Below, piece after piece: positions 1 through 64,000 of a DNA stretch of 64,000 bases. This stretch comes from an uncultured Gammaproteobacteria bacterium (lineage in GTDB: Bacteria; Patescibacteriota; Patescibacteriia; UBA9934; GWF2-40-263). How positions within the stretch are numbered: the first letter of the stretch is position 1; each line of letters starts with the position of its first letter. The position numbers and the translations under genes are program-made. The stretch lies in contig CAZIDX010000001.1 in assembly GCA_964538435.1 (NCBI GenBank), positions 203,304 through 267,303 of the forward strand, given 5' to 3'. The notes beneath the pieces are model-generated. The model ran no database searches. It was not told the origin of the DNA and saw only the letters and a list, made by a program, of their open reading frames with translations.

Positions 1-288
1 ACTGGTTCTGACCAGACATTCAACGGTTTGAGTTTCCTTTCTCGTGACAGTTGATTGCCTCGCGGCTAGACGATTAAAGCGTATTTCGAAAGTTTTGTCA
101 AGAATCAACGTAAACAAGAAACGACTCGCAAATTGAAAAATCACCACATTGTTCGGCGTAACACAACGTGATGATTTCGATAGCTGAAGGATTCAGCGTG
201 TAGGTTACTCGACCTTCTCGAACAGGTACGCTTTGAAGGTGACCGGGGGCCGCCTTGCGCCCACTTCACCAGCTAATACTGAATTCAC

Positions 289-1359
289 TTACTTAGGACC
301 TTGTGCAGAATATACCCTTGTCGCAAACCATGTTGCAATCGGGACCAACAGAACAAGCGTGCTCGTACCTGCAATGGTACGTATAATTTCCTCAGCAATA
401 ATCTCTTCGTTCAACAATCGTATAATTCCGATATCATCTCGAAGTGCAAAAAGGAGAAAAATAGGGAGAGCTACACCTGAATAAGCCAAGACAAGAGTAT
501 TCACTACAGAAGCAATATGATGTCTTCCAACAGACATAGCCTTTTTGTAAAGCTCCCTAGATGTAAGCTTTGGATTTGTCTCGTGAAGCTCGAAAACAGT
601 TTCTGTTTGTGTAATAGCAATATCATCCAACACACCAACCGCACCCAAGATGATTCCAGCCAACAACAATCCCGATGGAAGCTCAATGGCATCAGTGGTC
701 AAAAACAATAAAGAAGCTTCCTCCGAACCCAACCCAGAGAGTCGAGAAAAATACACAAAGAAAGCTGAAAAAAACCATGCAAAGCACAAACCGATGATCG
801 TACTGAAATACGCGTAAACAGTTCTTTTGTTGAAACCATGTGTCAATGGAAGGTTTATAAGCAAAATCATAGCTGATCCGATGACTGTGATAAGCACAGG
901 ATCAACACCATTAAGAATCTGAGGAACGATAACACCAAACAAGATCGCACAGGTAACAGCAAGACCGACAAGCGATGTAAGACCTCTCTTTCTGCCAACC
1001 AAAACAACAAGCACTGCAAAAAACAAAACGATCCAAAGAAGCGAAGGCGTCCTTACAACATCGACAAGAAACACTTGCACCGTATCATCAGGATAGACAA
1101 TAACTTGCAACAAAACCTCTTGCCCCACCTCCAAATCATACCGCGCATCACCAAGCAGCGATTCACTACCGTCCACTACATAGCTCACACCCTCATCATC
1201 AACCGCAGTAAAAGTTGCATGCGCACCGTCATCAATCTCTTCCACAAAATCAATCGAGCTCACACTCGCACGAACCTCCTGACTAGACTGAGCATGCACA
1301 AAACCACCTGACGCAAAAAACAAACTTATAACAAAGACTGCAAAAAGATATTTTTTCAT
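289..1359 (-). CDS. YibE/F-family polytopic membrane protein (signal peptide plus multiple TM helices)
   Basis: ORF 289..1539, trimmed to the internal Met (MKKYLFAVFVISLFFASGG...), ATG at 1357-1359. The hydrophobic multi-TM C-terminal half resembles YibE/F. Confidence 0.55.
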   Translation of the reverse strand: MKKYLFAVFVISLFFASGGFVHAQSSQEVRASVSSIDFVEEIDDGAHATFTAVDDEGVSYVVDGSESLLGDARYDLEVGQEVLLQVIVYPDDTVQVFLVDVVRTPSLLWIVLFFAVLVVLVGRKRGLTSLVGLAVTCAILFGVIVPQILNGVDPVLITVIGSAMILLINLPLTHGFNKRTVYAYFSTIIGLCFAWFFSAFFVYFSRLSGLGSEEASLLFLTTDAIELPSGLLLAGIILGAVGVLDDIAITQTETVFELHETNPKLTSRELYKKAMSVGRHHIASVVNTLVLAYSGVALPIFLLFALRDDIGIIRLLNEEIIAEEIIRTIAGTSTLVLLVPIATWFATRVYSAQGPK

Positions 1360-1430
1360 ACAAGAGAAATTATAACAGATCAGACACCACTCACTTAAAC
1401 AAAAACACCTGTAATCAGATGTCTTCTGCT

Positions 1431-1458
1431 GGCTCCGAATACTGAACGGGTTCAGAAC
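1431..1458. repeat. REP-like hairpin repeat GGCTCCGAATACTGAACGGGTTCAGAAC (copy a)
   Basis: Near-identical copies at 1561-1588 and, degenerate, at 7772-7799. Contains an internal palindrome CTGAACGGGTTCAG. Confidence 0.6.
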
Positions 1459-1503
1459 GGTTGATTGTAACACATCCGCATATAGACCTGACCCCATAGC
1501 CCC
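1459..1503. repeat. Solo copy of the IS right-end inverted repeat (…CATATAGACCTGACCCCATAGC)
   Basis: Matches 11703-11748, the right end of the Y1-transposase element, with a 2-nt deletion. No transposase is adjacent. Confidence 0.6.
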
Positions 1504-1533
1504 ATACACAAACTCTCGCCCAACCAAACAAAA

Positions 1534-1566
1534 AACCACAGCAAGCTGTGATTTTTTGTTGGCTCC
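1534..1566. terminator. Bidirectional hairpin terminator (CCACAGCAAGCTGTGG flanked by A and T runs), duplicated at 11891-11916
   Basis: The stem CACAGC/GCTGTG with TTTTTTG on both strands is seen directly. The same 31 bp follows the tRNA-Asn 3' end at 11891-11921. Confidence 0.55.
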
Positions 1567-1663
1567 GAATAGTAAACGAGTTCAGAACCGTGGATTGGAA
1601 GAAATTTCACTCAATAGTAACTCAATTTACAAACGCAAATTTCTGCCACTGCTGATATTCTAA

Positions 1664-2980
1664 CTAACTTTCGAGGACTGACCAGTATGGCTGATCATAA
1701 TTTTCACCATTTATATCCTTCAAGATATCAATGTGTTCTTGTGACAATCCATTCACGAGATCGTTTAAATAACTGATAAATTTATCACGATCATTTAAAG
1801 TAAAAAATCGTGTGTCATATTCACCAATACGAAATTGTTTTCGAGTGCCTTTTGGCAACTCTTTCAAAACTCTAGCCGATTGCTTGTCAACGAACATAGC
1901 GTCACAATATGGCAAGTAACTAGAAATAAATTGCATATCTGCAGTAGATTTTGGTGCCTTCTTTTCTCCCAAACGAGCTGATCGAGCCAATCCCGCAAAC
2001 ATTACTGAGTTAATTTTAAGATAAGGCACATCTAACAGAGAATCGGCGTCATTGAGGTACTTATGAATGATATCCAAAACTTTTGTTTGATCGACACCTT
2101 TTTCAATTGCACTTTGTATAAGTTTACTGAGCAAAGAAAAAGCGGGTGGTGGCAAGATATCGTTTATTTCAAATTGAAAGGTTGGATCAGAAACTGCCCT
2201 CAATGTTGCGTTTTCTCTTCTTTGAACAAAGGCCCTTGTTGAAGTCAATACACCTTTTCCGAAACCGAGAACCTCTTCTCTAACCCTATCCTCGAAAGAC
2301 ATTTCTTCAGACTGCCACCGCTTCCAGATATTTGCCAACTGTTGTTCTGTGGAAGTATTTACTTTTTTCAGGTTATCAATCTCCTCAGCTTGTTGTGAAA
2401 AACCCACCGAAATCCTCATGCCGATCTCCCAAGTATGTAAATCTCTAAATGAAATATTTTGAGGGTCAAGTTCAAATATTGCATGTTTCCCATCTAGCCA
2501 GCAAGCAAAGTGCTGTCGCACTTGTTGTTCTTCAATGACGTGCGCTGGAAACAATGTTTTCCCACCAGAAAAATGTTCGTATAACTTTTTTGCCACCTGA
2601 AAATCAATGCCACCAAAGCTTGACTCATCCTTATGAAAAAAGCTGTCTGGACAAACGATCACTTGTGATTTAGAAGCCCTCTCTAAAGCAACAAATAGAT
2701 CGTGCCAAAATGGGTCTCTTTTTATTCGCTCATGACTTGGGTGCGTAGAATCAAGTAGCTTTATCAGATTACTGATTACAAATTGATCTAAATAAATAAC
2801 CTGCTTAAACAGATCTGGCAGGCTGATACGATTCTGATAATGACATTTCACACATTCTCTTGTGTAATAATTGTCACCTGAAATAATAATCAAAACACCA
2901 AAAGATGTTTTGCTCTTGCATGAAGGACAATCTTTATAGGGTTCAGTTATTAAATCATTTCTTGATAACTCTTGAGCCAT
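1664..2980 (-). CDS. Hypothetical protein with N-terminal CxxC…CxxC zinc ribbon, last gene of the RM operon
   Basis: ORF 1664..3106. Start moved to MAQELSRNDL… (ATG at 2978-2980), 7 nt after the upstream gene stop. Motif CPSCKSKTS…ECVKCH. No recognisable catalytic domain. Confidence 0.45.
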   Translation of the reverse strand: MAQELSRNDLITEPYKDCPSCKSKTSFGVLIIISGDNYYTRECVKCHYQNRISLPDLFKQVIYLDQFVISNLIKLLDSTHPSHERIKRDPFWHDLFVALERASKSQVIVCPDSFFHKDESSFGGIDFQVAKKLYEHFSGGKTLFPAHVIEEQQVRQHFACWLDGKHAIFELDPQNISFRDLHTWEIGMRISVGFSQQAEEIDNLKKVNTSTEQQLANIWKRWQSEEMSFEDRVREEVLGFGKGVLTSTRAFVQRRENATLRAVSDPTFQFEINDILPPPAFSLLSKLIQSAIEKGVDQTKVLDIIHKYLNDADSLLDVPYLKINSVMFAGLARSARLGEKKAPKSTADMQFISSYLPYCDAMFVDKQSARVLKELPKGTRKQFRIGEYDTRFFTLNDRDKFISYLNDLVNGLSQEHIDILKDINGENYDQPYWSVLES

Positions 2981-2987
2981 AGGCCAC

Positions 2988-4475
2988 TCATACCAAGCTA
3001 AGCAGTCTTCTATATATTTCAACCATTGCCAACGTGTCCAGCTTACAGTATTCGAGTAGGTCTTTGGCGATCTGGTTTTTTTCTTTTTGAGAAGTCTCTG
3101 GATCAATCATCTTTTCCCATCGCTCAACTGCTTGGTCACCCTTCTGCACATTCAATGCTTTGTAAGTCAGCTCTGGCACAAGGACTGGTAACACCTTCTT
3201 GATACTCGCACTCCCCATAAACTTTGCATCAACATACATGTTTTTTGAGAAGATATGCATGAGATCAAACATGCGGTCATTCATGCCCTCAAGGAAGTCA
3301 GTGTGTTCTGGATGCAGCTCTGCGAGCTTATTGTTTCGCTGCGATTCGTACGACTTATACCAAGAGATAACAGAACCCTTGTCATCAAAATCTTTTCTCA
3401 TCTGCTCAATGAGCGGCAGGGTCAAATCTTTTGTTGGCTCAGTAATCAAAAACTCTTTATGCTCCATTGTTCCGTCTTCATGCAACACATGTAGCGAATA
3501 CTGGAACGGCACTTGTTCATAAGCACCAAAGCCGCTGAACCGAGGAATTGCAGACGAATAACCCTCATAATCAAAGAAGTGAATTGGAAACACAAGCTCG
3601 TCTAACGCTTCCTTAATAGCCTCATGGTCAATGAGAGGCTTACCAGCCATATAGGCGTTGTATTGGGCTAATTTCGCCCCTGTGAGCTTCTCAGGGTTAT
3701 CTATATCCTCAAATGCGTAGATACCACGATCAATCCAGTCATAAAACAACTTCTTGCTCCCACCAATACGATTGATGTCATGAACCGAATACTCAGGAAC
3801 GTCAGGATTCGAGTAAACAAACGTCGTACATTGCGCATTGCGGCCACGATACAAACACTGACATCCTTTCTCTTCTGGATCGTGTAAATAGGCTTTCAAA
3901 TCACTCATTTGAGCTTGTACCTCTTCCTCGGCACCAAGCACTTCATCGGTTAAATCAGCAATGATAAACAAGTCGTCATAATTAACCTTCGTAAGCATTC
4001 GATACTCACTATTAAGATGAATGACGCCCGACTTAACTATCTTCACACCACAGCCTTCAATAACAGTCTTCTGAAACGCAAGATCATTTACATGATGATG
4101 AGGCACAACACGCTTAACATCATTGGTCGCCTTAACCTCATACAACTCCCAACCACCTAACACTTCGTTAAAGCGCAAAACGTCAGCCTGAACAAAAAAC
4201 TCATCATGCAAAAATGCACCCTGAAAAATGGTGTGTGTTTTTGTTTCAAGAAGACTCTCTGTAAACGGCACTGCATTAGGACCAACAATCTCAACCAAGA
4301 CACCATCAGGAAACAGACCTCTTGCAGCTTCATCCGCAAGGTTTCCTTCTTCAATAATCTTCTTCTCAAACTCAGAAAGTTCTACCCCATCAAAAAGCTC
4401 TGGCTTATGCTTCTTCAGCCAAAGATTCTTCCTGCAATAGGTGTATTCAAGATAGTCAGTCTTTGTGATGTGCAT
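2988..4475 (-). CDS. DUF2779-like nuclease (Cas4/RecB-like PD-(D/E)xK N-terminal region plus exonuclease-like C-terminal region)
   Basis: N-terminus MHITKTDYLEYTYCRKNLWLKKHKPELF fits the characteristic DUF2779 start (…SKS.F..G.QC.K.LWL…H.PEL). Cys cluster CQCLYRGRNAQC. ATG at 4473-4475, 1 nt from the RM stop. Alternative start at 4502. Confidence 0.55.
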   Translation of the reverse strand: MHITKTDYLEYTYCRKNLWLKKHKPELFDGVELSEFEKKIIEEGNLADEAARGLFPDGVLVEIVGPNAVPFTESLLETKTHTIFQGAFLHDEFFVQADVLRFNEVLGGWELYEVKATNDVKRVVPHHHVNDLAFQKTVIEGCGVKIVKSGVIHLNSEYRMLTKVNYDDLFIIADLTDEVLGAEEEVQAQMSDLKAYLHDPEEKGCQCLYRGRNAQCTTFVYSNPDVPEYSVHDINRIGGSKKLFYDWIDRGIYAFEDIDNPEKLTGAKLAQYNAYMAGKPLIDHEAIKEALDELVFPIHFFDYEGYSSAIPRFSGFGAYEQVPFQYSLHVLHEDGTMEHKEFLITEPTKDLTLPLIEQMRKDFDDKGSVISWYKSYESQRNNKLAELHPEHTDFLEGMNDRMFDLMHIFSKNMYVDAKFMGSASIKKVLPVLVPELTYKALNVQKGDQAVERWEKMIDPETSQKEKNQIAKDLLEYCKLDTLAMVEIYRRLLSLV

Positions 4476-4476
4476 A

Positions 4477-7400
4477 TCATTCAGGTTTCCAAACATCATC
4501 AATCTCTCTCATGATACGCTCAGTATTTGTCAAAGCGACGATGATTTTTTGCCAGTGGAGAATGTCGTCAAAAGTCAACCTGCACCCGCATCGATTTTTC
4601 AACCATCTCTGTGCAGGCTTGTATCCACCTATGTGAAAGTCCCAAGTATTTTCAGGAACTTTATCAAAATACTGCGTTTTGTTGATGTACACCTTTCCTG
4701 CATCAAATTTAGGATAACTTTTCTCAATTGTATTCGATCCAGAAAACGGAAACTCTGTTTTGGGCTTATCGGAAGCTTTATGATTCAAAAGGTGATAGTT
4801 ACGCAATTCTCCACCTAGTTTGATCAATTCTACAAACCGCTCGGCTGTGTCAGGATACGGGATGCAAGGAAAGTTTGTGCTCAAAAATTTTACATATTTT
4901 TTTCGGTATGAAGGTGAATACAAAATCGCGTATACATAATCAAATACATCAAGCGGTGAAAAAACATCACCTTCTGTATCATTGATTGTGGTAGCATCAA
5001 AACTGAATCTCAACCCGGTTGACCGTTCTATTTTACTCACGATATCTTGATCTAAATTCGGATTTCGGTATTGATTTTCATTAGTCCCAAATGACGTTTG
5101 ATTTGATTTATCATCATATGTATACAGTGGAAAAATCGCCGACTGTGTCGTGCGTTCAGCAAACTTCGCCTCAGTTATCAGACTGCTAACAAAAAAATGA
5201 TCTGGCCTGCCACTCTTATTACTTCGCGCGCTTGCAAGAGCCAAGTTGTTACCTGTCAGCATGTTTCGCATTACACTCCCTCTGTCTCTTTCAATAAAAT
5301 CTGGACTGTAATAGATGTGTCGGTTATCGAACGGTCTATACGAAATCTGTTTAATATTTTCTGAGTCGTATGAATGCTGTTGCGCTTGCGCTATCTTCCA
5401 GCTCTTATTTTCACGGAGATTATATTTATTCTTAGCTATTATGGGATCAAGTGTTAGAAATTCCTCTATTCTTACTTGTAATTGTTCTTTATCAAAATCA
5501 ATAACGAATGCATCTCTTGATGTCACAATCCCAACCGAATTTATTGGAAACAGAATGTTTAGATAAAAACCTTCCTCATACTTTTCCATTGCTTGAAAAT
5601 CACATCTAACGAATGGGTAATTAGGCGCTTGATTATTTAAAGTAACCCAGTTGATGGATCTAATATCATTATTCATGAGATCGTTATACTTCTCGTTTCG
5701 TTTTCCATAAAAGTCAGCATGAAGTATCTCTGCCAGCTCACTTGTTTTTCTACCATTTTTTATTGCCAAAATGATTGAAACCCCTTGCTTAATATCGAAG
5801 ACATTCTCATCTTTTCCTCCATCTGGTGCAGTCTCATTTCTTTGAGAATTACCATGTAGGTCAACTATATATATTTTGTCGAAGGTCGTAAGTAGATGCC
5901 AACGCATACCTCGAAAAGTTGGGTTATCCAGGTAACCATGATTTGTAACAAATCCAAGAACCCCCTCTCCGCTCTGTTCGATCATGTATTCTGAAAATCG
6001 CATGAACTTCACATAGTCATCATTGATCCATTTTGGATTTCGTTCACGTAATTTTTCTATTCCACCAGGCTCCTTCTTATATGCTTCCATCAGACCCATG
6101 ATGAAGTCACCCTTATTTTTTGACTCACCACTATAAGGAGGATTACCAAGTATGACCACTACTGGAGTCTCTTTTTTAACCTTATTCGCGGCATTTGCTT
6201 CGTTACTAAGCCAGGAAGAAAATAATGTATTTGTATCAGGATGTGCCTCTTCCAAACTATTAGTCAAATAGACACCAAGACGTTCGTTGGTATTTTTCTT
6301 TTGTCTATAACCAAATTCAGTAAGCAATAAATCAAGCTTTAAATGACACATGGCATAAGGTGCCATCAGAAGTTCAAAACCGTGGATTCGAGGTAATAAA
6401 TGTTCATTCACATAACTGTCCCAAATACCTTCCTGCCCTTCGAAGTTTGAGTGTATCTTACGAACAATTTCTGCCAAAAAAGTTCCTGTTCCAGTGGCTG
6501 GATCTAGAATTTGTACTCGATGCACTTCTTTTTCGATCCTTCGTTTTCCATCCTTGTATCGACCATCTGCCATCTGTGCATCAACCTCAACAGTAGTCAT
6601 GCTTGTATCAGCCAGACCTTTTTCCAGATTGAATTCATCTTTTAGAATATCGTCAATCGCCCGAACAATGAATTGAACAACCGGCTCCGGCGTATACCAT
6701 ACCCCACGAGATTTGCGCAGTTCAGGGTTAAACTCAGAAAGAAAAGTCTCATAGAAATGAATGAAAGGATCTAATCGCTTACTCTCAGAATGGAAGCTCT
6801 CCAAAATCTTTTTCACATCCGCAGCCCGGAATACATCTGCAAGCGCATCCACAATCCAAACGATACGATCATCTAGATCAGGACCAGCGACAGTGTTAAA
6901 CAACTTGCGTAAAAAAGGATTTGTTTTTGGTAAGAGTTCAGCTGCTTCTTGTCGACTAAAAGTATCAAGTGTTGGATCATGCAAGCGAGCTGCAAAGAGG
7001 CCGTATGCAATTGTCTGAGCGTACATGTCAGCAAACTCATCTTCTTTCATGTCATGAATCAGCACATTTCGAAAAGCTTGAAGCTCGCTTCGCAGATTAG
7101 ACTCTTCTTCTTCTGAATTTAGTGCTTTTGTGATCACATCTTTCATCAACCTTGCTTTTCCAGCCATGGCTTTTACCAGCCTGGATGCGGATTTGATCGT
7201 CTGACCATTATATGAAATGAAATCAGTTAACAAGTGCTGGAAGCGCTCAACTTCCTTATGATCAAAGATGATTTTATTCTTCTCTTTTGTACCAACGCAC
7301 ACTTGATCAACTTTTTCTCCATTAACAAAAAAACGAAAGTCTAAATAATCTGTTAAAACTAGATTATCTAAACTTTCAAGATATCTTTTTATTTGATCAC

Positions 7401-7653
7401 TGTTCTCGACATCATCAAGAGCAGTGCCAACATCCTTAGCCTCAATATAGCCAATCGGAACCTCTTTTTTTGTAAGAATGAAGTCTGGTGCCCCACACTC
7501 CTGACGCTTAGGTTCATTAACTGCAGAAATATTCTTGTCTAAATTTTCAATGAGGCTCTTTAGCATTGGACGGTAGCTATGTTCCGTTGCTTGGCCTGTA
7601 TCAAACTCTCTTTGGACAGACAAAAAATACTCTGCAAAAGTATCTTCATTCAT
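4477..7653 (-). CDS. Type IIG restriction-modification enzyme (MmeI/YeeA-like: PD-ExK nuclease, gamma-class N6-adenine methyltransferase, target-recognition domain)
   Basis: 1058 aa. N-terminal APDFIL…GYIEAKDVG (PD…EAK nuclease motif). SAM motif I VQILDPATGTGTFL. Catalytic motif IV ILGNPPYSG. C-terminal region …ILYSPSYRKKY…YKPAQRWLKNR typical of MmeI/Type ISP target-recognition and coupler domains. Confidence 0.75.
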   Translation of the reverse strand: MNEDTFAEYFLSVQREFDTGQATEHSYRPMLKSLIENLDKNISAVNEPKRQECGAPDFILTKKEVPIGYIEAKDVGTALDDVENSDQIKRYLESLDNLVLTDYLDFRFFVNGEKVDQVCVGTKEKNKIIFDHKEVERFQHLLTDFISYNGQTIKSASRLVKAMAGKARLMKDVITKALNSEEEESNLRSELQAFRNVLIHDMKEDEFADMYAQTIAYGLFAARLHDPTLDTFSRQEAAELLPKTNPFLRKLFNTVAGPDLDDRIVWIVDALADVFRAADVKKILESFHSESKRLDPFIHFYETFLSEFNPELRKSRGVWYTPEPVVQFIVRAIDDILKDEFNLEKGLADTSMTTVEVDAQMADGRYKDGKRRIEKEVHRVQILDPATGTGTFLAEIVRKIHSNFEGQEGIWDSYVNEHLLPRIHGFELLMAPYAMCHLKLDLLLTEFGYRQKKNTNERLGVYLTNSLEEAHPDTNTLFSSWLSNEANAANKVKKETPVVVILGNPPYSGESKNKGDFIMGLMEAYKKEPGGIEKLRERNPKWINDDYVKFMRFSEYMIEQSGEGVLGFVTNHGYLDNPTFRGMRWHLLTTFDKIYIVDLHGNSQRNETAPDGGKDENVFDIKQGVSIILAIKNGRKTSELAEILHADFYGKRNEKYNDLMNNDIRSINWVTLNNQAPNYPFVRCDFQAMEKYEEGFYLNILFPINSVGIVTSRDAFVIDFDKEQLQVRIEEFLTLDPIIAKNKYNLRENKSWKIAQAQQHSYDSENIKQISYRPFDNRHIYYSPDFIERDRGSVMRNMLTGNNLALASARSNKSGRPDHFFVSSLITEAKFAERTTQSAIFPLYTYDDKSNQTSFGTNENQYRNPNLDQDIVSKIERSTGLRFSFDATTINDTEGDVFSPLDVFDYVYAILYSPSYRKKYVKFLSTNFPCIPYPDTAERFVELIKLGGELRNYHLLNHKASDKPKTEFPFSGSNTIEKSYPKFDAGKVYINKTQYFDKVPENTWDFHIGGYKPAQRWLKNRCGCRLTFDDILHWQKIIVALTNTERIMREIDDVWKPE

Positions 7654-7736
7654 ATTGTGCTTTGGTAGGATTTTATTTGCAAAAAGGGGTCAGGTCGGAC
7701 TACGGACTTTTTCTATCTCAATTTTATCACAAAAAG

Positions 7737-7766
7737 AAAAACGAACGCTATTGATGACGTTCGTTC
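7737..7766. terminator. Palindromic hairpin AACGAACGctattgatgaCGTTCGTT between the two island modules
   Basis: An 8-bp perfect stem is seen directly, downstream of the 7800..8567 gene on the minus strand. Confidence 0.35.
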
Positions 7767-7799
7767 CTCTTGGCTCCGAATTGTGGAGGATGTTAGAAC

Positions 7800-8567
7800 T
7801 CAAATTTCAAAGAACATCTCAATCTCCTCTCTTACAACAGCTTGAATTCTTTCAACAAAAGGTAAGACATACTCGGCCCTCGACTTGTCGTCAGGAACAT
7901 CATTTTCATCAACGTGATAACACGAAGGAGAGGTGGCTACTATTATTATATCTGGCCTCTTTGGTAATGAAGTAAATAGATGGTTTAAAAAAGTCTTTAT
8001 TTCAACATCACTCACAATAGAATCACCTTCGTCCGAAGGATAAAAATAATCAATATCAATATCAAGAAAAAGAATAGACTTGCTAGAAATACCCATCACA
8101 CTTTTACAAAACGACTCTTGATCAACAAAATTTTCAAACTTAAAATTCAATTTACAATCTTTGTTGAAAACCCCACGCACCTGACTCTGACGACACAACG
8201 TAAATATTTTTGCGCCCTCCCCACACTCATAAAGAAAAGGATAAATGAAATTTTCGAATTGCAACCACTCGTTTTCAAAATGATCTATTTCAGATAATTC
8301 CTTAGGCAAATAGTGAAGCATGTCTTTATCAATAACAGCATCAGGATGCGCATCAATGTGCAGAAGGATTATTCTGTTACCACACGACTTTGTCATCAGA
8401 AATCTTTTCCAAACACCATAAGCCAACCTATGATTGTTCATGATGAAATAAGCATTCTTTTCGTCCTTCAATAAAAACCTTCCACCTAAAGCGCTTGTAA
8501 AATCGTTATTTACACTTTCAAGATTTTGCTTATATCTCCAGCCATTATCCTCTTGGTCTAACTCCAT
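7800..8567 (-). CDS. Arginase/deacetylase-fold (ureohydrolase superfamily, UPF0489-like) metallohydrolase
   Basis: Motifs NNHRLAYG … ILLHIDAHPDAV … FLDIDIDYFYPSDEGD correspond to the GGDHS / DAHxD / SxDxDxxDP metal-ligand motifs of the arginase family. Confidence 0.5.
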   Translation of the reverse strand: MELDQEDNGWRYKQNLESVNNDFTSALGGRFLLKDEKNAYFIMNNHRLAYGVWKRFLMTKSCGNRIILLHIDAHPDAVIDKDMLHYLPKELSEIDHFENEWLQFENFIYPFLYECGEGAKIFTLCRQSQVRGVFNKDCKLNFKFENFVDQESFCKSVMGISSKSILFLDIDIDYFYPSDEGDSIVSDVEIKTFLNHLFTSLPKRPDIIIVATSPSCYHVDENDVPDDKSRAEYVLPFVERIQAVVREEIEMFFEI

Positions 8568-8633
8568 AAGTAATAATAGTAGATAAAACCGACCTCGTGG
8601 CCGGAGTATAATTTATCACAAACCTTCTCGATT

Positions 8634-9092
8634 TTATTGTTTTCCCGTGGTGATATTTTCAAAGACCTCCTTAAATTTGTTTCTTTTCCTTTTTTCCATA
8701 AACGACCAATCCATACTCTGCTCCAGAACTTCAATCATGTCAGAATTATCTAGCTCGTATATAACCTCTGACACACCATACTTTAAGGTCCTTCGGAATA
8801 AGTAAATCTTACCTTTGTATTCGAAATAATACGGTCTAACGATATTAAACTCATCTTCAAGCTTTTGTTTCAGAACAGAAAACTCACCGCTACCCCTATC
8901 AACAATTGGCTCTTCTGAAATTTTTGCACGTAATTCCTGTGCCGACAATCCAATATTTTTTGCATTAACAAACGCATCGAAATATCGTTCGTATAAATTT
9001 ATAAAGTACCCAACCACATCAATATCGACCACAAAAGGCTCGTTCGGACCAAATGTCTTCCATTCCAACTCATCTTGTATAACTCTTTTCAT
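8634..9092 (-). CDS. Hypothetical protein (152 aa), part of the four-gene module
   Basis: Intact ORF tightly packed with neighbours (15-nt and 66-nt gaps). No recognisable motif. Confidence 0.4.
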   Translation of the reverse strand: MKRVIQDELEWKTFGPNEPFVVDIDVVGYFINLYERYFDAFVNAKNIGLSAQELRAKISEEPIVDRGSGEFSVLKQKLEDEFNIVRPYYFEYKGKIYLFRRTLKYGVSEVIYELDNSDMIEVLEQSMDWSFMEKRKRNKFKEVFENITTGKQ

Positions 9093-9107
9093 ATTCTAGA
9101 TGCTTAT

Positions 9108-9662
9108 TTACAAAAGCCCCAATTCAGACAAGATACTAGCAGCAACACTATTCTGATTAGTGAGACTGACTTGCTCCGTTATCATCGCACCCGAACACAA
9201 CTCGACCGCTTTCATAAACTTCTTCTCAAAGTCTGCATCGGTAAACTTTTTCAAGAAAAACAAAGCCATCAACAAAACTGACCACATTGTGTAAGTATCA
9301 ACTCCTGTTGCAAACAACCCGAAACCATTTGCTTTCATCTGAAAGTTCATGTGATCCCGATCTGGATCAAAAGATATATCACCAACAAAATTCTTTTTTT
9401 CTGTTCGTGAAAATTCAAGTAAATTATTGATTGCATCTTCTGGAAAATATTCTGAACCCTGTTCCGAAAGCTCATTCAAAGCCATAGAAAGATATTGCAT
9501 CGTTGGATTTCCTTTAAGATTCGAAAACTGTCTCAAAGTAAATAATAGGAAAGCAAGAATTGCGCCTCTTTGATTTTCCTGAGCACTGTCACCAGACGTT
9601 TCAAAAAGAAAAGCTGCCTTATTTTCTTCCTTGCAGTGAATTTCAAAATGTATTGTTGTCAT
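9108..9662 (-). CDS. Hypothetical protein (184 aa), part of the four-gene module
   Basis: Intact ORF, 1-nt gap to the upstream gene. No recognisable motif. Confidence 0.4.
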   Translation of the reverse strand: MTTIHFEIHCKEENKAAFLFETSGDSAQENQRGAILAFLLFTLRQFSNLKGNPTMQYLSMALNELSEQGSEYFPEDAINNLLEFSRTEKKNFVGDISFDPDRDHMNFQMKANGFGLFATGVDTYTMWSVLLMALFFLKKFTDADFEKKFMKAVELCSGAMITEQVSLTNQNSVAASILSELGLL

Positions 9663-9663
9663 A

Positions 9664-10713
9664 TCACTTTTTCCAAGAAGTTTTACCTAAAACTATGTAA
9701 TAGAAAACTTTAGAGATTGCAAAAAATACCGCAACCGTTACCACAATAAACCAAGAACCTATTTCAGGATCATCAAGGTAAAGGGCCCATCCCAACAACA
9801 ATGTTAGCACAAGAGCAACGACATACAGCACCTTTAAGAATCTAAACCAAACCTTGCCTTGCAGTGGATTCTGAGAAACTGGATGTGCTGTGGTGGCATC
9901 GGCTTGTTCTGGAGATGCAACATTGTTCATGTACTCTTCAGGTTTACCAAAAAGACCCTCTGCTAATTCTGAGATGCGTTGGAGCAATTCAGATTCTTTT
10001 TTTGATGACTGTTCTAACAATCGAGTTGCTCTATCCACTCTCAACTTCATTTCTGTTGCGGAAATTTGTTTGGGCATTACCCCATCATTGTCTACAACAA
10101 TTGCTGGAATGATTCTTTCAATTGCAAGATTCTCTTCAAGGGCAGTTGCGGCATCCTTTCTTGCATCCTGTAGTTGATTAACCAAACCATTCCACTCGCT
10201 AAAGTTAGCACCTAAAACTTTAATGGAATCTTCTTGGCTATACTTATGCAATTTTTTGAAATCAATTTTCTTCAAAAATGACTCTATTCGCAACAACAGT
10301 GAAGCAACAACCTCCTGTTGTGTAAGCACACTTTCAAAAACCCGCTCCTCATAAACATCAATGATTTGCATTGCCGTTTTTGCAAGTTTCAAATTCTCCT
10401 CTTGGGTTTGAGTGTTATTAGGATCAGACAAAAGATCAGAAATTCTCTGCAAAGCCACAAAAGCATCATTCTCATCCTTGTGATCAAAATGAAAAGCAAG
10501 ATAGGACCCTTGTTTAATAGACGCTTTCTGAACCTCAGTTCCCAAAGCAATCAACAACTTCAAATTCCGATAATCAATTTTTGATTGTTCATATTCTTCG
10601 CGTGCTTTATCAATCTTTTTCTTGAAAAGGGTAAAAGGGTCAGGTCTATATATGATACTACTTTCTAGATATCTGTCCGATTGTTGAACAGTGAAGCCCG
10701 AGATGTTTCGCAA
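9664..10713 (-). CDS. Coiled-coil protein with C-terminal 2-TM region (possible membrane effector). N-terminus runs into IS-derived sequence, so the gene is likely 5'-truncated.
   Basis: C-terminus …VWFRFLKVLYVVALVLTLLLGWALYLDDPEIGSWFIVVTVAVFFAISKVFYYIVLG has two predicted TM helices. The first ~27 codons (10633-10713) lie in another frame inside the duplicated transposase 3' end and IR. Confidence 0.4.
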   Translation of the reverse strand: MRNISGFTVQQSDRYLESSIIYRPDPFTLFKKKIDKAREEYEQSKIDYRNLKLLIALGTEVQKASIKQGSYLAFHFDHKDENDAFVALQRISDLLSDPNNTQTQEENLKLAKTAMQIIDVYEERVFESVLTQQEVVASLLLRIESFLKKIDFKKLHKYSQEDSIKVLGANFSEWNGLVNQLQDARKDAATALEENLAIERIIPAIVVDNDGVMPKQISATEMKLRVDRATRLLEQSSKKESELLQRISELAEGLFGKPEEYMNNVASPEQADATTAHPVSQNPLQGKVWFRFLKVLYVVALVLTLLLGWALYLDDPEIGSWFIVVTVAVFFAISKVFYYIVLGKTSWKK

Positions 10714-11032
10714 TTTCAGTACTCAAATATCCACATCTAAACCTTGCAAACTTGATAGCATTATCTCGTTCTTGTTTTGATGAAACCCCTTCAAATATTT
10801 CATCAAGTGTGGGTCTGCCAACAATTCGTTGTAAAAGGGTCAGGTCTATATATGATGCTACTTTCTCGATATCTGTCCGATTGTTGAACAGTGAAGCCCG
10901 AGATGTTTCGCAATTTCAGTACTCAAATATCCACATCTAAACCTTGCAAACTTGATAGCATTATCTCGTTCTTGTTTTGATGAAACCCCTTCAAATATTT
11001 CATCAAGTGTGGGTCTGCCAACAATTCGTTGT
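10633..11032. repeat. 200-bp tandem duplication (10633-10832 and 10833-11032, 2 mismatches) covering the left IR and the 3' end of the transposase gene
   Basis: Direct comparison of the two 200-nt units. Confidence 0.85.
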
Positions 11033-11740
11033 TCTCTTGGATACTCTTTGAGCTGTTCAGAGCCGTTTGTATGATTCTCCCAAATCCAATGAACATACTG
11101 AGGAGACCCAAGTATAAATCCATTCGTGAGATCATTATATGGATTATCCGCAGCAATACCATCCATCACAAACTTTCTATACTGTTTCTGTGCTTCTTTT
11201 CTCTCATCTCCAAATAAACTTAGTATCCAATCTGTGTGCAACCACTCAGGACATTTACTCGTTCCTGCTGTGTGTTGGTAACTACTCCACTTCCATTTTT
11301 TGGGATGGTCGCAGAGAGAATCGCGAACCGGGTTCAAGACAATATATCGAGAAACAGCTAGAAGATAGGTGTCTTTTTCTATAACGAATGCCTTGTAGCG
11401 TCCTTGCATCAAATGTCCGACTGTTTTGTGTCGTGCGTTAAAAGATTGCGTGTAGTTTCCATTAATGTCACGCATAGCTTTTGAGAGATTTCCATCAGGG
11501 GTCTCGATAAGTAAGTGGTAATGGTTGTCCATCAAACAATATGCATGAACGATGAGATTGTGTAGTTCAACAGCATCCTGAATCATTTCAAGAAAAAGAA
11601 GACGATCCTTGTCTTCTTTGTAAATATTTTGATAGCCATTACCTCTAGACATCACATGATAGAGGGCTCCAGGATATTCAACTCTCAGTGGTCTTGCCAT
11701 ATGGTTGATTGTAACACATCCTCATATATAGACCTGACCC
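10837..11740 (-). mobile_element. IS200/IS605-like (Y1 HUH transposase) element bounded by 19-bp perfect inverted repeats GGGTCAGGTCTATATATGA, RAYT/REP-like organisation
   Basis: IR at 10837-10855 and its reverse complement at 11722-11740 flank the single transposase ORF. Extra solo or partial IR copies at 1459-1503, 10637-10655 and 7685-7698. Confidence 0.6.
10858..11700 (-). CDS. Y1 (HUH) tyrosine transposase, IS200-like TnpA fused to a DnaA-domain-IV-like C-terminal HTH
   Basis: LYHVMSRGN … CLMDNHYHLLIE (HuH motif) … RYIVLNPV. C-terminus LSTEIAKHLGLHCSTIGQISRK resembles the DnaA C-terminal DNA-binding helix. Confidence 0.8.
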   Translation of the reverse strand: MARPLRVEYPGALYHVMSRGNGYQNIYKEDKDRLLFLEMIQDAVELHNLIVHAYCLMDNHYHLLIETPDGNLSKAMRDINGNYTQSFNARHKTVGHLMQGRYKAFVIEKDTYLLAVSRYIVLNPVRDSLCDHPKKWKWSSYQHTAGTSKCPEWLHTDWILSLFGDERKEAQKQYRKFVMDGIAADNPYNDLTNGFILGSPQYVHWIWENHTNGSEQLKEYPREQRIVGRPTLDEIFEGVSSKQERDNAIKFARFRCGYLSTEIAKHLGLHCSTIGQISRK

Positions 11741-11756
11741 CATAGCACAACTTCAA

Positions 11757-11843
11757 AACCTCCTGACTCGACTGAGCATGTACAAAACCACCTGACGTAA
11801 AAAACAAACTTATAACAAAGACTGCAAAAAGATATTTTTTCAT
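11757..11843 (-). pseudogene. Duplicated 5' fragment of the yibE/F-like gene (promoter plus first ~29 codons) fused to the IS right end
   Basis: 11757-11893 is ~96% identical to 1273-1409. Translating from the ATG at 11841-11843 gives MKKYLFAVFVISLFFTSGGFVHAQSSQEV, then reads into IS sequence. Confidence 0.55.
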
Positions 11844-11916
11844 ACAAGGGAAATTATAACAGATCAGACACCACTCACTTCAAACAAAAAACCACAGCAA
11901 TGCTGTGATTTTTTGT

Positions 11917-11991
11917 TGGCTCGGGGGGTGGGGTTCGAACCCACGACCCACTGGTTAACAGCCAGTTGCTCTGCCACTGAGCTACCCCCGA
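11917..11991 (-). tRNA. tRNA-Asn (anticodon GTT), CCA encoded
   Basis: Reverse complement folds as TCGGGGG-TA-GCTCAGTGGCAGAGC-A-ACTGG-CTGTTAA-CCAGT-GGGTC-GTGGGTTCGAACCCCAC-CCCCCGA-G-CCA. Confidence 0.85.
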
Positions 11992-12233
11992 ACGTTTTCG
12001 TCTAGCCATTTCCTTCCTTGCACACATTTGAGAAACCTCTCTCTTTTCATGGCTTCAGACTTTGTTTGATACTCTTCTACATGGATTAAACTAAATGGCC
12101 CATTTTGTCTAGTCCATTGATTTGTACCAGTTAGGTGTTCATGCAATCGTACATTAACATCCCTGCTTGTAAAACCAACGTATCTTTTGTTGTTTTTTGT
12201 ACTACGCAAGACGTAGACCGAATATTTCTTCAT
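11982..12233 (-). CDS. GIY-YIG nuclease-domain protein (UPF0213/YhbQ-like)
   Basis: YSVYVLRSTKNNKRYVGFTSRDVNVRLHEH. The 3' end overlaps the tRNA-Asn 5' end by ~10 nt. Confidence 0.65.
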   Translation of the reverse strand: MKKYSVYVLRSTKNNKRYVGFTSRDVNVRLHEHLTGTNQWTRQNGPFSLIHVEEYQTKSEAMKRERFLKCVQGRKWLDENVRG

Positions 12234-12237
12234 ACAG

Positions 12238-12329
12238 CCCCCGCCGGAGGCGGGTCCGCCTTTGGCGGAAGTTGCTCTGCCACAAAGCTCTGACCGAAGG
12301 TCAGTCCGCCTCTGGCGGAACCCCCGAAT
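12238..12329. other. tRNA-Asn 5'-half-like fragment interrupted by four 13-15-nt GC hairpins with tetraloops (possible ncRNA or att-site remnant)
   Basis: AGTTGCTCTGCCACAAAGCTC … ACCCCCGAA matches the tRNA-Asn antisense CAGTTGCTCTGCCACTGAGCTACCCCCGAA. Hairpins: CCCGCCggagGCGGG, TCCGCCtttGGCGGA, CTGACCgaagGTCAG, TCCGCCtctGGCGGA. Confidence 0.5.
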
Positions 12330-12471
12330 CTATTCTTTTCTCAAAGAACGAGGAGAGTATAGCAAAAACCAACACCACGCGCAAGGGTCTAAATCCACAT
12401 GCAAACTCTTGAAGTTTTTACTCCTTCATGTTAAACAAACCACGGCAAAACAACCCCCTGGAGAACACCAG

Positions 12472-13326
12472 ATGCCCATCAAACTCGTTGTCACTGACTT
12501 CGACGGCACCATGACCGACGCTGAAGCCGAAGGCCTCCCCTTCATCGAGAGCTACACCGAGATGCTCCTGCACCTCACTGGCCTGGACACCGGGACCTTC
12601 TACGCACTCTTCGACGGCATGTCGCAGCAGATCCATGAGCACCCGCACAAGCACGGTGTGAAAAAGGGTGGAATCATGGTGGCACCTGCCATCGTGGACC
12701 CGTACCTGCGCATGCAGACGATTGCTGGCATGATCTTCGACCGCGAAGGGCTGTTCACAGACTCGCGCGACCGAGCCAACCTGCTCGAGATGATGTTCAG
12801 GGCCAGCTACGCCAAAACCGATGTCGTGCCTCGTCTAGGCGCTGTCGAGCTTCTCACCGCACTCACCCAGAGCAGCGACCTCGACACCTGCATCGTGACC
12901 AATGCACGGACCAAGAGCGTTCAGCACAAACTCGAAGTCATGGGCATGAACTCTGGCAGCATTCCGCTTTGCGCAAATGCCCAGAAATTCTTCATCGGAG
13001 ACGATCCCGCTCGCATCCCCGAGCGCATCCAACTGCTCGAAGAAACCGACGATCACCGCTGGATCTACCCGCGCCGCAGCAAGTACTACGAGCTGCTGAA
13101 CTTCCTTCGCAGACAGAACGAGCTGGACTGGTCCGAGATCTGCGTCATCGGCGACATCTTCGAACTCGACCTGGCCCTCCCCTTCCTCCTGGGCTGCGAG
13201 GTCATCCTGATCGTCAACGACATGACGCCAGGCTACGAAATCGACTGGCTCTCTCGCCTGACAGACGCGCGCGCACGAATCTTCGGCGACCTCAACGACG
13301 TCCGAGGTTACCTCCTCGGATACTAA
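12472..13326 (+). CDS. HAD-superfamily hydrolase (high-GC gene)
   Basis: Motif I VVTDFDGTMTD, RBS GGAG upstream. Start moved from 12262 to the ATG at 12472. Confidence 0.7.
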   Translation: MPIKLVVTDFDGTMTDAEAEGLPFIESYTEMLLHLTGLDTGTFYALFDGMSQQIHEHPHKHGVKKGGIMVAPAIVDPYLRMQTIAGMIFDREGLFTDSRDRANLLEMMFRASYAKTDVVPRLGAVELLTALTQSSDLDTCIVTNARTKSVQHKLEVMGMNSGSIPLCANAQKFFIGDDPARIPERIQLLEETDDHRWIYPRRSKYYELLNFLRRQNELDWSEICVIGDIFELDLALPFLLGCEVILIVNDMTPGYEIDWLSRLTDARARIFGDLNDVRGYLLGY

Positions 13327-13353
13327 CCCCGCCTTGCGGGGTTTTCTGATATA
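13327..13353 (+). terminator. GC hairpin CCCCGCcttgCGGGG plus TTTTCTGATATA (conserved high-GC-block terminator motif)
   Basis: Seen directly. The motif recurs at 14787-14800, 27361-27397, 43758-43770, 62241-62255 (minus strand) and 63427-63439 (minus strand). Confidence 0.6.
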
Positions 13354-13389
13354 CTCTAACTGATCCCGACTAACCCTTAACACAAACCT

Positions 13390-13899
13390 ATGTTAGTCAA
13401 CAACATCCCAACCATGAACATGGACATGTCCGAAACTGGATGCTGTCCAAAATTCCAGCCCCTTGCCTGGGACAACAAAGAAATCGTCCTCGATAACAAG
13501 CTTTTCCTCAAAGTCAAAACAAAAAGCTTCTTGCACATCCCCCTCAACATGAAAGGTGTGTTCATGAAAGCTTGTTCTGACATGCAAAAGCACGAAGCCT
13601 CTCCAACTGACAGTTACATGATCCTCTCGCACGATCCATCTCCTTGGCGAGCCGAGCATTTCTTTGCTGTCACAAAAGAAATCCCAGGATATGAGCATGT
13701 TCGCCTCTCAGGAAACTTCCTTGCCAAAGTTTTTGAAGGCCCATACAAGAACATGCGAAACTGGCACAAAGAACTCGAAGAGCATGTCGCTGGCCACAAC
13801 CGCAAACTCAAAAAAACCTACTTCTTCTACACCACCTGCCCAAAATGTGCTAAACACTGGGGCAAGAACTACGTTGTAGGATTCGCTGAAGTTGAATAG
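13390..13899 (+). CDS. Hypothetical protein (Cys-containing, 169 aa)
   Basis: Intact ORF. Start ambiguous (several Met near the N-terminus). No confident family assignment. Confidence 0.4.
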   Translation: MLVNNIPTMNMDMSETGCCPKFQPLAWDNKEIVLDNKLFLKVKTKSFLHIPLNMKGVFMKACSDMQKHEASPTDSYMILSHDPSPWRAEHFFAVTKEIPGYEHVRLSGNFLAKVFEGPYKNMRNWHKELEEHVAGHNRKLKKTYFFYTTCPKCAKHWGKNYVVGFAEVE

Positions 13900-13901
13900 C
13901 T

Positions 13902-14396
13902 ATGAACTATCTCTTTTGCCCATACTGCGGAGCTGCTTACGAAGACACAACGCAAACACATCTCTTTTGCAATACATGCGGACGAACATTCTGGCAAAAC
14001 TCAAAACCCACAGCCAGCACAGTAATCGTCAACGATCAGGGACAAATATTGCTTGGTAAGCGCGCTGGAGAGCCAATGAAGGATCACTGGGACGTAATCG
14101 GTGGATTCCTCGAGCCAGGAGAAGATCCTGAGGCTGGTGCCATCCGTGAAGCAAAAGAAGAAACAGGCTACAACGTAAAAATCACCTCATATCTTGGAAT
14201 ATTCACAGATCTCTACAGCGAGGAAAAAATCCCAACCCTCAACATCGCGTATTTGGCAAAAATCATTGACGGAACTGAGAAACCACAAGACGATATAGCT
14301 GAGCTCAAATGGTTCGATCCAAGCAAAATCCCTGAAAACACAGCTTTCCAGAACGGGAGAGACATGATTGAGGCTTGGAAACAATCAACAAAATAA
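13902..14396 (+). CDS. NUDIX hydrolase with N-terminal zinc ribbon (NudC-like)
   Basis: CPYCGAAYED…CNTCG zinc ribbon. Nudix box GGFLEPGEDPEAGAIREAKEETG. Confidence 0.75.
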   Translation: MNYLFCPYCGAAYEDTTQTHLFCNTCGRTFWQNSKPTASTVIVNDQGQILLGKRAGEPMKDHWDVIGGFLEPGEDPEAGAIREAKEETGYNVKITSYLGIFTDLYSEEKIPTLNIAYLAKIIDGTEKPQDDIAELKWFDPSKIPENTAFQNGRDMIEAWKQSTK

Positions 14397-14407
14397 GCAA
14401 GGACCGC

Positions 14408-14436
14408 TTGACAAAAAGCGGTTTTTGATTTAGTAT
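14408..14436 (+). promoter_or_regulatory. Sigma70-like promoter (TTGACA-17-TAGTAT) overlapping the NUDIX-gene terminator hairpin
   Basis: TTGACA at 14408-14413, TAGTAT at 14431-14436. Hairpin ACCGCttgacaaaaaGCGGTTTTT at 14403-14427. Confidence 0.45.
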
Positions 14437-14462
14437 CTTTAGTTCAAGACCGGAGGTTCATC

Positions 14463-14735
14463 GTGACCGAGACCCGCACGCAAAAGCAATCCGACCTGGC
14501 CTTCTCTGGCCTGCTGTGCAGCATCCTGATGCTCGTGGGTGCGCTCATCGGCGCATACATGATCATCAGTGATTTCCAGGGATCCCTGGGAATCCCCATG
14601 CTGGTCGTCGGAGGGGCCTCGATCGCGAGGCTCTTCATCAATCGACGCCTCAACCACAACACCCCGCTCGCGAAGATCGCGGCAATCTGCGGGGTCTTCC
14701 TGTGCGGAGGAGGGCTTGCCTTCCTCGTGTACTAG
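14463..14735 (+). CDS. Small hydrophobic membrane protein (high GC, GTG start)
   Basis: GGAGG RBS 7 nt upstream of the GTG. ~3 TM helices. Confidence 0.4.
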   Translation: MTETRTQKQSDLAFSGLLCSILMLVGALIGAYMIISDFQGSLGIPMLVVGGASIARLFINRRLNHNTPLAKIAAICGVFLCGGGLAFLVY

Positions 14736-14849
14736 CAGCCCAACGCCGGGCCGCTACCTACCACCTAATGCATCAGCGCAAAGGGTGGTTTTCTGATACT
14801 ATACCCGCTGGAATTGTCATGCTAGAATACTCGCGTAATAACAATCTTT

Positions 14850-15509
14850 ATGAAACTCAAACAAATCTTTGCCTTACTCATCCTTCCATTATTCCTGATG
14901 GGATGTGGAGGAACTTCTGAACCACAAATTGGCGACGAGCTTGTCTGGAATGATTACAAAAAAGTTTCTGTTACAGTCGATGTTGAAATAACTCCAAACC
15001 CTGCAATCTCATCGGACATCTCAACATACATCGGTTCTGCAGCATTTATGATGGATTTCTGGTTTGCTCCTGGAGGTGGTGACCCAATGCATCAGGAGGC
15101 TTCCTGGCAACTCACGGATTACAGACACTATGCATCAGGCAATGCCACCCCTTGTGTTGGAACTCCGGAAGAAGACGCTTGGAAAACTCGAGATCTGGAT
15201 GTAACAGCAACACTCGCACCAACAGACGATGACGAGGATTTGGATGTCTTCAAATTTCACGCCTCAAATCTTCCAATGGGAGAATCTTTCATGGTCACTC
15301 GCCAGTGCGAAGGTATCCCAGCCACATCCCCTGACCCAGCCCTACTCACACAGCTCGTTCTCCCTCTTTATCAAGAACAATGGCAAATTGACATCTGGGA
15401 AGAGACAACCGAAACAACAACTCGAGAGAATGTTGACCTCAATGGCATGGCGCTTGCAGATGTAACAATTACCGCAACCATGAAACGCGTAACCAGTATA
15501 GACGAATAA
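14850..15509 (+). CDS. Lipoprotein (signal peptide with lipobox LMGC)
   Basis: MKLKQIFALLILPLFLMGCGG. Confidence 0.55.
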   Translation: MKLKQIFALLILPLFLMGCGGTSEPQIGDELVWNDYKKVSVTVDVEITPNPAISSDISTYIGSAAFMMDFWFAPGGGDPMHQEASWQLTDYRHYASGNATPCVGTPEEDAWKTRDLDVTATLAPTDDDEDLDVFKFHASNLPMGESFMVTRQCEGIPATSPDPALLTQLVLPLYQEQWQIDIWEETTETTTRENVDLNGMALADVTITATMKRVTSIDE

Positions 15510-15538
15510 TTATCTACTAATCCCCTAATCTAAAAAGT

Positions 15539-15925
15539 ATGAAGGGATACATTACAAATCTAGAATCCGCCACAATCGAAAATACAGACTACCGCCGTGT
15601 TCTCTACACCGACAAAAACAGCCAACTCGTGCTCATGAACATCCAACCTGGTGACGAAATCGGAATGGAGGTTCACGATCTCGATCAGTTCATCCGCATC
15701 GAAGCAGGAACCGGAAAAGCAGTTCTCGACGGCGTGGAGCATGCACTCGAAGACGGATCAGCAATCGTGATCCCAGCCGGCATGAACCACAACGTCATCA
15801 ACACAGGCGAGACCGAGCTTAAGCTCTACAGCGTCTACTCACCACCAGAGCACATGGACGGCACTGTGCACGCGACCAAGGCAGACGAGCAAGAAGAGCA
15901 CTTCGACGGAACAACAACCGAATAA
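15539..15925 (+). CDS. Cupin-domain protein
   Basis: Small beta-barrel pattern …GDEIGMEVHDLDQFIRIEAGTGKAVLDGVEHALEDGSAIVIPAGMNHNVINTG. Confidence 0.55.
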   Translation: MKGYITNLESATIENTDYRRVLYTDKNSQLVLMNIQPGDEIGMEVHDLDQFIRIEAGTGKAVLDGVEHALEDGSAIVIPAGMNHNVINTGETELKLYSVYSPPEHMDGTVHATKADEQEEHFDGTTTE

Positions 15926-15962
15926 TCAAAAAACTCGAGGCTCATCCTCGAGTTTTGCTTTT

Positions 15963-16871
15963 CTAGTGTGTATGCTCGTCGTGATCATGGTCGTGATCAT
16001 CGTGCTCATCTTCATGCACATGAACCTCAAACTCATCAGCATGTTCATGCCCCTCAACCTCTTGCTCGTATTCGTGCTCATGAGCCCCATGATCATGTCC
16101 GTGAGCCTCATGACTATGAGTCATAGACGCCACAACCATAATTGCGATTCCAAGCAAGAAAATAAACACATTTAGTGAAAGTTTCTTCCTGTCAACCTGG
16201 TGCTTAAGCTCTGGTAACAGATCAGCTGCAGCAATGTAAATGAATCCTCCAGCAGCAATCGGGAGCATGATTGGCGCTGCCATTTCAAAGGTTTGAGTCA
16301 AATAATACCCAACAACCCCTCCCAGAACGACAGTAAGTGCGGCTCCGGCGTTTGCCAGTGCTGCCTTTTTTACTTTCCATCCGCTATGAATTAGCACTGC
16401 AAAATCACCAAGCTCCTGTGGAATCTCATGAAGCGCAACTGCTACTGCTGTTGTGATTCCAAGCGCAGGCGACACGATAAACGCCGCAGCAATTATGAGA
16501 CCATCAATGAAATTATGAATCGCATCACTAAAGATCACCAAGTTTGCGTACGGCTTTTCATGATCGCAGGTCTCTGGATTATGATGGCAACTATGCCAAG
16601 AAAAATATTGCTCGAAAAGATAAGAGCCAACAAACGCGACAAGCGTAAGCGCCATCACAGAATACAGACTAATCTCTCCATGATTACTCATCTCAACTGC
16701 TTCGGGAAGCAGGTGCAAAAAAGCTGATCCAAGCATGGTCCCAGCTGCTAAAGCAACAAAACCAAGCAACCCATCATGAAAATGTTTCCTTACTTTCAAA
16801 AGCACAGCCAAGCCGATAAGCGAAAATGAGGCAATGACTGACGTGGCAAGAATGATTTGTAATAGAGTCAT
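15963..16871 (-). CDS. ZIP-family metal (zinc) transporter with His-rich C-terminal tail
   Basis: HNFIDGLIIAAAF (ZupT HNxxDG motif). C-terminal HD/HE-rich tail. Confidence 0.75.
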   Translation of the reverse strand: MTLLQIILATSVIASFSLIGLAVLLKVRKHFHDGLLGFVALAAGTMLGSAFLHLLPEAVEMSNHGEISLYSVMALTLVAFVGSYLFEQYFSWHSCHHNPETCDHEKPYANLVIFSDAIHNFIDGLIIAAAFIVSPALGITTAVAVALHEIPQELGDFAVLIHSGWKVKKAALANAGAALTVVLGGVVGYYLTQTFEMAAPIMLPIAAGGFIYIAAADLLPELKHQVDRKKLSLNVFIFLLGIAIMVVASMTHSHEAHGHDHGAHEHEYEQEVEGHEHADEFEVHVHEDEHDDHDHDHDEHTH

Positions 16872-16879
16872 AGTATAGT

Positions 16880-17362
16880 TTATCCAATTTTACACACAAA
16901 TCGCCGAATAAGCCACTTATAAGGAGGTAGAGCAAGAGACCATGGGAAAATAACAAGCACTGCGGCCAAAACAACATTTGGATCTACAAAAAACTCACCA
17001 GCCAAATAAATTGCCAGCGTAAAATTCATGAACGTAAAGCAAGCAGAAATCGTCACCCGATCCTTACAAGATTCTTTGAAGAGTAAAAAGTACCCGAGCA
17101 AGAGCGAGACAGCAATAAACACTGTCAGCACAATAATCTGATATCCGATCGTAGTTCCAATCCCATCCAAAATCGTTTCTGCCTGACGTGCCACAACACC
17201 AGCGATAAGCAATCCGAGCAAGATGATCGACATAGGCTTAAACCTTGGATACAAAAACCTGATCTGCTTGTTCCAAAAATGACGAACGATCTGCGCAAGC
17301 ACAAACGGAACCAAGATCACCTTTGCCAAACTCACAAACATCCCACCAGCACTCACAGTCAC
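16880..17362 (-). CDS. BASS/AEC-like transporter, C-terminal half (second piece of the split gene)
   Basis: 160-aa polytopic segment contiguous with 17359..17778. Confidence 0.45.
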   Translation of the reverse strand: MTVSAGGMFVSLAKVILVPFVLAQIVRHFWNKQIRFLYPRFKPMSIILLGLLIAGVVARQAETILDGIGTTIGYQIIVLTVFIAVSLLLGYFLLFKESCKDRVTISACFTFMNFTLAIYLAGEFFVDPNVVLAAVLVIFPWSLALPPYKWLIRRFVCKIG

Positions 17363-17778
17363 AGCCGTGCTTGCAAAAACCCCACAACCAACGGAATCGA
17401 AAACGGTGCCAAGAGCGATGTGATAACTGTCAGCACAAGAGCCATCCCAACCTTCCCACCAAGCACCTCAACAAGCAGTGGCGCTGTCATCCCAATCGGC
17501 ATGGCTGCCAAAAGAAGCAGTCCAATAGCAAGCGACGGCGCGGCAAGCGAAGCAACAAGATAAACAATCGCAGGAAAAACAATCAGGATCGCCACCACAG
17601 GAATAATGAGCTCATACACATTATCAATCTCCTTCCAAACCTTCTTAATATCAATCTTCAAGCTCGTCAAAAAGAAAATCACCTGAAGAAAAATTGTCGC
17701 AAATGGAGCCAAGAGAACCGTCTCGTTTGGCAAGAACAACCCACCAAGCAAAGCCAAAATGATAACAACTTGAAACAT
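17359..17778 (-). CDS. BASS/AEC-like sodium symporter family protein, N-terminal half (gene appears split)
   Basis: 139-aa polytopic segment. Stop overlaps the next start as ATGA. Confidence 0.45.
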   Translation of the reverse strand: MFQVVIILALLGGLFLPNETVLLAPFATIFLQVIFFLTSLKIDIKKVWKEIDNVYELIIPVVAILIVFPAIVYLVASLAAPSLAIGLLLLAAMPIGMTAPLLVEVLGGKVGMALVLTVITSLLAPFSIPLVVGFLQARL

Positions 17779-18040
17779 ACCCTCCTATTGTATCAGAAGA
17801 AATGTTATTCTGGTGTATATGACCTACTCATTCGAAACCATCCTCTTCTTCCTCCTCCTCATCGACGCAATCGGCGCCAATCTTTTGTCATGGGGTGGCG
17901 GTGAGAAGTGGTGGAACAAACATCTTCGCATTTTCAGTCGTTACTTCCCTGCTGCAAAGGGCTGGACAAGCTACTATCTAGTACTCGTTCTCCTCATCGG
18001 CTGGATCCTTCACTCACATGGCGCCTTTTCAGCCTAATAT

Positions 18041-18280
18041 ATGAGCACACCAAAAATCATCGGCCTTGGCCTCCTGGCTCTGGGCTCCTTAATGCTAATC
18101 GCTTTCGGTCTCTACGAAGCAGGTCTAGAGCTCTGGTCAGATCCTGAAGTGCCTTTTCTTGTAAAGATCAGCTTAGGAGCACTCACCATTGGATTTCTTG
18201 TCCTGATAGGCGCTCTAGTAGCCGAACGTTTCAAAGATTCACAAAAAGCCAAACCATATGATAATGACCACAACCTTTGA
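18041..18280 (+). CDS. Small membrane protein (2 TM)
   Basis: Hydrophobic 79-aa ORF preceding the ybjQ-like gene. Confidence 0.35.
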   Translation: MSTPKIIGLGLLALGSLMLIAFGLYEAGLELWSDPEVPFLVKISLGALTIGFLVLIGALVAERFKDSQKAKPYDNDHNL

Positions 18281-18575
18281 TGTTCCAGGTCGCGAGATTG
18301 AAAAAACCTTCGGCATCGCACGCGGCAACACCATCCGAGCAAAGCATGTAGGAAAAGACATTATCGCAGGTCTACGCACCATTGTCGGAGGCGAGATCAA
18401 GGAGTACATGGAAATGATGACGCAATCCCGAGAGCAAGCCATCGCCCGCATGATCGAAGACGCAGAACGAATGGGAGCCGATGCTGTCATTGGTGTACGC
18501 TTCACAACCTCCCAAGTCATGTCCGGCGCAGCCGAACTCATGGCCTACGGCACCGCAGTTAAACTCAAAAACTAA
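18258..18575 (+). CDS. YbjQ/UPF0145-family protein (heavy-metal-binding-like domain)
   Basis: …DIIAGLRTIVGGEIKEYMEMMTQSREQAIARMIEDAERMGADAVIGVRF…. Confidence 0.7.
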   Translation: MIMTTTFDVPGREIEKTFGIARGNTIRAKHVGKDIIAGLRTIVGGEIKEYMEMMTQSREQAIARMIEDAERMGADAVIGVRFTTSQVMSGAAELMAYGTAVKLKN

Positions 18576-18593
18576 ACAGCAATTAAGTAACAC

Positions 18594-18622
18594 AAAAAAC
18601 TCACCATGGTGAGTTTTTGTAT
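18594..18622. terminator. Bidirectional terminator AAAAAACTCACCATGGTGAGTTTTT (palindrome CTCACCATGGTGAG)
   Basis: Perfect 14-bp palindrome with A and T runs, between convergent ybjQ-like and greA genes. Confidence 0.7.
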
Positions 18623-18705
18623 ATATCCGCTTTTGCTAATTTTAGAGAAAAGTTCAGCTTATCCACAACAACATTTATTCACCATGGTGAAGAAATGTCG
18701 TCATT

Positions 18706-19209
18706 TTAATTTGCATCAATCACTTTAAACATCTTCTTACTCACCTCATTCTCGATCTCCACCTCATCTCCCACCACCTTCCCAATCAACTCCTTCCCAA
18801 GCGGAGACAAGTACGAAATCCTTCCTCGCATTGGCTCTGCCTCCTGCTCCCCCACAATCTCATACATAAACTCTCGCCCCTCACTCTCGAGCCTCACGCG
18901 CGCTCCCAAACCAATCTTCCCGTCCTCACCAAGACCTTCATCGATTGGGATTGCGACCTTAAGTTTCTCCTCAAGAACTGTAATCCGATTAAGCATCCTT
19001 CTGAGCTTTGCCTTAGCCATCTGATACGCAGCATTCTCAGAAAAATCCCCCATCTCTCCAGTCCTCTGCACCTCTGCCCGCGCCTCAGGCATCTCTGCCT
19101 TAAGCCGATCAATCTCATCCTTCATTCTCGCGATCTTGCTCTTAGTCAAATAATTGTCTTGCTTTTTCAGCTTCTTAAGCTCCTCTCGACGTCGTTTCGG
19201 TACACGCAT
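18706..19209 (-). CDS. greA: Transcription elongation factor GreA
   Basis: …RTGEMGDFSENAAYQMAKAKL…RITVLEEKLKVAIPID… Start chosen at MRVPKRR (ATG 19207-19209). An upstream ATG at 19248 is possible. Confidence 0.75.
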   Translation of the reverse strand: MRVPKRRREELKKLKKQDNYLTKSKIARMKDEIDRLKAEMPEARAEVQRTGEMGDFSENAAYQMAKAKLRRMLNRITVLEEKLKVAIPIDEGLGEDGKIGLGARVRLESEGREFMYEIVGEQEAEPMRGRISYLSPLGKELIGKVVGDEVEIENEVSKKMFKVIDAN

Positions 19210-19210
19210 A

Positions 19211-19600
19211 CTAATCTTCGTCCTCTTCATCAAGTGGGTCATATGCATTGTCCCACGTTTCTCGAGGATGACTCATCTGATGCGCGTACGCCTGTTTCAC
19301 ATGCTCTTCGGCACGAATCTCATCAAGTGCTTTCCTGTGTTCCTTGTCTTCTTTTTCCTTTATCTTCATCTCTTTCCACTCAGGAAGTTCACGCAGCGCA
19401 TCCCAAACCTGATCTCGAGTATCTGCATTGTTTCTCAATCCTGCGTTTTTCAACGCCCTTGAGATCGCTGAAATATCACGTTCAAACTCCCTCACCTTAA
19501 TCCAATGCAAAGCTTCTTCCGCAGCACTAAGCACAGCCCGATCATGAGGTGTAAGCCTTTTTTCTGGCGGAACGTACCCTGGATTATCTCCTTTAGCCAT
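19211..19600 (-). CDS. Hypothetical acidic protein
   Basis: Intact 129-aa ORF. Confidence 0.4.
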   Translation of the reverse strand: MAKGDNPGYVPPEKRLTPHDRAVLSAAEEALHWIKVREFERDISAISRALKNAGLRNNADTRDQVWDALRELPEWKEMKIKEKEDKEHRKALDEIRAEEHVKQAYAHQMSHPRETWDNAYDPLDEEDED

Positions 19601-19601
19601 A

Positions 19602-20894
19602 TCACTTTTTCCTAATTGACAACATTAAATCAGAAATATTGATCCCTGTCATACCGGTCCGAATGTGAGACCTGGTTCCCACAAGAAAATCGTGAGACTG
19701 ATTCATCTCAAGCGCCTTGGCCGCACTCAAACCTTTCTTCTCAGCCCTAAAAAGCGTCTCCTCATCCGCAAACCCACCTGCAATCGACGTATGATCGATT
19801 CCATCTGAGTTAAGCGACGCAACCAAGTGTTTCTCTTCGAGGTGATCAAGCGCCCCAATCGCCACTTCTTGATTCCTTCCACCCTTTCCTGGTCTAAGCA
19901 CAGTCACCGTTGTCTCTCCTGCGGCTATGACAGCCTCTCCGGCGTGTGTATTCTTTGCCAAGAACTCACCAACCTCCCTAGCTTCACCTTCGAGTTCATT
20001 TGTAAGAATCGTTGACGTGTAACCAAGCTTCTTTGCCTTCTCCGCCATGGCAGTAGTTGCAATCGAGTTGCTCACCAAGATCACGTTGTACACATGTCGA
20101 AACGACTTAGAATCTTTGGGAGTCTCATGAAGCCCCTTCACAGACATCTTGTACTTTCTCAAAACCTTCTTAGCATCAACAACCGTTGTCTTGTCGAGCA
20201 CGGTCGGCCCTGAAGCAATCATGGATAGATCGTCTCCTGGCACATCAGAAAACACAAGGCTCAAAACCTTTGCTGGATGAGCCATCTGAGCAAACTGCCC
20301 TCCCTTGATATCGCTTAGATGCTTGCGAACTGTATTGAGCTCGTGAATGTCAGCACCTTTTTTCATGAGCTCACGACTTACCGCCTGCATCTGATCACAC
20401 TCAAGGCTGTGAGGCATGCACAAGAGTGCACTCCCACCACCAGAAATGATCGTGATGAGCAAATCTTTCGAATCCAAACCCTTCAAAAGCCCCATGATCT
20501 CTCCAGTGGCCCTGATGTTCTTTTTACTCGGAAGCGGATGTGTTCCTGCTACCGATCGAATCCTCTTAAGCTTAACACGCTTCACATCAACCACAATCCC
20601 ATCTGTAATCCGATCTCCCAAAACCTTCTCAAGCGCCATAGCAGCCTGCCCTGATGCTTTTCCAATCCCAACCACCAATACACGATTAAATTTTTTCAAA
20701 TCGTACGTTTTCCTCCCAATTGACAAGATCCCCCTCGAAAGCTTCAATTGCCCAAGCACCGCCTTTTGCGTATCAACTGCATCAAGTCCAGCCTCCAAAA
20801 TCGCCATGGCATCGCGCCGCATCTTGGTTGTGCCAAGCATTTTCCGATTCTTAATCCATTGTTTTTTCATACACAGACATTCTATCAAACCCAC
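19602..20894 (-). CDS. Glycerate kinase, MOFRL family (GckA/TtuD-like)
   Basis: …VVGIGKASGQAAMALE… and C-terminal …GGETTVTV…GGRNQE… pattern. Confidence 0.65.
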   Translation of the reverse strand: MGLIECLCMKKQWIKNRKMLGTTKMRRDAMAILEAGLDAVDTQKAVLGQLKLSRGILSIGRKTYDLKKFNRVLVVGIGKASGQAAMALEKVLGDRITDGIVVDVKRVKLKRIRSVAGTHPLPSKKNIRATGEIMGLLKGLDSKDLLITIISGGGSALLCMPHSLECDQMQAVSRELMKKGADIHELNTVRKHLSDIKGGQFAQMAHPAKVLSLVFSDVPGDDLSMIASGPTVLDKTTVVDAKKVLRKYKMSVKGLHETPKDSKSFRHVYNVILVSNSIATTAMAEKAKKLGYTSTILTNELEGEAREVGEFLAKNTHAGEAVIAAGETTVTVLRPGKGGRNQEVAIGALDHLEEKHLVASLNSDGIDHTSIAGGFADEETLFRAEKKGLSAAKALEMNQSHDFLVGTRSHIRTGMTGINISDLMLSIRKK

Positions 20895-20952
20895 CTTGCA
20901 ATGAACACTCTGGAGGAATACACTTTAATTAGAATTATTAACAAAAAAACAT

Positions 20953-21339
20953 ATGGAAACCTCAATTTTCCTAGCTCAACTCATCGGGTTTACCTACCTT
21001 GTGATGGGTATTGCCGTTTTTGTGCGAGCCAAAGACATTAACCACATGATGAAGGACTTTGAAAAAAATCCTGGAATCATGTTCTGGGCCTCAGCAATGG
21101 CACTCGTTGCTGGAATGGCAATCGTGCTTACTCACAATGTCTGGGACACAACCTGGCAAGCCATCATCAGCCTCTTTGGTTGGCTGGCCCTCCTTAAGGG
21201 AATCTTCCTTGCAGTCGCTCCAAAGCCACTCCTAAAATTCTCAGGATTCCTACAGTCAGAAAAGTACGCAAAAATCTGCGGAGTAATCATGGTGCTCGTA
21301 GCCATCTACATCCTAGGAAGCGGCCTAGCCTGGTTCTAG
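20953..21339 (+). CDS. Hypothetical membrane protein (4 TM)
   Basis: Hydrophobic 128-aa ORF. Confidence 0.4.
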   Translation: METSIFLAQLIGFTYLVMGIAVFVRAKDINHMMKDFEKNPGIMFWASAMALVAGMAIVLTHNVWDTTWQAIISLFGWLALLKGIFLAVAPKPLLKFSGFLQSEKYAKICGVIMVLVAIYILGSGLAWF

Positions 21340-21342
21340 CCT

Positions 21343-21933
21343 ATGATCGAAGTTGAAAAGAAATTCCGTCTCGACCCAGATCAAGAGGCCAAGCTTATTG
21401 ATGGCGCAGAATTCATGGGTGAATACACAAACCATGACATCTATTTTGATCAAGACGATTTCCATCTGACAAAAGATTTTAACTGGCTGAGAAAACGCAA
21501 TGGAAGATTTGAACTGAAAAAGCGTGCCCACAAACTTCAACCTGCAGGATTCTCTGGTGTGTACATGTATGACGAGATAGAAGACGAAGCTCAAATCGCT
21601 GAGACTCTCGGAATTGCATACACTGGAAATCTCGAAACAGATCTCGAGACAAATGGATATCTCCCATTCTCTGAATATGTTGTAAGTCGACGAAGTTACA
21701 AACAAGGACTCTTTCGAATTGATTTCGATTCCTGTGATTTCGACTACACAGTCGTCGAAATAGAGCGCATGGTTGATTCAGACGATCAAAAACAACAAGC
21801 TCTAGATGAAATCAACGCATTTGCTAAAGAAATCGGAATCGATACCACCCCAGCCACTGGCAAACTCATCGAGTACCTCAAACGCTTTTCACCAGACCAT
21901 TACAAGATCCTGCAAGACGCAGGTGTTGTCTAA
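21343..21933 (+). CDS. CYTH-domain protein (triphosphate tunnel metalloenzyme)
   Basis: N-terminal IEVEKKFRL (the ExExK CYTH signature). Confidence 0.7.
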   Translation: MIEVEKKFRLDPDQEAKLIDGAEFMGEYTNHDIYFDQDDFHLTKDFNWLRKRNGRFELKKRAHKLQPAGFSGVYMYDEIEDEAQIAETLGIAYTGNLETDLETNGYLPFSEYVVSRRSYKQGLFRIDFDSCDFDYTVVEIERMVDSDDQKQQALDEINAFAKEIGIDTTPATGKLIEYLKRFSPDHYKILQDAGVV

Positions 21934-21937
21934 ACGT

Positions 21938-22582
21938 ATGAAACACGTATCACTTTTTCTCTTTGTTCTTTTGTTTACCGGAGCTGGATGTGTTCCAGCA
22001 ATCACCGACTCTCTCACGGACACAACCGACGCTGACGTAGATCTAGATAGCATGCCAGAATACAACGACTGCGTAACCACAACAGCACACGACAGCTGCA
22101 TTGACTCAGATGGAAACGACGAAGCCCTCATTGGAACCTGGCAGCTTGAATCCATCACTATCTCTGGAGCTGTCATGAGCTTCTCAGGCCACACCCTTGA
22201 AATCGATTGGGGCTCATTTAACACAGACTACTCAACCGAACAATACACAAGCCCAACCGTTCCAGAAGAATCTTGTTTCTTTGACGGATCCACACGAGGA
22301 TATCATTACGCTTCATCAGAAGTCGATACATCAGACCCACCAATCACCACCAACTATCTAGACATTGCAAAAACAGAAGGCAGTGTCACATCAACATGCG
22401 AAGCCGCAGAAACAACGGTCACTCAAGTCACAAACATGTCGCTTGGAACAGGAGCAGCAAACCCAACCGCCATGATCGAAGGAGCTGTGCTCTACACCTA
22501 CACCATGCCAGACGATTGGAGCACGCTTATCATGACCGCATCGCATGTGCCTGTAACATACACCTACACACGAACTCAGTAG
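21938..22582 (+). CDS. Lipoprotein (lipobox LFTGAGC), Thr/Ser-rich
   Basis: Start moved to MKHVSLFLFVLLFTGAGC. Confidence 0.5.
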   Translation: MKHVSLFLFVLLFTGAGCVPAITDSLTDTTDADVDLDSMPEYNDCVTTTAHDSCIDSDGNDEALIGTWQLESITISGAVMSFSGHTLEIDWGSFNTDYSTEQYTSPTVPEESCFFDGSTRGYHYASSEVDTSDPPITTNYLDIAKTEGSVTSTCEAAETTVTQVTNMSLGTGAANPTAMIEGAVLYTYTMPDDWSTLIMTASHVPVTYTYTRTQ

Positions 22583-22583
22583 C

Positions 22584-23465
22584 ATGACCCCAGCAGCAAA
22601 ACTTCTGCGTTGGTACAAAACACACGGCCGAGACTTGCCATGGAGAAAGACCCGTGATCCTTATCGTATCCTTGTTAGCGAGATCATGCTCCAGCAAACT
22701 CAAGTAAACCGAGTGATCATCTACTACAAAGAATGGCTCAAGCGTTTTCCAAACTGGAAGTGGCTTGCCAAAGCATCAAATGCAGATGTTATTCATGCAT
22801 GGGCAGGGCTCGGCTACAATCGCCGAGCTCTTGCACTGCGCGACATCGCCATCCACATCAAGAAATACGGCACCCCGCTCACAGAAGAAGCCTGGATGAG
22901 CATTAAGGGAATCGGTCCATACACTGCCGCAGCAATCAGCGCCTTTGCACAACAAAAACGCACACTCCCCATCGACACCAACATCAGACGCGTAATCGGC
23001 CGCCTGTTGCTTGGACGCCCTTTTCCTGGACTTCGGGACGATTTTCGCATAAAAGCCGTTTCAGACGCATTTCTACCCCGCAGAGGGGCTTATTATGATG
23101 TCCCACAGGCCATCTTTGACCTCTCAACCTCAATCTGCAAAAAACAACCACTCTGCAACGCATGCCCGCTAAAAAATGACTGCAAGTCAGCAAAGGCATT
23201 CCTTTCTGGCAAAATAAAACCTGAGCGTCTTACAAAGAAACAAAACGAGCGTAAACATACAGGCAAGCGCTACCCAGACCGCATCTACAGAGGCAGAATT
23301 CTCAAACTCCTCCGCGAACAGAACTCTGTGCAGATCAACAAAATCGGTCCGCACATTGACCCAACATTTGATATAATCAAAGACGAAACATGGCTTCTGT
23401 CCATGATCAACCGCTTAATAACAGATGGTTTAATTGCCAAACATGGAAACATATTAACGTTATAA
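22584..23465 (+). CDS. HhH-GPD DNA glycosylase with 4Fe-4S cluster loop (MutY/Nth family)
   Basis: LPWRKTRDPYRILVSEIMLQQTQV… and CKKQPLCNACPLKNDC (Cx6Cx2Cx5C). Confidence 0.75.
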   Translation: MTPAAKLLRWYKTHGRDLPWRKTRDPYRILVSEIMLQQTQVNRVIIYYKEWLKRFPNWKWLAKASNADVIHAWAGLGYNRRALALRDIAIHIKKYGTPLTEEAWMSIKGIGPYTAAAISAFAQQKRTLPIDTNIRRVIGRLLLGRPFPGLRDDFRIKAVSDAFLPRRGAYYDVPQAIFDLSTSICKKQPLCNACPLKNDCKSAKAFLSGKIKPERLTKKQNERKHTGKRYPDRIYRGRILKLLREQNSVQINKIGPHIDPTFDIIKDETWLLSMINRLITDGLIAKHGNILTL

Positions 23466-23467
23466 CT

Positions 23468-23896
23468 ATGAATCAACCGAAACGACTTCAGTGGGAAGAT
23501 TCCTACAGTGTTAAAGTCGAAGAAATCGACAACCAACACAAAAAAATCATCACACTCATCAACCAGCTCTACGACGCAATGCTTGCAAATGAGATGGAAA
23601 CAACTGTTCACGACATCCTTGCTGAAATGCAAACATACGCTGACACACACTTTTCTACAGAGGAAAAATACTTTGACGAGTTCAACTACGAAGACACTGA
23701 AGCCCACACAAAAACACATGAGGCCTATCGAGAAAAAGTCCTCACCTTCATGCACATACTCGAAGAAACACCAGCAGACGGCATGACCGCATTCATGCTC
23801 AGTCTACTCTCGTTCCTTGAAGACTGGTGGATCGGCCACATCCTGCATAGCGATCAAGAATACGTTGAATGCTTTGTAAAAAACGGGCTATCATGA
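23468..23896 (+). CDS. Bacteriohemerythrin-like protein
   Basis: WEDSYSVKVEEIDNQHKKII…HFSTEEKYF…. Confidence 0.65.
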   Translation: MNQPKRLQWEDSYSVKVEEIDNQHKKIITLINQLYDAMLANEMETTVHDILAEMQTYADTHFSTEEKYFDEFNYEDTEAHTKTHEAYREKVLTFMHILEETPADGMTAFMLSLLSFLEDWWIGHILHSDQEYVECFVKNGLS

Positions 23897-24144
23897 CCGA
23901 GTTTAAAAAGCGCGTTTACGAAATCGTCCGCGCAATCCCAAAAGGTCGAACCTTGACCTACAAAGAAGTTGCAAAAGCTGCTGGACGCCCGCAAGCCTAC
24001 CGTGCTGTTGGAAATATTTTAAACAAGAACTACGACCCTGCGATTCCATGTCACAGGGTCGTTCGTTCTGATGGAACAGCTGGTGGCTACAATCGAGGGG
24101 AGGCCCAAAAACAAGACCGCCTTCACGAGGAAGGGGCCTTGTAG
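23893..24144 (+). CDS. Methylated-DNA-protein-cysteine methyltransferase DNA-binding domain protein (MGMT family)
   Basis: …IPCHRVVRSDGTAGGY… (active-site PCHR). ATGA overlap with the previous gene. Confidence 0.7.
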   Translation: MTEFKKRVYEIVRAIPKGRTLTYKEVAKAAGRPQAYRAVGNILNKNYDPAIPCHRVVRSDGTAGGYNRGEAQKQDRLHEEGAL

Positions 24145-24473
24145 GTGAGGACTCCGTTGCGCTAACTTGGCTAAGGGAAGTCGGACATCCCGCTGCGCGG
24201 GACGCATTTCAGAAACGTTCGGTTCAGCAATTACCAATCCGTCGCCTCCGATGAGCTTGGCCCATAAGGACTTGCCGCGTAGCTCTCATGCTACAGACAC
24301 GTCTGAAGCAGTTCTAAGCTATAAGCCATTTGTTTGCCCAAATTAGCACTGGGAGTCATTAATAGTTTAGCAACCCCAATCTCGAAACGCAAGGCAAACA
24401 AAAAACCCCACCTTTTGGTGAGGTCAACAGCCGAATCAAGGCTTGCTTGTCCCGCCAACGGCGGTGTTTTTTT
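24145..24473 (+). ncRNA. Candidate non-coding RNA or long structured 3' UTR (~320 nt, no ORF, ends in a strong intrinsic terminator)
   Basis: No ORF over 60 aa on either strand in a compact genome. Plus-strand terminator CCCGCCaacGGCGGtgTTTTTTT at 24451-24473. A minus-strand terminator for the sigma operon sits at 24398-24425. Confidence 0.3.
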
Positions 24474-24930
24474 ATCGAACTAAAATGACACCCTGAGGAG
24501 AAATCGGCACAAACTTCACAACCTGCTCTTGAGCAGCTTCAGCAAAGTCTGCAAGCGCAACTAGAGGAGCATCTGGATCACTCATGAAATCTGACGCAGG
24601 CACTGTCCCAACATCCACACTTGCAACCTCAGGAGCTGGAATGGCTTCTAAAACAATGTTCGCACCAGCACTGCTTGGCTGCGACTCGATTTGCTGAGTC
24701 GGAGCCAGTGTTGTTGCCATAAAGACAAAGACTCCCACCATAACCGTCCCTGCAACAAGCGGAGCTGAGTACGTAAACACAAAATCCCAACGAGACTTTT
24801 GCCTAGACGACTCAAAATGTTTAGAGCGAAGCAATGCCCGACGGAGCTCATAGCGATGCACAGTATCCTCATGCATCTCTTCACCCATACGCTCAAGCAA
24901 TTCTTCAATTTGAACCTTTTTATGTGTCAT
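24472..24930 (-). CDS. Anti-sigma factor-like membrane protein (single TM)
   Basis: Position immediately downstream of the ECF sigma gene. One central TM helix. Confidence 0.45.
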   Translation of the reverse strand: MTHKKVQIEELLERMGEEMHEDTVHRYELRRALLRSKHFESSRQKSRWDFVFTYSAPLVAGTVMVGVFVFMATTLAPTQQIESQPSSAGANIVLEAIPAPEVASVDVGTVPASDFMSDPDAPLVALADFAEAAQEQVVKFVPISPQGVILVR

Positions 24931-24937
24931 ATGTAAG

Positions 24938-25561
24938 TTAAGTGGCGGATGTTTGTCTGATTACCTTCTTTCCTTCAACAACTTCTTTTTTTGCTTCCTC
25001 ATCTTCCAACATGAGTACCTGCAGCTTCTTGATCGATCTATGAATATGAGACTTTACTGTCCCTTCCTTCATTTTCATCACATTTGCAATTTCTGGAACC
25101 GACATGTGTGAGAAGTACCTGAGCGTAAGAATATTTTGCTGTTTTTGATTGAGCTGCTTCATCACCCTGGCAAGCAAGGACACCTGCTCCTGAAGCTCAT
25201 CCGCATCCTCCCCCATTCGAAACGCGATATCAGGCCTGAACTCTTCCCTTCCAACAATCTCTGGCGCCTCATCTGTTGTGACCTCAAAAATCTTTGATCT
25301 TTTCCTGTAGTAATCACCCACCCTTGCCACAGCAATGGCGAACAACCACGATTTAAACTTCTTGCCTTTCTGGGGCTTGTACTTGTTCAAATTTTTCAAA
25401 GCCTGAAAGAACGTCTCGCTTGTTAAGTCCTTTGCAACCTCTGCATTGCCCGTGCGGTTGTACATATAACCAAAGACTGGTTGGTAGTACTCATCGTACA
25501 GCCGACCAAACGCCTCTGGATCATTTTGAGCATGGGCAATCACCTCCTGTTCATTTTCCAT
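24938..25561 (-). CDS. ECF-type RNA polymerase sigma-70 factor
   Basis: Region 2 (…YYQPVFGYMYNRTGNAEVAKDLTSETFFQALKNL…) and region 4 (…LTLRYFSHMSVPEIANVMKMKEGTVKSHIHRSIKKL). Confidence 0.8.
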   Translation of the reverse strand: MENEQEVIAHAQNDPEAFGRLYDEYYQPVFGYMYNRTGNAEVAKDLTSETFFQALKNLNKYKPQKGKKFKSWLFAIAVARVGDYYRKRSKIFEVTTDEAPEIVGREEFRPDIAFRMGEDADELQEQVSLLARVMKQLNQKQQNILTLRYFSHMSVPEIANVMKMKEGTVKSHIHRSIKKLQVLMLEDEEAKKEVVEGKKVIRQTSAT

Positions 25562-25743
25562 ACCCGCACGGGTTGGTTATTAGTTGTTAATACGGGGTAA
25601 GCCGTCTAGTACGAGGGGTATCAGACCCGCGGTTCTCGGGGGAAATACCGCGAGCCTGTCCTCCAATTGCACTCGAACATGCGTTCGACCTTGCACTAAC
25701 TATATCGCAAGTATAGCAAAAAGGTTGCACTCTTAATCAATAC

Positions 25744-25772
25744 TTGACAAAAAAACCCATTTTCGATAGTTT
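25744..25772 (+). promoter_or_regulatory. Sigma70-like promoter TTGACA-17-TAGTTT upstream of the radical-SAM gene
   Basis: TTGACA at 25744-25749, -10-like at 25767-25772. Confidence 0.4.
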
Positions 25773-25773
25773 T

Positions 25774-25822
25774 CTCTCTCCCGCACTAAAGAAAGAGGAC
25801 CCTCTTTAGCGCATGGAGAGAG
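25774..25822 (+). promoter_or_regulatory. Long hairpin (CTCTCTCC…GGAGAGAG) sequestering the RBS of the downstream gene
   Basis: 8-bp outer stem plus inner stem AAAGAGGacCCTCTTT. GGAGAGAGG is the RBS for the ATG at 25829. Confidence 0.45.
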
Positions 25823-25828
25823 GTGACA

Positions 25829-27346
25829 ATGTCACTCCAAACCGACGTCATCCCCGAGCCCAACCAAGAGCTTTTGATGCAGCTCGGCTCGCAAATGGCG
25901 AAAGTTCAAGGCTACCGTCTCCTGGACGGATTCCCCAGACCCCACCTGATGCTCGAAGCAGACGAAGAAGCTGATCCAGGAGATAGATGGTCTGAGCGAC
26001 CCTCGCTCATGGACAAGGACTCCGAACTGATCGTGTGCGTACTCCCGCACTCCATGTGCAACCCCCGCGTTGAAGCCTGCGGCTTCTGCACATTCCCTCA
26101 CGAAAAGCTCGTCATGAGCCAACTTCGCGCCACAGTTCCCATTGTGGCAGAAGAGATCCGACGTCGAGTCGAACTGATGGGAATCAAAGGTCACGAGGTG
26201 CACGCACTCTACTTCGGTGGGAGTACTGCCAACCTGACCCCACCGGATTTGTTCAGCCATCTGGTCACCACCCTGGAAGACAACTTCGAGCTTCGACGCT
26301 CAGAAGTCTCACTTGAGGGTGTTCCTGTGTACTTCATTGGTCGTCGCGGGCTCGAGGTTCTCGACCGGCTGATGGCTACTGAGTTCGCGCACAGACGTAT
26401 CTCCATGGGAATCCAGACCTTCAACGCAGCAGAGATCGAAGAGATGGGTCGCTCCCACTTCGGAGATGAAAGCACCGTACGAAAAGCAGTTTATGAGGCT
26501 CATCAGCGCGGGATGACCGTATCCGGCGACATCATCATCAACCGCCCGGGCCAAACCCAGGATCAGATGCTCAACGATGTCCGCAAAGCCATCCAGATCG
26601 GTCTGGATCAGATCTGCATCTACAACCTGGTGCTCCGCTCATACCTCAAGACCCCATGGTCTCAAGACCCCGAGAAACTCGCTTCTCTCCCCGTGGGCGA
26701 AGAAGCCTTCCAGAACTGGCGGTCAGTCGTTGAAATCCTGAATCATGCTGGCTACGTCCAGACAACCCTCTCGAACTTCGAACGCAGAGACGTTCTCGAA
26801 GCCGGAAGAGGCTTCCGCTACGAAGAGGCTGGCTTCCAAACCTGGCGCTACGACGCGCTCGGGTTCGGCCCCAGGGCACTGACCATCTTCAAGGGATCAG
26901 GACGATCCATTCCTAGCCAGAAGTGGATGAATCACTACGGCGCAGAACCGTACATGAACAACCAGCTTCGTGCCACTGAGAACCAGATCCCCTACGACAA
27001 GCACCACGCGTACGAATCGCGCGAGGACCTGCTGCTGCACCACATGACCCGTTCGCTTGCACTCCTGCAAGTCGACCGACACCTCATGATGAGCCTCACT
27101 GGTCGCGATCCTGTGCGTGTCTACCGCCAAAAGATGGAGGTGCTCGAGCACGCTGGCCTGGTGAAGATCACAGACGAAGAGATCAGGCTCACGCATCGCG
27201 GAGCTTTCTTCTCAGACTCAATCATCGCCCTTCTCACCATGCGCCGAGAGCGCACGCTCAAGGCAGACAACGCAGACGCGCGACACAGGCGGAAGTACGG
27301 GTGGGCCTTCAGCTCCGACTACTCCTACGGAGGCGGCGGAATGTAG
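25829..27346 (+). CDS. HemW/HemN-like radical SAM family protein (high GC) with unusual Cys spacing
   Basis: …IVCVLPHSMCNPRVEACGFCTFPHE… (C-x7-C-x6-C-x2-C rather than CxxxCxxC). …HALYFGGSTANL… HemN_C-like C-terminal region. Confidence 0.55.
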   Translation: MSLQTDVIPEPNQELLMQLGSQMAKVQGYRLLDGFPRPHLMLEADEEADPGDRWSERPSLMDKDSELIVCVLPHSMCNPRVEACGFCTFPHEKLVMSQLRATVPIVAEEIRRRVELMGIKGHEVHALYFGGSTANLTPPDLFSHLVTTLEDNFELRRSEVSLEGVPVYFIGRRGLEVLDRLMATEFAHRRISMGIQTFNAAEIEEMGRSHFGDESTVRKAVYEAHQRGMTVSGDIIINRPGQTQDQMLNDVRKAIQIGLDQICIYNLVLRSYLKTPWSQDPEKLASLPVGEEAFQNWRSVVEILNHAGYVQTTLSNFERRDVLEAGRGFRYEEAGFQTWRYDALGFGPRALTIFKGSGRSIPSQKWMNHYGAEPYMNNQLRATENQIPYDKHHAYESREDLLLHHMTRSLALLQVDRHLMMSLTGRDPVRVYRQKMEVLEHAGLVKITDEEIRLTHRGAFFSDSIIALLTMRRERTLKADNADARHRRKYGWAFSSDYSYGGGGM

Positions 27347-27405
27347 CCGCAACCAAAACACCCCACACTGAAACGCAGTGCGGGGTTTTCTAATACTCAA
27401 TAACC

Positions 27406-28641
27406 TTATTCGTACCTGAGCGCCTCAATCGGATTGAGCTTTGCTGCGCTACGAGCCGGGTAAATCCCAAACACAAGCCCAACAATTGTTGAAACAACAA
27501 AAGCCAAAAAGATTGCGTTTGGCGGCACGGAAATCATCCATCCATCCAAGAAAAAGCTCTTTACAATCCACCCAATCCCTATCGATGTAGCCGCTCCCAT
27601 TAAAACACCCACCAAACCACCAACCATTGTCAAAAGAACTGACTCTATCAAAAACTGTTTCATAATCTCACTATGTGTTGCCCCAACAGCCTTGCGAAGA
27701 CCGATCTCACGCGTACGCTCTGTCACAGACACGAGCATGATATTCATAATTCCAATTCCACCCACAATCAAAGAAATGGCAGCAATCGAAGACAAAAGAA
27801 TCGAAAGCACAGAACCCACAACCCCAATAATCTCTGTGGCATCCTCTTGCGAGCTCACAAAAAAGTTGTCTTTTGCCGGATCACCTTCTGGATTGTCAAT
27901 CTCATGCATCTCACGCATAATCCACCGAAGCTCTTCCTTTGCCTCTTCCACATTCCCGACTGCCACCGCGGCAATGTAGTTAATATAATCAACCCCAAGC
28001 ACATCACGCTGCATGGTTGTATACGGAATCGAGATGCGTTTATCTAAATTTTGAAAAAACCGACTCCCCTGTTTCTCAAACACACCAATCACTCGAAACG
28101 TTGTGCTCTTAATCTTAATCTTTTCTCCAACAGGATCCTGCTCACCAAAAAAATCTTCTGCAATTTCTACCCCAAGCACTGCTACTTTTTCATAAGAATC
28201 AATGTCTGACTTTTCTAAAAATCTTCCATACTTAAGGTCTGCAGGAAACACCCCAAGATACACTTCATCTGTTCCTTCGATCTGAGCATAATCACTAAAC
28301 TCACCATGACTCACAGCAACAGAAGTCATAATTGCAGGAGAAACAACATCAAAAAAATCCGATTCCTTCATTGCCTCAAGGTCATCATTTGTTATTGACT
28401 GCTCAATAAATGGATTTGGCGGACCAGCCATTGGATCACCACTTGCAGGCTCAACAAACACAAGATCTGATCCAAGATCAGTCACTTGCGACAAAATCAA
28501 ACTCTCTGCACCGCGACCGATAGCAAGCATTAAAATCACAGCAGCAATTCCAATCACAATACCCAAAACCGTCAAAAGAGAGCGGGACTTTGTCCGCAGA
28601 AGAGATTCTCCAGCTGTTCCAAATAGGTCTCTGTAATTCAT
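27406..28641 (-). CDS. ABC transporter permease, MacB/FtsX-like
   Basis: N-terminal TM, large periplasmic domain, C-terminal FtsX 3-TM bundle. Confidence 0.75.
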   Translation of the reverse strand: MNYRDLFGTAGESLLRTKSRSLLTVLGIVIGIAAVILMLAIGRGAESLILSQVTDLGSDLVFVEPASGDPMAGPPNPFIEQSITNDDLEAMKESDFFDVVSPAIMTSVAVSHGEFSDYAQIEGTDEVYLGVFPADLKYGRFLEKSDIDSYEKVAVLGVEIAEDFFGEQDPVGEKIKIKSTTFRVIGVFEKQGSRFFQNLDKRISIPYTTMQRDVLGVDYINYIAAVAVGNVEEAKEELRWIMREMHEIDNPEGDPAKDNFFVSSQEDATEIIGVVGSVLSILLSSIAAISLIVGGIGIMNIMLVSVTERTREIGLRKAVGATHSEIMKQFLIESVLLTMVGGLVGVLMGAATSIGIGWIVKSFFLDGWMISVPPNAIFLAFVVSTIVGLVFGIYPARSAAKLNPIEALRYE

Positions 28642-28643
28642 AC

Positions 28644-29360
28644 TTACTTTTTATATCCCCCTCGTCGCTTTGTTCCGTTACTTGTATCTGATTCAAGCAA
28701 ACCGTCTCGCAAGCGAATAATTCGCCCAGCATACTCAGCCGCCTCTTCTTCATGAGTCACCATCACGATCGTGTGCCCTTGATTGTTTAACTCTGCTAAA
28801 AGCTCAAGCACCTGCTCGCCTGTTTTTGTGTCTAGATTCCCAGTCGGCTCATCAGCAAAAATAACAGAAGGATCATTCACAAGTGCGCGTGCGATGGCCA
28901 CACGTTGTTTTTCCCCACCTGAAAGCTGATTTGAGTAATGCCCAGCACGATGCTCCATTGCAACCGCCTCAATCGCCTTCATTGCCCTTTCCTTACGATC
29001 ACGTTTTGACACACCCGCATACACAACTGGAAGCATGACATTTGTAAGCACGGTAGATTTTGTAAGCAAGTTAAACGCCTGAAACACAAACCCAACCTTG
29101 TTACGACGCAAAATTGCCAAATCGTCATCTTCGTACTCACCAATATCTTTTCCTTCAAACAAGTATGTCCCATGCGTATGTTGATCCAAAAATCCAATAA
29201 TATGCATTAAAGTCGACTTTCCTGATCCTGACGGCCCCATAATCGCCACAAACTCCCCCTCCTCAATATCAAAAGTCACGCCGCGGAGTGCGCGCGTGAC
29301 CACATCGCCATTTACATAATGACGCTTAATGTCTTTGAGTTGAATAAGTGGATTAGACAT
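28644..29360 (-). CDS. ABC transporter ATP-binding protein (MacB/LolD-like)
   Basis: Walker [10 protein letters not shown]. Signature [15 protein letters not shown]. Walker [13 protein letters not shown]. Confidence 0.85.
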
Positions 29361-31242
29361 CGATTTCTCGAATAACAATCTCGTCTCCCTCCTCAAGGCC
29401 AGTAATGATTTCCACGCGTCCCATATCAGCCTTCAAGCCAGTTGTAACTTCAACACGCTCAGGCTCTCCATTGCGAAGCACGCGCACATACTGTCCTTCC
29501 TCGTCCTCAAGCACAGCACGCTGCGGCAATGAGAACACATCACTTCGACTGTCTGTAAGAATTTCAAGATCAGCTGAAAGACCTGGGCGCAAGCTAAGCG
29601 AATCCTCTGCATCATCGAGGTAAACCGTAATTTCGTAGTAAACAACACCTTCTACGAGTTTTTCTGCAGGATCAATCTTTCCAACAAATGCATCAAACTT
29701 CACATCATCGCCAAACGCATCAAACGTGATTACAACAGGATCACTAAGCTTTACCTTTGTGATATCTGACTCTGAAATATCAGCTAAAATCTCAAACTGC
29801 TCATCTGTCGTCTGAACCACAATAATCGGCGTTGCTGCCACAACCTGTTCACCAACATCATATGACACATCTGTTACACGCCCAGAGATTGGGGATCGAA
29901 TCTCGGCATTATCAAGCCGCGCCAGCGCAGACGAATAGGTTGCCTGAGCGCGAGCAACCTCTGCTTCATACGAGGCCAAGTCAACCTCTCGTGGATCAGC
30001 TTCTGTCTGAGCAAGATTGGCCTCTGACTGTGCAAGCTCTGCAGTGCGAATTGCAACTGAAGCCTGAGCAGAAGAAAGATTCTGTGTTGCAGTAATCACC
30101 TGATAATCACGAACCGCCTGAGCGGAGGTATAAGCCGACTGAGCCTGAGTAAGTGCATTCGATGCATCTTCAATAGCAGCGTTTGTCGTATCAATGGCCG
30201 TCTCAAGTGTTTGGAAACTGTTCTCAAGTGCAGCCTGATCAGCTTGCACGTACGCACGCGCTGTATCAATTCCAGAAGCAAGTGTTGATCGCTCTGCAGC
30301 AGTAAAATTACTTGCTGTTGGTGTGGCGTCAACCACTTGCCTTGTGTAAAGAAGCACGCGAGCAGCATCATTCACAGCCGTCTCTGCAAGCCCAGCTGCA
30401 GAGTAAATCAATGACTGACTAGAACTATACGTAAGATTTGCAATCGCAACTTCAGCCGCATCCCGACTCTCCTCTGCAGTGTAAAACGCAGCCTTTGCAT
30501 TTGTATAAGCTTCTTTATTTGTTGCTGAAAGCACGCTCTCATAATCATCATTCGAATACCCAGCCCGCACCCCCAACACCTCATCCGCAGTCGCAAGTCC
30601 ACTTCGAGCCTCAATCACAGCTGCCCAAGCAGAACTCAAGAGATCTCCATAGGCATCAGATAATGTCTGACTGTTTGAAACCGTTGTTTGATCATAATCA
30701 TCCTGCGCACTCTCATGAGCAACACGCGCAGCATCTACGTCCGCATCATATTGAGTCTCAATCAAAGGAAGTAGCGCCTCAGCGGTACTGTAATCAATAT
30801 TTGCCGAGTCAAGCATAGCCTGATAGATCTGAACAGCTGATGAAGCCACATCAATCGCCTCACCTGTTGAACCAGCCTGCATGAGCTCAAGATTCGCCTG
30901 CGCAACCTGCACAGCCTGGTACGCGCTCTGCACATCTGCAATAAGCTCAGTGGTATCCAAGACAGCAAGAAGCGTGTCTGGCTCAACAGTATCTCCAACT
31001 GAAACAAGAACCTGATCCAAGGTTCCAGACAGATCAAAAGACAGATCAACTTCATCAACAGAAATGGCTTCACCACTGCTATCAACCGTTTGTGTCAGAG
31101 CGCTGCTTTCAATCCTCTCAGTCACATACGAGACATCATCTCCCCCAGAAAACAAGAAGGATCCTCCAATGAGTATCACAATAGTCACGATGACCCAAAG
31201 CCACCACTTTTTCAAAATTTTCGGTAATTTCATAACAAACAT
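29353..31242 (-). CDS. HlyD/MacA-family periplasmic adaptor (membrane fusion protein) with long coiled-coil
   Basis: N-terminal TM, extended Ala/Gln-rich coiled-coil, C-terminal beta-barrel/lipoyl-like segments. Confidence 0.65.
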   Translation of the reverse strand: MFVMKLPKILKKWWLWVIVTIVILIGGSFLFSGGDDVSYVTERIESSALTQTVDSSGEAISVDEVDLSFDLSGTLDQVLVSVGDTVEPDTLLAVLDTTELIADVQSAYQAVQVAQANLELMQAGSTGEAIDVASSAVQIYQAMLDSANIDYSTAEALLPLIETQYDADVDAARVAHESAQDDYDQTTVSNSQTLSDAYGDLLSSAWAAVIEARSGLATADEVLGVRAGYSNDDYESVLSATNKEAYTNAKAAFYTAEESRDAAEVAIANLTYSSSQSLIYSAAGLAETAVNDAARVLLYTRQVVDATPTASNFTAAERSTLASGIDTARAYVQADQAALENSFQTLETAIDTTNAAIEDASNALTQAQSAYTSAQAVRDYQVITATQNLSSAQASVAIRTAELAQSEANLAQTEADPREVDLASYEAEVARAQATYSSALARLDNAEIRSPISGRVTDVSYDVGEQVVAATPIIVVQTTDEQFEILADISESDITKVKLSDPVVITFDAFGDDVKFDAFVGKIDPAEKLVEGVVYYEITVYLDDAEDSLSLRPGLSADLEILTDSRSDVFSLPQRAVLEDEEGQYVRVLRNGEPERVEVTTGLKADMGRVEIITGLEEGDEIVIREIDV

Positions 31243-31310
31243 ATTATATCACGAACCAATTTTCAGCCCAATAAGAAAGCTCCCGAGATTACTCCCAGGA
31301 GCGCGTTGCG

Positions 31311-32645
31311 TCAAGGTGCTGGCGGATACTTGTTGGCCTCTGCCTGTTCCAAACGCATGAAGAAGTGTTCGAGAGCCGCCTGGCCTTCCGGCCTAGGATT
31401 CTCCTGCACAACCAGTGAGAGCCGTGCCACTTCATCGTATTCATCGAGCGCGTCATAGAGCTTGAGCGCTGCGTCGCTGTAACCAACCTCTTCCATTGAC
31501 TTCGCAAACGCGTAGAGTTCCTGCGTCTGCTCGTCTGCACTCAGCCCTGTCCGTGGATACCACAGAAAAAGCCGGGCCAGTTGATGTGGGTTGCACGGCT
31601 TGGGAAGATCCAGCCACGGCGCATACGGATTTCCCCCAAACACGAACGTGTTGGCTGCGTCGCTCACCACCTCCCAGGCGGCATTTTGTGCATCTTCTTC
31701 CATCCCAAGCTCACGATACATACTGTACGAACGGTGCGGCTCTGGACGCGGATGCCCATCCTCACAGATGTGCAGCGTCATGAAGTAGTCAGCTAGATGC
31801 GTTTTCCACTGCCGTTGCTTGACCGTGTGTCCAAGCACCTCAGAGAGCCACATGAGATGATCGAGCCGTTCTGCAAGCATTGAACACCAGAACGGATCCT
31901 GCACATCTGCATGCGCGAGCTGCATCATATACTCGTCTGTGTATCGAACCTTGGGATCAAAGCCGTCTTCTTTCTCGATCACGACCTCGAAAAACTGTTC
32001 GTACTCCTGAGCCTTGGGCAGAAGCTTCTCGTCACCCCCACTGGCATCCCACGCTCGGCGGAAAATCCAGAACGCATCCTCGGGATCATGAACCCCGGCC
32101 CCTGCTTGAGCTTCAGCTCCAGCTGCCTTGAGCCAGACATCGAACGTGTCGAGGTACTGATCGATCGCAGCGTGGTGCACGGGAATGAGATCCACGTAAG
32201 CTCGCATGATGGTCAGATGATCTGTGCTTCGGTCTGCCACATCCTGAATCTCCGAAAAAACCCCGCTGGCTTCATCGAAAAGATCCGGATCGTTCTGGAC
32301 CGCACGGATCCAGTTGCTCACCATGGTGGACTCGCTGTAGTACTCGCCTTGTCGCCACTGCTCAGTGTACTTACGTGCTCGCTCGAGCTCGTTCAAGGGT
32401 GGCGCCAAAGGCTCAGGCTCATACAGCTCTGTTTCAAGCTGCTCCTCCTGCACCGAACCATCGTCATCAGCGTAATCATTGCTCTCATAGCTTGGATCCC
32501 AGCTAATCACCACAAAGGCAATCACCGCGAACACCCCAAGCCCGAGCCATGCCTTCCAACTACCAGGCTTCGCTTCCACGTTCCCTCCAGTGTTCGTACA
32601 TTTTGACGTACACGCAAAACTACCCCAAAAACACTCCATTGTCAA
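31311..32645 (-). CDS. Hypothetical membrane-anchored protein (high GC)
   Basis: Intact ORF with high-GC codon usage and an N-terminal TM. Confidence 0.4.
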   Translation of the reverse strand: MTMECFWGSFACTSKCTNTGGNVEAKPGSWKAWLGLGVFAVIAFVVISWDPSYESNDYADDDGSVQEEQLETELYEPEPLAPPLNELERARKYTEQWRQGEYYSESTMVSNWIRAVQNDPDLFDEASGVFSEIQDVADRSTDHLTIMRAYVDLIPVHHAAIDQYLDTFDVWLKAAGAEAQAGAGVHDPEDAFWIFRRAWDASGGDEKLLPKAQEYEQFFEVVIEKEDGFDPKVRYTDEYMMQLAHADVQDPFWCSMLAERLDHLMWLSEVLGHTVKQRQWKTHLADYFMTLHICEDGHPRPEPHRSYSMYRELGMEEDAQNAAWEVVSDAANTFVFGGNPYAPWLDLPKPCNPHQLARLFLWYPRTGLSADEQTQELYAFAKSMEEVGYSDAALKLYDALDEYDEVARLSLVVQENPRPEGQAALEHFFMRLEQAEANKYPPAP

Positions 32646-32747
32646 TCAAAAACATACTGAAATATTGACAAGTGCCGTTATTCTGTGTGTTATCACTTGC
32701 TTCAGACTCACAGAAAGCAACATTCTGGACCTAACCTGGGAGGCATC

Positions 32748-33551
32748 ATGCCATCCGAAACCGCAGCGAAACTGCTCGAAAACTGGCTCAAGCGCGGATA
32801 CATGCGCTCGCGGGTCGAAGAATACGCACAGTCCCTACGCTCCAGTGATGACAGCTTCTACACATCAACTCTCGATCACAAGGGAAAAGATGCAGCCGAA
32901 GCTCATCTCGCCGAGATGATCGCCAAGCGTCACATGCACGAGTTCGCGAACGCCATCGAGCCGGCTGTCCGAGGCCTGCTCGCCCTGGCCAAGATCGAAG
33001 ACAAGGGCCTCATCAGGATTCTGGACCCCTCCATCTCGCTCGAGAGCGATTACAACTTTGCCTTCACCGAAGCCACGCTCGTGTTCAAGAACGAGATGGC
33101 TCCGGGATGCAGCTGCATGCAACCCCAGGGCAGCAACATCTTCGGTCGCTGGGGATCCGACCTGGAGCTGATCGCTGTCACCCTGCGCGTCGGAACCCAC
33201 CGCGATGGATACCCGGTCGCCAAGCTCGGCCTGGTCATGCCTTGCCGTCAGGTCGTCCGCTATGGCAAGAACGCTCGCGAAGCTTACACCATCCTCACCT
33301 TCGACCTCAAAGGCGACAACGGAGGTTCGCAGTACACACTCGAAGACGACCACTTGGTGCACTTCGCACACCTGATCGGTGAACAAAGTGATAGAAACAT
33401 GATGGTGGGCACCATGACGGGTGGCAGCATCTCTACCCGCGTCGGCTTCCCCGGCGCCAGCGACTACTTCGCCAAGTATCTCAAGGACCTCGGCCCCTTC
33501 CTCGAAGGTCTGGCCAAGCACCTCGATCCGGATCACCTGCTCCAGCACTGA
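32748..33551 (+). CDS. Hypothetical protein (high GC)
   Basis: GGGAGG RBS then ATG at 32748. Confidence 0.45.
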   Translation: MPSETAAKLLENWLKRGYMRSRVEEYAQSLRSSDDSFYTSTLDHKGKDAAEAHLAEMIAKRHMHEFANAIEPAVRGLLALAKIEDKGLIRILDPSISLESDYNFAFTEATLVFKNEMAPGCSCMQPQGSNIFGRWGSDLELIAVTLRVGTHRDGYPVAKLGLVMPCRQVVRYGKNAREAYTILTFDLKGDNGGSQYTLEDDHLVHFAHLIGEQSDRNMMVGTMTGGSISTRVGFPGASDYFAKYLKDLGPFLEGLAKHLDPDHLLQH

Positions 33552-33652
33552 TCCACAACCGCTACGCACCCGACAAGGACGCATCCGCTTCCTACCGGGT
33601 GCGTCTTTGTTTTCAAACAGAAAAGAGACCAGGGGGTCTCTTGCGTGTGAAC

Positions 33653-34765
33653 CTACAGGTCCACCGTGTTGGAGCGAAGCCACTCTGCTTGTGGCGGCTC
33701 CCAGGTCTCGGTTGAATCCCCGAGGTCTGCGGGGTCAGTGTAGCTACGGATGTAGCTTGCCACATCAAACTGTCCGATCTCGTCAGCGTACTCCGCTCCC
33801 TGGTTCAGGAGCATGACCAGCGAACGGTCGTTCATGCCCGACAGTGCATACCAGAGCACTGCCTCATCAACGAGCTCCTCGTCACTTCCAGACACCTGGA
33901 GCTCCTGAACGAACTGCTCCTGACACGCATTGAGTTCGACCGGTGTCGTCCCAACAGCCGCTGTGAGCGCTGCATTCCCCATGGAAACCGCTGCAGCCTG
34001 AGCCTCGACCTCCATCTGGCCGCCATGATACAGCATCCAGGCCATCTGGGGATCGTATGTGCCATCCGGCACGCCCCCGCACATGTAGCACGACAGAGCA
34101 GCATCACCGCCATGCATCATCCAGATCTTGCGGTCGTGCATACCCAGAAGGTCTCCGAGCATCCCAACCATCATGATCTGGTTTGAAAGACTGGTGCACA
34201 CAAACGGATCGTACGGAGCATTGACCTCCTCGCTGTCTCGGTAACGACTCGCTGGATTGAATCCTGCAAGCCGAATCCGAGTCCGCCCCAAATCGTAGAG
34301 CATCTCCAGAGCCGGAACTAGATGAGGCGTCTGCGTCGCGTACCAATGATCCCAGGTCATGGCGTACACAACGATGTACAAGTCATCGTTCTTGATGTCC
34401 GAGTCGATCAGGTCTCTGGCAAAAGACTCGTAGCGGCTATACGCACTCGGAAACTCTTCACCAGCCATCAGGTAGAGACCAGCGATGCTCAGAGGCTCGT
34501 ACGCACTCTGGTCATTGCGCCAGACCTCTTCGGCGATTGACGCAAGACCCAGAACCTCGTTGCCGGTCAGTTGAACCGGATTCTCACCGTTCTCGTCCAC
34601 GAGAAAAACCGTATGGCCCTCTTCTGTCTGCACGAGCACAATCAGATCTGGACTCGGAAGAGTGCTTGCCGCACGATCCATGCTCGTCACCAGCACCAAC
34701 GCAGCCACCAGGATCACACCCAACACAATCGCGACGTACTTTTGCATCCGTTTCCTCCAGCTCAC
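33653..34765 (-). CDS. Hypothetical membrane-anchored protein (high GC)
   Basis: N-terminal TM. Hairpin terminator AGAGACCagggGGTCTCT downstream. Confidence 0.4.
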   Translation of the reverse strand: MSWRKRMQKYVAIVLGVILVAALVLVTSMDRAASTLPSPDLIVLVQTEEGHTVFLVDENGENPVQLTGNEVLGLASIAEEVWRNDQSAYEPLSIAGLYLMAGEEFPSAYSRYESFARDLIDSDIKNDDLYIVVYAMTWDHWYATQTPHLVPALEMLYDLGRTRIRLAGFNPASRYRDSEEVNAPYDPFVCTSLSNQIMMVGMLGDLLGMHDRKIWMMHGGDAALSCYMCGGVPDGTYDPQMAWMLYHGGQMEVEAQAAAVSMGNAALTAAVGTTPVELNACQEQFVQELQVSGSDEELVDEAVLWYALSGMNDRSLVMLLNQGAEYADEIGQFDVASYIRSYTDPADLGDSTETWEPPQAEWLRSNTVDL

Positions 34766-34915
34766 CCCTGTTTGTCAGGAGCCCCCATCCTGTCACAACC
34801 CAAATCCACTGTCAATCAAGTCCTCACGTATTCACCTGACCGTCCCCCACCTATCATTATCCAACATTATCCAATAATTCCTAATACTTAACACTAATAG
34901 ATCTTCATACACTAA

Positions 34916-35078
34916 GGGGCCGGGTCGTTACTTGTAGCATTTCACTTTTTCATACGTTTATATCAAAAAAATTAATTTAGTATTCACTAAATATGTATTT
35001 GTGTTACAAAAAGTGCCACCATACAACCTATTACACTCAGATATAAAATGAGAATGCTACAAGTAACGACCCGGCCCC
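34916..35078. repeat. 26-bp perfect inverted repeat GGGGCCGGGTCGTTACTTGTAGCATT flanking a 111-bp AT-rich spacer (MITE-like hairpin element)
   Basis: Arms at 34916-34941 and 35053-35078 are exact reverse complements. Sits at the boundary of a high-GC block. Confidence 0.7.
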
Positions 35079-35135
35079 CGCCAACCTAAATCCACTACCA
35101 ACAAAAAACAGACCGTAATGGCCTGTTTTCTCTTT

Positions 35136-35471
35136 TTACCAAACTCTTCTACCTTCTGAAGCCTCATCCCCTTCTGTATCCTCATCCAGCTCAACCTCCA
35201 TATTTGCCTCAATTGCATCAACAAATTTCCAACCTTCTTCTTCCTCCACTTCCAGACTGTAATTATAATCACAGTTCCCCTCACTCGGAGTCCCTTCATA
35301 ATCTCCAAACGGACGAGGAATCCTGTCAAATTCGATTTCATCTCGACTCTTACACTCTCCACTCCAGATAACCTCCTCTCGCCCCTTTGTCTGAACAGGT
35401 TCAGACAAGCTCCCCGGCTCATCTCGCTCTACAGCATAAATATGCTCTTTTTGCACGATTCGAAACTTCAT
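35136..35471 (-). CDS. Hypothetical acidic protein
   Basis: Intact 111-aa ORF. Confidence 0.35.
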   Translation of the reverse strand: MKFRIVQKEHIYAVERDEPGSLSEPVQTKGREEVIWSGECKSRDEIEFDRIPRPFGDYEGTPSEGNCDYNYSLEVEEEEGWKFVDAIEANMEVELDEDTEGDEASEGRRVW

Positions 35472-35480
35472 ACATTTTGA

Positions 35481-36716
35481 TTAATAATCTCTAAGCTTCT
35501 CAATAAGTGGATTCGCTTGAATCTTCTCAAGCGCCTTTGCCTCAATCTGACGAATACGCTCACGAGTCACATCAAACTCCCGACCAACTTCCTCGAGCGT
35601 ATGACTTACCCCGTCTGTCAGCCCAAAGCGCATTTCCAGAATCTTCTGCTCACGTGGAGTCAAGCCCTCCATGGACTCAAGCACATAGTTGCGTAAAAGC
35701 TCTCGTCCAGCACTCCTGTCAGGTGAAATTGTCTTTACATCCTCGATAAAGTCCTGAAGCTTTGAATCTTCATCATCGTCTCCAACACTTGTCTCAAGCG
35801 AAACTGTGTCTTGCGAAATCTTTCTGATGTGACGAACTTTATCTACTGGCTGCCCCATCTCAGCAGCAATCTCTTCTGGAAGAGGCTCACGACCCAGGTC
35901 CTGAATAAGCTGACGCTCAATCTGTTGAAACTTATTAATCGTCTCAACCATGTGCACTGGAATACGAATGGTTCGAGACTGATCAGCAAGCGCACGCGTA
36001 ATCGCCTGACGAATCCACCAAGTCGCATACGTAGAGAACTTATAACCCTTTCTGTACTCAAACTTTTTCACTGCACGGAAGAGCCCCACATTTCCCTCTT
36101 GGATAAGATCCAAAAGTGACATGGACTTTCCTACAAATTTCTTTGCAATCGACACAACCAATCGAAGGTTGGCCTCAATAAGTCGTCGCTCTGCTTCTTT
36201 TTCGTTTCGCTCCTTTCGCTTTGCTAGACCAACTTCCTGCTCTGCAGTAAGAAGCGGAATTTTTCCAATCTCGCGCAAGTACATCTGAATTGAATCCTGG
36301 GTGATCTCTGGAAGCTCTGAGCGACGCGCCTCATCTGAAAGACGAATCTTGTCATACACTTCATCACGTTCCTTGTCTCGTCCAAGAATCCCCTCCTTGA
36401 GCTCAACAAAGTGAACTCCAACACGATCCAACTCTTCTAGAAACTCCTCAAACAAATCAACATAGTCCTCCACCTCAACAAACGTAAACAAGATTTCATT
36501 CTCTGTGATGTATCCACGGCGCTGCCCTTTGGCAATCAAGTTATCAAGGATCTCGTATGAAGGCGGAGCTGATCGTTTGTATCGCGGCTTTCGCGCTTTC
36601 TTCACTTTCTTTGGCGCAGCTTTCTTTGTTGTTTTTGCTGCTTTCTTTTTTACTGCTTTTTTCTTTGGTGCAGCTTTTTTTGCGGTAGTCTTTTTCTTCG
36701 TAGGTGTCTTTGGCAT
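35481..36716 (-). CDS. rpoD: RNA polymerase sigma-70 factor RpoD with Lys/Ala-rich N-terminal extension
   Basis: Regions 1.2-4 conserved (…[11 protein letters not shown]… DLIQEGN.GL… [14 protein letters not shown]… region 4 HTH). Confidence 0.85.
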
Positions 36717-36779
36717 AACGCAAATATTCTTCCCGACGCCTATTTGGGTCGAGGCATTGGCCCGAAGCAAAGTCCTCAG

Positions 36780-38549
36780 CTATTGCTCGAGCTGTTTTAA
36801 TAATGCAGCAACAGCGTCCTTATCTCCCGCCGCTTCTGCTTGTCGAAGTTGACGCGCAAGCTCTGCACGTCGAAGTTTTGTCTTGTTGCGATCAAGCACA
36901 ACAAATAAATTGTCGAGTTGTTCCAGCACCTGTATGCGCGATAGTTCAGCAAAGGTTTGTTCGGCCAAAAGTGATGATGTATCGACGATCGACAAAAGTT
37001 GATCTCGATCTTGGCGGCCTTCTACCTTGTTGCGGACTCGCGAAAATATTGATTTCTGTGCTGAATTGCTAGCAAAATCATACTCTTCTTCGAGCATCTT
37101 GTAAAGCGTTATCCACAGATCGCTTGACGGACGATAATCCTTTGTTCTCTCCAAAATCTCCCTATCTTCAGTAGTTAATACGTACCCAAACACAAGAAGC
37201 TGAATCCTCTTCTCCTTGCTCATCTTTTCAACCTCAGGCTTCTTTGCCTTTGTTTGAGCTTGTTTCACTGTCTTTTTTGGAGAAATAGATTCCCGAAGCG
37301 CCTTAATATCAACCTTTAAAAGATCCGAGACGATTTGCAGCCAATGCTCCCGCTCAACAACATCCTGCACCTCACTTATTGCAGGTAAAAGCTCTTTTCC
37401 AACCGCTCGCTTATCATCAACGCTCGACAAGTCTTTACCCTTTGTCACATGCGAAATCAAAAACTCCATGATTGGCACAGACGCTTCTGTCAGCTGCTTC
37501 CACGCGCTTGCATCTTTTTGCACAAGCTCATCTGGATCTTTTACATCATCTGGCAAAATCGCAGCCCGAATATCCAATCCCAAACCACGCGCAAGCGACA
37601 TCCCTTTCTTTGCTGCTGCAAACCCAGCCGCATCAGAGTCAAACGCAAACACAATCGTCTCTGTGTAACGCTTGAGCAGCGTGAGCTGATCTTCAGTTAA
37701 TGCCGTGCCTGAGCTTGCAACAATATGCTTCACATCTGCCTTGTGCGATGCAACAACATCAAGGTTGCCTTCTGTCACGATAATAAACCCAGCATGCTTT
37801 GCTGGCTGCTTGGCAAGATCAAGGCCATACACCAACTGACTCTTATTATAAATCGGTGTCTGAGGCGAGTTCATGTACTTAGGTCCTGCCTTGTCATCCC
37901 CTGGCATGGCTCTTCCTGTAAACCCAACCGTATTGCCATGATGATCTCGAAGCGGAATCATAATCCGATTCCTAAACCGATCGATCACTCCCGTTCCTCT
38001 CTTCTTTTTCATCCCAAGCCCAGCAACCACAATCTCAGACTCTGAATAGCCGCGCTTAAGCAAAAGTTTGCAAAGCCGATCCCACTCATCTGGCGCGTAC
38101 CCAATCCCAAATGTCACCAAAAGCTCTTCACTCATTCCACGCCCCTCAACATACGCCCTTGCCTGCTTTGAACCATCTGAATCTGAAAGTACTTTGCAAT
38201 AAAACTTCTCAGCAAGCTCATGCATGGCAAGCAGCCGCTGTTTTTGATTCCCTTCGGTTGTGCTAAACCGCTTCACCTCCACCCCAACCTTTTTCCCAAG
38301 ATGAATAAGCGCTTCTGGAAAACTCATACCTTCCATGCGCTGCACAAAACTGTAGCAGTCACCACCCTCACCGCACCCAAAGCAATGCCAGATCTGCTTA
38401 TCTGTTGAAACATGAAAAGAAGGAGTCTTTTCCGCATGAAACGGACAAAGCCCCTTAAACGAATGCGTCCCAGATGGCTTGAGTGTCAAATACTCAGCAA
38501 TCAGCTCCGCAATATCGATCTTGTCTTTAATTTCATCTTTCGGATCCAT
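36780..38549 (-). CDS. dnaG: DNA primase DnaG
   Basis: CHC2 zinc finger (CPFHAEKTPSFHV…HCFGCG) and TOPRIM (…IVTEGNLDVV…). Confidence 0.85.
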   Translation of the reverse strand: MDPKDEIKDKIDIAELIAEYLTLKPSGTHSFKGLCPFHAEKTPSFHVSTDKQIWHCFGCGEGGDCYSFVQRMEGMSFPEALIHLGKKVGVEVKRFSTTEGNQKQRLLAMHELAEKFYCKVLSDSDGSKQARAYVEGRGMSEELLVTFGIGYAPDEWDRLCKLLLKRGYSESEIVVAGLGMKKKRGTGVIDRFRNRIMIPLRDHHGNTVGFTGRAMPGDDKAGPKYMNSPQTPIYNKSQLVYGLDLAKQPAKHAGFIIVTEGNLDVVASHKADVKHIVASSGTALTEDQLTLLKRYTETIVFAFDSDAAGFAAAKKGMSLARGLGLDIRAAILPDDVKDPDELVQKDASAWKQLTEASVPIMEFLISHVTKGKDLSSVDDKRAVGKELLPAISEVQDVVEREHWLQIVSDLLKVDIKALRESISPKKTVKQAQTKAKKPEVEKMSKEKRIQLLVFGYVLTTEDREILERTKDYRPSSDLWITLYKMLEEEYDFASNSAQKSIFSRVRNKVEGRQDRDQLLSIVDTSSLLAEQTFAELSRIQVLEQLDNLFVVLDRNKTKLRRAELARQLRQAEAAGDKDAVAALLKQLEQ

Positions 38550-38602
38550 GTACGCACACTTTAACCCAATCCAAAAACGGGGTCCAATCCCCGCTTTTTA
38601 AA

Positions 38603-39568
38603 CTACCCACGAACTACCGCGAAAACGATATATGCAATATAAAGCAGAATAAACAAGGCGCCAGTTCGCTTACCAATCTCATGTTTCTTTTCAGATTGCA
38701 ACAAAATAGCAAGCAAAAGCACCGTCACAACCATCACAGCGACGGCATCCATAATACTATCGTTTTTAAATGGAAGAGGATTCACAATCGCAGTTGCCCC
38801 AAGAACAAACAATGAGTTGAAAATAATCGTTCCAACAATTCCACCCACAACCAAATCAACATGCTTTTTCTTTGCAGCAGAAATCGCTGTTACAATCTCA
38901 GGCAAAGACGTTCCTGCTGCAACAACTGTAAGTCCAATCAAATTTTCTGACATACCAACCCCTGCCGCAATCCCAACCGCTGCTTCAACAGTAAGATAAC
39001 CACCGATCGCAAGCGCAGCAATTCCACCAAAGATCGAGCCAAACATCCTCCATGTTCCCATGGTTGGAATATGCTCCTGCGGCTGCTCTCCAGACTTTTT
39101 CACACCAAACGTATACACCAAGAAAATGAGGAAGAAGCTAAACAGTGCGATACCTTCTGCTCGAGTGATCGCATTTGGAAGAGTTCCATCTAAAAAGTAA
39201 TCGCTCCCGAACACAAGAATCATGAGTGCTCCCAAAAGTGAAAACGGAATCTCTTTCCAAACCGTCGCACTCTTCAAGCTCAGTGGCACAATGATCGCAG
39301 CGATTCCAAGCCCTAGCAAGATGTCAGCAAAGTTACTTCCCAAAACGTTTCCAATCGACAAATCCGTTGATCCCTGCGTTGCCGCAATGATGTTCACAAA
39401 AAGCTCTGGCGCTGACGTTCCAATCGAGATAATCGTCAAACCAACAATGAGCGCTGGCACACCCATCTTGCGCGCAAGCGATGCAGAACCTGCAACAAAA
39501 TAATCGGCTCCACGGATGAGCAGGAAGAAACCGACGATCACGAGAATAATGTTTGTCAACATACGCAA
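38603..39568 (-). CDS. Sodium/calcium exchanger (CaCA family) membrane protein
   Basis: Two alpha-repeat regions (…GTSAPELFVNI… and …GTSLPEIVTAI…). Confidence 0.7.
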   Translation of the reverse strand: MRMLTNIILVIVGFFLLIRGADYFVAGSASLARKMGVPALIVGLTIISIGTSAPELFVNIIAATQGSTDLSIGNVLGSNFADILLGLGIAAIIVPLSLKSATVWKEIPFSLLGALMILVFGSDYFLDGTLPNAITRAEGIALFSFFLIFLVYTFGVKKSGEQPQEHIPTMGTWRMFGSIFGGIAALAIGGYLTVEAAVGIAAGVGMSENLIGLTVVAAGTSLPEIVTAISAAKKKHVDLVVGGIVGTIIFNSLFVLGATAIVNPLPFKNDSIMDAVAVMVVTVLLLAILLQSEKKHEIGKRTGALFILLYIAYIVFAVVRG

Positions 39569-39620
39569 GAAATTATATCATAGGGACGTGCAACTGATAA
39601 TAAATACGGGGATAACCGCT

Positions 39621-40409
39621 ATGGCCACAACACTCTTTAGTACGCTCACAGAAAAAGACAAGAGCGACGCAATCAAACGTCTCATTGATGAAAGCACACC
39701 GCGCGACGAATTCTTTCTCATGACCGTGCTTTCTGTTCTCATGGCAGCGTTTGGGCTTCTCATTGATAGCTCAGCCGTAATCATAGGGTCCATGCTGATC
39801 GCCCCACTTCTCTCACCAATCCTCGGTGTCTCACTCGGGGTTGTCATGGCAGACTCCAAGCTCATGATGCGCTCGCTCATCACAATCGGAAAAGCCTTGC
39901 TTTGGTCCATCCCAGCCGCTGCCGTCGTCACACTCCTGTTTGCAACACAAGTAGACCTTGGAACAGCAATGAATGGTGAAATCCTGGCTCGAACAGAAGT
40001 CTCGATTGTCTATATTGCAATCGCAGTCATCGCTGGTTTCGCAGCATCATTTGCACTGATCAAACCACAACTAAGTGCCACTCTCCCTGGAGTAGCGATC
40101 TCAGTCGCAATCATCCCTCCACTTGCTGTAACAGGAATCGGAATCGCCAACTTCAACTGGAACATGATCACCAGCTCATTCATCCTCTTCCTCATCAACG
40201 CAATCAGCATCGTCTTCGCCAGCATGATCGTATTCTCATTCATGAACCTCTACGTAAAACGAGCCGTTGCTGATAAAGCCATCGAAGAAGAGGATAAGGA
40301 ACTAGAAGCAGATAAAAAGAAAGCAGAAAAAGCCGCAGAGATCAGAAAAAAGCAAACCGACATTCTAGAAAAAGTCGACAAGGCACTAGAGAAAGCTGAA
40401 GAGGAATAA
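39621..40409 (+). CDS. DUF389-like membrane protein with charged coiled-coil C-terminal tail
   Basis: Start moved to MATTLFS. Polytopic core, K/E-rich tail. Confidence 0.5.
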   Translation: MATTLFSTLTEKDKSDAIKRLIDESTPRDEFFLMTVLSVLMAAFGLLIDSSAVIIGSMLIAPLLSPILGVSLGVVMADSKLMMRSLITIGKALLWSIPAAAVVTLLFATQVDLGTAMNGEILARTEVSIVYIAIAVIAGFAASFALIKPQLSATLPGVAISVAIIPPLAVTGIGIANFNWNMITSSFILFLINAISIVFASMIVFSFMNLYVKRAVADKAIEEEDKELEADKKKAEKAAEIRKKQTDILEKVDKALEKAEEE

Positions 40410-40489
40410 ACAAACTAAAAAAGAGCCCCACGGCTCTTTTTCTTATTGCAGAGAAAGTGTTTCTTCTGTATAGTTTCACGCGTAAATAT

Positions 40490-40577
40490 GGAGAGGTGGC
40501 CGAGTGGTTTAAGGCGCACGCTTGGAAAGCGTGTTGAGTGAAAGCTCACGCAGGTTCGAATCCTGTCCTCTCCGCCA
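40490..40577 (+). tRNA. tRNA-Ser (anticodon GGA), long variable arm, CCA encoded
   Basis: GGAGAGG-TG-GCCGAGTGGTTTAAGGC…CTTGGAAAG…variable arm…GGTTCGAATCC…CCTCTCCGCCA, followed by a hairpin terminator at 40578-40620. Confidence 0.85.
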
Positions 40578-40790
40578 AAAAAAGAACCTTAAACATCTTG
40601 AGGTTCTTTTTGTTTTTTCATTCATATCTTCATACCATCCATTGTTCGTGCAATAACACAAGCCACCACCCCCCAAAGGGAACCAAACCAGCAACACAAT
40701 CCCGACACCCACATACACACCCTGAAAGAATTAATGAGTTCATTCTATTGGAAAAGCCTCACGCCGTATACGTGAGACTGAGCAGGATAG

Positions 40791-41066
40791 CTACTTGAGG
40801 AACGCGTCGACCACAGCATCGATGATGCCAGGCTTTTTCCGACGATCAGCAGCCTGCTGCTTTGCGATCCTGGTATTCGACTCGATCCGACCACGGCGTT
40901 CCATGGCCTTATGAGCCTTCGAGTCGTTGCACGAACAACGCTTGCTCCCGTAGTTGCTGGGAATCTGACCACCGATGCACTTTTTGCATCCACACGCACA
41001 TCCACACACACCCATTCTTCTCTCCTTTGCAGCTTTTGCTGCTTTTTGGGCTGTCTTCTCTCTCAT
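40791..41066 (-). CDS. Small Cys-rich protein (CGCACGCKKC…CSC), unknown function
   Basis: Short ORF with a metal-binding-like Cys cluster. Start uncertain. Confidence 0.3.
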   Translation of the reverse strand: MREKTAQKAAKAAKERRMGVCGCACGCKKCIGGQIPSNYGSKRCSCNDSKAHKAMERRGRIESNTRIAKQQAADRRKKPGIIDAVVDAFLK

Positions 41067-41253
41067 TACCAATCTATCAAGACCACAAAAACTAACAATC
41101 ATATCCGTTTTATTGTTGTGGATTGCTAGATTTTAGCACTCATGCTAGCGTAAAAAACAACGGGGAATCCCGTCGTTAGATATCTGAATCCACTTCGTAC
41201 CTACGAAATAATTTCACCATTTTTGCTTTTCACCCCCTCAAACCAACCATCAT

Positions 41254-42108
41254 ATGCAAACATTCCGCCATTACTCCAAGAAACTCAAAGAGCTTGGAAT
41301 GTCCGCGCGCGTAAGCGAGGTTTACCTTGCCCTGCTACATGAAGGTGTAACTGGCGCTGCAAAAGTAGCAAGAAAACTAGATCGTCCCAAAAGCTCAGTG
41401 CTTGATGACCTCAACTGGCTCGCATCAAAGGGTTTTGTGTCACGGCACAAGAAACGTAACACCTTTATGTTTGATGCCGACCCTTCCCTTCTTCAAATCA
41501 GCATCAAAAAACAACGCCGCGAACTTGAAAACCTTGAAGAAAAAGCCGGACGCCTTGCGGCAGAACTTGACACAATGTATCAACTCCCGAGCAAAAAGCC
41601 ACAAATTGAATACCTCGATGGCAAAGATGGAGTCAAGGCAGCCTTCCAAGACATTCTCAGGCACCCAGGCACTGAACTTGTCGGGTACGGCGACATTCAA
41701 TCAGAGCTCGATGCATTCCCCAAACTCTTTCCCGGCTACTATAAAATGCGTGCCCGAAATCGCATTGGTGGGAACGGCATCCTCCCAGCCTCCCCAGCCT
41801 CACTCAAAGAATGTTGGAGCAACGACGAAAAACATCTTCGCAAAACCAGATTTGTGAATCTAGACAAGTATCACCCCATTGGTTTTTACGTCTACGAAGA
41901 CAATGTCTCCATCATCTCACTCAACGAACTCTTCGCAGTAATCATCCGCTCTCGCCCTGCTGCCCGCTGTCTGCACACCATGTTCAAACTTGCACTTAAA
42001 GGAGCAGAAACAGAAGATCAGGAAATCCGCGACTGGATTGAAAACATTGGCATCAATGAAGCCATCAAACAAAATCAGGTAGAATTTGATAAAATCAAAT
42101 CACTATGA
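41254..42108 (+). CDS. TrmB-like transcriptional regulator (N-terminal winged HTH)
   Basis: N-terminal ~70-aa wHTH followed by a ~200-aa effector-domain-like region. Confidence 0.45.
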   Translation: MQTFRHYSKKLKELGMSARVSEVYLALLHEGVTGAAKVARKLDRPKSSVLDDLNWLASKGFVSRHKKRNTFMFDADPSLLQISIKKQRRELENLEEKAGRLAAELDTMYQLPSKKPQIEYLDGKDGVKAAFQDILRHPGTELVGYGDIQSELDAFPKLFPGYYKMRARNRIGGNGILPASPASLKECWSNDEKHLRKTRFVNLDKYHPIGFYVYEDNVSIISLNELFAVIIRSRPAARCLHTMFKLALKGAETEDQEIRDWIENIGINEAIKQNQVEFDKIKSL

Positions 42109-42677
42109 ACATTGCAATCGACATCGACGAAGTGTTAGCCCAGTTCCTGCAGGGAGTAATCGACTATCACAATCACACCTATAAAACCAATCTCGTTGCT
42201 GATCAATTCAAATCTTACTATTTTTGGGAGACCTGGGGCGGCACTCGAGAACAAGCCATAAAGAAAGTTGCTGACTTTTCAAAATCCGACTTTTACACAA
42301 ACATCAAACCTGTTGACGGCGCGCAAGAAGCAATTCAAACACTCAAACAGAACCATTCACTTTTTGTTGTAACCGCAAGACCTGAAACCATGGAAAAGGA
42401 AACCTTGTCTTGGCTCAACAGACACTTCCCAGACTGTTTTCAAGAGGTGGTATTTACCAACCATTGGGCTGATGGTTGTGAAGCAATTTCAAAAGGAGAT
42501 GTGTGCGACCGATTTGGTGCAGAGCTCCACATCGAGGACAATATCGACTATGCAAAAGAGTGTCTGAATGGGAAACGACACGTTCTCCTCATGGACCAGC
42601 CCTGGAACCAATCAAACTCTCTCCCAGACGGCGTAACCCGCGTTTTTTCCTGGGAGGAAATCCTAAAACTCATATAA
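42105..42677 (+). CDS. HAD-like 5'(3')-deoxyribonucleotidase family protein
   Basis: IAIDIDEVLA (DxD motif). ATGA overlap with the previous gene. Confidence 0.55.
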   Translation: MNIAIDIDEVLAQFLQGVIDYHNHTYKTNLVADQFKSYYFWETWGGTREQAIKKVADFSKSDFYTNIKPVDGAQEAIQTLKQNHSLFVVTARPETMEKETLSWLNRHFPDCFQEVVFTNHWADGCEAISKGDVCDRFGAELHIEDNIDYAKECLNGKRHVLLMDQPWNQSNSLPDGVTRVFSWEEILKLI

Positions 42678-42793
42678 AACAAAGAACTCCCAAATGGAAG
42701 TCTTGCCCGCCAGAGCTACAGCGACGGAGGGTTTTGGATTGACAAATCTCCCCAAACAAGGCTAAATCTAGTCGTGAAACACTGGGAGGAATC

Positions 42794-43240
42794 GTGGAAA
42801 TTCTCAAATCCGTCTTGTTCATCGAGTTCCTGGTCGACTGGCCCCTTGGCACGTTCATGGCCCTGCTCATCTATGCAGGCATCCTGGGCGGCATCTCGTT
42901 CCTGATCTACTGGATCTACACCGAGCTCAACGAATACAACCGCCCGGCCATCCGCGGTCCGGCCGTCATCATCAGCAAGACCTTCATTGCTGCACACCCT
43001 CAACTCGTACCTGACTTCAACTCGTCAGATGGAACTGTGGAGATGATCCGTGTCAACATTCCAGACCATTGGTATATCACCATCATGGTCAAAGGTTCAG
43101 TGCCTCTGCAAGGATCAATCTCTGTAGCGCAACACCTCTACGAATCCGTCGAGGAAGGCCAAGTGGTGGAAGCTCTCTACTACATCACGCGATTCTCCCA
43201 CGAGCTCAAACCCCAAGAACTCTACCAGACCGCGGCGTAG
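42794..43240 (+). CDS. Small N-terminally anchored membrane protein (high GC), paralog A
   Basis: GTG start after GGAGG. A tandem paralog follows. Confidence 0.4.
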   Translation: MEILKSVLFIEFLVDWPLGTFMALLIYAGILGGISFLIYWIYTELNEYNRPAIRGPAVIISKTFIAAHPQLVPDFNSSDGTVEMIRVNIPDHWYITIMVKGSVPLQGSISVAQHLYESVEEGQVVEALYYITRFSHELKPQELYQTAA

Positions 43241-43249
43241 GAGAAGAAC

Positions 43250-43708
43250 ATGAGGCTGCTCGATAACATCTTCATGGTCGCCATCTCAACCCTGGTCTGG
43301 GGCCTCATCGCGTACATGTGCCTCAAAGCGTTCCTGTGGCTCTTCAACAAGGCCGATGGATACAAGCGCCCGACCATCAAGACCAACGCCAAAGTCACTG
43401 GCAAGAGAATCATCCCAGCCCATGTCAAACAAGTGACTGACTGGGACTACGAGCACGATGTTCCACACGACTTCGAAGTCGAAGTGCCTGACAAGCACAT
43501 CCTCGAAGTCATCATCAACGAAAAGCCTGCGGAAACCTCCGTAACGAGCGTGCTCTACCCACGCATCAAGACCGGTGATGAGATCCCTGTCTACTACAGC
43601 ACAGGCCGAATCACCAAAAAGATCGTGAGTGCAGAACCCATCTGGCCAAAGCTCTTCAAGCGCTTCCCAGCCCCAAAAACCCACTCAGACTCCCCACCCG
43701 CGGCATGA
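43250..43708 (+). CDS. Small N-terminally anchored membrane protein (high GC), paralog B
   Basis: Same architecture as 42794..43240. Confidence 0.4.
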   Translation: MRLLDNIFMVAISTLVWGLIAYMCLKAFLWLFNKADGYKRPTIKTNAKVTGKRIIPAHVKQVTDWDYEHDVPHDFEVEVPDKHILEVIINEKPAETSVTSVLYPRIKTGDEIPVYYSTGRITKKIVSAEPIWPKLFKRFPAPKTHSDSPPAA

Positions 43709-43831
43709 CCCACGCAAGCCATGCCACCCCCCGCCATAGCTCGCCAGAGCGACGGCGGGTTTTCTAATTGAAAAACCCCTCGTCCGGAGACTCAGGGTTC
43801 GTTGTGCTCGGTGCGTCCGAACACTCTGGAT

Positions 43832-44680
43832 CTACAGATCCGTGACCAACTCCTCGTACCCAGCCTCGCGCGCGGCGCGCTTGAGACGAAGCAAGTTGAG
43901 CTTGTCCACGTTGACCAGGACCTTGCCGATCGTGTCCTTGTTGACCCGGTCGTTGGGCACATAGCCGGCCATGTGGTTGAGGTAGAACTGGGCCACCTCG
44001 GGCGACTCGAACGTGTAGCCGTGCCGCGCCAGGATGCCGTTGTAGACCAGGTGCAGCTCCTCGTACGTCAGCGGCGCGAGCCACTCGACCTCGAGCTTGT
44101 TGCCATCAGCCACCCAGTCCATCAGGGCCAGAGGCGTGGCCTCGAACACGAAGTGGGGGTGTTCGGACTCGATGCTCTCGTACAGAGCCACGATCACGAA
44201 CTCGCGCTCCTCGGGCACCTCGGTCTCGCACTCGCAGTCCTCGAGGGGAAGCGCGCTGTCTCCCATGGGCTCATACTCGAACTGATCCCAGAAGGCCGTG
44301 CACTTGTGATGCTCCTCGGCCGCGAGGATCGCCTTCACCGCAGCATGGTCGTTGGGCGACATGAGCTGTTCGACCGTCTCGGACGTCACGGACTCGTCGC
44401 GCTGGTAGCGCTCCTCACCGATGAAGTGCTCGAGCACCCATTCGTTCGTGAACGCGAACCCGTGCCGCGCGTACACCGCGTTGCGCAGGATGCGCAGCTG
44501 CAAGCACTCGAACCGTTCCATGTTGTCCAGCTCGGTGAGCCGACCGTTCATGAGCAGGTCGTACGTGATGCTCAGATCCGCCTCACGCTCCTTGAGCTCA
44601 GCTTCTGCGGTCACACCCATCACACTCGCCGGCAGCATCGCTGCCAACACCATTCCGATCACCAGAACCAGCTCCCGCAT
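43832..44680 (-). CDS. YARHG-domain protein (two repeats) with signal peptide, high GC
   Basis: LRILRNAVYARHGFAF and LHLVYNGILARHGYTF. Confidence 0.65.
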   Translation of the reverse strand: MRELVLVIGMVLAAMLPASVMGVTAEAELKEREADLSITYDLLMNGRLTELDNMERFECLQLRILRNAVYARHGFAFTNEWVLEHFIGEERYQRDESVTSETVEQLMSPNDHAAVKAILAAEEHHKCTAFWDQFEYEPMGDSALPLEDCECETEVPEEREFVIVALYESIESEHPHFVFEATPLALMDWVADGNKLEVEWLAPLTYEELHLVYNGILARHGYTFESPEVAQFYLNHMAGYVPNDRVNKDTIGKVLVNVDKLNLLRLKRAAREAGYEELVTDL

Positions 44681-44785
44681 GGCTCCTCCTTCCTTGTTGT
44701 TTCTCGTGGATCGAGGGATAAATATACAATATCCACCCTATTTTGTCAACACATGAACCACCAAATCTGCTATACTTAATGCAGT

Positions 44786-45100
44786 ATGCCAAGTCGCACA
44801 CCTGCTCTTCATCACAAACACAGGAGGACCGAAAAACGAGCTGATCATCCTGTGATTGATAAGCTCATTTATTTTGCAGCAATTTTCAGCCCAGCAATGA
44901 CACTAGATCAACTTTGGATCATCTGGGTTGATCAAAACGTAGCAGGCATCTCTTTGCTCACCTGGCTCTCATACACGATCGTGACCTTCATTTGGCTTGC
45001 CTACGGCATCGCACACAAAGAACGCGTCATCATTCTCAGCAACATCATCTGGATCATCATTGACCTTCTTATTGTGTTTGGTGTCATCCTGTACCAATAA
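44786..45100 (+). CDS. Small 3-TM membrane protein, possibly PQ-loop/SemiSWEET-like
   Basis: Hydrophobic 3-helix pattern. Weak resemblance only. Confidence 0.3.
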   Translation: MPSRTPALHHKHRRTEKRADHPVIDKLIYFAAIFSPAMTLDQLWIIWVDQNVAGISLLTWLSYTIVTFIWLAYGIAHKERVIILSNIIWIIIDLLIVFGVILYQ

Positions 45101-45102
45101 CT

Positions 45103-45846
45103 ATGTTCGAACTCTCAACCCTCATCTTTGTAGGAATCATCTTCCTGATCGTGTCGTTTATTAAAGGTGCTACAGGTTTTGGGTTTGGACTGCTCGCACT
45201 CCCGCTCCTCCTCCTCTTTCTCCCACCAGAAACAGCCATCCCTCTCATCCTGGGTCTTGCATTTGTCATTGAAGCAACGCTCCTACCGTCTACGCGAGGA
45301 CACGCTCACATAAAACGCGTCTCACCGCTTGTTATTGGAGGTGTGATCGGAGTTCCATTCGGCTTCTACGTTGTTGACCTTCTTCCATCTCACGTTATCG
45401 GGCTCATCGTAAGCATTCTCATTACAACAGTTGGCGTTCTCATCATCACAAAGAAACTATCCCGCATTCCTGACAACGCAAATCACAGAACAATCGTTGG
45501 ATTCTTTAGCGGTGCCATCCACGGAGCCTCATCTCTTGCAGGCCCCTTCCTTGCAAGCTACCTCGAAGGTGCAGGAGAAAAAAAAGATGACTTTCACGCT
45601 GACATGGTTATCAGCACACTCTTCCTAAGCCTCACAGCCGTGCTCTTCTTTGGAACAGGAGGATATTTTTCTCCTGACATCCTCATGTCCGTAGCGATCA
45701 TGATTCCAGTTGTATTTATCGGCAGCCTATTGGGTGTTGTTTTCGAACACAAAACAAAACAAAAAAGCTTCCACCTAGTTGTTTTATCTATGATAATCTT
45801 CGCGGGACTTCTTTCTTTAGGCTCTCAACTGTACACACTTTTCTAA
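45103..45846 (+). CDS. TSUP (TauE/SafE) family membrane transporter
   Basis: Gly-rich GATGFGFGLLALPLLL motif, repeated in the second half. Confidence 0.7.
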   Translation: MFELSTLIFVGIIFLIVSFIKGATGFGFGLLALPLLLLFLPPETAIPLILGLAFVIEATLLPSTRGHAHIKRVSPLVIGGVIGVPFGFYVVDLLPSHVIGLIVSILITTVGVLIITKKLSRIPDNANHRTIVGFFSGAIHGASSLAGPFLASYLEGAGEKKDDFHADMVISTLFLSLTAVLFFGTGGYFSPDILMSVAIMIPVVFIGSLLGVVFEHKTKQKSFHLVVLSMIIFAGLLSLGSQLYTLF

Positions 45847-45916
45847 AAACAAAACTCAAGCCACCCACACAAGCGCTTGACGCTTGTCTTTTTTTAAGAG
45901 ATTCTAAAATAAAGGT

Positions 45917-46315
45917 ATGAAACGTGTGCTTGCAAAACCCATAAAAGACACACCAAACAACCTTATGAAAAGCGTTGGCTATGTTCGGCATTGCACAGAA
46001 GCTGGGCGCGCCTGCTTTCACAGACCCTTGCATGACATCCCTTTTCCTAGATTCCACGCCTACACCGAAAACACGAAAGAAGGCTTAGAAATTGATCTCC
46101 ACTTTGACCAGTTTGACCCAATCAAACACAAAGGAAATCACGACAAAGAGTGGGCCTATTCTGGAAGTCGTGTAAGAAACGAAATGAAACGAATCTTCGA
46201 AGAATTCAAAGGTGAATCAAAAATCGGCAAAATCAACCAGTCAGTCTCTCGAAAAAAAACTTCTTTTAAAAAACCTCCGAAAAAGAAAAGTTTGTTCGAA
46301 ATCCTTTTCAAATAA
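45917..46315 (+). CDS. Hypothetical protein, tandem paralog 1 (motif FPRFHAYTE…IDLHFDQ)
   Basis: Shares LGY…R.AG…FPR(F/Y)H.Y.E…G…(I/V).LH.DQ…Y.G…EM.RI with the next gene. Confidence 0.4.
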   Translation: MKRVLAKPIKDTPNNLMKSVGYVRHCTEAGRACFHRPLHDIPFPRFHAYTENTKEGLEIDLHFDQFDPIKHKGNHDKEWAYSGSRVRNEMKRIFEEFKGESKIGKINQSVSRKKTSFKKPPKKKSLFEILFK

Positions 46316-46317
46316 TT

Positions 46318-46689
46318 ATGAAAACATTTTTCCCAGGACCACTTCCAGATCACACAAGAAATATTCTCAGGCGCCTAGGCTATGCCGAGCAGCGCACCCG
46401 AGCCGGACAAATCAGCTACACAAAACGTGCTGGAGGCGATCGATTCCCTCGCTACCATGTCTATGCAGAAGATAAAGACGGAGGCATGCAGGTCAACCTT
46501 CACCTCGATCAAAAAGAAGCAAGCTACTCAGGCACCTCAGCGCATGCAGGCGAATACGAAGGACCTCTTGTAGAAAAAGAAATGCACCGCATCAAGCAGT
46601 TTGTTAAGGGGCTCAAGAACGCACCACAATCAAAACCACAGCAAAAAACAGACGACAAGAGCGGGTTCTGGGGAAACTTATTTGGATAA
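46318..46689 (+). CDS. Hypothetical protein, tandem paralog 2
   Basis: See above. Confidence 0.4.
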   Translation: MKTFFPGPLPDHTRNILRRLGYAEQRTRAGQISYTKRAGGDRFPRYHVYAEDKDGGMQVNLHLDQKEASYSGTSAHAGEYEGPLVEKEMHRIKQFVKGLKNAPQSKPQQKTDDKSGFWGNLFG

Positions 46690-46726
46690 TAAAAAAACGG
46701 GATCAACTCCCGTTTTTGATTTATTG

Positions 46727-47621
46727 TTATATTCGATGAATGTTATTTTCTTGATCAAACTCCCTTAAACGTCGGACCAACTCTTTCACCTGACTGTCAA
46801 CATTTTCAAGTTTAACATTGTTTTGCAAAAACCTTATCGCAGACATTACAAGAGTATCACTAGATTTTTCAAGATTTAATTTGCTTAACACTTCTACCTG
46901 CCTTTCACTTCCTCCATAAACCGAAACTCTATCTAAATCTCCAATAATTGTGTCCACCTCACCTGTATCTTTCGTAAGAATAAAAAAAGCACAATCATCA
47001 TCAAGATTAACCCCGTTCTCAGCTGACTTTACAGCAATCTCAAATAAACCATCTATCCATTCTTGAAAATTCTTAACTTCTTCAATTCGCTCCTGACCAA
47101 AATCCTCAACACTCTCTGTGCCTTCATTCCACACATTCACCAAAACTGTTTCGTTTGAATTTCCATTTGTCATAAGAACACGCGGTGCATTCTTTTCCAG
47201 TCTATAAGTATTAAATACCGGTATACCAATATCTTTTAGTTTTTGATGTGTTTCAACAGCACGCTTTGCTGCATTTCGCCGAATCTCAGGTCTATCTCCT
47301 AAATAGAGTCCCCTCAGAATAATCTTTAATGACACCTTTATACTCCTTTGCTCTACCCTCCTTACCCGGCACCTCAAGATCAGCTTCATAAATCGCTCCA
47401 TACTGCCCGCTTGCCAAATAACGTTCTTTTTTCACGACAACCGCCGTCCCTCCATCAGTATCAAATACAATGTTCTCTCTTTCTTTTCTTGGTTTAACAT
47501 AAACCTCTTCTTTTGTTGGGGGCTTATTAGAAACCTCAACTTCACTACCCTCCTCATTTTCATCAAAAACAACCTCAATAGCCGCTTCCTCTGGAATAAA
47601 CTTTTCTTGACCTTCGATCAT
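46727..47621 (-). pseudogene. Protein-kinase-like gene apparently split by a frameshift (ORFs 47292..47621 and 46727..47401 overlap by 110 nt)
   Basis: The upstream piece has a Gly-rich loop LASGQYGAIYEA and a VIK lysine. The downstream piece has …LDDDCAFFIL…GDLDRV (catalytic/DFG-like). Confidence 0.35.
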
Positions 47622-47656
47622 AAAACAATATCAAAGCCTTATTAAATAATACTACC

Positions 47657-48412
47657 TTACAAAAATCTCCACATCGCATCAAACACCATCTGCTGAGTCG
47701 TGGCAATCGCCTCGTCTTCAATAATCACCCCAAACAACTCCCTCCGCTCATCAACAGACACAAATGCCGTCTTTCCAGGATACATAAATACATACGACGG
47801 CGCTGCCTCATCTTCAGTAAGCCACTTACGCTCATCAAGCCCATACGTGCGTCCACCTTTCCCAATCGAGATCGTGCGAACACCCACACCTTGGCGAATC
47901 CGTTTTTTAATGAACCCTGGCCACGCACTTGCAATCAAACCACGAACACCTTCAGAAGAATAAATCCGAAATCGTTTCTCTTCAGATGATTCACAAACCT
48001 TAAGCACATCCTCAAGAATCTCTCGAACACCACTTGATCCCTCGTAATACCTCACACTTGGTCGATGCTTGCTCCGTCCAAGGACTAGCTGCAAATCAGG
48101 GATCACCTCACGAATCTTCTCACGAGCTTCTTGCACAGCAACCTCTCGCCGCGTTGCAAGACCAGAAAGTTTTTGCGGATCCTCAGCAGTAAAATAACGA
48201 TGAGTCTTTGCATCAACATAACTCACAAGCCCAGCATCTAATAGATGCTTAAGTGCATCATACGCAGTCCCTCGATTAAGCCCTGCTTCCTCTGCAATCC
48301 TGCGAAGCGGTGCTGTTCCAAGCTCAAGCAAAGCTGTATAAACCTGCATATCTTTTTCTTTGAGGCCAATAAGCTCCAAAGTCCGTGCATTTAGTGTAAT
48401 TTTCTTCGACAT
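47657..48412 (-). CDS. TrmB-like transcriptional regulator (second copy)
   Basis: N-terminal wHTH …GTAPLRRIAEEAGLNRGTAYDALKHLLDAGLVSY…. Confidence 0.5.
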   Translation of the reverse strand: MSKKITLNARTLELIGLKEKDMQVYTALLELGTAPLRRIAEEAGLNRGTAYDALKHLLDAGLVSYVDAKTHRYFTAEDPQKLSGLATRREVAVQEAREKIREVIPDLQLVLGRSKHRPSVRYYEGSSGVREILEDVLKVCESSEEKRFRIYSSEGVRGLIASAWPGFIKKRIRQGVGVRTISIGKGGRTYGLDERKWLTEDEAAPSYVFMYPGKTAFVSVDERRELFGVIIEDEAIATTQQMVFDAMWRFL

Positions 48413-48473
48413 AAATAAGAAATAATCAAAAACACCCTTTTCTAAGGGTATTTTCTTTGCTCTTCTCTGTCAA

Positions 48474-49232
48474 CTATTTTTCGACAGTCTTTCTCTGTTT
48501 TTTCCACAGCCACACACCCCAAACCACCATTGCAATTGAAACGTATTGCGCAGGAGTCAATCCAAGATATCGCGTATCAACAATCGCGCCATCAGTTGCA
48601 CGGAAAAAGTCGAGTGCGAATCGCACAGCGCCGTACCAAATCAAGAATACGGTCGTGTAAACCCCGTATGCCACCTGTCTCTTTCTGAGCCAAAGGAACA
48701 CGAGAAACAAAACAAGTCCGTTAATCGAAAGCAGCATTCCATGATCAAGCCGCGCTCCACCTGGATACTGAACCGCAAAGAACACATCTGTAAGCGCGCC
48801 TGGATGATCATGAATCAAAAAGCATCCAATCCGACCAACAAACAAACCAAGTGGAAGCCCAAATAAGAGCGTGTCCGCATACTCTCGAACACTCACCTTC
48901 TTCTTTCTGAGGTACCAAACCCCAACCAGCGAGGCTCCCAAGAAACCACCCATCACAGAAAGACCTCCATGCCAGACATGCAGAAGCTCAATCGGATTCT
49001 CAAGATACACACCAGGATCATACACCACATGCATGAGTCTTCCACCAACCATTGCCCCCACAATAATCCAAAGCACCGCATCCCAAACAAGTTTCTCATC
49101 CTGATTTCGCTCACGAGCAAGACGCGCAGCAGCCCATGCTCCTGCAATCACACCAAGCGCTACCAAAAGACCCCACACGTGAATCGTGACAGGGCCTAAT
49201 GTTATCGATGTGAATTGAAAATACGGGATCAT
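48474..49232 (-). CDS. lgt: Prolipoprotein diacylglyceryl transferase
   Basis: Lgt signature …GRIGCFLIHDHPG… plus 7 TM. Confidence 0.8.
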   Translation of the reverse strand: MIPYFQFTSITLGPVTIHVWGLLVALGVIAGAWAAARLARERNQDEKLVWDAVLWIIVGAMVGGRLMHVVYDPGVYLENPIELLHVWHGGLSVMGGFLGASLVGVWYLRKKKVSVREYADTLLFGLPLGLFVGRIGCFLIHDHPGALTDVFFAVQYPGGARLDHGMLLSINGLVLFLVFLWLRKRQVAYGVYTTVFLIWYGAVRFALDFFRATDGAIVDTRYLGLTPAQYVSIAMVVWGVWLWKKQRKTVEK

Positions 49233-49236
49233 GTGC

Positions 49237-50685
49237 TTACAACTCAGGCATCCTCTTGTGCCAATCTGTCACAGACTGATAAAACGCTCCAGCGCGATAC
49301 AGCTGATACTCATCAAAATGCTTTGCAGCTAAATGAAGTCCTACTGGCAAATCATGAACGAACCCACAAGGAATCGACATTGCTGGCACAGATACAAGGT
49401 TTGCTGTGATCGTATAGATATCAGAAAGGTACATCGTAATCGGGTCATTAAACTTCTCTCCAAGCCCCCAAGCAACCGACGGACTTGTTGGTGTGATAAT
49501 AAGATCCACTTGCTTCAAAGCTTCATCAAAATCTTGTTTCAAGAGTGTTCGCACCTGCAAGGCCTTGCGGTAATAAGCATCATAATACCCAGCAGAAAGT
49601 GTGTAGGATCCTAGCATGATTCGACGTTGCACCTCTTTTCCAAATCCCTCTCCACGTGTTCGCTCATAAGTCTCAATCAAATTCTCGCCACACGAATGAT
49701 ACCCAAACCTAAGACCATCATAGCGACCAAGGTTTGAACTCGCCTCAGCCGGCATCACAATGTAATACGTTGCAAGCGCGTATTCTGCATGCGGCAAAGA
49801 AATCTCCTTCACTTGAGCACCTGCTTTTTCAAACTCACTCACAGCGTCCATCACAAGCTTCTTGATCCCCGAATCCATTTCATCAACAAAATACTCTTTT
49901 GGAATCCCAATTTTCAAGCCTTTTACATCCTTTCCAAGAAGCTCTGGGACTGTAGTGTCTTTTAGCTCAACTGATGTCGCATCCTGCCCATCTCTCCCCT
50001 CAATCACCTCCATCACAAGAGCAGCATCTTCCACGCTGTGAGCGAATGGTCCAATCTGATCAAAACTCGATGCTAAAGCCATGAGTCCGTAGCGAGAAAC
50101 ACGCCCGTATGTAGGTTTCAAACCTGTCACACCACACAAACTTGCAGGCTGACGAATTGATCCACCTGTATCAGAACCGAGCGCAACAGGAACAAGCCCA
50201 GCAGCCACAGCTACAGCACTTCCCCCACTTGACCCTCCAGGAACCTTCTCAAGGTCCCAAGGATTTTTTGTCGGACCGTAGTGAGACGTTTCTGTTGAAG
50301 ACCCCATAGCAAACTCGTCCATGTTCGTGCGCCCGATCAAAATCGCTCCAGCTGCCTTGAGCCGCTTTGCAACGGTTGAGTCATACGCACTCCTATGCCC
50401 CTCAAGAACCATCGATCCACCAGTTGTTTTCCAACCTTGCACAAGCATATTATCCTTGAGTGCAATTGGCACCCCTCCAAGCACACCAACATCCTCTCCA
50501 TTTGCCAAACGCTTATCGATTTCCCTTGCTTGATCCAAAGCATCTCCTGCAACTTCAATAAATGCATTGAGTTCCTTATTCTCTTCGATACGATCAAGGC
50601 AGGCCTTCACAATCTCCTCGGCTGTAGCTTTTTTGCTTGCAATTGCCTCTTTGATATCTTTTATTGTCATTGTTGATACATCCAT
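49237..50685 (-). CDS. gatA: Asp/Glu-tRNA amidotransferase subunit A
   Basis: Amidase signature [14 protein letters not shown]. Confidence 0.9.
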
Positions 50686-50688
50686 AAA

Positions 50689-50994
50689 CTAAACTGATCT
50701 ATTCTCAAAGACAGCCTGTACTTCAAGCAGATCATCTTGTTTATTTGAAAAGTTCTCAAGCGCCTGATTACGCACATCATCCCCGCACCCAACTTCCACA
50801 TCCTCACGCAAAACATTCTCAAGATCAGCCACATGCTGCATTTCTGCAACATCAGTTGTATCAAGCGACTGAAGCTTTTTTACGTAATCCAAAATGGAGC
50901 TGAGCTGCTCCTGATACTCTGCCACCTGCTCTTCCTCAAGATGCAACCGAGCAAGTTTCGCAATATGAATAACCTCTTCTTTTGATAATGCCAT
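50689..50994 (-). CDS. gatC: Asp/Glu-tRNA amidotransferase subunit C
   Basis: Size and position upstream of gatA. MALSKEEVIHIAKLARL…. Confidence 0.75.
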   Translation of the reverse strand: MALSKEEVIHIAKLARLHLEEEQVAEYQEQLSSILDYVKKLQSLDTTDVAEMQHVADLENVLREDVEVGCGDDVRNQALENFSNKQDDLLEVQAVFENRSV

Positions 50995-50999
50995 ACTGT

Positions 51000-52997
<1,998 letters not shown>

Positions 52998-53061
52998 CTA
53001 CAATTTTACCATTTTACAACACCTTTCTCAAATCAAGACAACAACACCAGCAACAAACCCA

Positions 53062-53099
53062 TGACTCAAAACCCTCACCATGGTGACAGTCTTGAGTCA
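53062..53099. repeat. 38-bp palindromic repeat TGACTCAAAAcCCTCACCATGGTGAcAGtcTTGAGTCA (copy 1), with a direct-repeat partner at 53589-53626
   Basis: Contains the CTCACCATGGTGA palindrome also seen at 18600-18613 and 18678-18692. Confidence 0.65.
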
Positions 53100-53567
53100 C
53101 GGCAAACGAGCGATATAAATCTTCACCCAATCATGAATATTGGCTTTTTCAACAAATCCTAAAACATCCTTGAAAACATCTCTCGTTGATTTCCACACAC
53201 TTTTTTGCACTTGCTCAAAACCTGACTGTTTCAAGAAATTTCTAAACGCGTCGCGTCCAGCTCGTGCTGTTGTGGGAAAATCATACACAACAAGACACTC
53301 CTGATCGAACCCAAGTCTCGGTCTCTCTTTCATTGTTCTTTTCAATAATTCTCGCTCCCCCTCTTGACTGAGCCTAGCAAGCATCTTACCTTCTTTCTTT
53401 TCAATCTTTATCATTTCTTTCTCTCTCAATCTTATCACTCGTTGTTTTTGTCTCCTTTTCTCTCTAGCCTCACTACAAATTCGATCCCATTCAGGATCAT
53501 ATCCTATCCCCTTCCTCATTCTCCACAATTCAAACAACTCATCCACAACTACCGCCTCATTTGCCAT
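53097..53567 (-). CDS. Hypothetical protein whose C-terminal region has a Cas2/VapD-like beta-alpha-beta pattern
   Basis: …LVVYDFPTTARAGRDAFRNFLKQSGFEQVQKSVWKS…DWVKIYIARL resembles Cas2 (VVYDI…RR..L…G.RvQ.SVFEC…vRIYRL). Start moved to MANEAVVV (after the upstream palindrome). Confidence 0.3.
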   Translation of the reverse strand: MANEAVVVDELFELWRMRKGIGYDPEWDRICSEAREKRRQKQRVIRLREKEMIKIEKKEGKMLARLSQEGERELLKRTMKERPRLGFDQECLVVYDFPTTARAGRDAFRNFLKQSGFEQVQKSVWKSTRDVFKDVLGFVEKANIHDWVKIYIARLP

Positions 53568-53840
53568 ATACCGAAGCGTTTCTGTGATTGGATCAAAACT
53601 CTCACCATGGTGAGGATTTTGAGTCAAATCACTTTTTCCTTCTTTTTGAAAAACCTTTCTTTTCGAATTATTCTTGCGTTTCATACCTCCTTTGCTTAAA
53701 CAAAAACCCTGACTGCAAACAATCTTGCATTCAGGGGGAGGGTGTATTTTCTGATTCAATGGGACCACGAACGCTCGCTATTGTCAACCCCATCCAACTG
53801 AAAAGATCGCGCCGTCTGCGCGATCTTGTGAGAAAGCCTA

Positions 53841-54518
53841 CTACTGCTTTCCCCACTCGTAGTTGAGAACCAGACCAGTCTCATCAATGGCAGTATAGAC
53901 GAGTTTACCGTCCTTGATACGAACTTGCCAGATGCTGGGCTCTCTTGCACCCCAACGAGAAACCGAAGGGAACGAACGCTCATCCCGAGAATCACCCACG
54001 AACACAGCCCATGACTCATCATGCAGACGAACGACCATGACCGGCTCATCATTCCAGATCACAGGCCCGCTTTGCGGAATCCCACCGAGCACACCATAGG
54101 TGTACACACGCCCACCATACACAATAGTATTCTGGTACTCAGTACCAACATAGCCATTCGTAGCCGCATAGAAGATCTTGCCATTTACAACGACGGGGTT
54201 GTACCAGATGGACTGAAATGGTTCCGCAAGCTCACGCCCATGACCGAACACTTGTCGCCCATCCTTATCACCACCGACGTAGAACACTTCGTTGTCGTGG
54301 ATGCCATAGACATGCAGATGATAAGTGAACAAACGACTCTTCCAGCCTCCCCACCGAATCCTGCAAGACCCAGCTCTACCATCCTCGATGCTAACCCCTT
54401 CAGCCTGAATTGCAGATGGAACCTCCCACCAACATTTGGCCTCGTCCTGAGCATATGCTGACGGCTGGACCAGCAATGTGATCATCATGAGAAGAAACAC
54501 TGAAAACACGTATCGCAT
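53841..54518 (-). CDS. Secreted hypothetical protein (signal peptide, Trp/Gly-rich repeats), higher GC
   Basis: MRYVFSVFLLMMITLLVQPSAYAQ signal peptide. Confidence 0.45.
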   Translation of the reverse strand: MRYVFSVFLLMMITLLVQPSAYAQDEAKCWWEVPSAIQAEGVSIEDGRAGSCRIRWGGWKSRLFTYHLHVYGIHDNEVFYVGGDKDGRQVFGHGRELAEPFQSIWYNPVVVNGKIFYAATNGYVGTEYQNTIVYGGRVYTYGVLGGIPQSGPVIWNDEPVMVVRLHDESWAVFVGDSRDERSFPSVSRWGAREPSIWQVRIKDGKLVYTAIDETGLVLNYEWGKQ

Positions 54519-54612
54519 GAACCCTCCCTGGTTCTTCGAGTGCGAACCTGATCATACAGGATCAAACAAAATAGTCAATCAAAAAACTCGCTTCAAAAAA
54601 CGAGTTTCTGAC

Positions 54613-55362
54613 TTAAACAAAAAGTGAAAGGTACCACTTCACCATCTCAGGCCCAACAAATATCACAATAGCAGTTGCCACAGCCAAAAATGTTCCAAAC
54701 GGAATCGGAGTCTTGCGATTCCCCTTCTTGGCCAAGATAAGAGCAGCTCCAACAATCGCACCCATGACATAAGCAAGAAACAATGCCGTTAAACCATATC
54801 CAAGCCCAAGCATAAACCCCATGAGTGCCCCCATCCTAATGTCACCTCCTCCAACCCAAGTCCCTTTTGAAACCACGAACTGAATGTGAAAAAACGCAGC
54901 AAGGACTAGTCCCCCAAGAATAAGAGTGAGTGGAGGTACAGCCCCTATCCAAAGATTGAACAAAATCGCAATAATCATTGCAGGAATCGTAAACTTATCA
55001 AGGATAAGCATCCACCGCAGATCATACACAAAAATAATGACAAGATACGTTAAAAACGTTGCGTCTCGAACAAAAATAAGGAGTGAATCTGCGTGCAAAA
55101 ACGCAAGCGCAAAGAGCAGCCCCATCACCACTTCAACCACGGGATACTGCCACGAAATTACATCTTTACAATTTCTACACCGCCCCTTCAACCGCAAATA
55201 ACTTACAATTGGAATCAAATCTTTTGCCCCAATCGGCACTTCACAAGACCTACATTTTGATCGTGCATTCACAACAGGATCCCCCTCCCTTACACGAAAA
55301 ACGGCAGCATTTACAAAGCTGCCGATACAAATTCCTAAAATGATAACAAGAATGACTTCCAT
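54613..55362 (-). CDS. pilD: Prepilin peptidase (A24 family)
   Basis: N-terminal Cys-pair zinc motif CRSC…CRNC, polytopic, conserved Asp. Confidence 0.8.
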   Translation of the reverse strand: MEVILVIILGICIGSFVNAAVFRVREGDPVVNARSKCRSCEVPIGAKDLIPIVSYLRLKGRCRNCKDVISWQYPVVEVVMGLLFALAFLHADSLLIFVRDATFLTYLVIIFVYDLRWMLILDKFTIPAMIIAILFNLWIGAVPPLTLILGGLVLAAFFHIQFVVSKGTWVGGGDIRMGALMGFMLGLGYGLTALFLAYVMGAIVGAALILAKKGNRKTPIPFGTFLAVATAIVIFVGPEMVKWYLSLFV

Positions 55363-55363
55363 G

Positions 55364-55867
55364 CTAATCCTGACAAACTCCAGCCTCCATCCCCTCAGGT
55401 GTCGCGCAATTCACCCCCGTCTGCATTCCAACACTCGCAAGACCATTCTCAAGCTCAAAGTGAATCACATAGGACTCACCTTCCTCAAGCTGGGTGTAGC
55501 AAAACGCCTGCTGCGCAGGTTCTCCACACGTAACAATGCCATCCAAACCTTTATCAAAAGCACTTGGTACAATTCTCATGAATACACTTGTGTCTCCACT
55601 GCAACTTGCTGCAAATCCACCAGACCCCAAACATGCACTCAAAGCAGAATCTCCAAGCGGAAGAAGTTCTCCGTCTGGATATTGGTTATATTCATTGAAA
55701 TGATCTTCCAGTGCTGACTGCATTTGTCGCACATTTGAAAGACGTGTTGCATCCCGCTGTTTTGATCGCGCACTGTTTACGGCCACAGCTGCAAACACGC
55801 CAATCAGGGCAATCACAGCAATCACCACAAGCAGTTCAACTAATGTAAATCCTTTTTTGTTTTTCAT
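55364..55867 (-). CDS. Type IV pilin / pseudopilin with prepilin N-terminal methylation motif
   Basis: KGFTLVELLVVIAVIALIG. Confidence 0.75.
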   Translation of the reverse strand: MKNKKGFTLVELLVVIAVIALIGVFAAVAVNSARSKQRDATRLSNVRQMQSALEDHFNEYNQYPDGELLPLGDSALSACLGSGGFAASCSGDTSVFMRIVPSAFDKGLDGIVTCGEPAQQAFCYTQLEEGESYVIHFELENGLASVGMQTGVNCATPEGMEAGVCQD

Positions 55868-55872
55868 ACATT

Positions 55873-56256
55873 CTACTCATCACGTCTCTCATCAACGAGA
55901 CGCTGAAGTTTTTTTATAGCTTCTGAAGGAAAAAAATGTCCTTTGAAAAAATACCCATCTGCTCCTACCTCCTCTGCAGCTCGAACGGTTTCTCTGTCTC
56001 CTAGCTTAGTTAGCACCGTCAACACACTTTTCATAGTCTGAGCATCAGTTCTTAACCCACTGAAAAACTCAAGCGCCTCATCAATACCATCCGGATCAAA
56101 AATCACTGCATCTGGCACACCTTTCTCCAACTGTCTGCCAGCATCCTCAATCGTCTCAGCTACACGCACCTTCCACCCAGCTTTTTCAAAGCGACTAGCA
56201 AAAACACCTGCATGATATGCATCCTCATCTACAATTAGCAGTGTTTGTTTGCTCAT
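55873..56256 (-). CDS. Response-regulator receiver-domain protein (CheY-like, stand-alone)
   Basis: LLIVDED…DAVIFD… receiver pattern. Confidence 0.65.
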   Translation of the reverse strand: MSKQTLLIVDEDAYHAGVFASRFEKAGWKVRVAETIEDAGRQLEKGVPDAVIFDPDGIDEALEFFSGLRTDAQTMKSVLTVLTKLGDRETVRAAEEVGADGYFFKGHFFPSEAIKKLQRLVDERRDE

Positions 56257-56257
56257 A

Positions 56258-57400
56258 CTAGTTCATGTCGCGCATAGCAAGCCCAATGGCAACACTCATT
56301 CGAGGCCCTATCTCTTCTAAAACGCTTTCCAGATCCTTTGGATACACAACGCGCGCCCAAGGATCACCTCGATAACAGTTAATGTTCAAAACCTCTGCCA
56401 GATATTCTGGAACACGCGGCAAATGAGATGAACCGCCCGTTAACACAATCTTATCAACCGTATCAGTCTCTGTAAGCTCCATCTTTGCAAACAACTGTAT
56501 TGCATATCGAATCTCGTTCACAAGCGGCTGCATCACAGGCTCAAGAATCTTTGGCAAACCACCAGGCAAATCAGAAACAGCTGTCCCCATCGTGCCAAGA
56601 TCACGCTTCATGCGTTCAGCCTCCATCTCAGGAAGCTGCATTTGATTCACAAGATACTGAGTCACATTATTCCCTCCCAAACCAACACTTCGCGTCACAA
56701 ACGGAACTCCCTTCTCAACAATCATGATATTCGTGCGCTCAGATCCAAAATCAATAATCATAACCGCACTGCGATCTTTTCCAATCAGAGATCGAATCAA
56801 GGCAAACGACTCCGTATCAAGTGCCTGCAAATCCACCTTCGCAGACTTGAAAACCTCAATATACTTTTGAACAAACGATTTTGCTGACCCTGTCACAAGC
56901 ACTCGAAAATGCTTATCATCTGTTTCTGATTTCTTTTCTTCAGGCTCCCCCTGCTCTTCTTTCTTTTTCTTTTTTGCTTTTGCATCCTCCTTTGCAGCCT
57001 TCTTATCCTCATCCATAAAAATCCTCTGTGTGATCATCTCTGAAAGAGGAAGTGGCGTGAGCTTTCCAAGCTCGGCATCAATAACAGCGTCACGCTGTTT
57101 TTTATCCTTCACTTTTGGAAGCGATAAAATAGTTGAAAAAACATCCGTTGTCGGAAGCGCAGACATTGCCTGCGTTGCTTTGACATTTGAAGACTTCATC
57201 ACGCTCGACAAAAGCTCACCTGTCTTTTTTGGCTGATCAAAAAATGAACCACCTGCCACTCCTGGCGGAAGTTCAGCATAACCATACGTCATGAGCTTTG
57301 CGCGACCTTTTTCCTGAGCAAGTTCAACAACCTTGATGCTGCTTGCACCAATATCCACCCCAAGAAAACTGTTTGATTTCTTACCTCCAAATAGTCCCAT
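56258..57400 (-). CDS. pilM: Type IV pilus assembly protein PilM (actin-like ATPase fold) with Lys/Glu-rich insert
   Basis: FLGVDIGASSIKVVEL… and the second actin motif …IIDFGSERTNIMIV…. Confidence 0.7.
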   Translation of the reverse strand: MGLFGGKKSNSFLGVDIGASSIKVVELAQEKGRAKLMTYGYAELPPGVAGGSFFDQPKKTGELLSSVMKSSNVKATQAMSALPTTDVFSTILSLPKVKDKKQRDAVIDAELGKLTPLPLSEMITQRIFMDEDKKAAKEDAKAKKKKKEEQGEPEEKKSETDDKHFRVLVTGSAKSFVQKYIEVFKSAKVDLQALDTESFALIRSLIGKDRSAVMIIDFGSERTNIMIVEKGVPFVTRSVGLGGNNVTQYLVNQMQLPEMEAERMKRDLGTMGTAVSDLPGGLPKILEPVMQPLVNEIRYAIQLFAKMELTETDTVDKIVLTGGSSHLPRVPEYLAEVLNINCYRGDPWARVVYPKDLESVLEEIGPRMSVAIGLAMRDMN

Positions 57401-57429
57401 ATGAACTCATTATAGCAGAAAAAACACGT

Positions 57430-57843
57430 TTAGGTATTCTCATCCAAACACTTGTTCACAAGCGCATCTGCTTCTTTATTTTGTTCTCGACGAACATGAG
57501 TGAATGTCACGCGTTCAAACTGATGCATCAAATTCTTTACCTCCAAGAACCGCTTTGCAATCTCGTGATCCTTAACTTTGTATTCTCCATTAAGTTGCTT
57601 GGTCGCAAGCTCTGAATCAAGCCTCAGCTCAACCCTCTTCACCCCAAGCTCCGCAGCTTTCTCAAGCGCAATCACAATCGCCGTATACTCTGCCTGATTA
57701 TTTGTGTCTTCACCCAAAAACTTCATCACCTCAGCAAGCACCTTACCTTCAACCTCATCCTCAAGAGCATAAATTACAGCCCCAGCCGCAGCAGGACCTG
57801 GATTCCCACGAGAGCCTCCATCAGTATAAATCCGTACGTTCAT
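57430..57843 (-). CDS. rnhA: Ribonuclease HI
   Basis: IYTDGGSRGNPGPAAAGAVI… with the conserved D/E/D residues. Confidence 0.8.
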   Translation of the reverse strand: MNVRIYTDGGSRGNPGPAAAGAVIYALEDEVEGKVLAEVMKFLGEDTNNQAEYTAIVIALEKAAELGVKRVELRLDSELATKQLNGEYKVKDHEIAKRFLEVKNLMHQFERVTFTHVRREQNKEADALVNKCLDENT

Positions 57844-57845
57844 AG

Positions 57846-59582
57846 TTATTTTGTTTTTATTAAATCAACAAGACGCAACTGAAGTTCGCGATTTCCGTTC
57901 CATTCATTAAGCGTAACCTCATAGGCCACATCGATCTCACTACCAAGCTCAAGATCTTCTGCCCAATACCCAAAACGAAACGCTATTGCATTCATTATTT
58001 TACCATCACCAGACTGAAGACGCAGCTTCAAGTGCGCTCCTTCTTTTCCTACAGCAGAGAACGACACAACACGAACCTGTTTTGTGCAAAAAATCGGCTG
58101 TTTATTTCCGCAACCAAACGGCCGAAACGCCTCGAGCGACTCGTAGAGAGACCAATCGATCTGACTAAACTCCATGCAGGCATCAATCGACAATGATGGA
58201 ATAAGCATTTCATCTGTGATTTTCTCAGCTGCAAACATCTCCATTGCCTCAACAGCTTTTTTAAACCGATCCATGCCGCTTGTTGAAAACCCACATGCCT
58301 GCGGATGCCCACCAAACTTATCCAAATACTCACTAGCCGCATGCAATGCCTGCGTCACATCAAAACCATCAACACTGCGACCAGAACCAACATACCGATC
58401 TCCATCTTTCCCCACAGCAAACACTGGCACACTAAAATCCGACAACAGCTTTCCAGCCACAAGCCCAACCAACCCAGGATTCCACCCCTCACCTGCAACA
58501 ACAATAATCCTGCGATCTCCAAGCTCTCCCACCATTTGTTTGGCTTCCTCGTACATCTTTTGAGAGGCTTTTTGTCGCTCTGTGTTTGTTTGATTGAGCC
58601 GCATAGCAAGCTCTGTAGCCTTCACCTCGTCTTCCTCAATCATCAAATTAAGTGCTTCTGTTGCATGATTCATTCGTCCAGCAGCATTCAAGCGCGGCCC
58701 AATCTGATACCCAATGGAAACCGTATCAAGTTCCCCCATCTTGGCACCAGTAATCTCAATCAATTTTTTCAAACCAACCCGCCGAGTCTTGTTGAGCACA
58801 AGAAGACCATACTTCTCGAGCACTCGATTCTCACCAACGATCGGAACAATATCTGTCACAGTCGCAATCGCCACCAAATCAAGAAGCCACTTGTTGTATC
58901 CAACCGGAAAATCCGCTCCCCGCTCTCGCGCCTCATGTATCATCGCAGCCGCAAACTTATACGCCACTCCAGTTCCACACAGCTTTTTATTCGGAAATGT
59001 CTCACCAGGCACAAGCGGATGAATCAAAATCGCCTGATCAGGTAACTCCTTTGGCATGGCGTGATGATCACAAATAATTGTATCAATCCCTAGCTCCTTT
59101 GCTCGATCAACGGCATCCTTATTGCTAATTCCACAATCCACAGTAATAACAAGACCGGTTTCCTCATGCTCTTTCAAATGCTCAATCGTTGCCACAGACA
59201 TGCCATAGCCCTCTTTTTCACGATGCGGGATATACACATTCAACTTCTGCTCATCAAACCCCATCTTCCTGCAAATATCCCGAAGCGTAGTGAGCAAAAC
59301 CGTTGAACCACAAACACCATCAGCGTCATAGTCCCCATGCACAGTGATCACCTCATTATTCTCTAGCGCATCAAATGTCCGCTTAACCCCCTCTTTCATG
59401 TGCAAAAACAAATCCGGACTGTACACATCACGACTCCAGTCCGGGCTCAAAAACACATCGATCTCCTCCTGCGTCTTCACTTCACGATTCCAAAGCATTT
59501 GCAAAACAACCGGATCTAACTCCGGGAACTGATCTTGAACATCTTTTGTGATCGGATCTGCAATGATCCATCGTTTATCCAC
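57846..59582 (-). CDS. recJ: Single-stranded-DNA-specific exonuclease RecJ
   Basis: DHH motifs (…VHGDYDADGV…, …ICDHH…) and DHHA1 (GGGHPQACG). Confidence 0.85.
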   Translation of the reverse strand: MDKRWIIADPITKDVQDQFPELDPVVLQMLWNREVKTQEEIDVFLSPDWSRDVYSPDLFLHMKEGVKRTFDALENNEVITVHGDYDADGVCGSTVLLTTLRDICRKMGFDEQKLNVYIPHREKEGYGMSVATIEHLKEHEETGLVITVDCGISNKDAVDRAKELGIDTIICDHHAMPKELPDQAILIHPLVPGETFPNKKLCGTGVAYKFAAAMIHEARERGADFPVGYNKWLLDLVAIATVTDIVPIVGENRVLEKYGLLVLNKTRRVGLKKLIEITGAKMGELDTVSIGYQIGPRLNAAGRMNHATEALNLMIEEDEVKATELAMRLNQTNTERQKASQKMYEEAKQMVGELGDRRIIVVAGEGWNPGLVGLVAGKLLSDFSVPVFAVGKDGDRYVGSGRSVDGFDVTQALHAASEYLDKFGGHPQACGFSTSGMDRFKKAVEAMEMFAAEKITDEMLIPSLSIDACMEFSQIDWSLYESLEAFRPFGCGNKQPIFCTKQVRVVSFSAVGKEGAHLKLRLQSGDGKIMNAIAFRFGYWAEDLELGSEIDVAYEVTLNEWNGNRELQLRLVDLIKTK

Positions 59583-59832
59583 CGAAAAGCGTTTAGCGTT
59601 TAGCGGCTAGCGAGGAGGCTTCTCACTATTCGCTATACGCTACTCGCTCCCTAAACACTAAATCCAACCAAGAAACTAAACCCAACCATGCTCAGAATCA
59701 CCATGATCCCAACCACAGTCCAGAACATACGAACCTTCTTTGAACGTTTCATAAAAATCTTTCTTCTCCCATCAAGACGATGGGATTGTTACTTACCATG
59801 ATGGATCGCCGCATTATTGACCAAATACCGTA

Positions 59833-59925
59833 CGAAATGCTGCGTGAATATTTCGCGAGGTGGTGGTCGTCTATACTGCGCGACGGCCCGGCTCCGCCGA
59901 GTGGAATATTCACGCAGCATTTCGA
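59833..59925. repeat. 20-bp perfect inverted repeat CGAAATGCTGCGTGAATATT with a 53-nt GC-rich loop, immediately downstream of lepA
   Basis: Arms at 59833-59852 and 59906-59925 are exact reverse complements. Confidence 0.65.
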
Positions 59926-59936
59926 ACTCAAGCGCA

Positions 59937-61751
59937 TTACTGATCTCTTTTCAAGACCTTAAGATACGCATCCGTAGGAATATTAACCTTACCTCTACCC
60001 ATCGCCGCCATCTTAGCCTTCCCCTTCTTTTGCTTCTCCAAAAGCTTTCGCTTTCGCGTAACATCTCCACCATACAATCCAGCGGTAACATCCTTTCGAA
60101 CTGCAGAGATTCGCTCACTAGCAACTATCTTACCACCAATCGCAGCCTGCAGCTTAATAACAAAGTTTTGACGAGGAATATTTTCTTTAAGTGACTTCAC
60201 AATCCGCCGACCAGCTTTTGCTGCTTCATCACGATAAACAAGAGTTGAAAACGAATCCACAGGATCTTCAGCTACCAAAATATCCATCCGAACAACATCA
60301 GCAGTCCGATAATCAATGATTTCGTAATTCAGTGATGCATACCCTGAGGTCACCCCTTTCAGCTTGTCGTAAAAATCAACAATGATCATTGAGAGTGGGA
60401 TTTCATAATGCAAAATCGCACGATCCCCAGCCAAATATTCCGTATTCTGATATACACCACGCCGCTCCTGTACAAGCTGCATCACAGCCCCCACATACTC
60501 AGAAGGAGCAACAATATCAACCTTCACCCACGGCTCATCAATATGGTCAACATGTGACGGATCAGGAAGTTCAAGCGGACTCTTGATCATCCGATGCTCT
60601 CCATTGCGCAAGTAAATCTCATACGCAACAGAAGGAACTGTAACAACAAGATCAATGTTGAACTCTCGCTCAAGCCGCTCTTTTAAAATCTCAAGATGAA
60701 GCATTCCAAGCAAACCGCACCTAAATCCATACCCAAGCGCAGGCGAGTGCTCTGACTCATACACAAGCGCAGAGTCATTCAGTTTTAATCGCTCGATCGC
60801 CTCGCGTAAACGATGAAAGTCATCACCTTCCTGTGGAAAAATACCCGCAAACACCATTGGCTTAACCTCCTTGTATCCAGAAAGTGCCTCAGGTTCATTC
60901 TCAACAACATTTGTAATCGTATCACCCACGCGACAAGCACTGATATCCTTGAGCCCAGTCACAACATATCCAATCTGCCCAGTACCAAGCACTGGCGTAG
61001 CCTTAAGCCCACCTGGCGTCACCGCACCTGTCTCAAGCACCTGAGCGTCTCCTCGTGTTGCCATCATCTTCATCTTCTTTCCTTTTTCAAGCACACCATC
61101 CATCACACGAACATACGCCATCACTCCACGATAATCATCATAAAACGAATCAAAAATAAGTGCGCGCGCTGAAACCGCTTCCTGTCCCTTTGGAGCTGGA
61201 ATGCGTTTCACAATCTCATCCAAAAGCTCTGGCACACCTTCACCTGTCTTCCCGCTCACAGCCAAAATCTCATCGCGCTCACAGCCAATAAGCTGCACAA
61301 GCTCCTCTGACCGAGCCTCAACATCAGACGCAGGCAAGTCAATCTTGTTAAGAACCGGAATGATCTCGAGATTCTCCTCAAGCGCTAAGTAAAGATTCCC
61401 AATCGTCTGAGCCTGCACACCCTGAGTAGAGTCAACAAGCAAAATCGCACCCTCAACCGCAGCAAGCGAACGTGACACTTCATAATTAAAGTCCACATGC
61501 CCAGGCGTGTCGATAAGGTTCAAAGTGAACCCATCATGCTCCATCCGAGCCGGAGCAAGCTTAATCGTAATCCCTTTCTCACGCTCAAGCTCCATTGAGT
61601 CCAAAATCTGCTCCTTCATCTTCCGCTTGTCTACAGCACCCGTAACTTCAAGAAGCCGATCCGAAAGGGTCGACTTACCATGATCAATATGCGCAATAAT
61701 GCAAAAATTTCTAATCTTTTCTTGTGGAATTCGTTCAGTCATAGTCGCCAC
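59937..61751 (-). CDS. lepA: Elongation factor 4
   Basis: G-domain AHIDHGKST, DTPGHVDF, NKID plus the LepA C-terminal region. Confidence 0.9.
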   Translation of the reverse strand: MATMTERIPQEKIRNFCIIAHIDHGKSTLSDRLLEVTGAVDKRKMKEQILDSMELEREKGITIKLAPARMEHDGFTLNLIDTPGHVDFNYEVSRSLAAVEGAILLVDSTQGVQAQTIGNLYLALEENLEIIPVLNKIDLPASDVEARSEELVQLIGCERDEILAVSGKTGEGVPELLDEIVKRIPAPKGQEAVSARALIFDSFYDDYRGVMAYVRVMDGVLEKGKKMKMMATRGDAQVLETGAVTPGGLKATPVLGTGQIGYVVTGLKDISACRVGDTITNVVENEPEALSGYKEVKPMVFAGIFPQEGDDFHRLREAIERLKLNDSALVYESEHSPALGYGFRCGLLGMLHLEILKERLEREFNIDLVVTVPSVAYEIYLRNGEHRMIKSPLELPDPSHVDHIDEPWVKVDIVAPSEYVGAVMQLVQERRGVYQNTEYLAGDRAILHYEIPLSMIIVDFYDKLKGVTSGYASLNYEIIDYRTADVVRMDILVAEDPVDSFSTLVYRDEAAKAGRRIVKSLKENIPRQNFVIKLQAAIGGKIVASERISAVRKDVTAGLYGGDVTRKRKLLEKQKKGKAKMAAMGRGKVNIPTDAYLKVLKRDQ

Positions 61752-61859
61752 AATCCTACCTGAAAACTGGTATTTAGTCGAGATTAAAGTCTAACATCCA
61801 AAGCTAGACGTCCAAAGTTAGACTTTGAATCAGAAAAGCGACCCTGCGTGGATCGCTCG

Positions 61860-62186
61860 TCACATGATGATGGTGAATCCAGGGCCTGTGTACGACGGTC
61901 GCTCCCATGGATACGGGAAAATGTACGGATCACGGTTGGGATGGTCAGTGAGTTCGACCCACTCCCGATACTCTTGCATGCACTCCGCCTCTTCGGACTC
62001 AGTGAGATCCTCTTGGCCCGCACAGGTCGGTGCAGGATCGTTGTAGTGAGCACAGTAACGCTCCCAGCTGGCATTCTTGGGCTCCTCACACCCAAGAGGC
62101 AGCTGCTCCTCTTCTTCCTGCTCGACCGTCGCGCAGCCGTAGAGCAGAATCACGCCCATCATGATCATCAGGAGTCCCCGGTTCAT
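61860..62186 (-). CDS. Small acidic Cys-containing lipoprotein (high GC, lipobox LYGCA)
   Basis: MNRGLLMIMMGVILLYGCA. Confidence 0.45.
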   Translation of the reverse strand: MNRGLLMIMMGVILLYGCATVEQEEEEQLPLGCEEPKNASWERYCAHYNDPAPTCAGQEDLTESEEAECMQEYREWVELTDHPNRDPYIFPYPWERPSYTGPGFTIIM

Positions 62187-62281
62187 ATCTCTCTCCTAGA
62201 TAGGGTTCAGATAAACCCTCGCATAAATATTCTAGCTCGTCAATTAGAAAACCCCGACCGAAGTCGAGGTCCGTGCCTAGA

Positions 62282-62803
62282 TCAGGTGACCCAGGGCATT
62301 TGCGAACGATATCTGCCCTCGAGCACACCGATCAGTGCCTTGCGCGCACTCGGCAGATCCTTGGCATGCACACGGATGTTCATGCGCCTGGAATCGTCCT
62401 TGGTGGGACTGGTCGAGATCACAGCCCCCACCCTGCCATCATCGCTCTTCCAGGTCCCAGGCTTGAGGGCCTTCTCGTCAGTGCGATACACCGTGACCCA
62501 GCTCTCGAGCTGCACGTCGCGCACCGGAACACCCTCGAACTTGCTCTCCACGAACAGCTGATCGCAGGTCGGATCGATCGCCAGGTCCAGACGCGCACAC
62601 AGCGTACCATCGTGCCTGCGCATGATCGTGTCCCCCTCACGGAACTTGTTCACCGGCATGAGCCAAGGAACCTTGCTCTGCTCGAGCTGCTCACGAAACT
62701 CCCCAAGCGGAAGATCCTTGCGCCCGCTGGTTGGCATCTGACATTTGCTCGGATCCATCCCAACAGCCTTCGGATCCATGATGACGAAAACCTGTCCGTA
62801 CAT
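62282..62803 (-). CDS. Hypothetical protein (high GC)
   Basis: Intact ORF. Terminator with the TTTTCTAATTG motif downstream. Confidence 0.4.
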   Translation of the reverse strand: MYGQVFVIMDPKAVGMDPSKCQMPTSGRKDLPLGEFREQLEQSKVPWLMPVNKFREGDTIMRRHDGTLCARLDLAIDPTCDQLFVESKFEGVPVRDVQLESWVTVYRTDEKALKPGTWKSDDGRVGAVISTSPTKDDSRRMNIRVHAKDLPSARKALIGVLEGRYRSQMPWVT

Positions 62804-62926
62804 GCAATTTCCCCAATCGAGTTCTCAACAGCCGGACGTTGCGTGCCCCCAAGCACCTCATGTGCTTAGCAACCACAAGATCATGCCAAATCCTCAACAA
62901 AACGTCAAGAAAAGAAAAACCCAGAC

Positions 62927-63319
62927 TTACGCCTGAGCAGAGCCGCCGAACGCATCGGCGGGTGTGATGTTCTCTCCAGGAGCATGGAGCTTGAACGATG
63001 GCGTGTCACCAACCACGATGAGAATTGATTCATCCTCGAGTCGATGCGGAGTGCTGTCACAGAGCGGAACCAGCGGAGAATTGAGCCCATCACCAGACTT
63101 GATGATGTGAGGCCGCGCATCAACCATTCCCCGATACGCCACCCACTCCGGACGAAAAAGCACAGAGTCACCCACTCGAACCATGGCACCCATGGGACCT
63201 CGAAACAGCATGATCGGACCGAGCTTCAACACAACCTCAAAATCAAGCCCTCTCACACTGAATTCATAGAGCAACTCATCCCAGTCCATAGGACCCACCC
63301 GAATCATTGAACCATCCAT
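62927..63319 (-). CDS. Hypothetical protein (high GC)
   Basis: Intact 130-aa ORF. Confidence 0.4.
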   Translation of the reverse strand: MDGSMIRVGPMDWDELLYEFSVRGLDFEVVLKLGPIMLFRGPMGAMVRVGDSVLFRPEWVAYRGMVDARPHIIKSGDGLNSPLVPLCDSTPHRLEDESILIVVGDTPSFKLHAPGENITPADAFGGSAQA

Positions 63320-63471
63320 CGCGCTTCACCTCCTAGCAACATTCACAGATAACGACCATACCAAAACCCGCAAATCCGTCAAACCAACACCCAGTGTCCA
63401 ACACTGGATGCCCAACACTGGATGTTGAATTAGAAAAGCGTACCGTATTACCGATACGCTCCGTTGGTGGC

Positions 63472-64000
63472 CTAGGCCACCTTGATCTCGATCGAGTCCA
63501 GGGCTTGCCCCAGATCCCAGATCAGATCCTTCTCCGCCTCGGCTCCGACCGAGAGCCGGATCATGTTCTCGGTGATCCCGATGCGCTCCTGGTCCTCATT
63601 GGACACATCCGAGTGTGTGTGCCAGGCAGGTGCCTCAGCCAGCGTGATTGTCCCACCCAGACTCACAGCCAGACGGGCAATCTTCAGCCTGTTGAGCACC
63701 CTGAAGATGTCTTCCTTGCCACCCTTGACCGTGAAGGACATGAGCGACCCACCGCCACGACACTGCTCCTTGAAACGCCGCATCTGCTCCTCATCCTGCT
63801 CGAACCCAGGGTAGTAGACCTTGTCCACTGCCGGATGTTCGTGCAGGAACCGAGCGATCCGCTGCGCCCGCGCCTGAGTCCACTCGATGCGCATGTGCAG
63901 AGTCTCGAGACTGCGAAGCAGCATCCAGGCCGTGTGCACACCGATCACCGTACCCAGAATCGTACGGAACGCCTTGAGTAGAGTGATCTGTTCGATGCTC
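63472..64000 (-). CDS. Cystathionine gamma-synthase/beta-lyase-family PLP enzyme, C-terminal part (gene continues beyond the window end)
   Basis: …HPAVDKVYYPGF… GGSLMSFTVKGG… SLGGTITLAEAPAWHTH… LIRLSVGAEAEKDLIWDL… Reading frame is open through 64000. Confidence 0.65.
   Translation of the reverse strand, partial: SIEQITLLKAFRTILGTVIGVHTAWMLLRSLETLHMRIEWTQARAQRIARFLHEHPAVDKVYYPGFEQDEEQMRRFKEQCRGGGSLMSFTVKGGKEDIFRVLNRLKIARLAVSLGGTITLAEAPAWHTHSDVSNEDQERIGITENMIRLSVGAEAEKDLIWDLGQALDSIEIKVA

Follow-up and report, generated by a model that had tools for sequence, protein, structure and literature searches.

How did a segment of about 10.5 kb come to lie between a tRNA-Asn gene and a yibE/F gene, and did it arrive as one unit or in several pieces? 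The locus was analysed within a 64-kb window (the whole stretch of DNA examined) from an uncultured bacterium whose genome is like that of Ca. Uhrbacteria (Patescibacteria). The source is a metagenome-derived contig of 285 kb. The segment is flanked by the following features.

289..1359, minus strand: yibE/F gene, intact, 356 aa, the island's distal chromosomal flank (PF07907, E=1e-66)
11885..11916, minus strand: terminator T1 of tRNA-Asn (sequence, terminator scan)
11917..11991, minus strand: tRNA-Asn(GTT), proposed integration target (Rfam, 71.7 bits)

An island between tRNA-Asn and yibE/F

An earlier note on this DNA, made from the sequence, had proposed an island acquired at a tRNA and suggested comparing its composition with the flanks. 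GC content is lower in the island (0.387 vs 0.48 in the rest of the window) and tetranucleotide usage is deviant, with distances of 0.34-0.40 vs 0.13-0.26 elsewhere. YibE/F shares 68-74% amino acid identity with Ca. Uhrbacteria MAG proteins (74% in the nearest relative compared). The gap from tRNA-Asn to yibE/F is 0.67 kb in one relative (L071) and 1.64 kb in another (L069); the search for an empty site thus yielded near-empty sites, none of them truly empty. In L002 the gap holds 8.2 kb of unrelated genes, and in both L001 and L002 the gene content of the locus is unrelated to that of the window's island. Together with the scars at the tRNA 3'-end core described below, these observations uphold acquisition at a tRNA. 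The island would fill a formerly short spacer between tRNA-Asn(GTT) and yibE/F, and we consider it probable that positions 1430-11916 constitute a composite genomic island.

Repeat blocks and the transposase element

Self-comparison of the window recovered all three repeat blocks that the earlier note had placed at both ends of the segment. Block (a), 1273-1409 vs 11757-11893, takes in the promoter and 29 codons of yibE/F. The repeat is real, but the ~96% identity first given becomes 94% over 137 nt, ungapped; clean homology covers ~1273-1398 vs 11757-11881 with four mismatches in ~125 nt (~97%, read from the alignment), one in the 5'UTR, two synonymous and one Ala->Thr. Block (b), 1459-1503 vs 11703-11748, consists of stretches of 26 nt (96%) and 21 nt (100%) separated by a 2-nt indel. 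Block (c), a hairpin with TTGGCTC at 1531-1565, recurs at 11885-11922 with 21 nt identical and one loop indel; beyond TGGCTC the copies part, one entering the tRNA body and the other reading CGAATAG. A 15-nt word from the IS end gave four matches vs 0.05 expected, and the repeat blocks are therefore not due to chance. The features concerned are listed below.

1273..1398, minus strand: left-hand flank repeat, with the promoter/5'UTR and the initial 29 codons of yibE/F (self-alignment)
1401..1429, minus strand: hairpin TA, diverged, terminator-like, between scar F1 and the yibE/F promoter (sequence, alignment; no call by terminator scan)
1459..1503, minus strand: truncated IS 5' end (IR_L and promoter region), abutting F1 (self-comparison)
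1531..1559, minus strand: hairpin T2, near-identical to T1 (self-alignment, terminator scan)
7676..7700, minus strand: remnant like the IS 3' end (IR_R), GACCTGACCCCTTTT (comparison with IR_R ends)
10631..10830, minus strand: terminal 200 bp of the IS repeated in tandem (IR_R and Tnp 3' end; self-comparison)
10831..11746, minus strand: full RAYT-like IS (PF01797, E=3e-12; NF047646, 77 bits vs cut-off 80)
10858-11700, minus strand: Tnp of the IS, 280 aa, HUH motif in NHYHLL
11747..11756, no strand: 10-nt linker ACAACTTCAA joining the IS to the yibE/F' fragment (sequence)
11757..11884, minus strand: right flank copy, yibE/F promoter and 29 codons, IS-fused 52-aa pseudo-ORF (self-alignment)

The 'IS' belongs to a RAYT-like type of Y1 transposase element that is widespread across Patescibacteria; the window has one full copy plus remnants. 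The full copy has perfect 19-bp inverted repeats (10837-10855 and 11722-11740). The 'IS right-end repeat' of the earlier account does occur at 1459-1503 and 11703-11748, but it is the promoter-proximal end, and 1459-1503 is a truncated remnant, ending 2 nt short of the Tnp ATG position. That account had overlooked the other IS end (inverted repeat at 10637-10655 and 10837-10855), the 200-bp tandem duplication at 10631-11030 (10631-10830 vs 10831-11030, 99% identical) and a third IS-end remnant (7687-7696). Homologues in other Patescibacteria carry, at the same positions, perfect inverted repeats of 17-21 bp that contain the core GGGGTCAGGTC, and some contigs have two copies. As in RAYT/REP and IS200/IS605-family elements, Tnp has a Y1_Tnp domain with a HUH motif. 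It falls just under the REP-associated tyrosine transposase cut-off and its gene is flanked by inverted short conserved copies, as rayT genes are flanked by REPs. Unlike RAYT/REP systems, the ends are perfect 17-21-bp inverted repeats, their inner part co-varying from one end to the other, rather than subterminal hairpins, the repeat is not dispersed within the 64-kb window, and Tnp has an extra C-terminal region of ~130 aa.

The right-hand yibE/F copy is a fused pseudo-ORF, as previously described, with 29 native and 23 foreign codons; its promoter is directed into Tnp and the island genes. It resembles the flank of an unoccupied attB joined to the IS. Remodelling by IS-mediated recombination, the reading given before, is still the best one for the duplicated flank, which most likely arose by IS-anchored recombination, but a chimera would give the same sequence. 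Junctions adjoining a repeated IS in a metagenome-derived contig could be chimeric in origin: an assembly passing through the ~1.1-kb IS may have joined two strains of the sample, one with an empty tRNA-Asn/yibE/F site and the IS at yibE/F codon 29, the other with the island and the same IS. The island and scars would still be real, and the 137-bp 'direct repeat' would exist in no single cell. Consistent with this, the contig is metagenome-derived, the join falls precisely where a repeated element has its outer end, the flank copies are ~3% apart, as with co-existing strains, the odd tandem duplication (2 mismatches in 200 bp) is a possible assembly-graph artefact, and IS homologues often stand alone on ~1-kb contigs and hence break assemblies. 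Homologous recombination through the IS in vivo, however, yields the same structure, and the linker with the IS 5' end forms a unique junction that some reads must contain. We consider a chimera unlikely.

Proposed junction scars and an integrase tail

A 29-nt motif containing 'TTGGCTC' occurs three times in the window, each copy preceded by a terminator hairpin and consisting of TGGCTCCG, which is complementary to the 3' end of a tRNA-Asn, and then codons for WLRI[LV]xxxRT. The copies at 1430 and 7771 add two TGGCTCCGAAT sites to those noticed earlier.

1430..1458, plus strand: scar F1, core TGGCTCCG and WLRILNGFRT (motif and tail comparison)
1560..1588, plus strand: scar F2, TGGCTCCG and WLRIVNEFRT, tail similarity to ~1605 (TVDWK; motif and tail comparison)
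7734..7771, minus strand: terminator T3, downstream of F3 in tRNA orientation (15-pair stem, then T run)
7771..7799, plus strand: scar F3, TGGCTCCG and WLRIVEDVRT (motif and tail comparison)

The arrangement GTTC-N17-CGGAGCCA was found three times in the window, three times in L001 and once in L002 (chance expectation ~0.008 copies per 64 kb, by arithmetic on 12 fixed bases). All seven copies lie upstream of yibE/F in one orientation, and a hairpin follows each of them. Each of the seven scars encodes W-L-R-x-[VLM]-x-x-x-R-T on the opposite strand, with synonymous variation of the Arg codon (CGA, CGT, CGC), and homology begins exactly at TGG in 7/7 sites; F3 is 93% identical to one L001 scar over 30 nt. 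The peptide pattern was absent from the rest of the window, from Patescibacteria loci totalling 207 kb and from 535 kb of viral control DNA, except in a large serine recombinase (LSR) of viral contig L062.

It is the last codons of this LSR gene that the scar motif matches: the tail, EEWLRILDGFRT, and the L002 scar share their ten residues and agree at 27/29 nt (hand count). Homologues of the LSR, across whose alignment W494 is invariant, have C-termini of two kinds, W..xxDxxRT tails and antisense-tRNA readings (DSNLRP, for example). The LSR gene of L075 overlaps a tRNA-Asn on the other strand, as does that of L076, at the contig end, and more distant relatives read into tRNA-Gln. Since genes of this family run into antisense tRNA-Asn (L075) or tRNA-Gln, their attP would lie inside their own 3' end. 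No LSR or other recombinase gene was found in the 64-kb window, so the integrase assignment rests on scars of 29-45 nt. The window's tRNA-Asn agrees with the scar core at 6/6 first positions and 7/8 overall; its 3' end is CCGAGCCA (pair 3:70 = G-C) vs CGGAGCCA in the scars and the relatives' tRNAs. Divergence at the breakpoint formerly assigned to 'TTGGCTC' is seen after TGGCTC, and this sequence is reinterpreted as the att core of the LSR family.

On sequence grounds, F1, F2 and F3 are read as distal integration junctions dividing the island into three modules, E1 (a 130-bp remnant), E2 (defence-type) and E3. A single 10.4-kb unit bounded by 137-bp repeats, as first envisaged, gives way to at least three modules parted by serine-integrase junction scars.

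1664..3106, minus strand: E2, 480-aa protein, no family match (profile searches)
2988..4502, minus strand: E2, DUF2779 / RecB-Cas4-like nuclease (PF11074, E=6e-37; weak Cas4 match)
4477..7653, minus strand: E2, single-chain type IIG restriction-modification enzyme, 1058 aa (PDLC03610, 1129 bits; PF18135, E=4.5e-78)
7800..10630, minus strand: E3 cargo, whole (GC 0.366)
7800-8567, minus strand: E3, UPF0489-domain protein (profile search)
8634-9092, 9108-9662 and 9664-about 10600, minus strand: E3, three proteins without family match

The TTG start listed for the last E3 ORF, at 10713, falls within the IS fragment (10631-10830), and the true start is therefore probably further downstream. The E3 module also holds the IS.

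Proposed assembly and its alternatives

The best explanation as a whole, and one that we favour, is that at least three LSR integrations at the tRNA-Asn 3' end were followed by IS reshuffling. Mobile elements would have used an LSR whose gene contains attP in its final codons, with strand exchange within TGGCTC(C)G, the complement of tRNA ...GAGCCA. At the far end of each element this would leave the host terminator, the core and an orphaned integrase tail (WLRI[LV]xxxRT...); all integrase genes would since have been lost. LSR integration requires an intact attB and a terminator stands after each scar; the 'tRNA + terminator' site would thus have had to re-form before each further integration. 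The right-hand block, tRNA-T1-promoter-yibE/F' (29 codons), may be an unoccupied-site allele joined to the outer IS end, and the other two terminators are likewise each followed, at a short distance, by an IS end or remnant. The likeliest route to the duplication is homologous recombination by way of the IS, in which an 'empty site + IS in yibE/F codon 29' allele met an island-bearing one; it would have deleted the integrase-proximal part and duplicated the flank. This order of events, the manner of integrase loss and the IS-anchored recombination are what we infer. Threefold integrase loss, each time with a clean tRNA + terminator, is unparsimonious unless IS-anchored or inter-strain recombination is frequent.

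Alternatively, the modules would never have had an integrase, small circles being captured one by one at tRNA-Asn by a trans-acting LSR encoded by a phage or element. The attachment site would be 'terminator + core + integrase-tail arm', and each new cassette's terminator arm would restore a usable attB. Every scar in the three genomes is indeed terminator-flanked with integrase remnants never adjoining, cargo ORFs end exactly at a scar, the three L001 scars separate blocks of 1-2 genes, metabolic genes included, and the cargo is without phage genes. Yet no circular form and no cassette common to two contexts was observed, the terminator arms and the L062 site's P arm have no sequence in common, canonical LSRs require specific P and B arms, and the chromosomal flank (yibE/F') in the right-hand block is unexpected for a dedicated cassette; such an array is doubtful. 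A single event, in which a circular element that had captured the promoter and 5' end of yibE/F through aberrant excision in an earlier host entered by Campbell-type crossover or homology-facilitated illegitimate recombination, would make the island truly end at the ~125-bp direct repeats on either side of it (~97% identity), with the F motifs inside as older passengers, and T2 equals T1, i.e. terminator-bearing DNA has moved, but it is very improbable, as a yibE/F crossover would put incoming DNA beside yibE/F, would not leave an intact attB-like tRNA-T1-promoter block by the tRNA with the breakpoint marked by the IS, and explains neither the IS ends beside all three terminators nor the same scars at the same locus in unrelated relatives.

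Islands built beside tRNAs by repeated integration are known from Prochlorococcus tycheposons and tandem IGE arrays (bioRxiv 10.1101/2020.12.28.424599; PMC7192596). The serial LSR integration favoured here would share with them the position beside a tRNA, partial att/tRNA-end repeats from successive integrations, newer elements pushing older ones inward, degraded elements and defence or accessory cargo. Theirs are mostly tyrosine recombinases (910/937 tycheposon-type elements) and their repeats copy the tRNA itself, whereas the window's repeats are integrase-tail codons with an 8-bp core, its island retains no integrase or replication gene, and its host belongs to the Patescibacteria (CPR). 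With LSR prophages and integrative elements (PF00239 + PF07508) it has in common scars matching the C-terminal coding end of the L062 LSR and relatives whose integration junction is sharp and falls at a short core. This LSR clade differs in targeting the CCA end of tRNA-Asn or tRNA-Gln and in having attP inside its own ORF, the last 15-30 codons being swapped for antisense-tRNA codons. In SSV1 (Sulfolobus fuselloviruses) attP likewise lies in int, and integration into a tRNA leaves a C-terminal int fragment at the far end; the enzyme there, from an archaeal virus, is a tyrosine recombinase, and integration detaches a large part of its gene, whereas the window's scars would point to a bacterial serine recombinase with only the last 15-30 codons exchanged. 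The island is of an ordinary kind; its integrase signature is unusual.

A composite island beside tRNA-Asn

The segment adjoining tRNA-Asn is a real, compositionally foreign and composite island of a kind already known. All three repeat blocks described at its ends in the earlier note were found. The duplication of 1273-1409 at 11757-11893 was recovered with an identity of 94% over 137 nt (rather than ~96%), of which a clean stretch of ~125 nt with 4 mismatches (read off the alignment) comprises the yibE/F promoter and 29 codons; the fused pseudo-ORF at the right-hand copy is present, at 52 aa. The copies at 1459-1503 and 11703-11748 agree save for one 2-nt indel, and the hairpin plus TTGGCTC of 1531-1565 recurs at 11885-11922, directly 3' of tRNA-Asn(GTT). 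The suspected compositional deviation was also borne out: GC content between the repeats is 0.387 versus 0.48 in the remaining 52 kb, and tetranucleotide distance is 0.34-0.40 versus 0.13-0.26 elsewhere, approximately twice background.

The cargo consists of a type IIG restriction-modification enzyme, a DUF2779/Cas4-like nuclease, a UPF0489-domain protein, a Y1 transposase and four proteins without a family match. No phage genes were found among this cargo, and a domain search revealed no recombinase domain in any island ORF. The placement at tRNA-Asn of a single ~10.4-kb island stands as to location and probably fails as to unity, since three scars, read as integration junctions, divide the segment into three modules.

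Scars and proposed modules of the island (window positions)
11917-11991, minus strand: tRNA-Asn(GTT); the island starts at 11916 and extends leftwards, immediately 3' of the tRNA
1430-1458: 29-nt scar F1
1560-1588: 29-nt scar F2
7771-7799: 29-nt scar F3
1459-1559: module E1, a remnant
1589-7770: module E2, delimited by scars
7800-11916: module E3, delimited by scar F3 and tRNA-Asn

The 29-nt scars and a clade of serine recombinases

Direct repeats of the tRNA 3'-end core, TGGCTC(C)G (11917), are found at 1430, 1560 and 7771. TTGGCTC, given in the earlier note as the point where the terminator copies diverge, is part of a 29-nt motif, GTTC-N17-CGGAGCCA on the tRNA strand (TGGCTCCG-N17-GAAC in reverse-strand form). 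Three further copies were found in L001 and one in L002, both loci of relatives with yibE/F. All copies lie within the tRNA-Asn/yibE/F spacer, point in the same direction and have a terminator hairpin after them; the scar is often also where cargo ORFs end.

The scar core matches the tRNA-Asn of the relatives L002, L069 and L071 at 8 of 8 positions (CGGAGCCA) and that of the window at 7 of 8 (CCGAGCCA). The difference resides in acceptor pair 3:70, which is G-C in the window and C-G in the three relatives (L002 1683-1757; L069 8288-8362; L071 7606-7680), with the scars carrying the relatives' version. This compensatory change affects the integrase core at its position 7.

Several identities for the scar were considered and rejected. 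It is not a plain duplicate of the tRNA 3' end, as GTTC to CCA spans 29 nt versus 24 in the tRNA, only the GTTC and CGGAGCCA ends are shared, and the other strand shows codon-type conservation. Integrons are characterised by an intI tyrosine recombinase, attI, and attC hairpins with R''/R' (GTTRRRY) cores. Here intI is missing, the hairpins are ordinary terminators outside the motif, and the motif starts GTTCTRA or GTTCGGT, not GTTRRRY. A Xer/dif site, CRISPR repeat or integron attC was dismissed because neither a recombinase nor an array nor R'/R'' pairing could be detected, and an RNA gene because Rfam over 1-14 kb gave, the tRNA apart, only sub-threshold chance matches. Additionally, GGTTGATTGTAAC at 1459-1471 is not an integrase tail: homologous copies of the insertion sequence (IS) carry a promoter-like stretch in the same place, making it IS-internal.

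Read on the opposite strand, the seven motifs encode W-L-R-x-[VLM]-x-x-x-R-T, in which the Arg codon changes synonymously and similarity begins exactly at TGG; from the core onward, the window's three scars read WLRI[LV]xxxRT. This peptide pattern was absent from the rest of the window, from 207 kb of Patescibacteria loci and from 535 kb of viral control DNA. When viral contigs were scanned with the motif pattern, one true relative emerged, L062, where the motif lies on the opposite strand in the last codons (...EEWLRILDGFRTKPE...) of a large serine recombinase (LSR) of 529 aa. The motif is not enriched in viral contigs (20 matches with correct spacing versus 41 for an accidental wrong-spacing pattern), and a pattern for the second scar subtype gave no match. 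When the L062 LSR was used as a tblastn query against the 64-kb window, only the scars were matched, and no recombinase gene.

More than 600 homologues of the L062 LSR were retrieved. LSR genes encoding Resolvase and Recombinase domains are present in L062 and in the homologue loci L075, L076 and L080-L097, and none in the window. The C-termini of the homologues fall into two classes, W..xxDxxRT tails and antisense-tRNA tails (DSNLRP, ALPLGY). The L075 gene (2011-3579) overlaps tRNA-Asn on the opposite strand (...AAATGGCTCCCCGGGCCGGATTCGAACC), the L076 LSR has the same antisense ending at its contig end, and more distant members read into tRNA-Gln; further examples with antisense tRNA-Asn or tRNA-Gln when integrated are found in L085, L086, L094 and L097 and among proteins P0007-P0109. 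Across the clade alignment the Trp encoded by TGG (complementary to CCA) never varies, and the free-form W..xxDxxRT tails mimic the tRNA T-arm. The invariant TGG and the two tail classes are such that, judged from these sequences, the clade would carry attP within its own 3' end and integrate at the CCA end of tRNA genes.

In the published literature, tRNA genes had not been among the known targets of serine integrases, and one survey found 14 of 297 candidates (PMC7192596); among tycheposon-type elements, a minority have an LSR (bioRxiv 10.1101/2020.12.28.424599). The clade to which the scars point, of serine integrases that target tRNA genes and have an intragenic attP, is little documented.

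The insertion sequence and the duplicated yibE/F flank

One full copy and three fragments of the IS were found in the window.

IS-derived features (window positions)
10858-11700, minus strand: transposase, Y1_Tnp PF01797 (E=3e-12), HUH motif
10631-11030: tandem 200-bp repeat of the IS 3' end with 2 mismatches, comprising the right inverted repeat (IR_R) and the last 173 nt of the transposase gene
1459-1503: IS 5'-end remnant, 45 nt, abutting scar F1
~7676-7700: IS 3'-end-like remnant

The transposase translation contains NHYHLL and SRYIVLNP (the HUH motif and catalytic Tyr); with the REP-associated tyrosine transposase model NF047646 it reaches 77 bits, a borderline value below the cut-off of 80. 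Whereas IS200/IS605 elements have subterminal hairpins without terminal inverted repeats, the window IS ends in 19-bp perfect inverted repeats, with 17-21 bp in four homologous copies. Elements encoding a ~280-aa Y1 transposase between perfect repeats of 17-21 bp occur in L077 (two copies on one contig), L078, L079 and the window (10831-11746), and many homologues are found alone on ~1-kb contigs. The Patescibacteria homologues share a layout with core GGGGTCAGGTC, the left repeat preceding the ATG by ~43 nt and IR_R following immediately on the stop codon; the inner 6-9 nt of the repeats vary between elements, but within any given element both ends always agree. These features point to a Patescibacteria-wide, inverted repeat-flanked Y1 element. 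The 200-bp tandem duplication could be a genuine partial IS copy or an assembly artefact. An IS end lies shortly beyond the tRNA-Asn terminator T1 and beyond each of T2 and T3, the hairpins beside scars F2 and F3.

At the right end of the island, the tRNA, T1, promoter and yibE/F' (the duplicated 29-codon fragment) are joined to the IS outer end via 10 nt, and this tight layout looks like the unoccupied state of the site. In the simplest history, an empty-site allele would have received the IS at codon 29 of yibE/F and then recombined, through the IS, with an island-bearing allele, an event that would remove integrase-proximal DNA and regenerate attB. Exchange between strains fits both the 3% divergence of the two flank copies and the G-C pair at 3:70 of the window tRNA, where scars and relatives have C-G. 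The same sequence would also arise if the assembler had passed from one strain to another within the IS, an explanation we consider unlikely. The duplicated yibE/F promoter (11844-11884) faces the transposase gene and co-oriented island genes, and could drive their transcription.

The tRNA-Asn/yibE/F spacer as an integration site

The window YibE/F is 68-74% identical to proteins from Ca. Uhrbacteria MAGs, and the identical protein is encoded on a 285-kb contig at NCBI; otherwise nothing above 74% turned up in scans of genome and metagenome collections, and no conspecific genome was found.

Loci of relatives with yibE/F
L071: YibE/F 69%; tRNA-Asn to yibE/F 670 nt; near-empty
L069: YibE/F 72%; tRNA-Asn to yibE/F 1.64 kb, one ORF; near-empty
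L002: YibE/F 68%; tRNA-Asn to yibE/F 8.2 kb, genes unrelated to those of the window
L001: YibE/F 74%; upstream of yibE/F, unrelated genes over >5 kb; the contig stops before any tRNA

The near-empty sites (0.67 kb in L071, 1.64 kb in L069) come from relatives with just 69-72% YibE/F identity. No similarity was detected between Orf483 of L069 and orf480 of the window. The length and content of the spacer vary across relatives, and the spacer is therefore a recurrent insertion site. Just upstream of yibE/F, L071 carries at 8245-8276 a decayed classical tRNA-Asn 3'-end direct repeat (ccagaccctcAGAGCCA) with a hairpin, ~570 nt from the real tRNA-Asn; the site has therefore served a second kind of integration system as well, one that copies the tRNA.

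The other side of the tRNA may also have gained DNA, since a gene at L002 1-456, 1.2 kb upstream of tRNA-Asn, has its window homologue (35484-35939; 80% aa identity, same order and orientation) 23.5 kb from tRNA-Asn. A GIY-YIG homing-endonuclease-like ORF of 83 aa (11982-12233, minus strand) terminates within the tRNA-Asn 5' end. Immediately upstream (region to 12345) is a decayed tRNA-Asn 5' half, TTCGGGGG-T-...AGCTTTGTGGCAGAGCAACT...GGCTGT, into which four GC-rich mini-hairpins intrude; it breaks off where the anticodon loop would be, at the GIY-YIG ATG. It looks as if a GIY-YIG cassette inserted in the anticodon loop, bringing a replacement tRNA 5' half; L002 has a C-terminal remnant of a GIY-YIG-type ORF at the same place. 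Both GC content (0.53-0.57) and tetranucleotide distance (0.25-0.26) are raised at 12500-13500 and 30000-36000 relative to the rest, and in the former region a HAD-type hydrolase gene is surrounded by long, overlapping ORFs of both strands.

Each scar would be the distal junction of one integration, composed of host terminator, core and orphaned integrase tail. LSRs integrate solely into intact attB and a terminator follows every scar, so the tRNA-plus-terminator site would have been restored between events. A bolder proposal, which we regard as very doubtful, is that the spacer of this Uhrbacteria clade is a serine-recombinase cassette-capture site at which integrase-less modules are inserted in trans: each module would end in an LSR half-site and terminator, and a phage-borne LSR would insert them serially, each insertion leaving a restored attB.

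The mobile elements found in Patescibacteria (CPR) have been little charted. The predicted att sites of this clade can be found by a sequence rule, namely the invariant Trp codon followed by the W..xxDxxRT tail (free) or antisense-tRNA codons (integrated), and the same rule identifies scars once the integrase is gone. Because the att sites are readable directly from sequence, these integrases may interest genome engineering as tools. The locus itself represents a conserved integration hotspot, common to several Uhrbacteria-like genomes, with defence cargo. Were cassette capture true, it would amount to integron-like acquisition by a serine, not a tyrosine, recombinase in a CPR bacterium, and the G-C flip at tRNA 3:70 could be an escape allele closing the site.

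Follow-up and report, generated by a model that had tools for sequence, protein, structure and literature searches.

Recurrence of a predicted DUF2779 nuclease gene downstream of unrelated restriction systems, and the probable mosaic nature of a three-gene unit beside tRNA-Asn

In model bacteria, RecBCD and AddAB degrade DNA after restriction, and PrrC and RloC are accessory genes embedded in Type I restriction-modification (RM) loci. The two-nuclease architecture of DUF2779 proteins has been described (PMC13621843, PMC3985635), and a Mycoplasma member of the family is quasi-essential (PMC13621843). The literature searched made no mention of a recurrent position of DUF2779 behind restriction systems. 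Here, a DUF2779 gene that stands between a Type IIG enzyme gene and a zinc-ribbon protein gene was analyzed within a stretch of 64,000 nucleotides (the window). The unit and its borders were as follows.

7734-7771, minus strand: terminator-like hairpin (15-pair stem, then a T run) ending the unit of the upstream UPF0489-like gene; 5' border of the three-gene unit
4477-7653, minus strand: gene 1, Type IIG/IIL RM enzyme, 1058 aa
2988-4475, minus strand: gene 2, DUF2779 protein, 495 aa (start codon ATG at 4475)
1664-2980, minus strand: gene 3, zinc-ribbon protein, 438 aa (start codon ATG at 2980)
1531-1558, minus strand: terminator hairpin 3' of gene 3, near-identical to the hairpin after tRNA-Asn

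The initial annotation had placed the three minus-strand reading frames correctly; its length for gene 1 held, and those for genes 2 and 3 (496 and 439 aa) are amended above. Direct reading of the sequence confirmed the stop-to-start spacing of 1 nt between genes 1 and 2 (...GAA TGA T ATG...) and of 7 nt between genes 2 and 3 (...GTA TGA GTGGCCT ATG...). No terminator was found at either junction, and the proposed operon was upheld: genes 1-3 are probably transcribed as a single unit between the two terminators, the second of which lies in a region matching 11886-11922 at 97% over 37 nt. Tight coupling had also been taken as a sign of a composite system. Gaps of 10 nt or less separated 22 of the 49 same-strand neighbor pairs in the window (45%); with short gaps the norm in this genome, the coupling is no evidence for a composite system.

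Gene 1 is predicted to encode an intact, helicase-less, single-chain Type IIG/IIL enzyme. Its best PADLOC model was REase_MTase_IIG (1129 bits), and Pfam matches included Type_ISP_C (4.5e-78), N6_Mtase, MmeI_Mtase and Eco57I. The translation contains the motifs APDF...IEAKD, DPATGTGTF and NPPY, consistent with a PD-(D/E)xK nuclease at the N-terminus, a gamma-class N6-adenine methyltransferase (DPATGTGTF, NPPY) and a target-recognition domain of the Type_ISP_C kind. These searches agree with the earlier description of an MmeI-like enzyme with a PD...EAK nuclease and an NPPY methyltransferase. In MmeI and in PDB entry 7lo5, an adenine methyltransferase of 1029 aa that we take to be the Type IIL enzyme DrdV, one polypeptide of about 1050 aa likewise carries a PD-(D/E)xK nuclease at the N-terminus, an NPPY-containing N6-adenine methyltransferase and, at the C-terminus, a specificity domain; nothing essential differs, the specificity domain of gene 1 being of the Type_ISP_C kind. 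Among PDB sequences, LlaBIII, LlaGI and chain 7lo5_A (E = 1.4e-35) matched, in the methyltransferase and target-recognition part only. The Type ISP enzymes LlaGI and LlaBIII are homologous to it in both the methyltransferase and the specificity domain (E = 6e-39 and 1e-31), and relatives of gene 1 are named 'type ISP restriction/modification enzyme' by NCBI. Unlike LlaGI and LlaBIII, gene 1 lacks the helicase-like ATPase motor: the matches cover residues 374-1022 only, and Pfam gave no ResIII or Helicase_C match. ATP-driven translocation and collision would therefore not be possible for gene 1.

Gene 2 matched PF11074 DUF2779 (5.9e-37) and RNase_H_2 (1.9e-5), and profile searches matched Cas4 models weakly, as expected from its earlier assignment as a DUF2779-like Cas4/RecB-type nuclease. 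Apart from the weak Cas4 match, it matched no PADLOC defense model. The N-terminal half is predicted to be a Cas4/MGME1-type PD-(D/E)xK nuclease (D98, E113, K115; Cys14, Cys205, Cys207, Cys216) and the C-terminal half an RNase H-fold, DEDDy-type exonuclease (D302, E304, D404, Y476, D480); all of these residues were invariant in 26 homologs. Foldseek searches with an AF2 model (pLDDT 79) retrieved MGME1 (probability 0.99-1.0) and Cas4 structures 4r5q and 7mi5 (0.94-0.97), and the AddB nuclease domain is, with Cas4 and MGME1, among its closest known counterparts. The same architecture occurs in the DUF2779/PF11074 protein MMSYN1_0389 of JCVI-syn3.0. Gene 2 keeps all four Cas4-type cysteines, unlike the Mycoplasma member, and, unlike CRISPR Cas4, has no cas1/cas2 genes or array nearby. 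Identities of 64-88% among copies from differently named Patescibacteria groups (metagenome bins) point to slow evolution of this DUF2779 clade, most of whose members come from bins named as Patescibacteria, bacteria with tiny genomes.

The genomic neighborhood of this clade was surveyed by peptide-pattern scans for close relatives (64-88% identity); loci were de-duplicated by eye, so that counts are approximate (about 41 distinct loci). RM genes stood just upstream of DUF2779 in 24 of the approximately 41 loci, on the same strand in 20, and belonged to Types I, II, IIG, III and IV. The frequency was much lower in comparison loci built around gene 3 (24/41 vs. 11/65, Fisher p = 1.5e-5), also when only same-strand, directly upstream RM genes were counted (20/41 vs. 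6/65, p = 6e-6). Type I operons were the upstream neighbors in L069-73, L082, L083, L086-88, L103 and L112; in L104 and L105 a Type I HsdR lay upstream at a distance of a few genes, and in L081/L129 and L099/100 the Type I M/S genes occupied the opposite strand. Other upstream neighbors were Type III systems (L075-77, L123), EcoRI R-M (L121), methylases with an HNH nuclease (L084), methylases only (L090, L093), an SNF2-PLD helicase with an Eco57I-type methylase (L092), the Type IV system GmrSD (L106, L115, L116) and Type IIG enzymes (the window and L111). The upstream gene and DUF2779 were 2-76 nt apart, and in none of the surveyed DUF2779 loci did an RM gene follow DUF2779 in the same operon. 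About a third of the loci had no recognizable RM gene upstream, which counts against the overall reading preferred below. The DUF2779 clade recurs as the gene directly downstream of unrelated restriction systems, and this is the sole recurrent link within the unit. By guilt by association, gene 2 is a candidate restriction-associated end-processing nuclease. In 65 further loci, zinc-ribbon gene relatives showed no link to DUF2779 or to this Type IIG enzyme, save for a DUF2779 remnant beside the closest of them. Nor is the Type IIG-DUF2779 pair conserved: behind the two closest Type IIG homologs lie an OLD-like ATPase-nuclease and SIR2-HerA, respectively, and the family is large and mostly stand-alone.

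Gene 3 belongs to an orphan family. Its product has a CxxC...CxxC zinc ribbon at the N-terminus together with a conserved domain that has no known fold match; a weak zinc-ribbon match was the sole result of searches for Pfam, PADLOC and PHROG families, in line with the initial view of a protein without a recognizable domain. Profile searches against PDB sequences gave no match, and Foldseek searches of PDB and BFVD with an AF2 model (pLDDT 88.6) gave none at E < 0.1 except the zinc ribbon. There were 382 homologs; an N-terminal SEC-C motif, borne by many of them (10 of 26 sampled), is absent from gene 3 of the window. The three genes had been proposed to form an RM-plus-accessory composite locus, that is, one obligate defense system. 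Their shared transcription unit with 1-nt and 7-nt gaps and the nucleic-acid-acting appearance of all three proteins would fit such a system, as would the adjacency of genes 2 and 3 in both the window and the closest gene-3 relative, L001, where a 54-aa DUF2779 remnant adjoins. The neighborhoods largely refute it. A DUF2779 gene or a homolog of this Type IIG enzyme adjoined gene-3 relatives in 0 of 64 genome loci and in none of several metagenome loci, the remnant in L001 being the sole exception, and a gene-3 homolog was present in 0 of 57 DUF2779 loci. In L001 DUF2779 has decayed beside an intact gene 3, and P0003, 70% identical to gene 3, is solitary beside tRNA-Asn. Together with the other neighbors of the closest Type IIG homologs, the stand-alone habit of that family and the ordinariness of the tight spacing, these data make an obligate three-part system highly improbable; a lineage-specific partnership of genes 2 and 3 is conceivable.

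The three genes appear to sit in a horizontally acquired 10.3-kb low-GC island (38.7% vs. 48.0%) beside tRNA-Asn, which has 137-nt direct repeats and relics resembling a tRNA 3' end at its limits. Its features were as follows.

1273-1409: left copy of a 137-nt direct repeat, 94% identical to the right copy; YibE/F gene promoter and first codons
1429-1475, minus strand: border element copy 1, followed by its own hairpin (1401-1428)
1459-1503, minus strand: 45-nt copy of the Y1 transposase gene's 5' flank (source 11703-11747), holding the REP-like core GGGTCAGGTC
1559-1605, minus strand: copy 2 of the ~30-nt border element (GTTCTGAACYCGTYYASTATTCGGAGCCA), resembling the tRNA-Asn 3' end
7682-7696, plus strand: 15-nt REP-like core AAAAGGGGTCAGGTC in the gene 1 leader
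7770-7799, minus strand: degenerate border element copy 3, 77% identical, directly upstream of terminator 7734-7771
7800-10713, minus strand: four further genes, for a 255-aa UPF0489/peptide-arginase-like protein and three proteins without family (152, 184 and ~349 aa)
10858-11700, minus strand: Y1 transposase (IS200-like/RAYT-like), 280 aa, PF01797 Y1_Tnp 3e-12, flanked by inverted GGGTCAGGTCTATATATGA at ~10837 and ~11740
11757-11893: right copy of the 137-nt repeat, adjoining tRNA-Asn; the transposase flank cuts it off
11917-11991, minus strand: tRNA-Asn (GTT), proximal island border (ARAGORN; Rfam tRNA 71.7 bits)

Border element copy 2 and gene 3 make up the distal border. Copy 1 matches L076 and L083 at 100% identity across 29 nt; elsewhere the element lies 3' of gene-3 homologs (L001, L132) and downstream of DUF2779 (L075, L076, L083, L111). 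Gene 3 fills a variable slot between DUF2779 and this conserved element, which in other loci holds HEPN (AbiU2-like), PIN or other small genes. The 10-nt core GGGTCAGGTC of AAAAGGGGTCAGGTC occurs 5 times, against 0.05 expected. The initial annotation had regarded the unit as cargo mobilized between insertion-sequence copies; the copies exist, with the remnant at 7682-7696 rather than 7683-7698, but the orientation of the two REP-like copies is wrong for a unit of left end, cargo and right end. A tRNA-Asn-linked island would account for the context better. The tRNA neighbor, low GC, direct repeats, tRNA-3'-end-like relics and defense cargo are shared with tRNA-linked genomic (defense) islands; unlike in those, no integrase was found within, and the relic, present three times, and the duplication of a 137-nt host flank suggest serial or imprecise events.

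Taken as a whole, the locus is best explained as a mosaic of three modules in which DUF2779 serves upstream restriction systems (probability roughly 0.55). That it is a mosaic of defense genes rather than a three-part system is very probable; functional cooperation of DUF2779 with the upstream system is proposed tentatively. DUF2779 could instead be a housekeeping DNA-repair or recombination nuclease, functionally unrelated to restriction, with an upstream flank that serves as a landing site where defense cassettes gather and swap, perhaps by homologous recombination. The very high conservation over many metagenome bins (64-88% identity) and the quasi-essential Mycoplasma member (PMC13621843) fit a housekeeping repair nuclease and weigh against the mosaic reading, and one DUF2779 locus lies in a housekeeping context (RecQ, LigA, DnaG), beside RecQ. 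L076 and L077 have DUF2779 and downstream genes in common and differ in their upstream restriction genes, as a landing site predicts and contrary to the preferred reading; RM genes can exceed DUF2779 in similarity (89% vs. 78% in L069/L112, 88% vs. 77% in another pair), indicating independent swapping, and extra 5' fragments of DUF2779 (L105, L117) suggest recombination at its 5' end. However, the window has DUF2779 within the low-GC island, with tRNA-Asn on one side and the border element on the other, rather than in the core genome; downstream flanks vary too, and distant members of the family are carried on plasmids. DUF2779 follows many unrelated upstream genes at a distance of 2-30 nt, too short for a promoter of its own, and the matched divergence of EcoEI-type HsdR and DUF2779 in several pairs (69% vs. 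68% in L086/L104, 79% vs. 83% in L104/L105) suggests long-term linkage. A landing site beside a housekeeping gene is rather unlikely.

DUF2779 might also be a stand-alone anti-phage or anti-plasmid nuclease that is near RM genes only through the clustering of defense genes in islands. It is enriched beside many kinds of defense genes (RM Types I-IV, SNF2-PLD, a Schlafen-like helicase, an SF1 helicase with a DUF559-type nuclease), HEPN and PIN genes occur downstream, and distant plasmid-borne relatives lie among helicase, nuclease, PLD, OLD-like and WYL-domain genes. Random clustering does not predict the strong polarity observed: RM genes precede DUF2779 on its own strand in 20 of 24 loci and in no case come after it in the same operon. 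This counts against an independent role. The lack of a PADLOC match beyond weak Cas4 and an evolution unusually slow for a defense gene also make such a role quite improbable.

For the mosaic reading, we infer the activities of genes 1-3, and any cooperation among them, from the observed anatomy, domains, residues, neighborhood statistics and island features. Gene 1 would act alone, methylating its own site on host DNA and cutting unmethylated DNA. Gene 2 would be co-expressed with whichever restriction enzyme stands upstream, load on the DNA ends made by restriction and degrade both strands with its Cas4/MGME1-type nuclease and its DEDDy 3'-5' exonuclease; foreign DNA may be finished off or ends processed for repair. 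Gene 3 is most likely independent, perhaps a zinc-ribbon nucleic-acid-binding enzyme or an effector of mobile islands.

In concept, DUF2779 resembles RecBCD and AddAB as a second nuclease that works alongside a restriction enzyme or after it, and PrrC and RloC as an extra gene within an RM operon. Unlike RecBCD and AddAB, it lacks a helicase and an ATPase; it shares no homology with PrrC or RloC, and its RM partners are of every type, not of a single one.

The module comprises three consecutive minus-strand genes, delimited from the open reading frame listing and the translations:

4477-7653, minus strand: gene 1, a restriction-modification (RM) enzyme of 1058 aa
2988-4475, minus strand: gene 2, a DUF2779 protein of 495 aa (start codon ATG, 4475)
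1664-2980, minus strand: gene 3, a zinc-ribbon protein of 438 aa (start codon ATG, 2980)

Direct reading of the junctions gave a gap of 1 nt between genes 1 and 2 (GAA-TGA-T-ATG) and of 7 nt between genes 2 and 3 (GTA-TGA-GTGGCCT-ATG), exactly as the initial annotation had it. Because a strong terminator-like hairpin (7771-7734) closes the gene upstream of gene 1, a second hairpin (1531-1558) lies downstream of gene 3 and no terminator was found at either junction, the three genes likely form a single transcription unit. The tight spacing had also been read as a sign of coupling, but it carries little weight here: 22 of the 49 same-strand neighbour pairs of the window (45%) are separated by 10 nt or less. 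The two closest Type IIG relatives of gene 1 (64% and 60% identity; loci L136 3728-6377 and L137 6910-9811, L numbers denoting other contigs with relatives of the three genes) precede, in one case, a gene for an OLD-type ATPase-nuclease (TOPRIM) with a 4-nt overlap and, in the other, a SIR2 and HerA-like DUF87 pair after a 3-nt gap, which speaks against a conserved tie between Type IIG enzymes and DUF2779. Unrelated defence systems are packed as closely in these loci as the module genes are in the window, and spacing was dropped as evidence of coupling.

Judged by its domains, gene 1 encodes a complete single-chain Type IIG/IIL RM enzyme with nuclease, methyltransferase and specificity domains in one polypeptide. 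The PADLOC model REase_MTase_IIG matched the full protein with 1129 bits, and Pfam matches included Type_ISP_C (701-1049, 4.5e-78), N6_Mtase, MmeI_Mtase, Eco57I and, weakly, HSDR_N at residues 54-115. The translation contains APDF...IEAKD (PD-(D/E)xK), DPATGTGTF (SAM-binding motif I) and GNPPYSG (motif IV NPPY); PADLOC, Pfam and motif reading thus all matched the nuclease and NPPY methyltransferase domains proposed earlier. Similarity to the solved enzymes LlaBIII and LlaGI and to chain 7lo5_A is limited to the methyltransferase-specificity part, and the alignment to LlaBIII and LlaGI starts at gene 1 residue 374 (their residues 895 and 731, respectively). Relatives of gene 1 carry the NCBI name of Type ISP. 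Type ISP enzymes have an SF2 helicase-like ATPase between nuclease and methyltransferase, whereas the Pfam scan of gene 1 returned no helicase family, and the Type ISP identity was rejected for this reason despite the database name. BREX, DISARM and MADS were likewise rejected: the best PADLOC model was Type IIG, mad2 scored 41.8 bits (NCBIfam MAD2 reached 30.5 bits, where its cut-off is 720), and the partners of these systems (PglZ and BrxC; DrmA/B/C; MAD proteins) were absent among the neighbours of the module.

The PF11074 profile matches gene 2 at residues 299-424 with 127.2 bits (gathering cut-off 23.3), which places the protein clearly in DUF2779. Alignment with 26 homologues showed an invariant D98/E113/K115 triad, an invariant DEDDy set (D302, E304, D404, Y476, D480) and four invariant cysteines (C14, C205, C207, C216), putative ligands of a Cas4-type Fe-S cluster, three of which lie in a segment (201-253) with an AF2 pLDDT below 50; pLDDT for the model as a whole was 79. 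Pfam gave an RNase_H_2 match (1.9e-5), and Cas4 matches were weak (PADLOC Cas4, 4e-4). Foldseek matched the model to MGME1 (probability 0.99-1.0) and Cas4 (0.87-0.97) with modest E-values of 3e-3 to 5e-2, and weakly to the ExoI and RNase H folds. The assignment as a DUF2779-like nuclease of Cas4/RecB type is borne out by PF11074, the D...ExK triad and the MGME1/Cas4 fold matches, and both nuclease active sites are apparently intact. This predicted make-up agrees with the grouping of DUF2779 with 3'-5' exonucleases that carry a fused PD-(D/E)xK domain (PMC3985635) and with the description of MMSYN1_0389, the quasi-essential DUF2779 member of the minimal cell JCVI-syn3.0, as a Cas4-like plus DEDD nuclease whose role is unexplained (PMC13621843).

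Close relatives of gene 2 (64-88% identity) were collected by peptide-pattern scans and de-duplicated to about 41 loci, so that all counts refer to a pattern-based sample, and their neighbours were annotated by clustering and Pfam. In 24 of the approximately 41 loci, RM genes stood upstream of DUF2779 at a distance of one to three genes, 20 of these 24 being same-strand with a gap of 2-76 nt from the preceding gene to DUF2779. RM genes never occurred downstream of DUF2779 in the same operon. Three further loci had a helicase or helicase-nuclease upstream. The arrangements were:

Type I, same-strand operon before DUF2779: L069-73, L082, L083, L086-88, L103, L112
Type I HsdR, a few genes before DUF2779: L104, L105
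Type I M/S genes, on the strand opposite to DUF2779: L081/L129, L099/100
Type III before DUF2779: L075, L076, L077, L123
EcoRI R-M before DUF2779: L121
Methylases and an HNH nuclease before DUF2779: L084
Methylases alone before DUF2779: L090, L093
SNF2-PLD helicase and Eco57I-type methylase before DUF2779: L092
GmrSD (Type IV) before DUF2779: L106, L115, L116
Type IIG with DUF2779: the window and L111 (divergent orientation)
Schlafen-like helicases upstream of DUF2779: L097, L119
SF1 helicase and DUF559-type nuclease upstream of DUF2779: L131

As a rough control, 65 loci with gene 3 relatives were searched with the same RM reference proteins; an RM-like gene was present within 5 kb in 11 and within 1 kb upstream in 6. 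Fisher tests of the DUF2779 loci against these counts gave p = 1.5e-5 (RM nearby, versus 11/65) and p = 6e-6 (versus 6/65). This DUF2779 clade apparently provides the terminal gene of restriction operons, a regularity that seems to be previously undescribed; full-text literature searches found no description of a restriction link for DUF2779 or PF11074.

Comparison of divergence between loci points to both long association and replacement. Identities of EcoEI-type Type I genes and DUF2779 were in step in several pairs (69% versus 68%; 79% versus 83%), as long linkage would suggest. Elsewhere the RM genes were nearer to each other than DUF2779 (89% versus 78%; 88% versus 77%) or far more diverged (25-42% versus 72-80% for DUF2779), and these unmatched pairs show that RM systems have been exchanged upstream of DUF2779, which itself evolves slowly. 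The strong conservation of DUF2779, one locus in which it adjoins RecQ, the comparison of L076 with L077 and stray DUF2779 5' fragments in L105 and L117 support the main rival explanation, in which DUF2779 is a housekeeping repair nuclease with a cassette hot spot at its 5' flank; the locus would then be an ordinary defence island. Such a hot spot accords less well with the window, where DUF2779 lies inside the island, with downstream flanks that differ between loci, with upstream gaps too short for a DUF2779 promoter and with plasmid-borne relatives, distant DUF2779 genes being found on Planktothrix, Aliarcobacter and Salinibacter plasmids among helicase, ATPase, PLD and PD-(D/E)xK genes. The extra partial 5' ends lie in the same contigs as DUF2779 (L105 6277-6410 and 10755-10869; L117 355-390), and a DUF2779 copy that ends after about 143 aa follows the Type III system of L123 (3464-3898). 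These partial copies hint that recombination or insertion has affected the 5' part of DUF2779.

The proposal of an obligate three-gene composite did not survive the survey of gene 3. No gene 3 homologue was found in 57 DUF2779 loci. Across 68 gene 3 loci, tblastn detected no adjoining homologue of the Type IIG enzyme and a single trace of DUF2779, a 54-aa C-terminal remnant immediately upstream of a 72%-identical gene 3 relative in L001. In L132 a 70%-identical relative is solitary, with tRNA-Asn/GIY-YIG on one side and the border element, a sequence of about 30 nt, on the other. The slot between DUF2779 and this element, which gene 3 occupies in the window, holds other genes in L111, L083, L076 and L075 (two AbiU2-type HEPN, one Cthe_2314-type HEPN, PIN, DUF7689 and an SDH-type protease), so that gene 3 has the look of an exchangeable member of the island gene set; it may act as an independent effector. 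Recurrence next to RM genes was seen for the gene 2 clade; for gene 3, neighbour clustering of 65 loci yielded no conserved dedicated partner. The commonest neighbour clusters were a large serine recombinase (7/65 loci) and LexA (4/65).

Gene 3 matched no Pfam, PADLOC or PHROG family and no NCBIfam model above its cut-off. Its 382 homologue clusters span several phyla, and homologues occurred in 64 species-representative genome loci from Patescibacteria, Acidobacteriota, Verrucomicrobiota, Planctomycetota and Rhizobiales. The family core, with 31 invariant columns among 26 aligned members, combines a CxxC...CxxC ribbon with the conserved polar blocks YLDQ, PDSxxHxxE, YEH and LPYCDAxFxD, a pattern that suggests an enzyme. 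An N-terminal SEC-C motif (PF02810) was present in 10 of the 26 aligned relatives and missing from the window copy. A PIN-like nuclease, first suspected because the YLDQ block follows a beta-strand and acidic residues are conserved, was dropped: Foldseek gave no match in PDB or BFVD, a profile search against PDB sequences returned nothing, and hhalign against the PIN protein in the same slot of L083 gave a probability of 0.6%. What emerges is an orphan, enzyme-like family that has no fold match and occupies a variable slot behind DUF2779.

Relatives of gene 3 at 58-60% identity lie at one end of elements (L002 6031-9953; L133 4806-7955), divergent to conserved unannotated genes (431-499 aa, 371-384 aa and small ORFs) and an HTH_17 protein, a set that looks like an integrative element backbone. 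RM cargo lies beyond the unannotated genes, and L133 also has a large serine recombinase. A pair of Dam-type and N6_N4-type methyltransferases (66-84% identical) is found beside gene 3 homologues in L007 (8017-10283) and L022 (2117-6114) and beside DUF2779 in L093 (5572-7946); to judge from this pair, the same cassettes have been shuffled between the two island types.

GC content is 38.7% over 1410-11756 and 48.0% in the remaining window. The features relevant to the border and mobility of this island are:

11917-11991: tRNA-Asn, where the island starts
1273-1409 and 11757-11893: 137-nt direct repeat that bounds the island, its copies 94% identical and containing the promoter and start of a YibE/F-family membrane protein gene (first codons included)
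1429-1475, 1559-1605 and 7770-7799, minus strand: copies 1, 2 and 3 of the ~30-nt element GTTCTGAACCCGTYCAGTATTCGGAGCCA
L075 11516-11547, L076 6508-6548, L083 10346-10378, L001 11427-11469, L111 5364-5399 and L132 8970-9045: the ~30-nt element in other loci
10858-11700: Y1 (IS200/RAYT-like) transposase gene with REP-like flanks

The right copy of the 137-nt repeat is truncated by the transposase flank beside tRNA-Asn, and the repeat suggests that the island carried along flanking DNA of a related host in which it resided earlier. What had been taken for IS ends proved to be REP-like and related to the transposase flanks. Mobilisation of the module as insertion sequence cargo is not supported, because the cores around the module (minus at 1485, plus at 7687) are opposite in orientation to the pair around the transposase (plus at 10837, minus at 11731). 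The adjacent tRNA, direct repeats and deviant GC make a tRNA-linked genomic island the better-supported context. The Y1 transposase was the only mobility gene; no integrase or recombinase domain was found among the other island genes. Phage origin was rejected as well, since peptide-pattern scans of IMG/VR found no DUF2779 relatives, gene 3 relatives occurred in just three viral contigs, the ~30-nt element was absent from viral contigs and there was no PHROG match. A separately assembled contig, Logan SRR8146440_3004 (L135), contains the same stretch from the ~349-aa gene to element copy 1.

Four island genes lie upstream of gene 1 (7800-10713). The product of one, a 255-aa UPF0489 protein, has a weak N-terminal match to peptide-arginase (FlmR/OhkR), and those of 152, 184 and ~349 aa matched no family in Pfam or PHROGs. 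A 200-nt tandem duplication (10631-11030, 99% identical) of the transposase 3' end and REP-like flank overlaps the predicted start of the ~349-aa ORF and could be genuine or have arisen in assembly. Just past the GIY-YIG gene and tRNA-Asn, GC rises to 56-59% (12500-13500), and both strands carry long ORFs that overlap.

The ~30-nt element marks the distal end of DUF2779 and gene 3 islands. It includes a near-palindrome, lines up with the 3' terminus of tRNA-Asn and is 97-100% identical across contigs from other samples, in which the DUF2779 DNA is only about 75% identical. A terminator follows each of the three window copies, and a locus-specific hairpin is nearly always present elsewhere. Possible identities are the relic of an att site, a recombination site and the 3' terminus of an RNA. 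A true tRNA or known RNA was rejected, as ARAGORN and Rfam found nothing at the site, and a T-arm could not be drawn by hand. A permissive Rfam scan matched RNAI at 1528-1643 on the minus strand, across copy 2 and its terminator, with 27.7 bits (gathering threshold 47; E = 0.0022), probably by chance. We take the element, as an unproven assignment, for a tRNA-3'-end-like relic or a recombination site.

An intact RM enzyme and a nuclease with two active sites apparently share a transcript, and the nuclease recurs in a polar place behind restriction systems of every type. Restriction by the upstream enzyme would generate DNA ends, from which the Cas4/MGME1-type nuclease and DEDDy exonuclease of gene 2 could digest both strands; alternatively, gene 2 could resect ends to repair self-inflicted breaks. 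We tentatively propose, with a probability of roughly 0.3, that the DUF2779 clade is a generic finisher repeatedly recruited by all restriction types as the last operon gene, that it degrades or processes ends after cleavage and would constitute a new class of RM accessory, and that it, the 30-nt element and the slot of variable effectors together define an unrecognised cassette-like architecture of defence islands in which gene 3 is an exchangeable effector with a fold unseen in solved structures. If so, this two-headed nuclease is a testable candidate for post-cleavage destruction of foreign DNA, repair of self-cleavage or nucleotide recycling in candidate-phyla-radiation bacteria, and the widespread DUF2779 family gains a first functional handle. 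The gene 3 family, being well populated and having a confident model with no fold match, merits structural and phenotypic work. In bacteria of the candidate phyla radiation CRISPR is largely absent, and their defence probably depends on restriction systems. CRISPR Cas4 stands beside cas1/cas2 and an array, whereas gene 2 has neither, with no cas genes among the module neighbours and no repeat array within the window. The functional likeness proposed for the DUF2779 finisher is to RecBCD and AddAB, which degrade restricted DNA ends in model bacteria.

Follow-up and report, generated by a model that had tools for sequence, protein, structure and literature searches.

Analysis of a block of four co-directional genes in the window (here, the whole stretch of 64,000 nucleotides that was analysed) gave no evidence for a new defence system; the four genes are judged to be heterogeneous island cargo. 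On balance, they are probably a patchwork of cargo genes carried in a horizontally acquired island of about 10.3 kb, comprising two units and not one conserved system. The first unit would be a translationally coupled trio, made up of the genes for a protein with two transmembrane (TM) segments, a 184-aa protein and a 152-aa protein. The second would be a self-contained minimal gene for an enzyme of the PF12640 family, with its own strong terminator. This enzyme probably acts without the help of the three genes upstream of it, just as its closest relatives do in other genomes. A first-pass annotation had proposed the block as a candidate for a novel four-gene defence system, a proposal that is not upheld: the unit was absent from independent loci, no match beyond noise was obtained with PADLOC and, as far as the data reach, the four genes are not conserved as a unit elsewhere, an outcome which the annotation itself had named as refuting it. 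Tight gene spacing within an island is insufficient as evidence of a system.

Genomic island and flanking genes

The island lies beside a tRNA-Asn gene and has a GC content of 35-40% compared to 45-55% outside (Table 1). The neighbouring restriction-modification (RM) enzyme was recognised by both PADLOC (REase_MTase_IIG, E=0) and Pfam (Type_ISP_C), and these assignments, together with the tRNA-Asn, bear out the earlier placement of the block between Type IIG RM and transposase genes in a tRNA-linked island. The low GC content, the 137-nt repeats, the tRNA-Asn and the adjoining Type IIG RM enzyme all accord with the setting of a defence or mobile island. No RNA besides the tRNA was found in the Rfam scan.

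Three tRNA-3'-like fragments, which have the appearance of pseudo-att sites, divide the island in two. One segment holds the transposase together with the four genes and the other holds the RM enzyme, and one of the fragments stands between them. The three ATTCGGAGCCA fragments were considered as genuine pieces of the tRNA-Asn and rejected, as the layout aligns but the sequence differs. The arrangement resembles that of tRNA-linked, RM-carrying genomic islands in its low GC content, tRNA neighbour, direct repeats, internal tRNA-3'-like fragments and the presence of an RM enzyme and a transposase. It differs from them in that there is no integrase, the Y1/RAYT-type transposase being the only mobility gene, and in that the 137-nt direct repeats bracketing the low-GC region duplicate the 5' end of the neighbouring YibE/F gene together with sequence upstream of it, not the tRNA. 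The island also adjoins an RM enzyme, an observation which is in keeping with some of the cargo having a role in conflict and runs counter to the patchwork reading.

Table 1 Features of the island and of the four-gene block (positions in the window)
Feature	Position	Strand	Remarks
Type IIG restriction-modification enzyme	4477..7653	-	neighbour, outside the four-gene block
Strong intrinsic terminator	7734..7771	-	directly 3' of the 255-aa gene; 15-bp stem and T-run
tRNA-3'-end-like fragment ending ATTCGGAGCCA	7770..7799	-	one of three in the island
255-aa short-form PF12640 (UPF0489/peptide-arginase family; FlmR_OhkR_N) binuclear-metal hydrolase, predicted	7800..8567	-	from profile and alignment
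Weak terminator-like hairpin	8589..8604	-	in the 66 nt that separate the 255-aa gene from the 152-aa gene; fold z=-1.5
152-aa protein	8634..9092	-	very small unnamed family of ~150 aa; conserved VRPYYY..GKYYFFRS core
184-aa ORFan	9108..9662	-	no TM segment, no family; starts 1 nt past the 349-aa stop
349-aa ORF, TTG start	9664..10713	-	helical soluble part, then C-terminal 2-TM hairpin
Tandem duplication, 2 x 200 bp	10631..11030	.	99% identity; copies 10631-10830 and 10831-11030
19-bp inverted repeat GGGTCAGGTCTATATATGA	11722-11740, 10837-10855, 10637-10655		flanks the transposase
Y1 (IS200-like / REP-associated, RAYT) tyrosine transposase	10858..11700	-	only mobility gene of the island
137-nt direct repeat, left copy	11757..11893	.	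94% identity to the right copy at 1273-1409
tRNA-Asn(GTT)	11917..11991	-	island border; sole Rfam match

Arrangement of the four genes

All four ORFs are on the minus strand at positions 7800-10713; the 349-aa ORF comes first, followed by the 184-aa, 152-aa and 255-aa ORFs, and they are separated by 1, 15 and 66 nt, so the ORF coordinates agree with the earlier description of co-directional genes with spacers of 1-66 nt. The stop codon of the 349-aa ORF and the start codon of the 184-aa ORF are arranged as TGAtATG. An operon of at least three genes is evident from the 1-nt and 15-nt spacers. The hairpin that precedes the enzyme gene is weak and co-transcription of all four genes is therefore possible; both observations count against the patchwork reading. 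The terminator that follows the enzyme gene had a fold z-score of -3.7 and was matched in stability by none of 200 shuffled sequences. From the base composition (about 37% GC, with stops making up about 7% of random triplets), the chance of an open frame of 349 codons was calculated to be approximately 1e-11.

At the transposase-proximal end of the block, the 200-bp tandem duplication consists of the 3' part of the transposase gene plus the right terminal repeat of the element. The 349-aa ORF begins, at its TTG codon (10713), inside this duplicated right end, which also holds its first 28 or so codons (10631-10713). Because the start and these codons fall within the 10631-10830 copy, the N-terminus of the 349-aa protein is a chance read-through from the transposase element and the annotated start is doubtful. 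In the patchwork reading, the first gene of the trio would be joined at its 5' end to the RAYT/IS200-like right end, and was probably truncated or re-started by the insertion.

The position of this start inside a duplicated IS end would also suit an explanation in which the four genes are decaying remnants, that is, inactive passenger DNA in which the transposase element cut short the first gene and the ORFs survive solely because the insertion is recent. Consistent with such decay, all four proteins form singleton clusters, and a Patescibacteria relative of the enzyme (locus L005) has been cut to 165 aa and is without the DxD motif, so genes of the enzyme's clade do decay. However, the block itself has kept all four long reading frames open in AT-rich DNA, along with a preserved stop-start arrangement (translational coupling), an intact terminator, and an enzyme in which both the metal ligands and the clade-specific motifs are intact, and we regard decay as an unlikely account of it.

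The 349-aa, 184-aa and 152-aa proteins

Two hydrophobic segments were detected near the C-terminus of the 349-aa ORF, at residues ~288-316 and ~316-343 (Kyte-Doolittle windows above 1.6 at 287-298 and 315-325), in agreement with the two closely spaced TM helices that had been described. The long coiled-coil assigned to the same protein was weakly supported: heptad periodicity exceeded that of shuffled sequences at residues 200-285 (p=0.017) but not at residues 29-200. The further suggestion of a SLATT-like membrane effector gained no support: no SLATT family profile matched the 349-aa ORF and no homologue of the protein was found. Its only Pfam match, YqbF_HeH (E=0.019), was under the cut-off of that family, and there was no sequence match in the PDB. 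Compared to the SLATT-type 2-TM effectors of abortive infection, the protein is alike in having a C-terminal TM pair after a soluble helical region and in its location on a mobile island; it is unlike them in having no Pfam or PADLOC match, no homologue and no conserved partner, and in the fusion of its 5' end to the end of a transposase element.

In a word-indexed search of 5.8e9 clusters, neither the 349-aa nor the 184-aa protein matched anything but itself, although a search of this kind could miss relatives with less than about 30-35% identity. When scored against PADLOC-DB 2.0, the 349-aa, 152-aa and 255-aa proteins gave no matches and the 184-aa protein gave noise only (Csm4, E=0.016, 12.9 bits). 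The single-sequence AF2 model of the 184-aa protein was unusable (pLDDT 48). Neither this nor the 152-aa protein had a PDB sequence match, and, in accordance with the earlier view that the two middle proteins have no recognisable family, no named family was matched by either in Pfam, PADLOC, NCBIfam or PHROGs.

For the 152-aa protein, six relatives were found among 1.84 billion (1.84e9) representatives by exhaustive HMMER search, and only by such a search. It is a solo gene elsewhere: the six loci, four of which are shorter than 3.5 kb, share no common neighbour. Its AF2 model reached a pLDDT of 77, with no fold match. One apparent 372-aa fusion of a relative of the 152-aa protein to a TM region (P0009) was traced to faulty gene calling, in which in-frame stop codons had been translated as Gln, and was therefore rejected as evidence of a membrane link. 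The coupled trio would amount to, at most, a small membrane-anchored complex.

Family and active site of the 255-aa enzyme

The 255-aa protein passes the gathering threshold of Pfam PF12640 (30.1 bits against 27), a family whose precomputed label is also carried by P0001-P0003, and matches PDB entry 8brp (OspR) with E=2e-7, in an alignment that takes in each of the three ligand motifs. The six metal ligands are all conserved: H46 in NNH, D72, H74 and D76 in LLHIDAHPD, and D171 and D173 in LDIDIDYF, aligned to H12, D39, H41, D43, D165 and D167 of OspR, respectively, for which the metal-ligand roles are taken from PMC10028609. These results substantiate the arginase-family motifs and intact metal site noted earlier from the letters of the sequence. 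The canonical arginase/ureohydrolase family PF00491 was not matched at E<=0.1. Scans with Pfam, NCBIfam, PHROGs and PADLOC returned only PF12640/peptide-arginase matches, apart from phrog_32422 (function unknown, E=1e-4). By analogy to OspR, the chemistry is most likely the hydrolysis of a guanidino or related C-N bond by a metal-bridged hydroxide.

The characterised members of PF12640 are peptide arginases that act on co-encoded precursors (PMC10028609, PMC12703449). The window protein is similar to the RiPP peptide arginases OspR, FlmR and OhkR (8BRP) in Pfam family, in the order of the three ligand motifs and in the six Mn ligands. It differs from them in length (255 aa as opposed to ~310 aa) and in two sequence elements. 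First, NNHRLAY stands in place of EEH(N/H)EAF and Glu11 is therefore absent, whereas all the long-form loci have EEH, among them L009 of Ohtaekwangia koreensis, the strain given as the source of OhkR in PMC12703449. Second, the dimerisation insert, a stretch of ~45-55 aa after DxDxDYF in the long forms, is a gap in the alignment of the window protein; the corresponding dimerisation domain follows LDIDLDYFSC and spans S170-S234 in OspR and P177-P233 in OhkR. Because both Glu11 and this dimerisation and peptide-binding insert are missing, the substrate of the 255-aa enzyme probably differs from that of the RiPP peptide arginases.

The same comparison bears on the possibility that the block is a maturation module, in which the PF12640 enzyme would convert Arg to ornithine in the co-encoded 152-aa, 184-aa or 349-aa protein, as the peptide arginases do with neighbouring precursors (PMC10028609, PMC12703449). 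The six retained ligands would permit such a reaction and arginines are available in all three proteins (9, 4 and 15, respectively). However, the change of EEH to NNH removes the proposed guanidinium holder (Glu11), and the missing insert is the proposed precursor-binding cleft. The match to the NCBIfam peptide arginase model NF052474 was confined to the N-terminal 80 positions and reached 35.2 bits, as opposed to a cut-off of 350. Unlike the genes for OspR, FlmR and OhkR, the window gene has no precursor peptide or RiPP cluster: the block, with its gaps of 1, 15 and 66 nt, contains no small precursor ORF of the leader/core type, no other maturase, no protease and no exporter, and the neighbouring proteins gave no RiPP-related match in Pfam or NCBIfam. 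The closest relatives of the enzyme also stand without these neighbours. Taken together, these differences make the maturation of a neighbouring protein highly improbable.

Relatives of the enzyme and their genomic contexts

Two remote matches to the 255-aa protein were obtained in the search of 5.8e9 clusters. Within its small clade, the motifs NNHRLAY, LLHIDAHPDAV, LDIDxDYF and ATSPSC are invariant, and the NNH change therefore marks a clade under selection and not decay. Genes of this clade are solo genes in three other loci (L001, L004 and L005), where none of the three partner genes is present. Nor was a TM partner found in the same operon at any of the three. The stretch common to L001 and L004 is limited to 811 nt, consisting of the gene and 88 nt upstream, and the surroundings otherwise differ; the neighbours across the three loci were an integrase with UmuDC-like genes, a helicase, or an ORF6N protein. 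Homologues of the partner proteins were absent from 23 genome loci, and no partner was found near 26 loci with relatives of the enzyme. In the only other copy of the four-gene unit (L002) the sequence is 99.8-100% identical throughout, so this copy is not independent evidence. Genomic context is known for few of the relatives, which also counts against the patchwork reading.

These contexts are also pertinent to a lineage-private abortive-infection or defence operon, in which the hydrolase would sense or modify a phage or host component, the 2-TM protein would act as a membrane-disrupting effector, and the small proteins would be adaptors or immunity factors. Its appeal lies in the 2-TM C-terminus of the 349-aa ORF, in the low-GC mobile island beside a Type IIG RM enzyme and in the occurrence of the enzyme relatives at L001, L004 and L005 also among mobile-element genes, and in the close, co-directional spacing of the four genes; the one support left to such a private system is proximity within one genome. 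Against it, the unit is conserved at no other locus, none of the four proteins has a credible PADLOC or SLATT-type Pfam match, and the 5' end of the supposed effector is an IS-derived read-through. Relatives in phages or plasmids were also not found, either in scans of viral contigs with the four proteins or by tblastn of the four genes against phage and plasmid collections. Furthermore, distant relatives of the enzyme in Bacteriovoracaceae occupy a housekeeping context of the kind that the first-pass annotation had named as refuting its proposal, in a conserved gene order on the chromosome alongside metH, metF and an aldose-epimerase-like gene. We therefore consider a private defence operon quite unlikely. 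Searches of the literature on PF12640/C5orf22, and on arginase in relation to defence islands or anti-phage activity, gave no link of an arginase-fold enzyme to immunity, the word arginase being absent from the matches listed for the latter. If true, the defence reading would bring an enzyme with an arginase fold into the chemistry of immunity, but the evidence does not support it.

A more speculative extension would treat the short NNH/DNH-type PF12640 proteins as stand-alone, protein-directed guanidino hydrolases (for example, editing Arg to Orn) that travel as single-gene mobile conflict cargo, here recruited beside a membrane-anchored three-gene operon as a private abortive-infection unit. 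We give this combination very little credence.

Short forms of PF12640

Under the favoured patchwork reading, what the block offers is a modest point for enzymologists. PF12640 holds short clades with a full binuclear-metal site but without either Glu11 or the RiPP-type dimerisation insert. One of these clades moves with mobile elements as a single gene, and another is syntenic in Bacteriovoracaceae. Their enzymes are candidates for acting on another class of substrate and could inform guesses on the uncharacterised human family member, C5orf22. The window protein is similar to the short PF12640 proteins of Bacteriovoracaceae (DNHRLA-type) and Peribacteria (DNHNHAF-type) in that these are also short (190-240 aa), are without the dimerisation insert, have Asn at the Glu11 position and carry a C-terminal motif of the (A/S)(T/L)SP(S/E)C type, although their identity to it is only 22-28%. 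The Bacteriovoracaceae genes are chromosomal, whereas the window gene lies in an island. The Bacteriovoracaceae proteins also carry NLDLDYF, in which the first Asp of LDID is lost and the two ligand Asp residues are kept.

Gene layout and coding potential

The four open reading frames (ORFs) are located on the minus strand at the positions proposed for them in the first-pass annotation, with spacers of 1, 15 and 66 nt in the order 349-, 184-, 152- and 255-aa. Their lengths are far above chance expectation; in DNA of ~37% GC, we calculated a chance probability of ~1e-11 for an open frame of 349 codons. A weak terminator-like hairpin (z=-1.5) was found in the 66-nt gap 5' of the 255-aa gene and a strong terminator with a 15-bp stem (z=-3.7) 3' of it.

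The explanation that we favour, and consider reasonably probable, is that these genes are heterogeneous island cargo. The 349-, 184- and 152-aa genes would be a translationally coupled trio encoding a small membrane-anchored complex, the first gene of which appears to have been disturbed by a transposase element, and the 255-aa protein would be a self-contained short-form PF12640 hydrolase. The finding is best classed as a known enzyme family in a short, uncharacterised version, found amid ORFans in a mobile island.

Positions of ORFs, repeats and neighbouring genes in the window
Feature	Position	Strand	Remark
349-aa ORF	10713..9664	minus	first in transcription order; TTG start
184-aa ORF	9662..9108	minus	second in transcription order
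152-aa ORF	9092..8634	minus	third in transcription order
255-aa ORF	8567..7800	minus	fourth in transcription order
137-nt direct repeat	1273-1409 / 11757-11893		94% identity
5' YibE/F gene fragment	11685-11843		ORF left beside tRNA-Asn
19-bp repeat GGGTCAGGTCTATATATGA	11722-11740 (-), 10837-10855 (+), 10637-10655 (+)		inverted around transposase
Degenerate solo GGGTCAGGTCTATATATGA	1476-1494	minus	3 mismatches; far island end
Tandem duplication, 2 x 200 bp	10631-10830 / 10831-11030		99% identical, perfect register
Fragments ending ATTCGGAGCCA	1429-1458, 1559-1588, 7770-7799	minus	third directly 3' of 255-aa gene
Two genes downstream of Type IIG RM gene	1664-4502	minus	overlap RM gene

The 255-aa protein and the PF12640 family

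The 255-aa protein scored 30.1 bits against PF12640 (UPF0489, now FlmR_OhkR_N), above the Pfam gathering score of 27, and matched the crystal-structure sequence of OspR, a peptide arginase (8brp, E=2e-7); by sequence, it is a member of this family. In OspR, the binuclear Mn site consists of H12, D39, H41, D43, D165 and D167, and a guanidinium-stabilising role has been assigned to Glu11 (PMC10028609). All six ligands have counterparts in our alignment (H46, D72, H74, D76, D171 and D173), leaving an intact binuclear-metal site, and the arginase-type motifs quoted in the first-pass annotation are present, with Asn at the Glu11 position (NNHRLAY vs EEH(N/H)EAF). Since NNHR(L/W)A(Y/F), LLHIDAHPDAV, LDIDxDYF and ATSPSC are invariant in both full-length relatives at 34% identity, the Glu-to-Asn change is not a sign of decay. 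The protein is very probably an active metallohydrolase, as was proposed, in which a metal-bridged hydroxide would hydrolyse a guanidino or related C-N bond of a substrate that is not a RiPP precursor. That the four genes are decaying remnants is unlikely; the disturbed start of the 349-aa gene would fit such a reading, and the long frames and invariant motifs speak against it.

The family alignment, comprising the 255-aa protein and 24 members found by scanning 185,579 species genomes, contained four groups: a long EEH form (~310 aa) that includes the locus of Ohtaekwangia koreensis, the strain given as the source of OhkR in PMC12703449, a DNHRLA-type of Bacteriovoracaceae (226-241 aa), a DNHNHAF-type of Peribacteria (~190 aa) and the NNH clade of the window. 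In the long forms, an insert of ~45-55 residues directly follows DxDxDYF, at the position of the dimerisation domain (S170-S234 in OspR, P177-P233 in OhkR) which has been proposed to form the precursor-binding cleft of peptide arginases. This insert is missing from every short form, the 255-aa protein included. The protein scored 35 bits with the NCBIfam peptide-arginase model, whose cut-off is 350, and neither a precursor gene nor RiPP machinery was found near the four genes. The 255-aa protein therefore departs from the RiPP peptide arginases in three of their defining features, and these comparisons place it outside the characterised group, although it is a predicted arginase-superfamily hydrolase in PF12640. 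A protein-maturation module, with the enzyme acting on the co-encoded proteins, would suit its kinship to peptide arginases and is, with no such machinery nearby, very unlikely.

In six Bacteriovoracaceae MAG loci (L006, L012, L014, L016, L017 and L022), the DNHRLA-type gene adjoins an aldose-epimerase-like gene at ~8000. In four of these loci, the latter lies immediately upstream in the same direction, overlapping the PF12640 start in L012 (7965 vs 7968) and abutting it in L022. The genes metF and metH are found beside the pair in L006, L012, L014 and L017; L016 and L022 end short of there. This conserved chromosomal synteny is not a defence context and might hint at a metabolic substrate; it is also the kind of housekeeping setting for homologues that the first-pass annotation had named as counting against its proposal. 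We leave a small probability to the short-form PF12640 enzymes being protein-editing cargo with a role in conflict.

The three companion proteins

The 349- and 184-aa proteins had no match in Pfam, NCBIfam, PHROGs, PADLOC or PDB, matched only themselves in a non-exhaustive search of 5.8 billion protein clusters, and were negative by tblastn in viral contigs, phage genomes and plasmids. For the 152-aa protein, an exhaustive read of 1.84 billion representatives recovered six relatives, all ~150 aa, at 29-37% identity and with a conserved VRPYYY..GKYYFFRS core; judged by this similarity they form a tiny unnamed family, and the two middle proteins indeed lack a recognisable family. The six loci recovered, most of them short, have only the 152-aa-type gene in common. 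In one (L032, 351-2635), the relative lies downstream of co-directional genes for a HATPase_c_2 protein, a DUF4325 protein and a 123-aa ORF, the sole case of a family member in a co-directional multigene array. P0009 (372 aa; 76-1194 of contig L028), a relative considered as a fusion of the 152-aa protein to a TM region, was rejected as such: its gene call runs through four in-frame stop codons read as Gln, and the gene, read in the standard bacterial code, stops at residue 151, as in other family members. Its length could be either a gene-calling artefact or the product of an organism with recoded stop codons.

A Kyte-Doolittle scan located two adjacent C-terminal hydrophobic segments in the 349-aa ORF, in keeping with the two TM helices claimed, and none of this kind in the other three proteins. 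The claimed long coiled-coil is supported by heptad periodicity for residues ~200-285 (p=0.017 vs shuffles) and not for the remainder. The second copy of the 200-bp tandem duplication, a duplicated transposase-element end, contains the TTG start and the ~28 initial codons, and the annotated N-terminus is for this reason read as accidental element read-through. Beyond the repeat, the earliest in-frame ATG is at ~codon 115, with just a few TTG codons in frame before it, near codon 50.

Conservation of the four genes

The closest relatives of the 255-aa protein, in L001 and L004 (both at 34% identity) and, as a truncated copy, in the Patescibacteria MAG locus L005, are each encoded by a solo gene with no TM protein in the same operon, and tblastn found no relatives of the other three proteins in these or any of 23 genome loci. 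L004 (7901-8711) and L001 (9913-10723) share 811 nt at 91.6% identity, comprising the NNH-type gene and 88 nt upstream, and their surroundings otherwise differ (integrase, UmuDC-like genes or helicase); the NNH-type gene is therefore a single-gene cassette in varied surroundings. In L004, 30-nt direct repeats (4999-5028 and 8899-8928) enclose this gene and the helicase and match a sequence beside the L001 integrase (15813-15842).

The sole other four-gene copy, the 9.3-kb contig L002, is 99.8-100% identical over its length and so is not independent evidence. In the loci recovered, the four genes are thus not conserved as a unit, which was the decisive test of the proposed novel defence system, and nothing matched a described system. 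A private abortive-infection operon, to which the C-terminal segments of the 349-aa protein would lend themselves, is improbable; the likeness to 2-TM effectors is in topology only.

Architecture of the island

The island has a GC content of 35-40%, vs 45-55% outside, where the window has ordinary chromosomal genes (DnaG, GatA, LigA, RecJ, LepA). The 137-nt direct repeat brackets ~10.3 kb of this low-GC DNA and duplicates the YibE/F promoter and first ~29 codons beside tRNA-Asn. No integrase was found in the island, and its sole mobility gene encodes a transposase of the Y1/RAYT type, which matched Pfam Y1_Tnp and scored 77 bits with NCBIfam REP_Tyr_transpos, below the cut-off of 80. The 200-bp duplication contains the last ~170 nt of this gene and the right terminal repeat. 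L002, from an independent Logan assembly, breaks exactly at the duplication, which could be genuine or an assembly artefact and which sets where the 349-aa gene starts.

Three fragments end in ATTCGGAGCCA, against a chance expectation of 0.05. Their layout aligns with that of the acceptor (3') end and T-arm of tRNA-Asn, and a terminator hairpin comes after each. Two of them contain a palindrome, CTGAAC..GTTCAG, that recalls REP elements. The appearance of the three fragments suggests pseudo-att sites splitting the island into separately acquired segments, of which there seem to be at least two: RAYT with the four genes, and the Type IIG RM gene with those for a DUF2779 and a 480-aa protein. 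The low-GC island with an RM neighbour agrees with the defence-island context first described; with separately assembled segments, however, the RM adjacency may be accretion rather than shared function. The DUF2779 protein (504 aa) has RNase-H-like and weak Cas4-like matches, and the 480-aa (or 438-aa) protein weakly matches a zinc ribbon and falls in no family; the two genes may be an RM accessory or a separate nuclease module.
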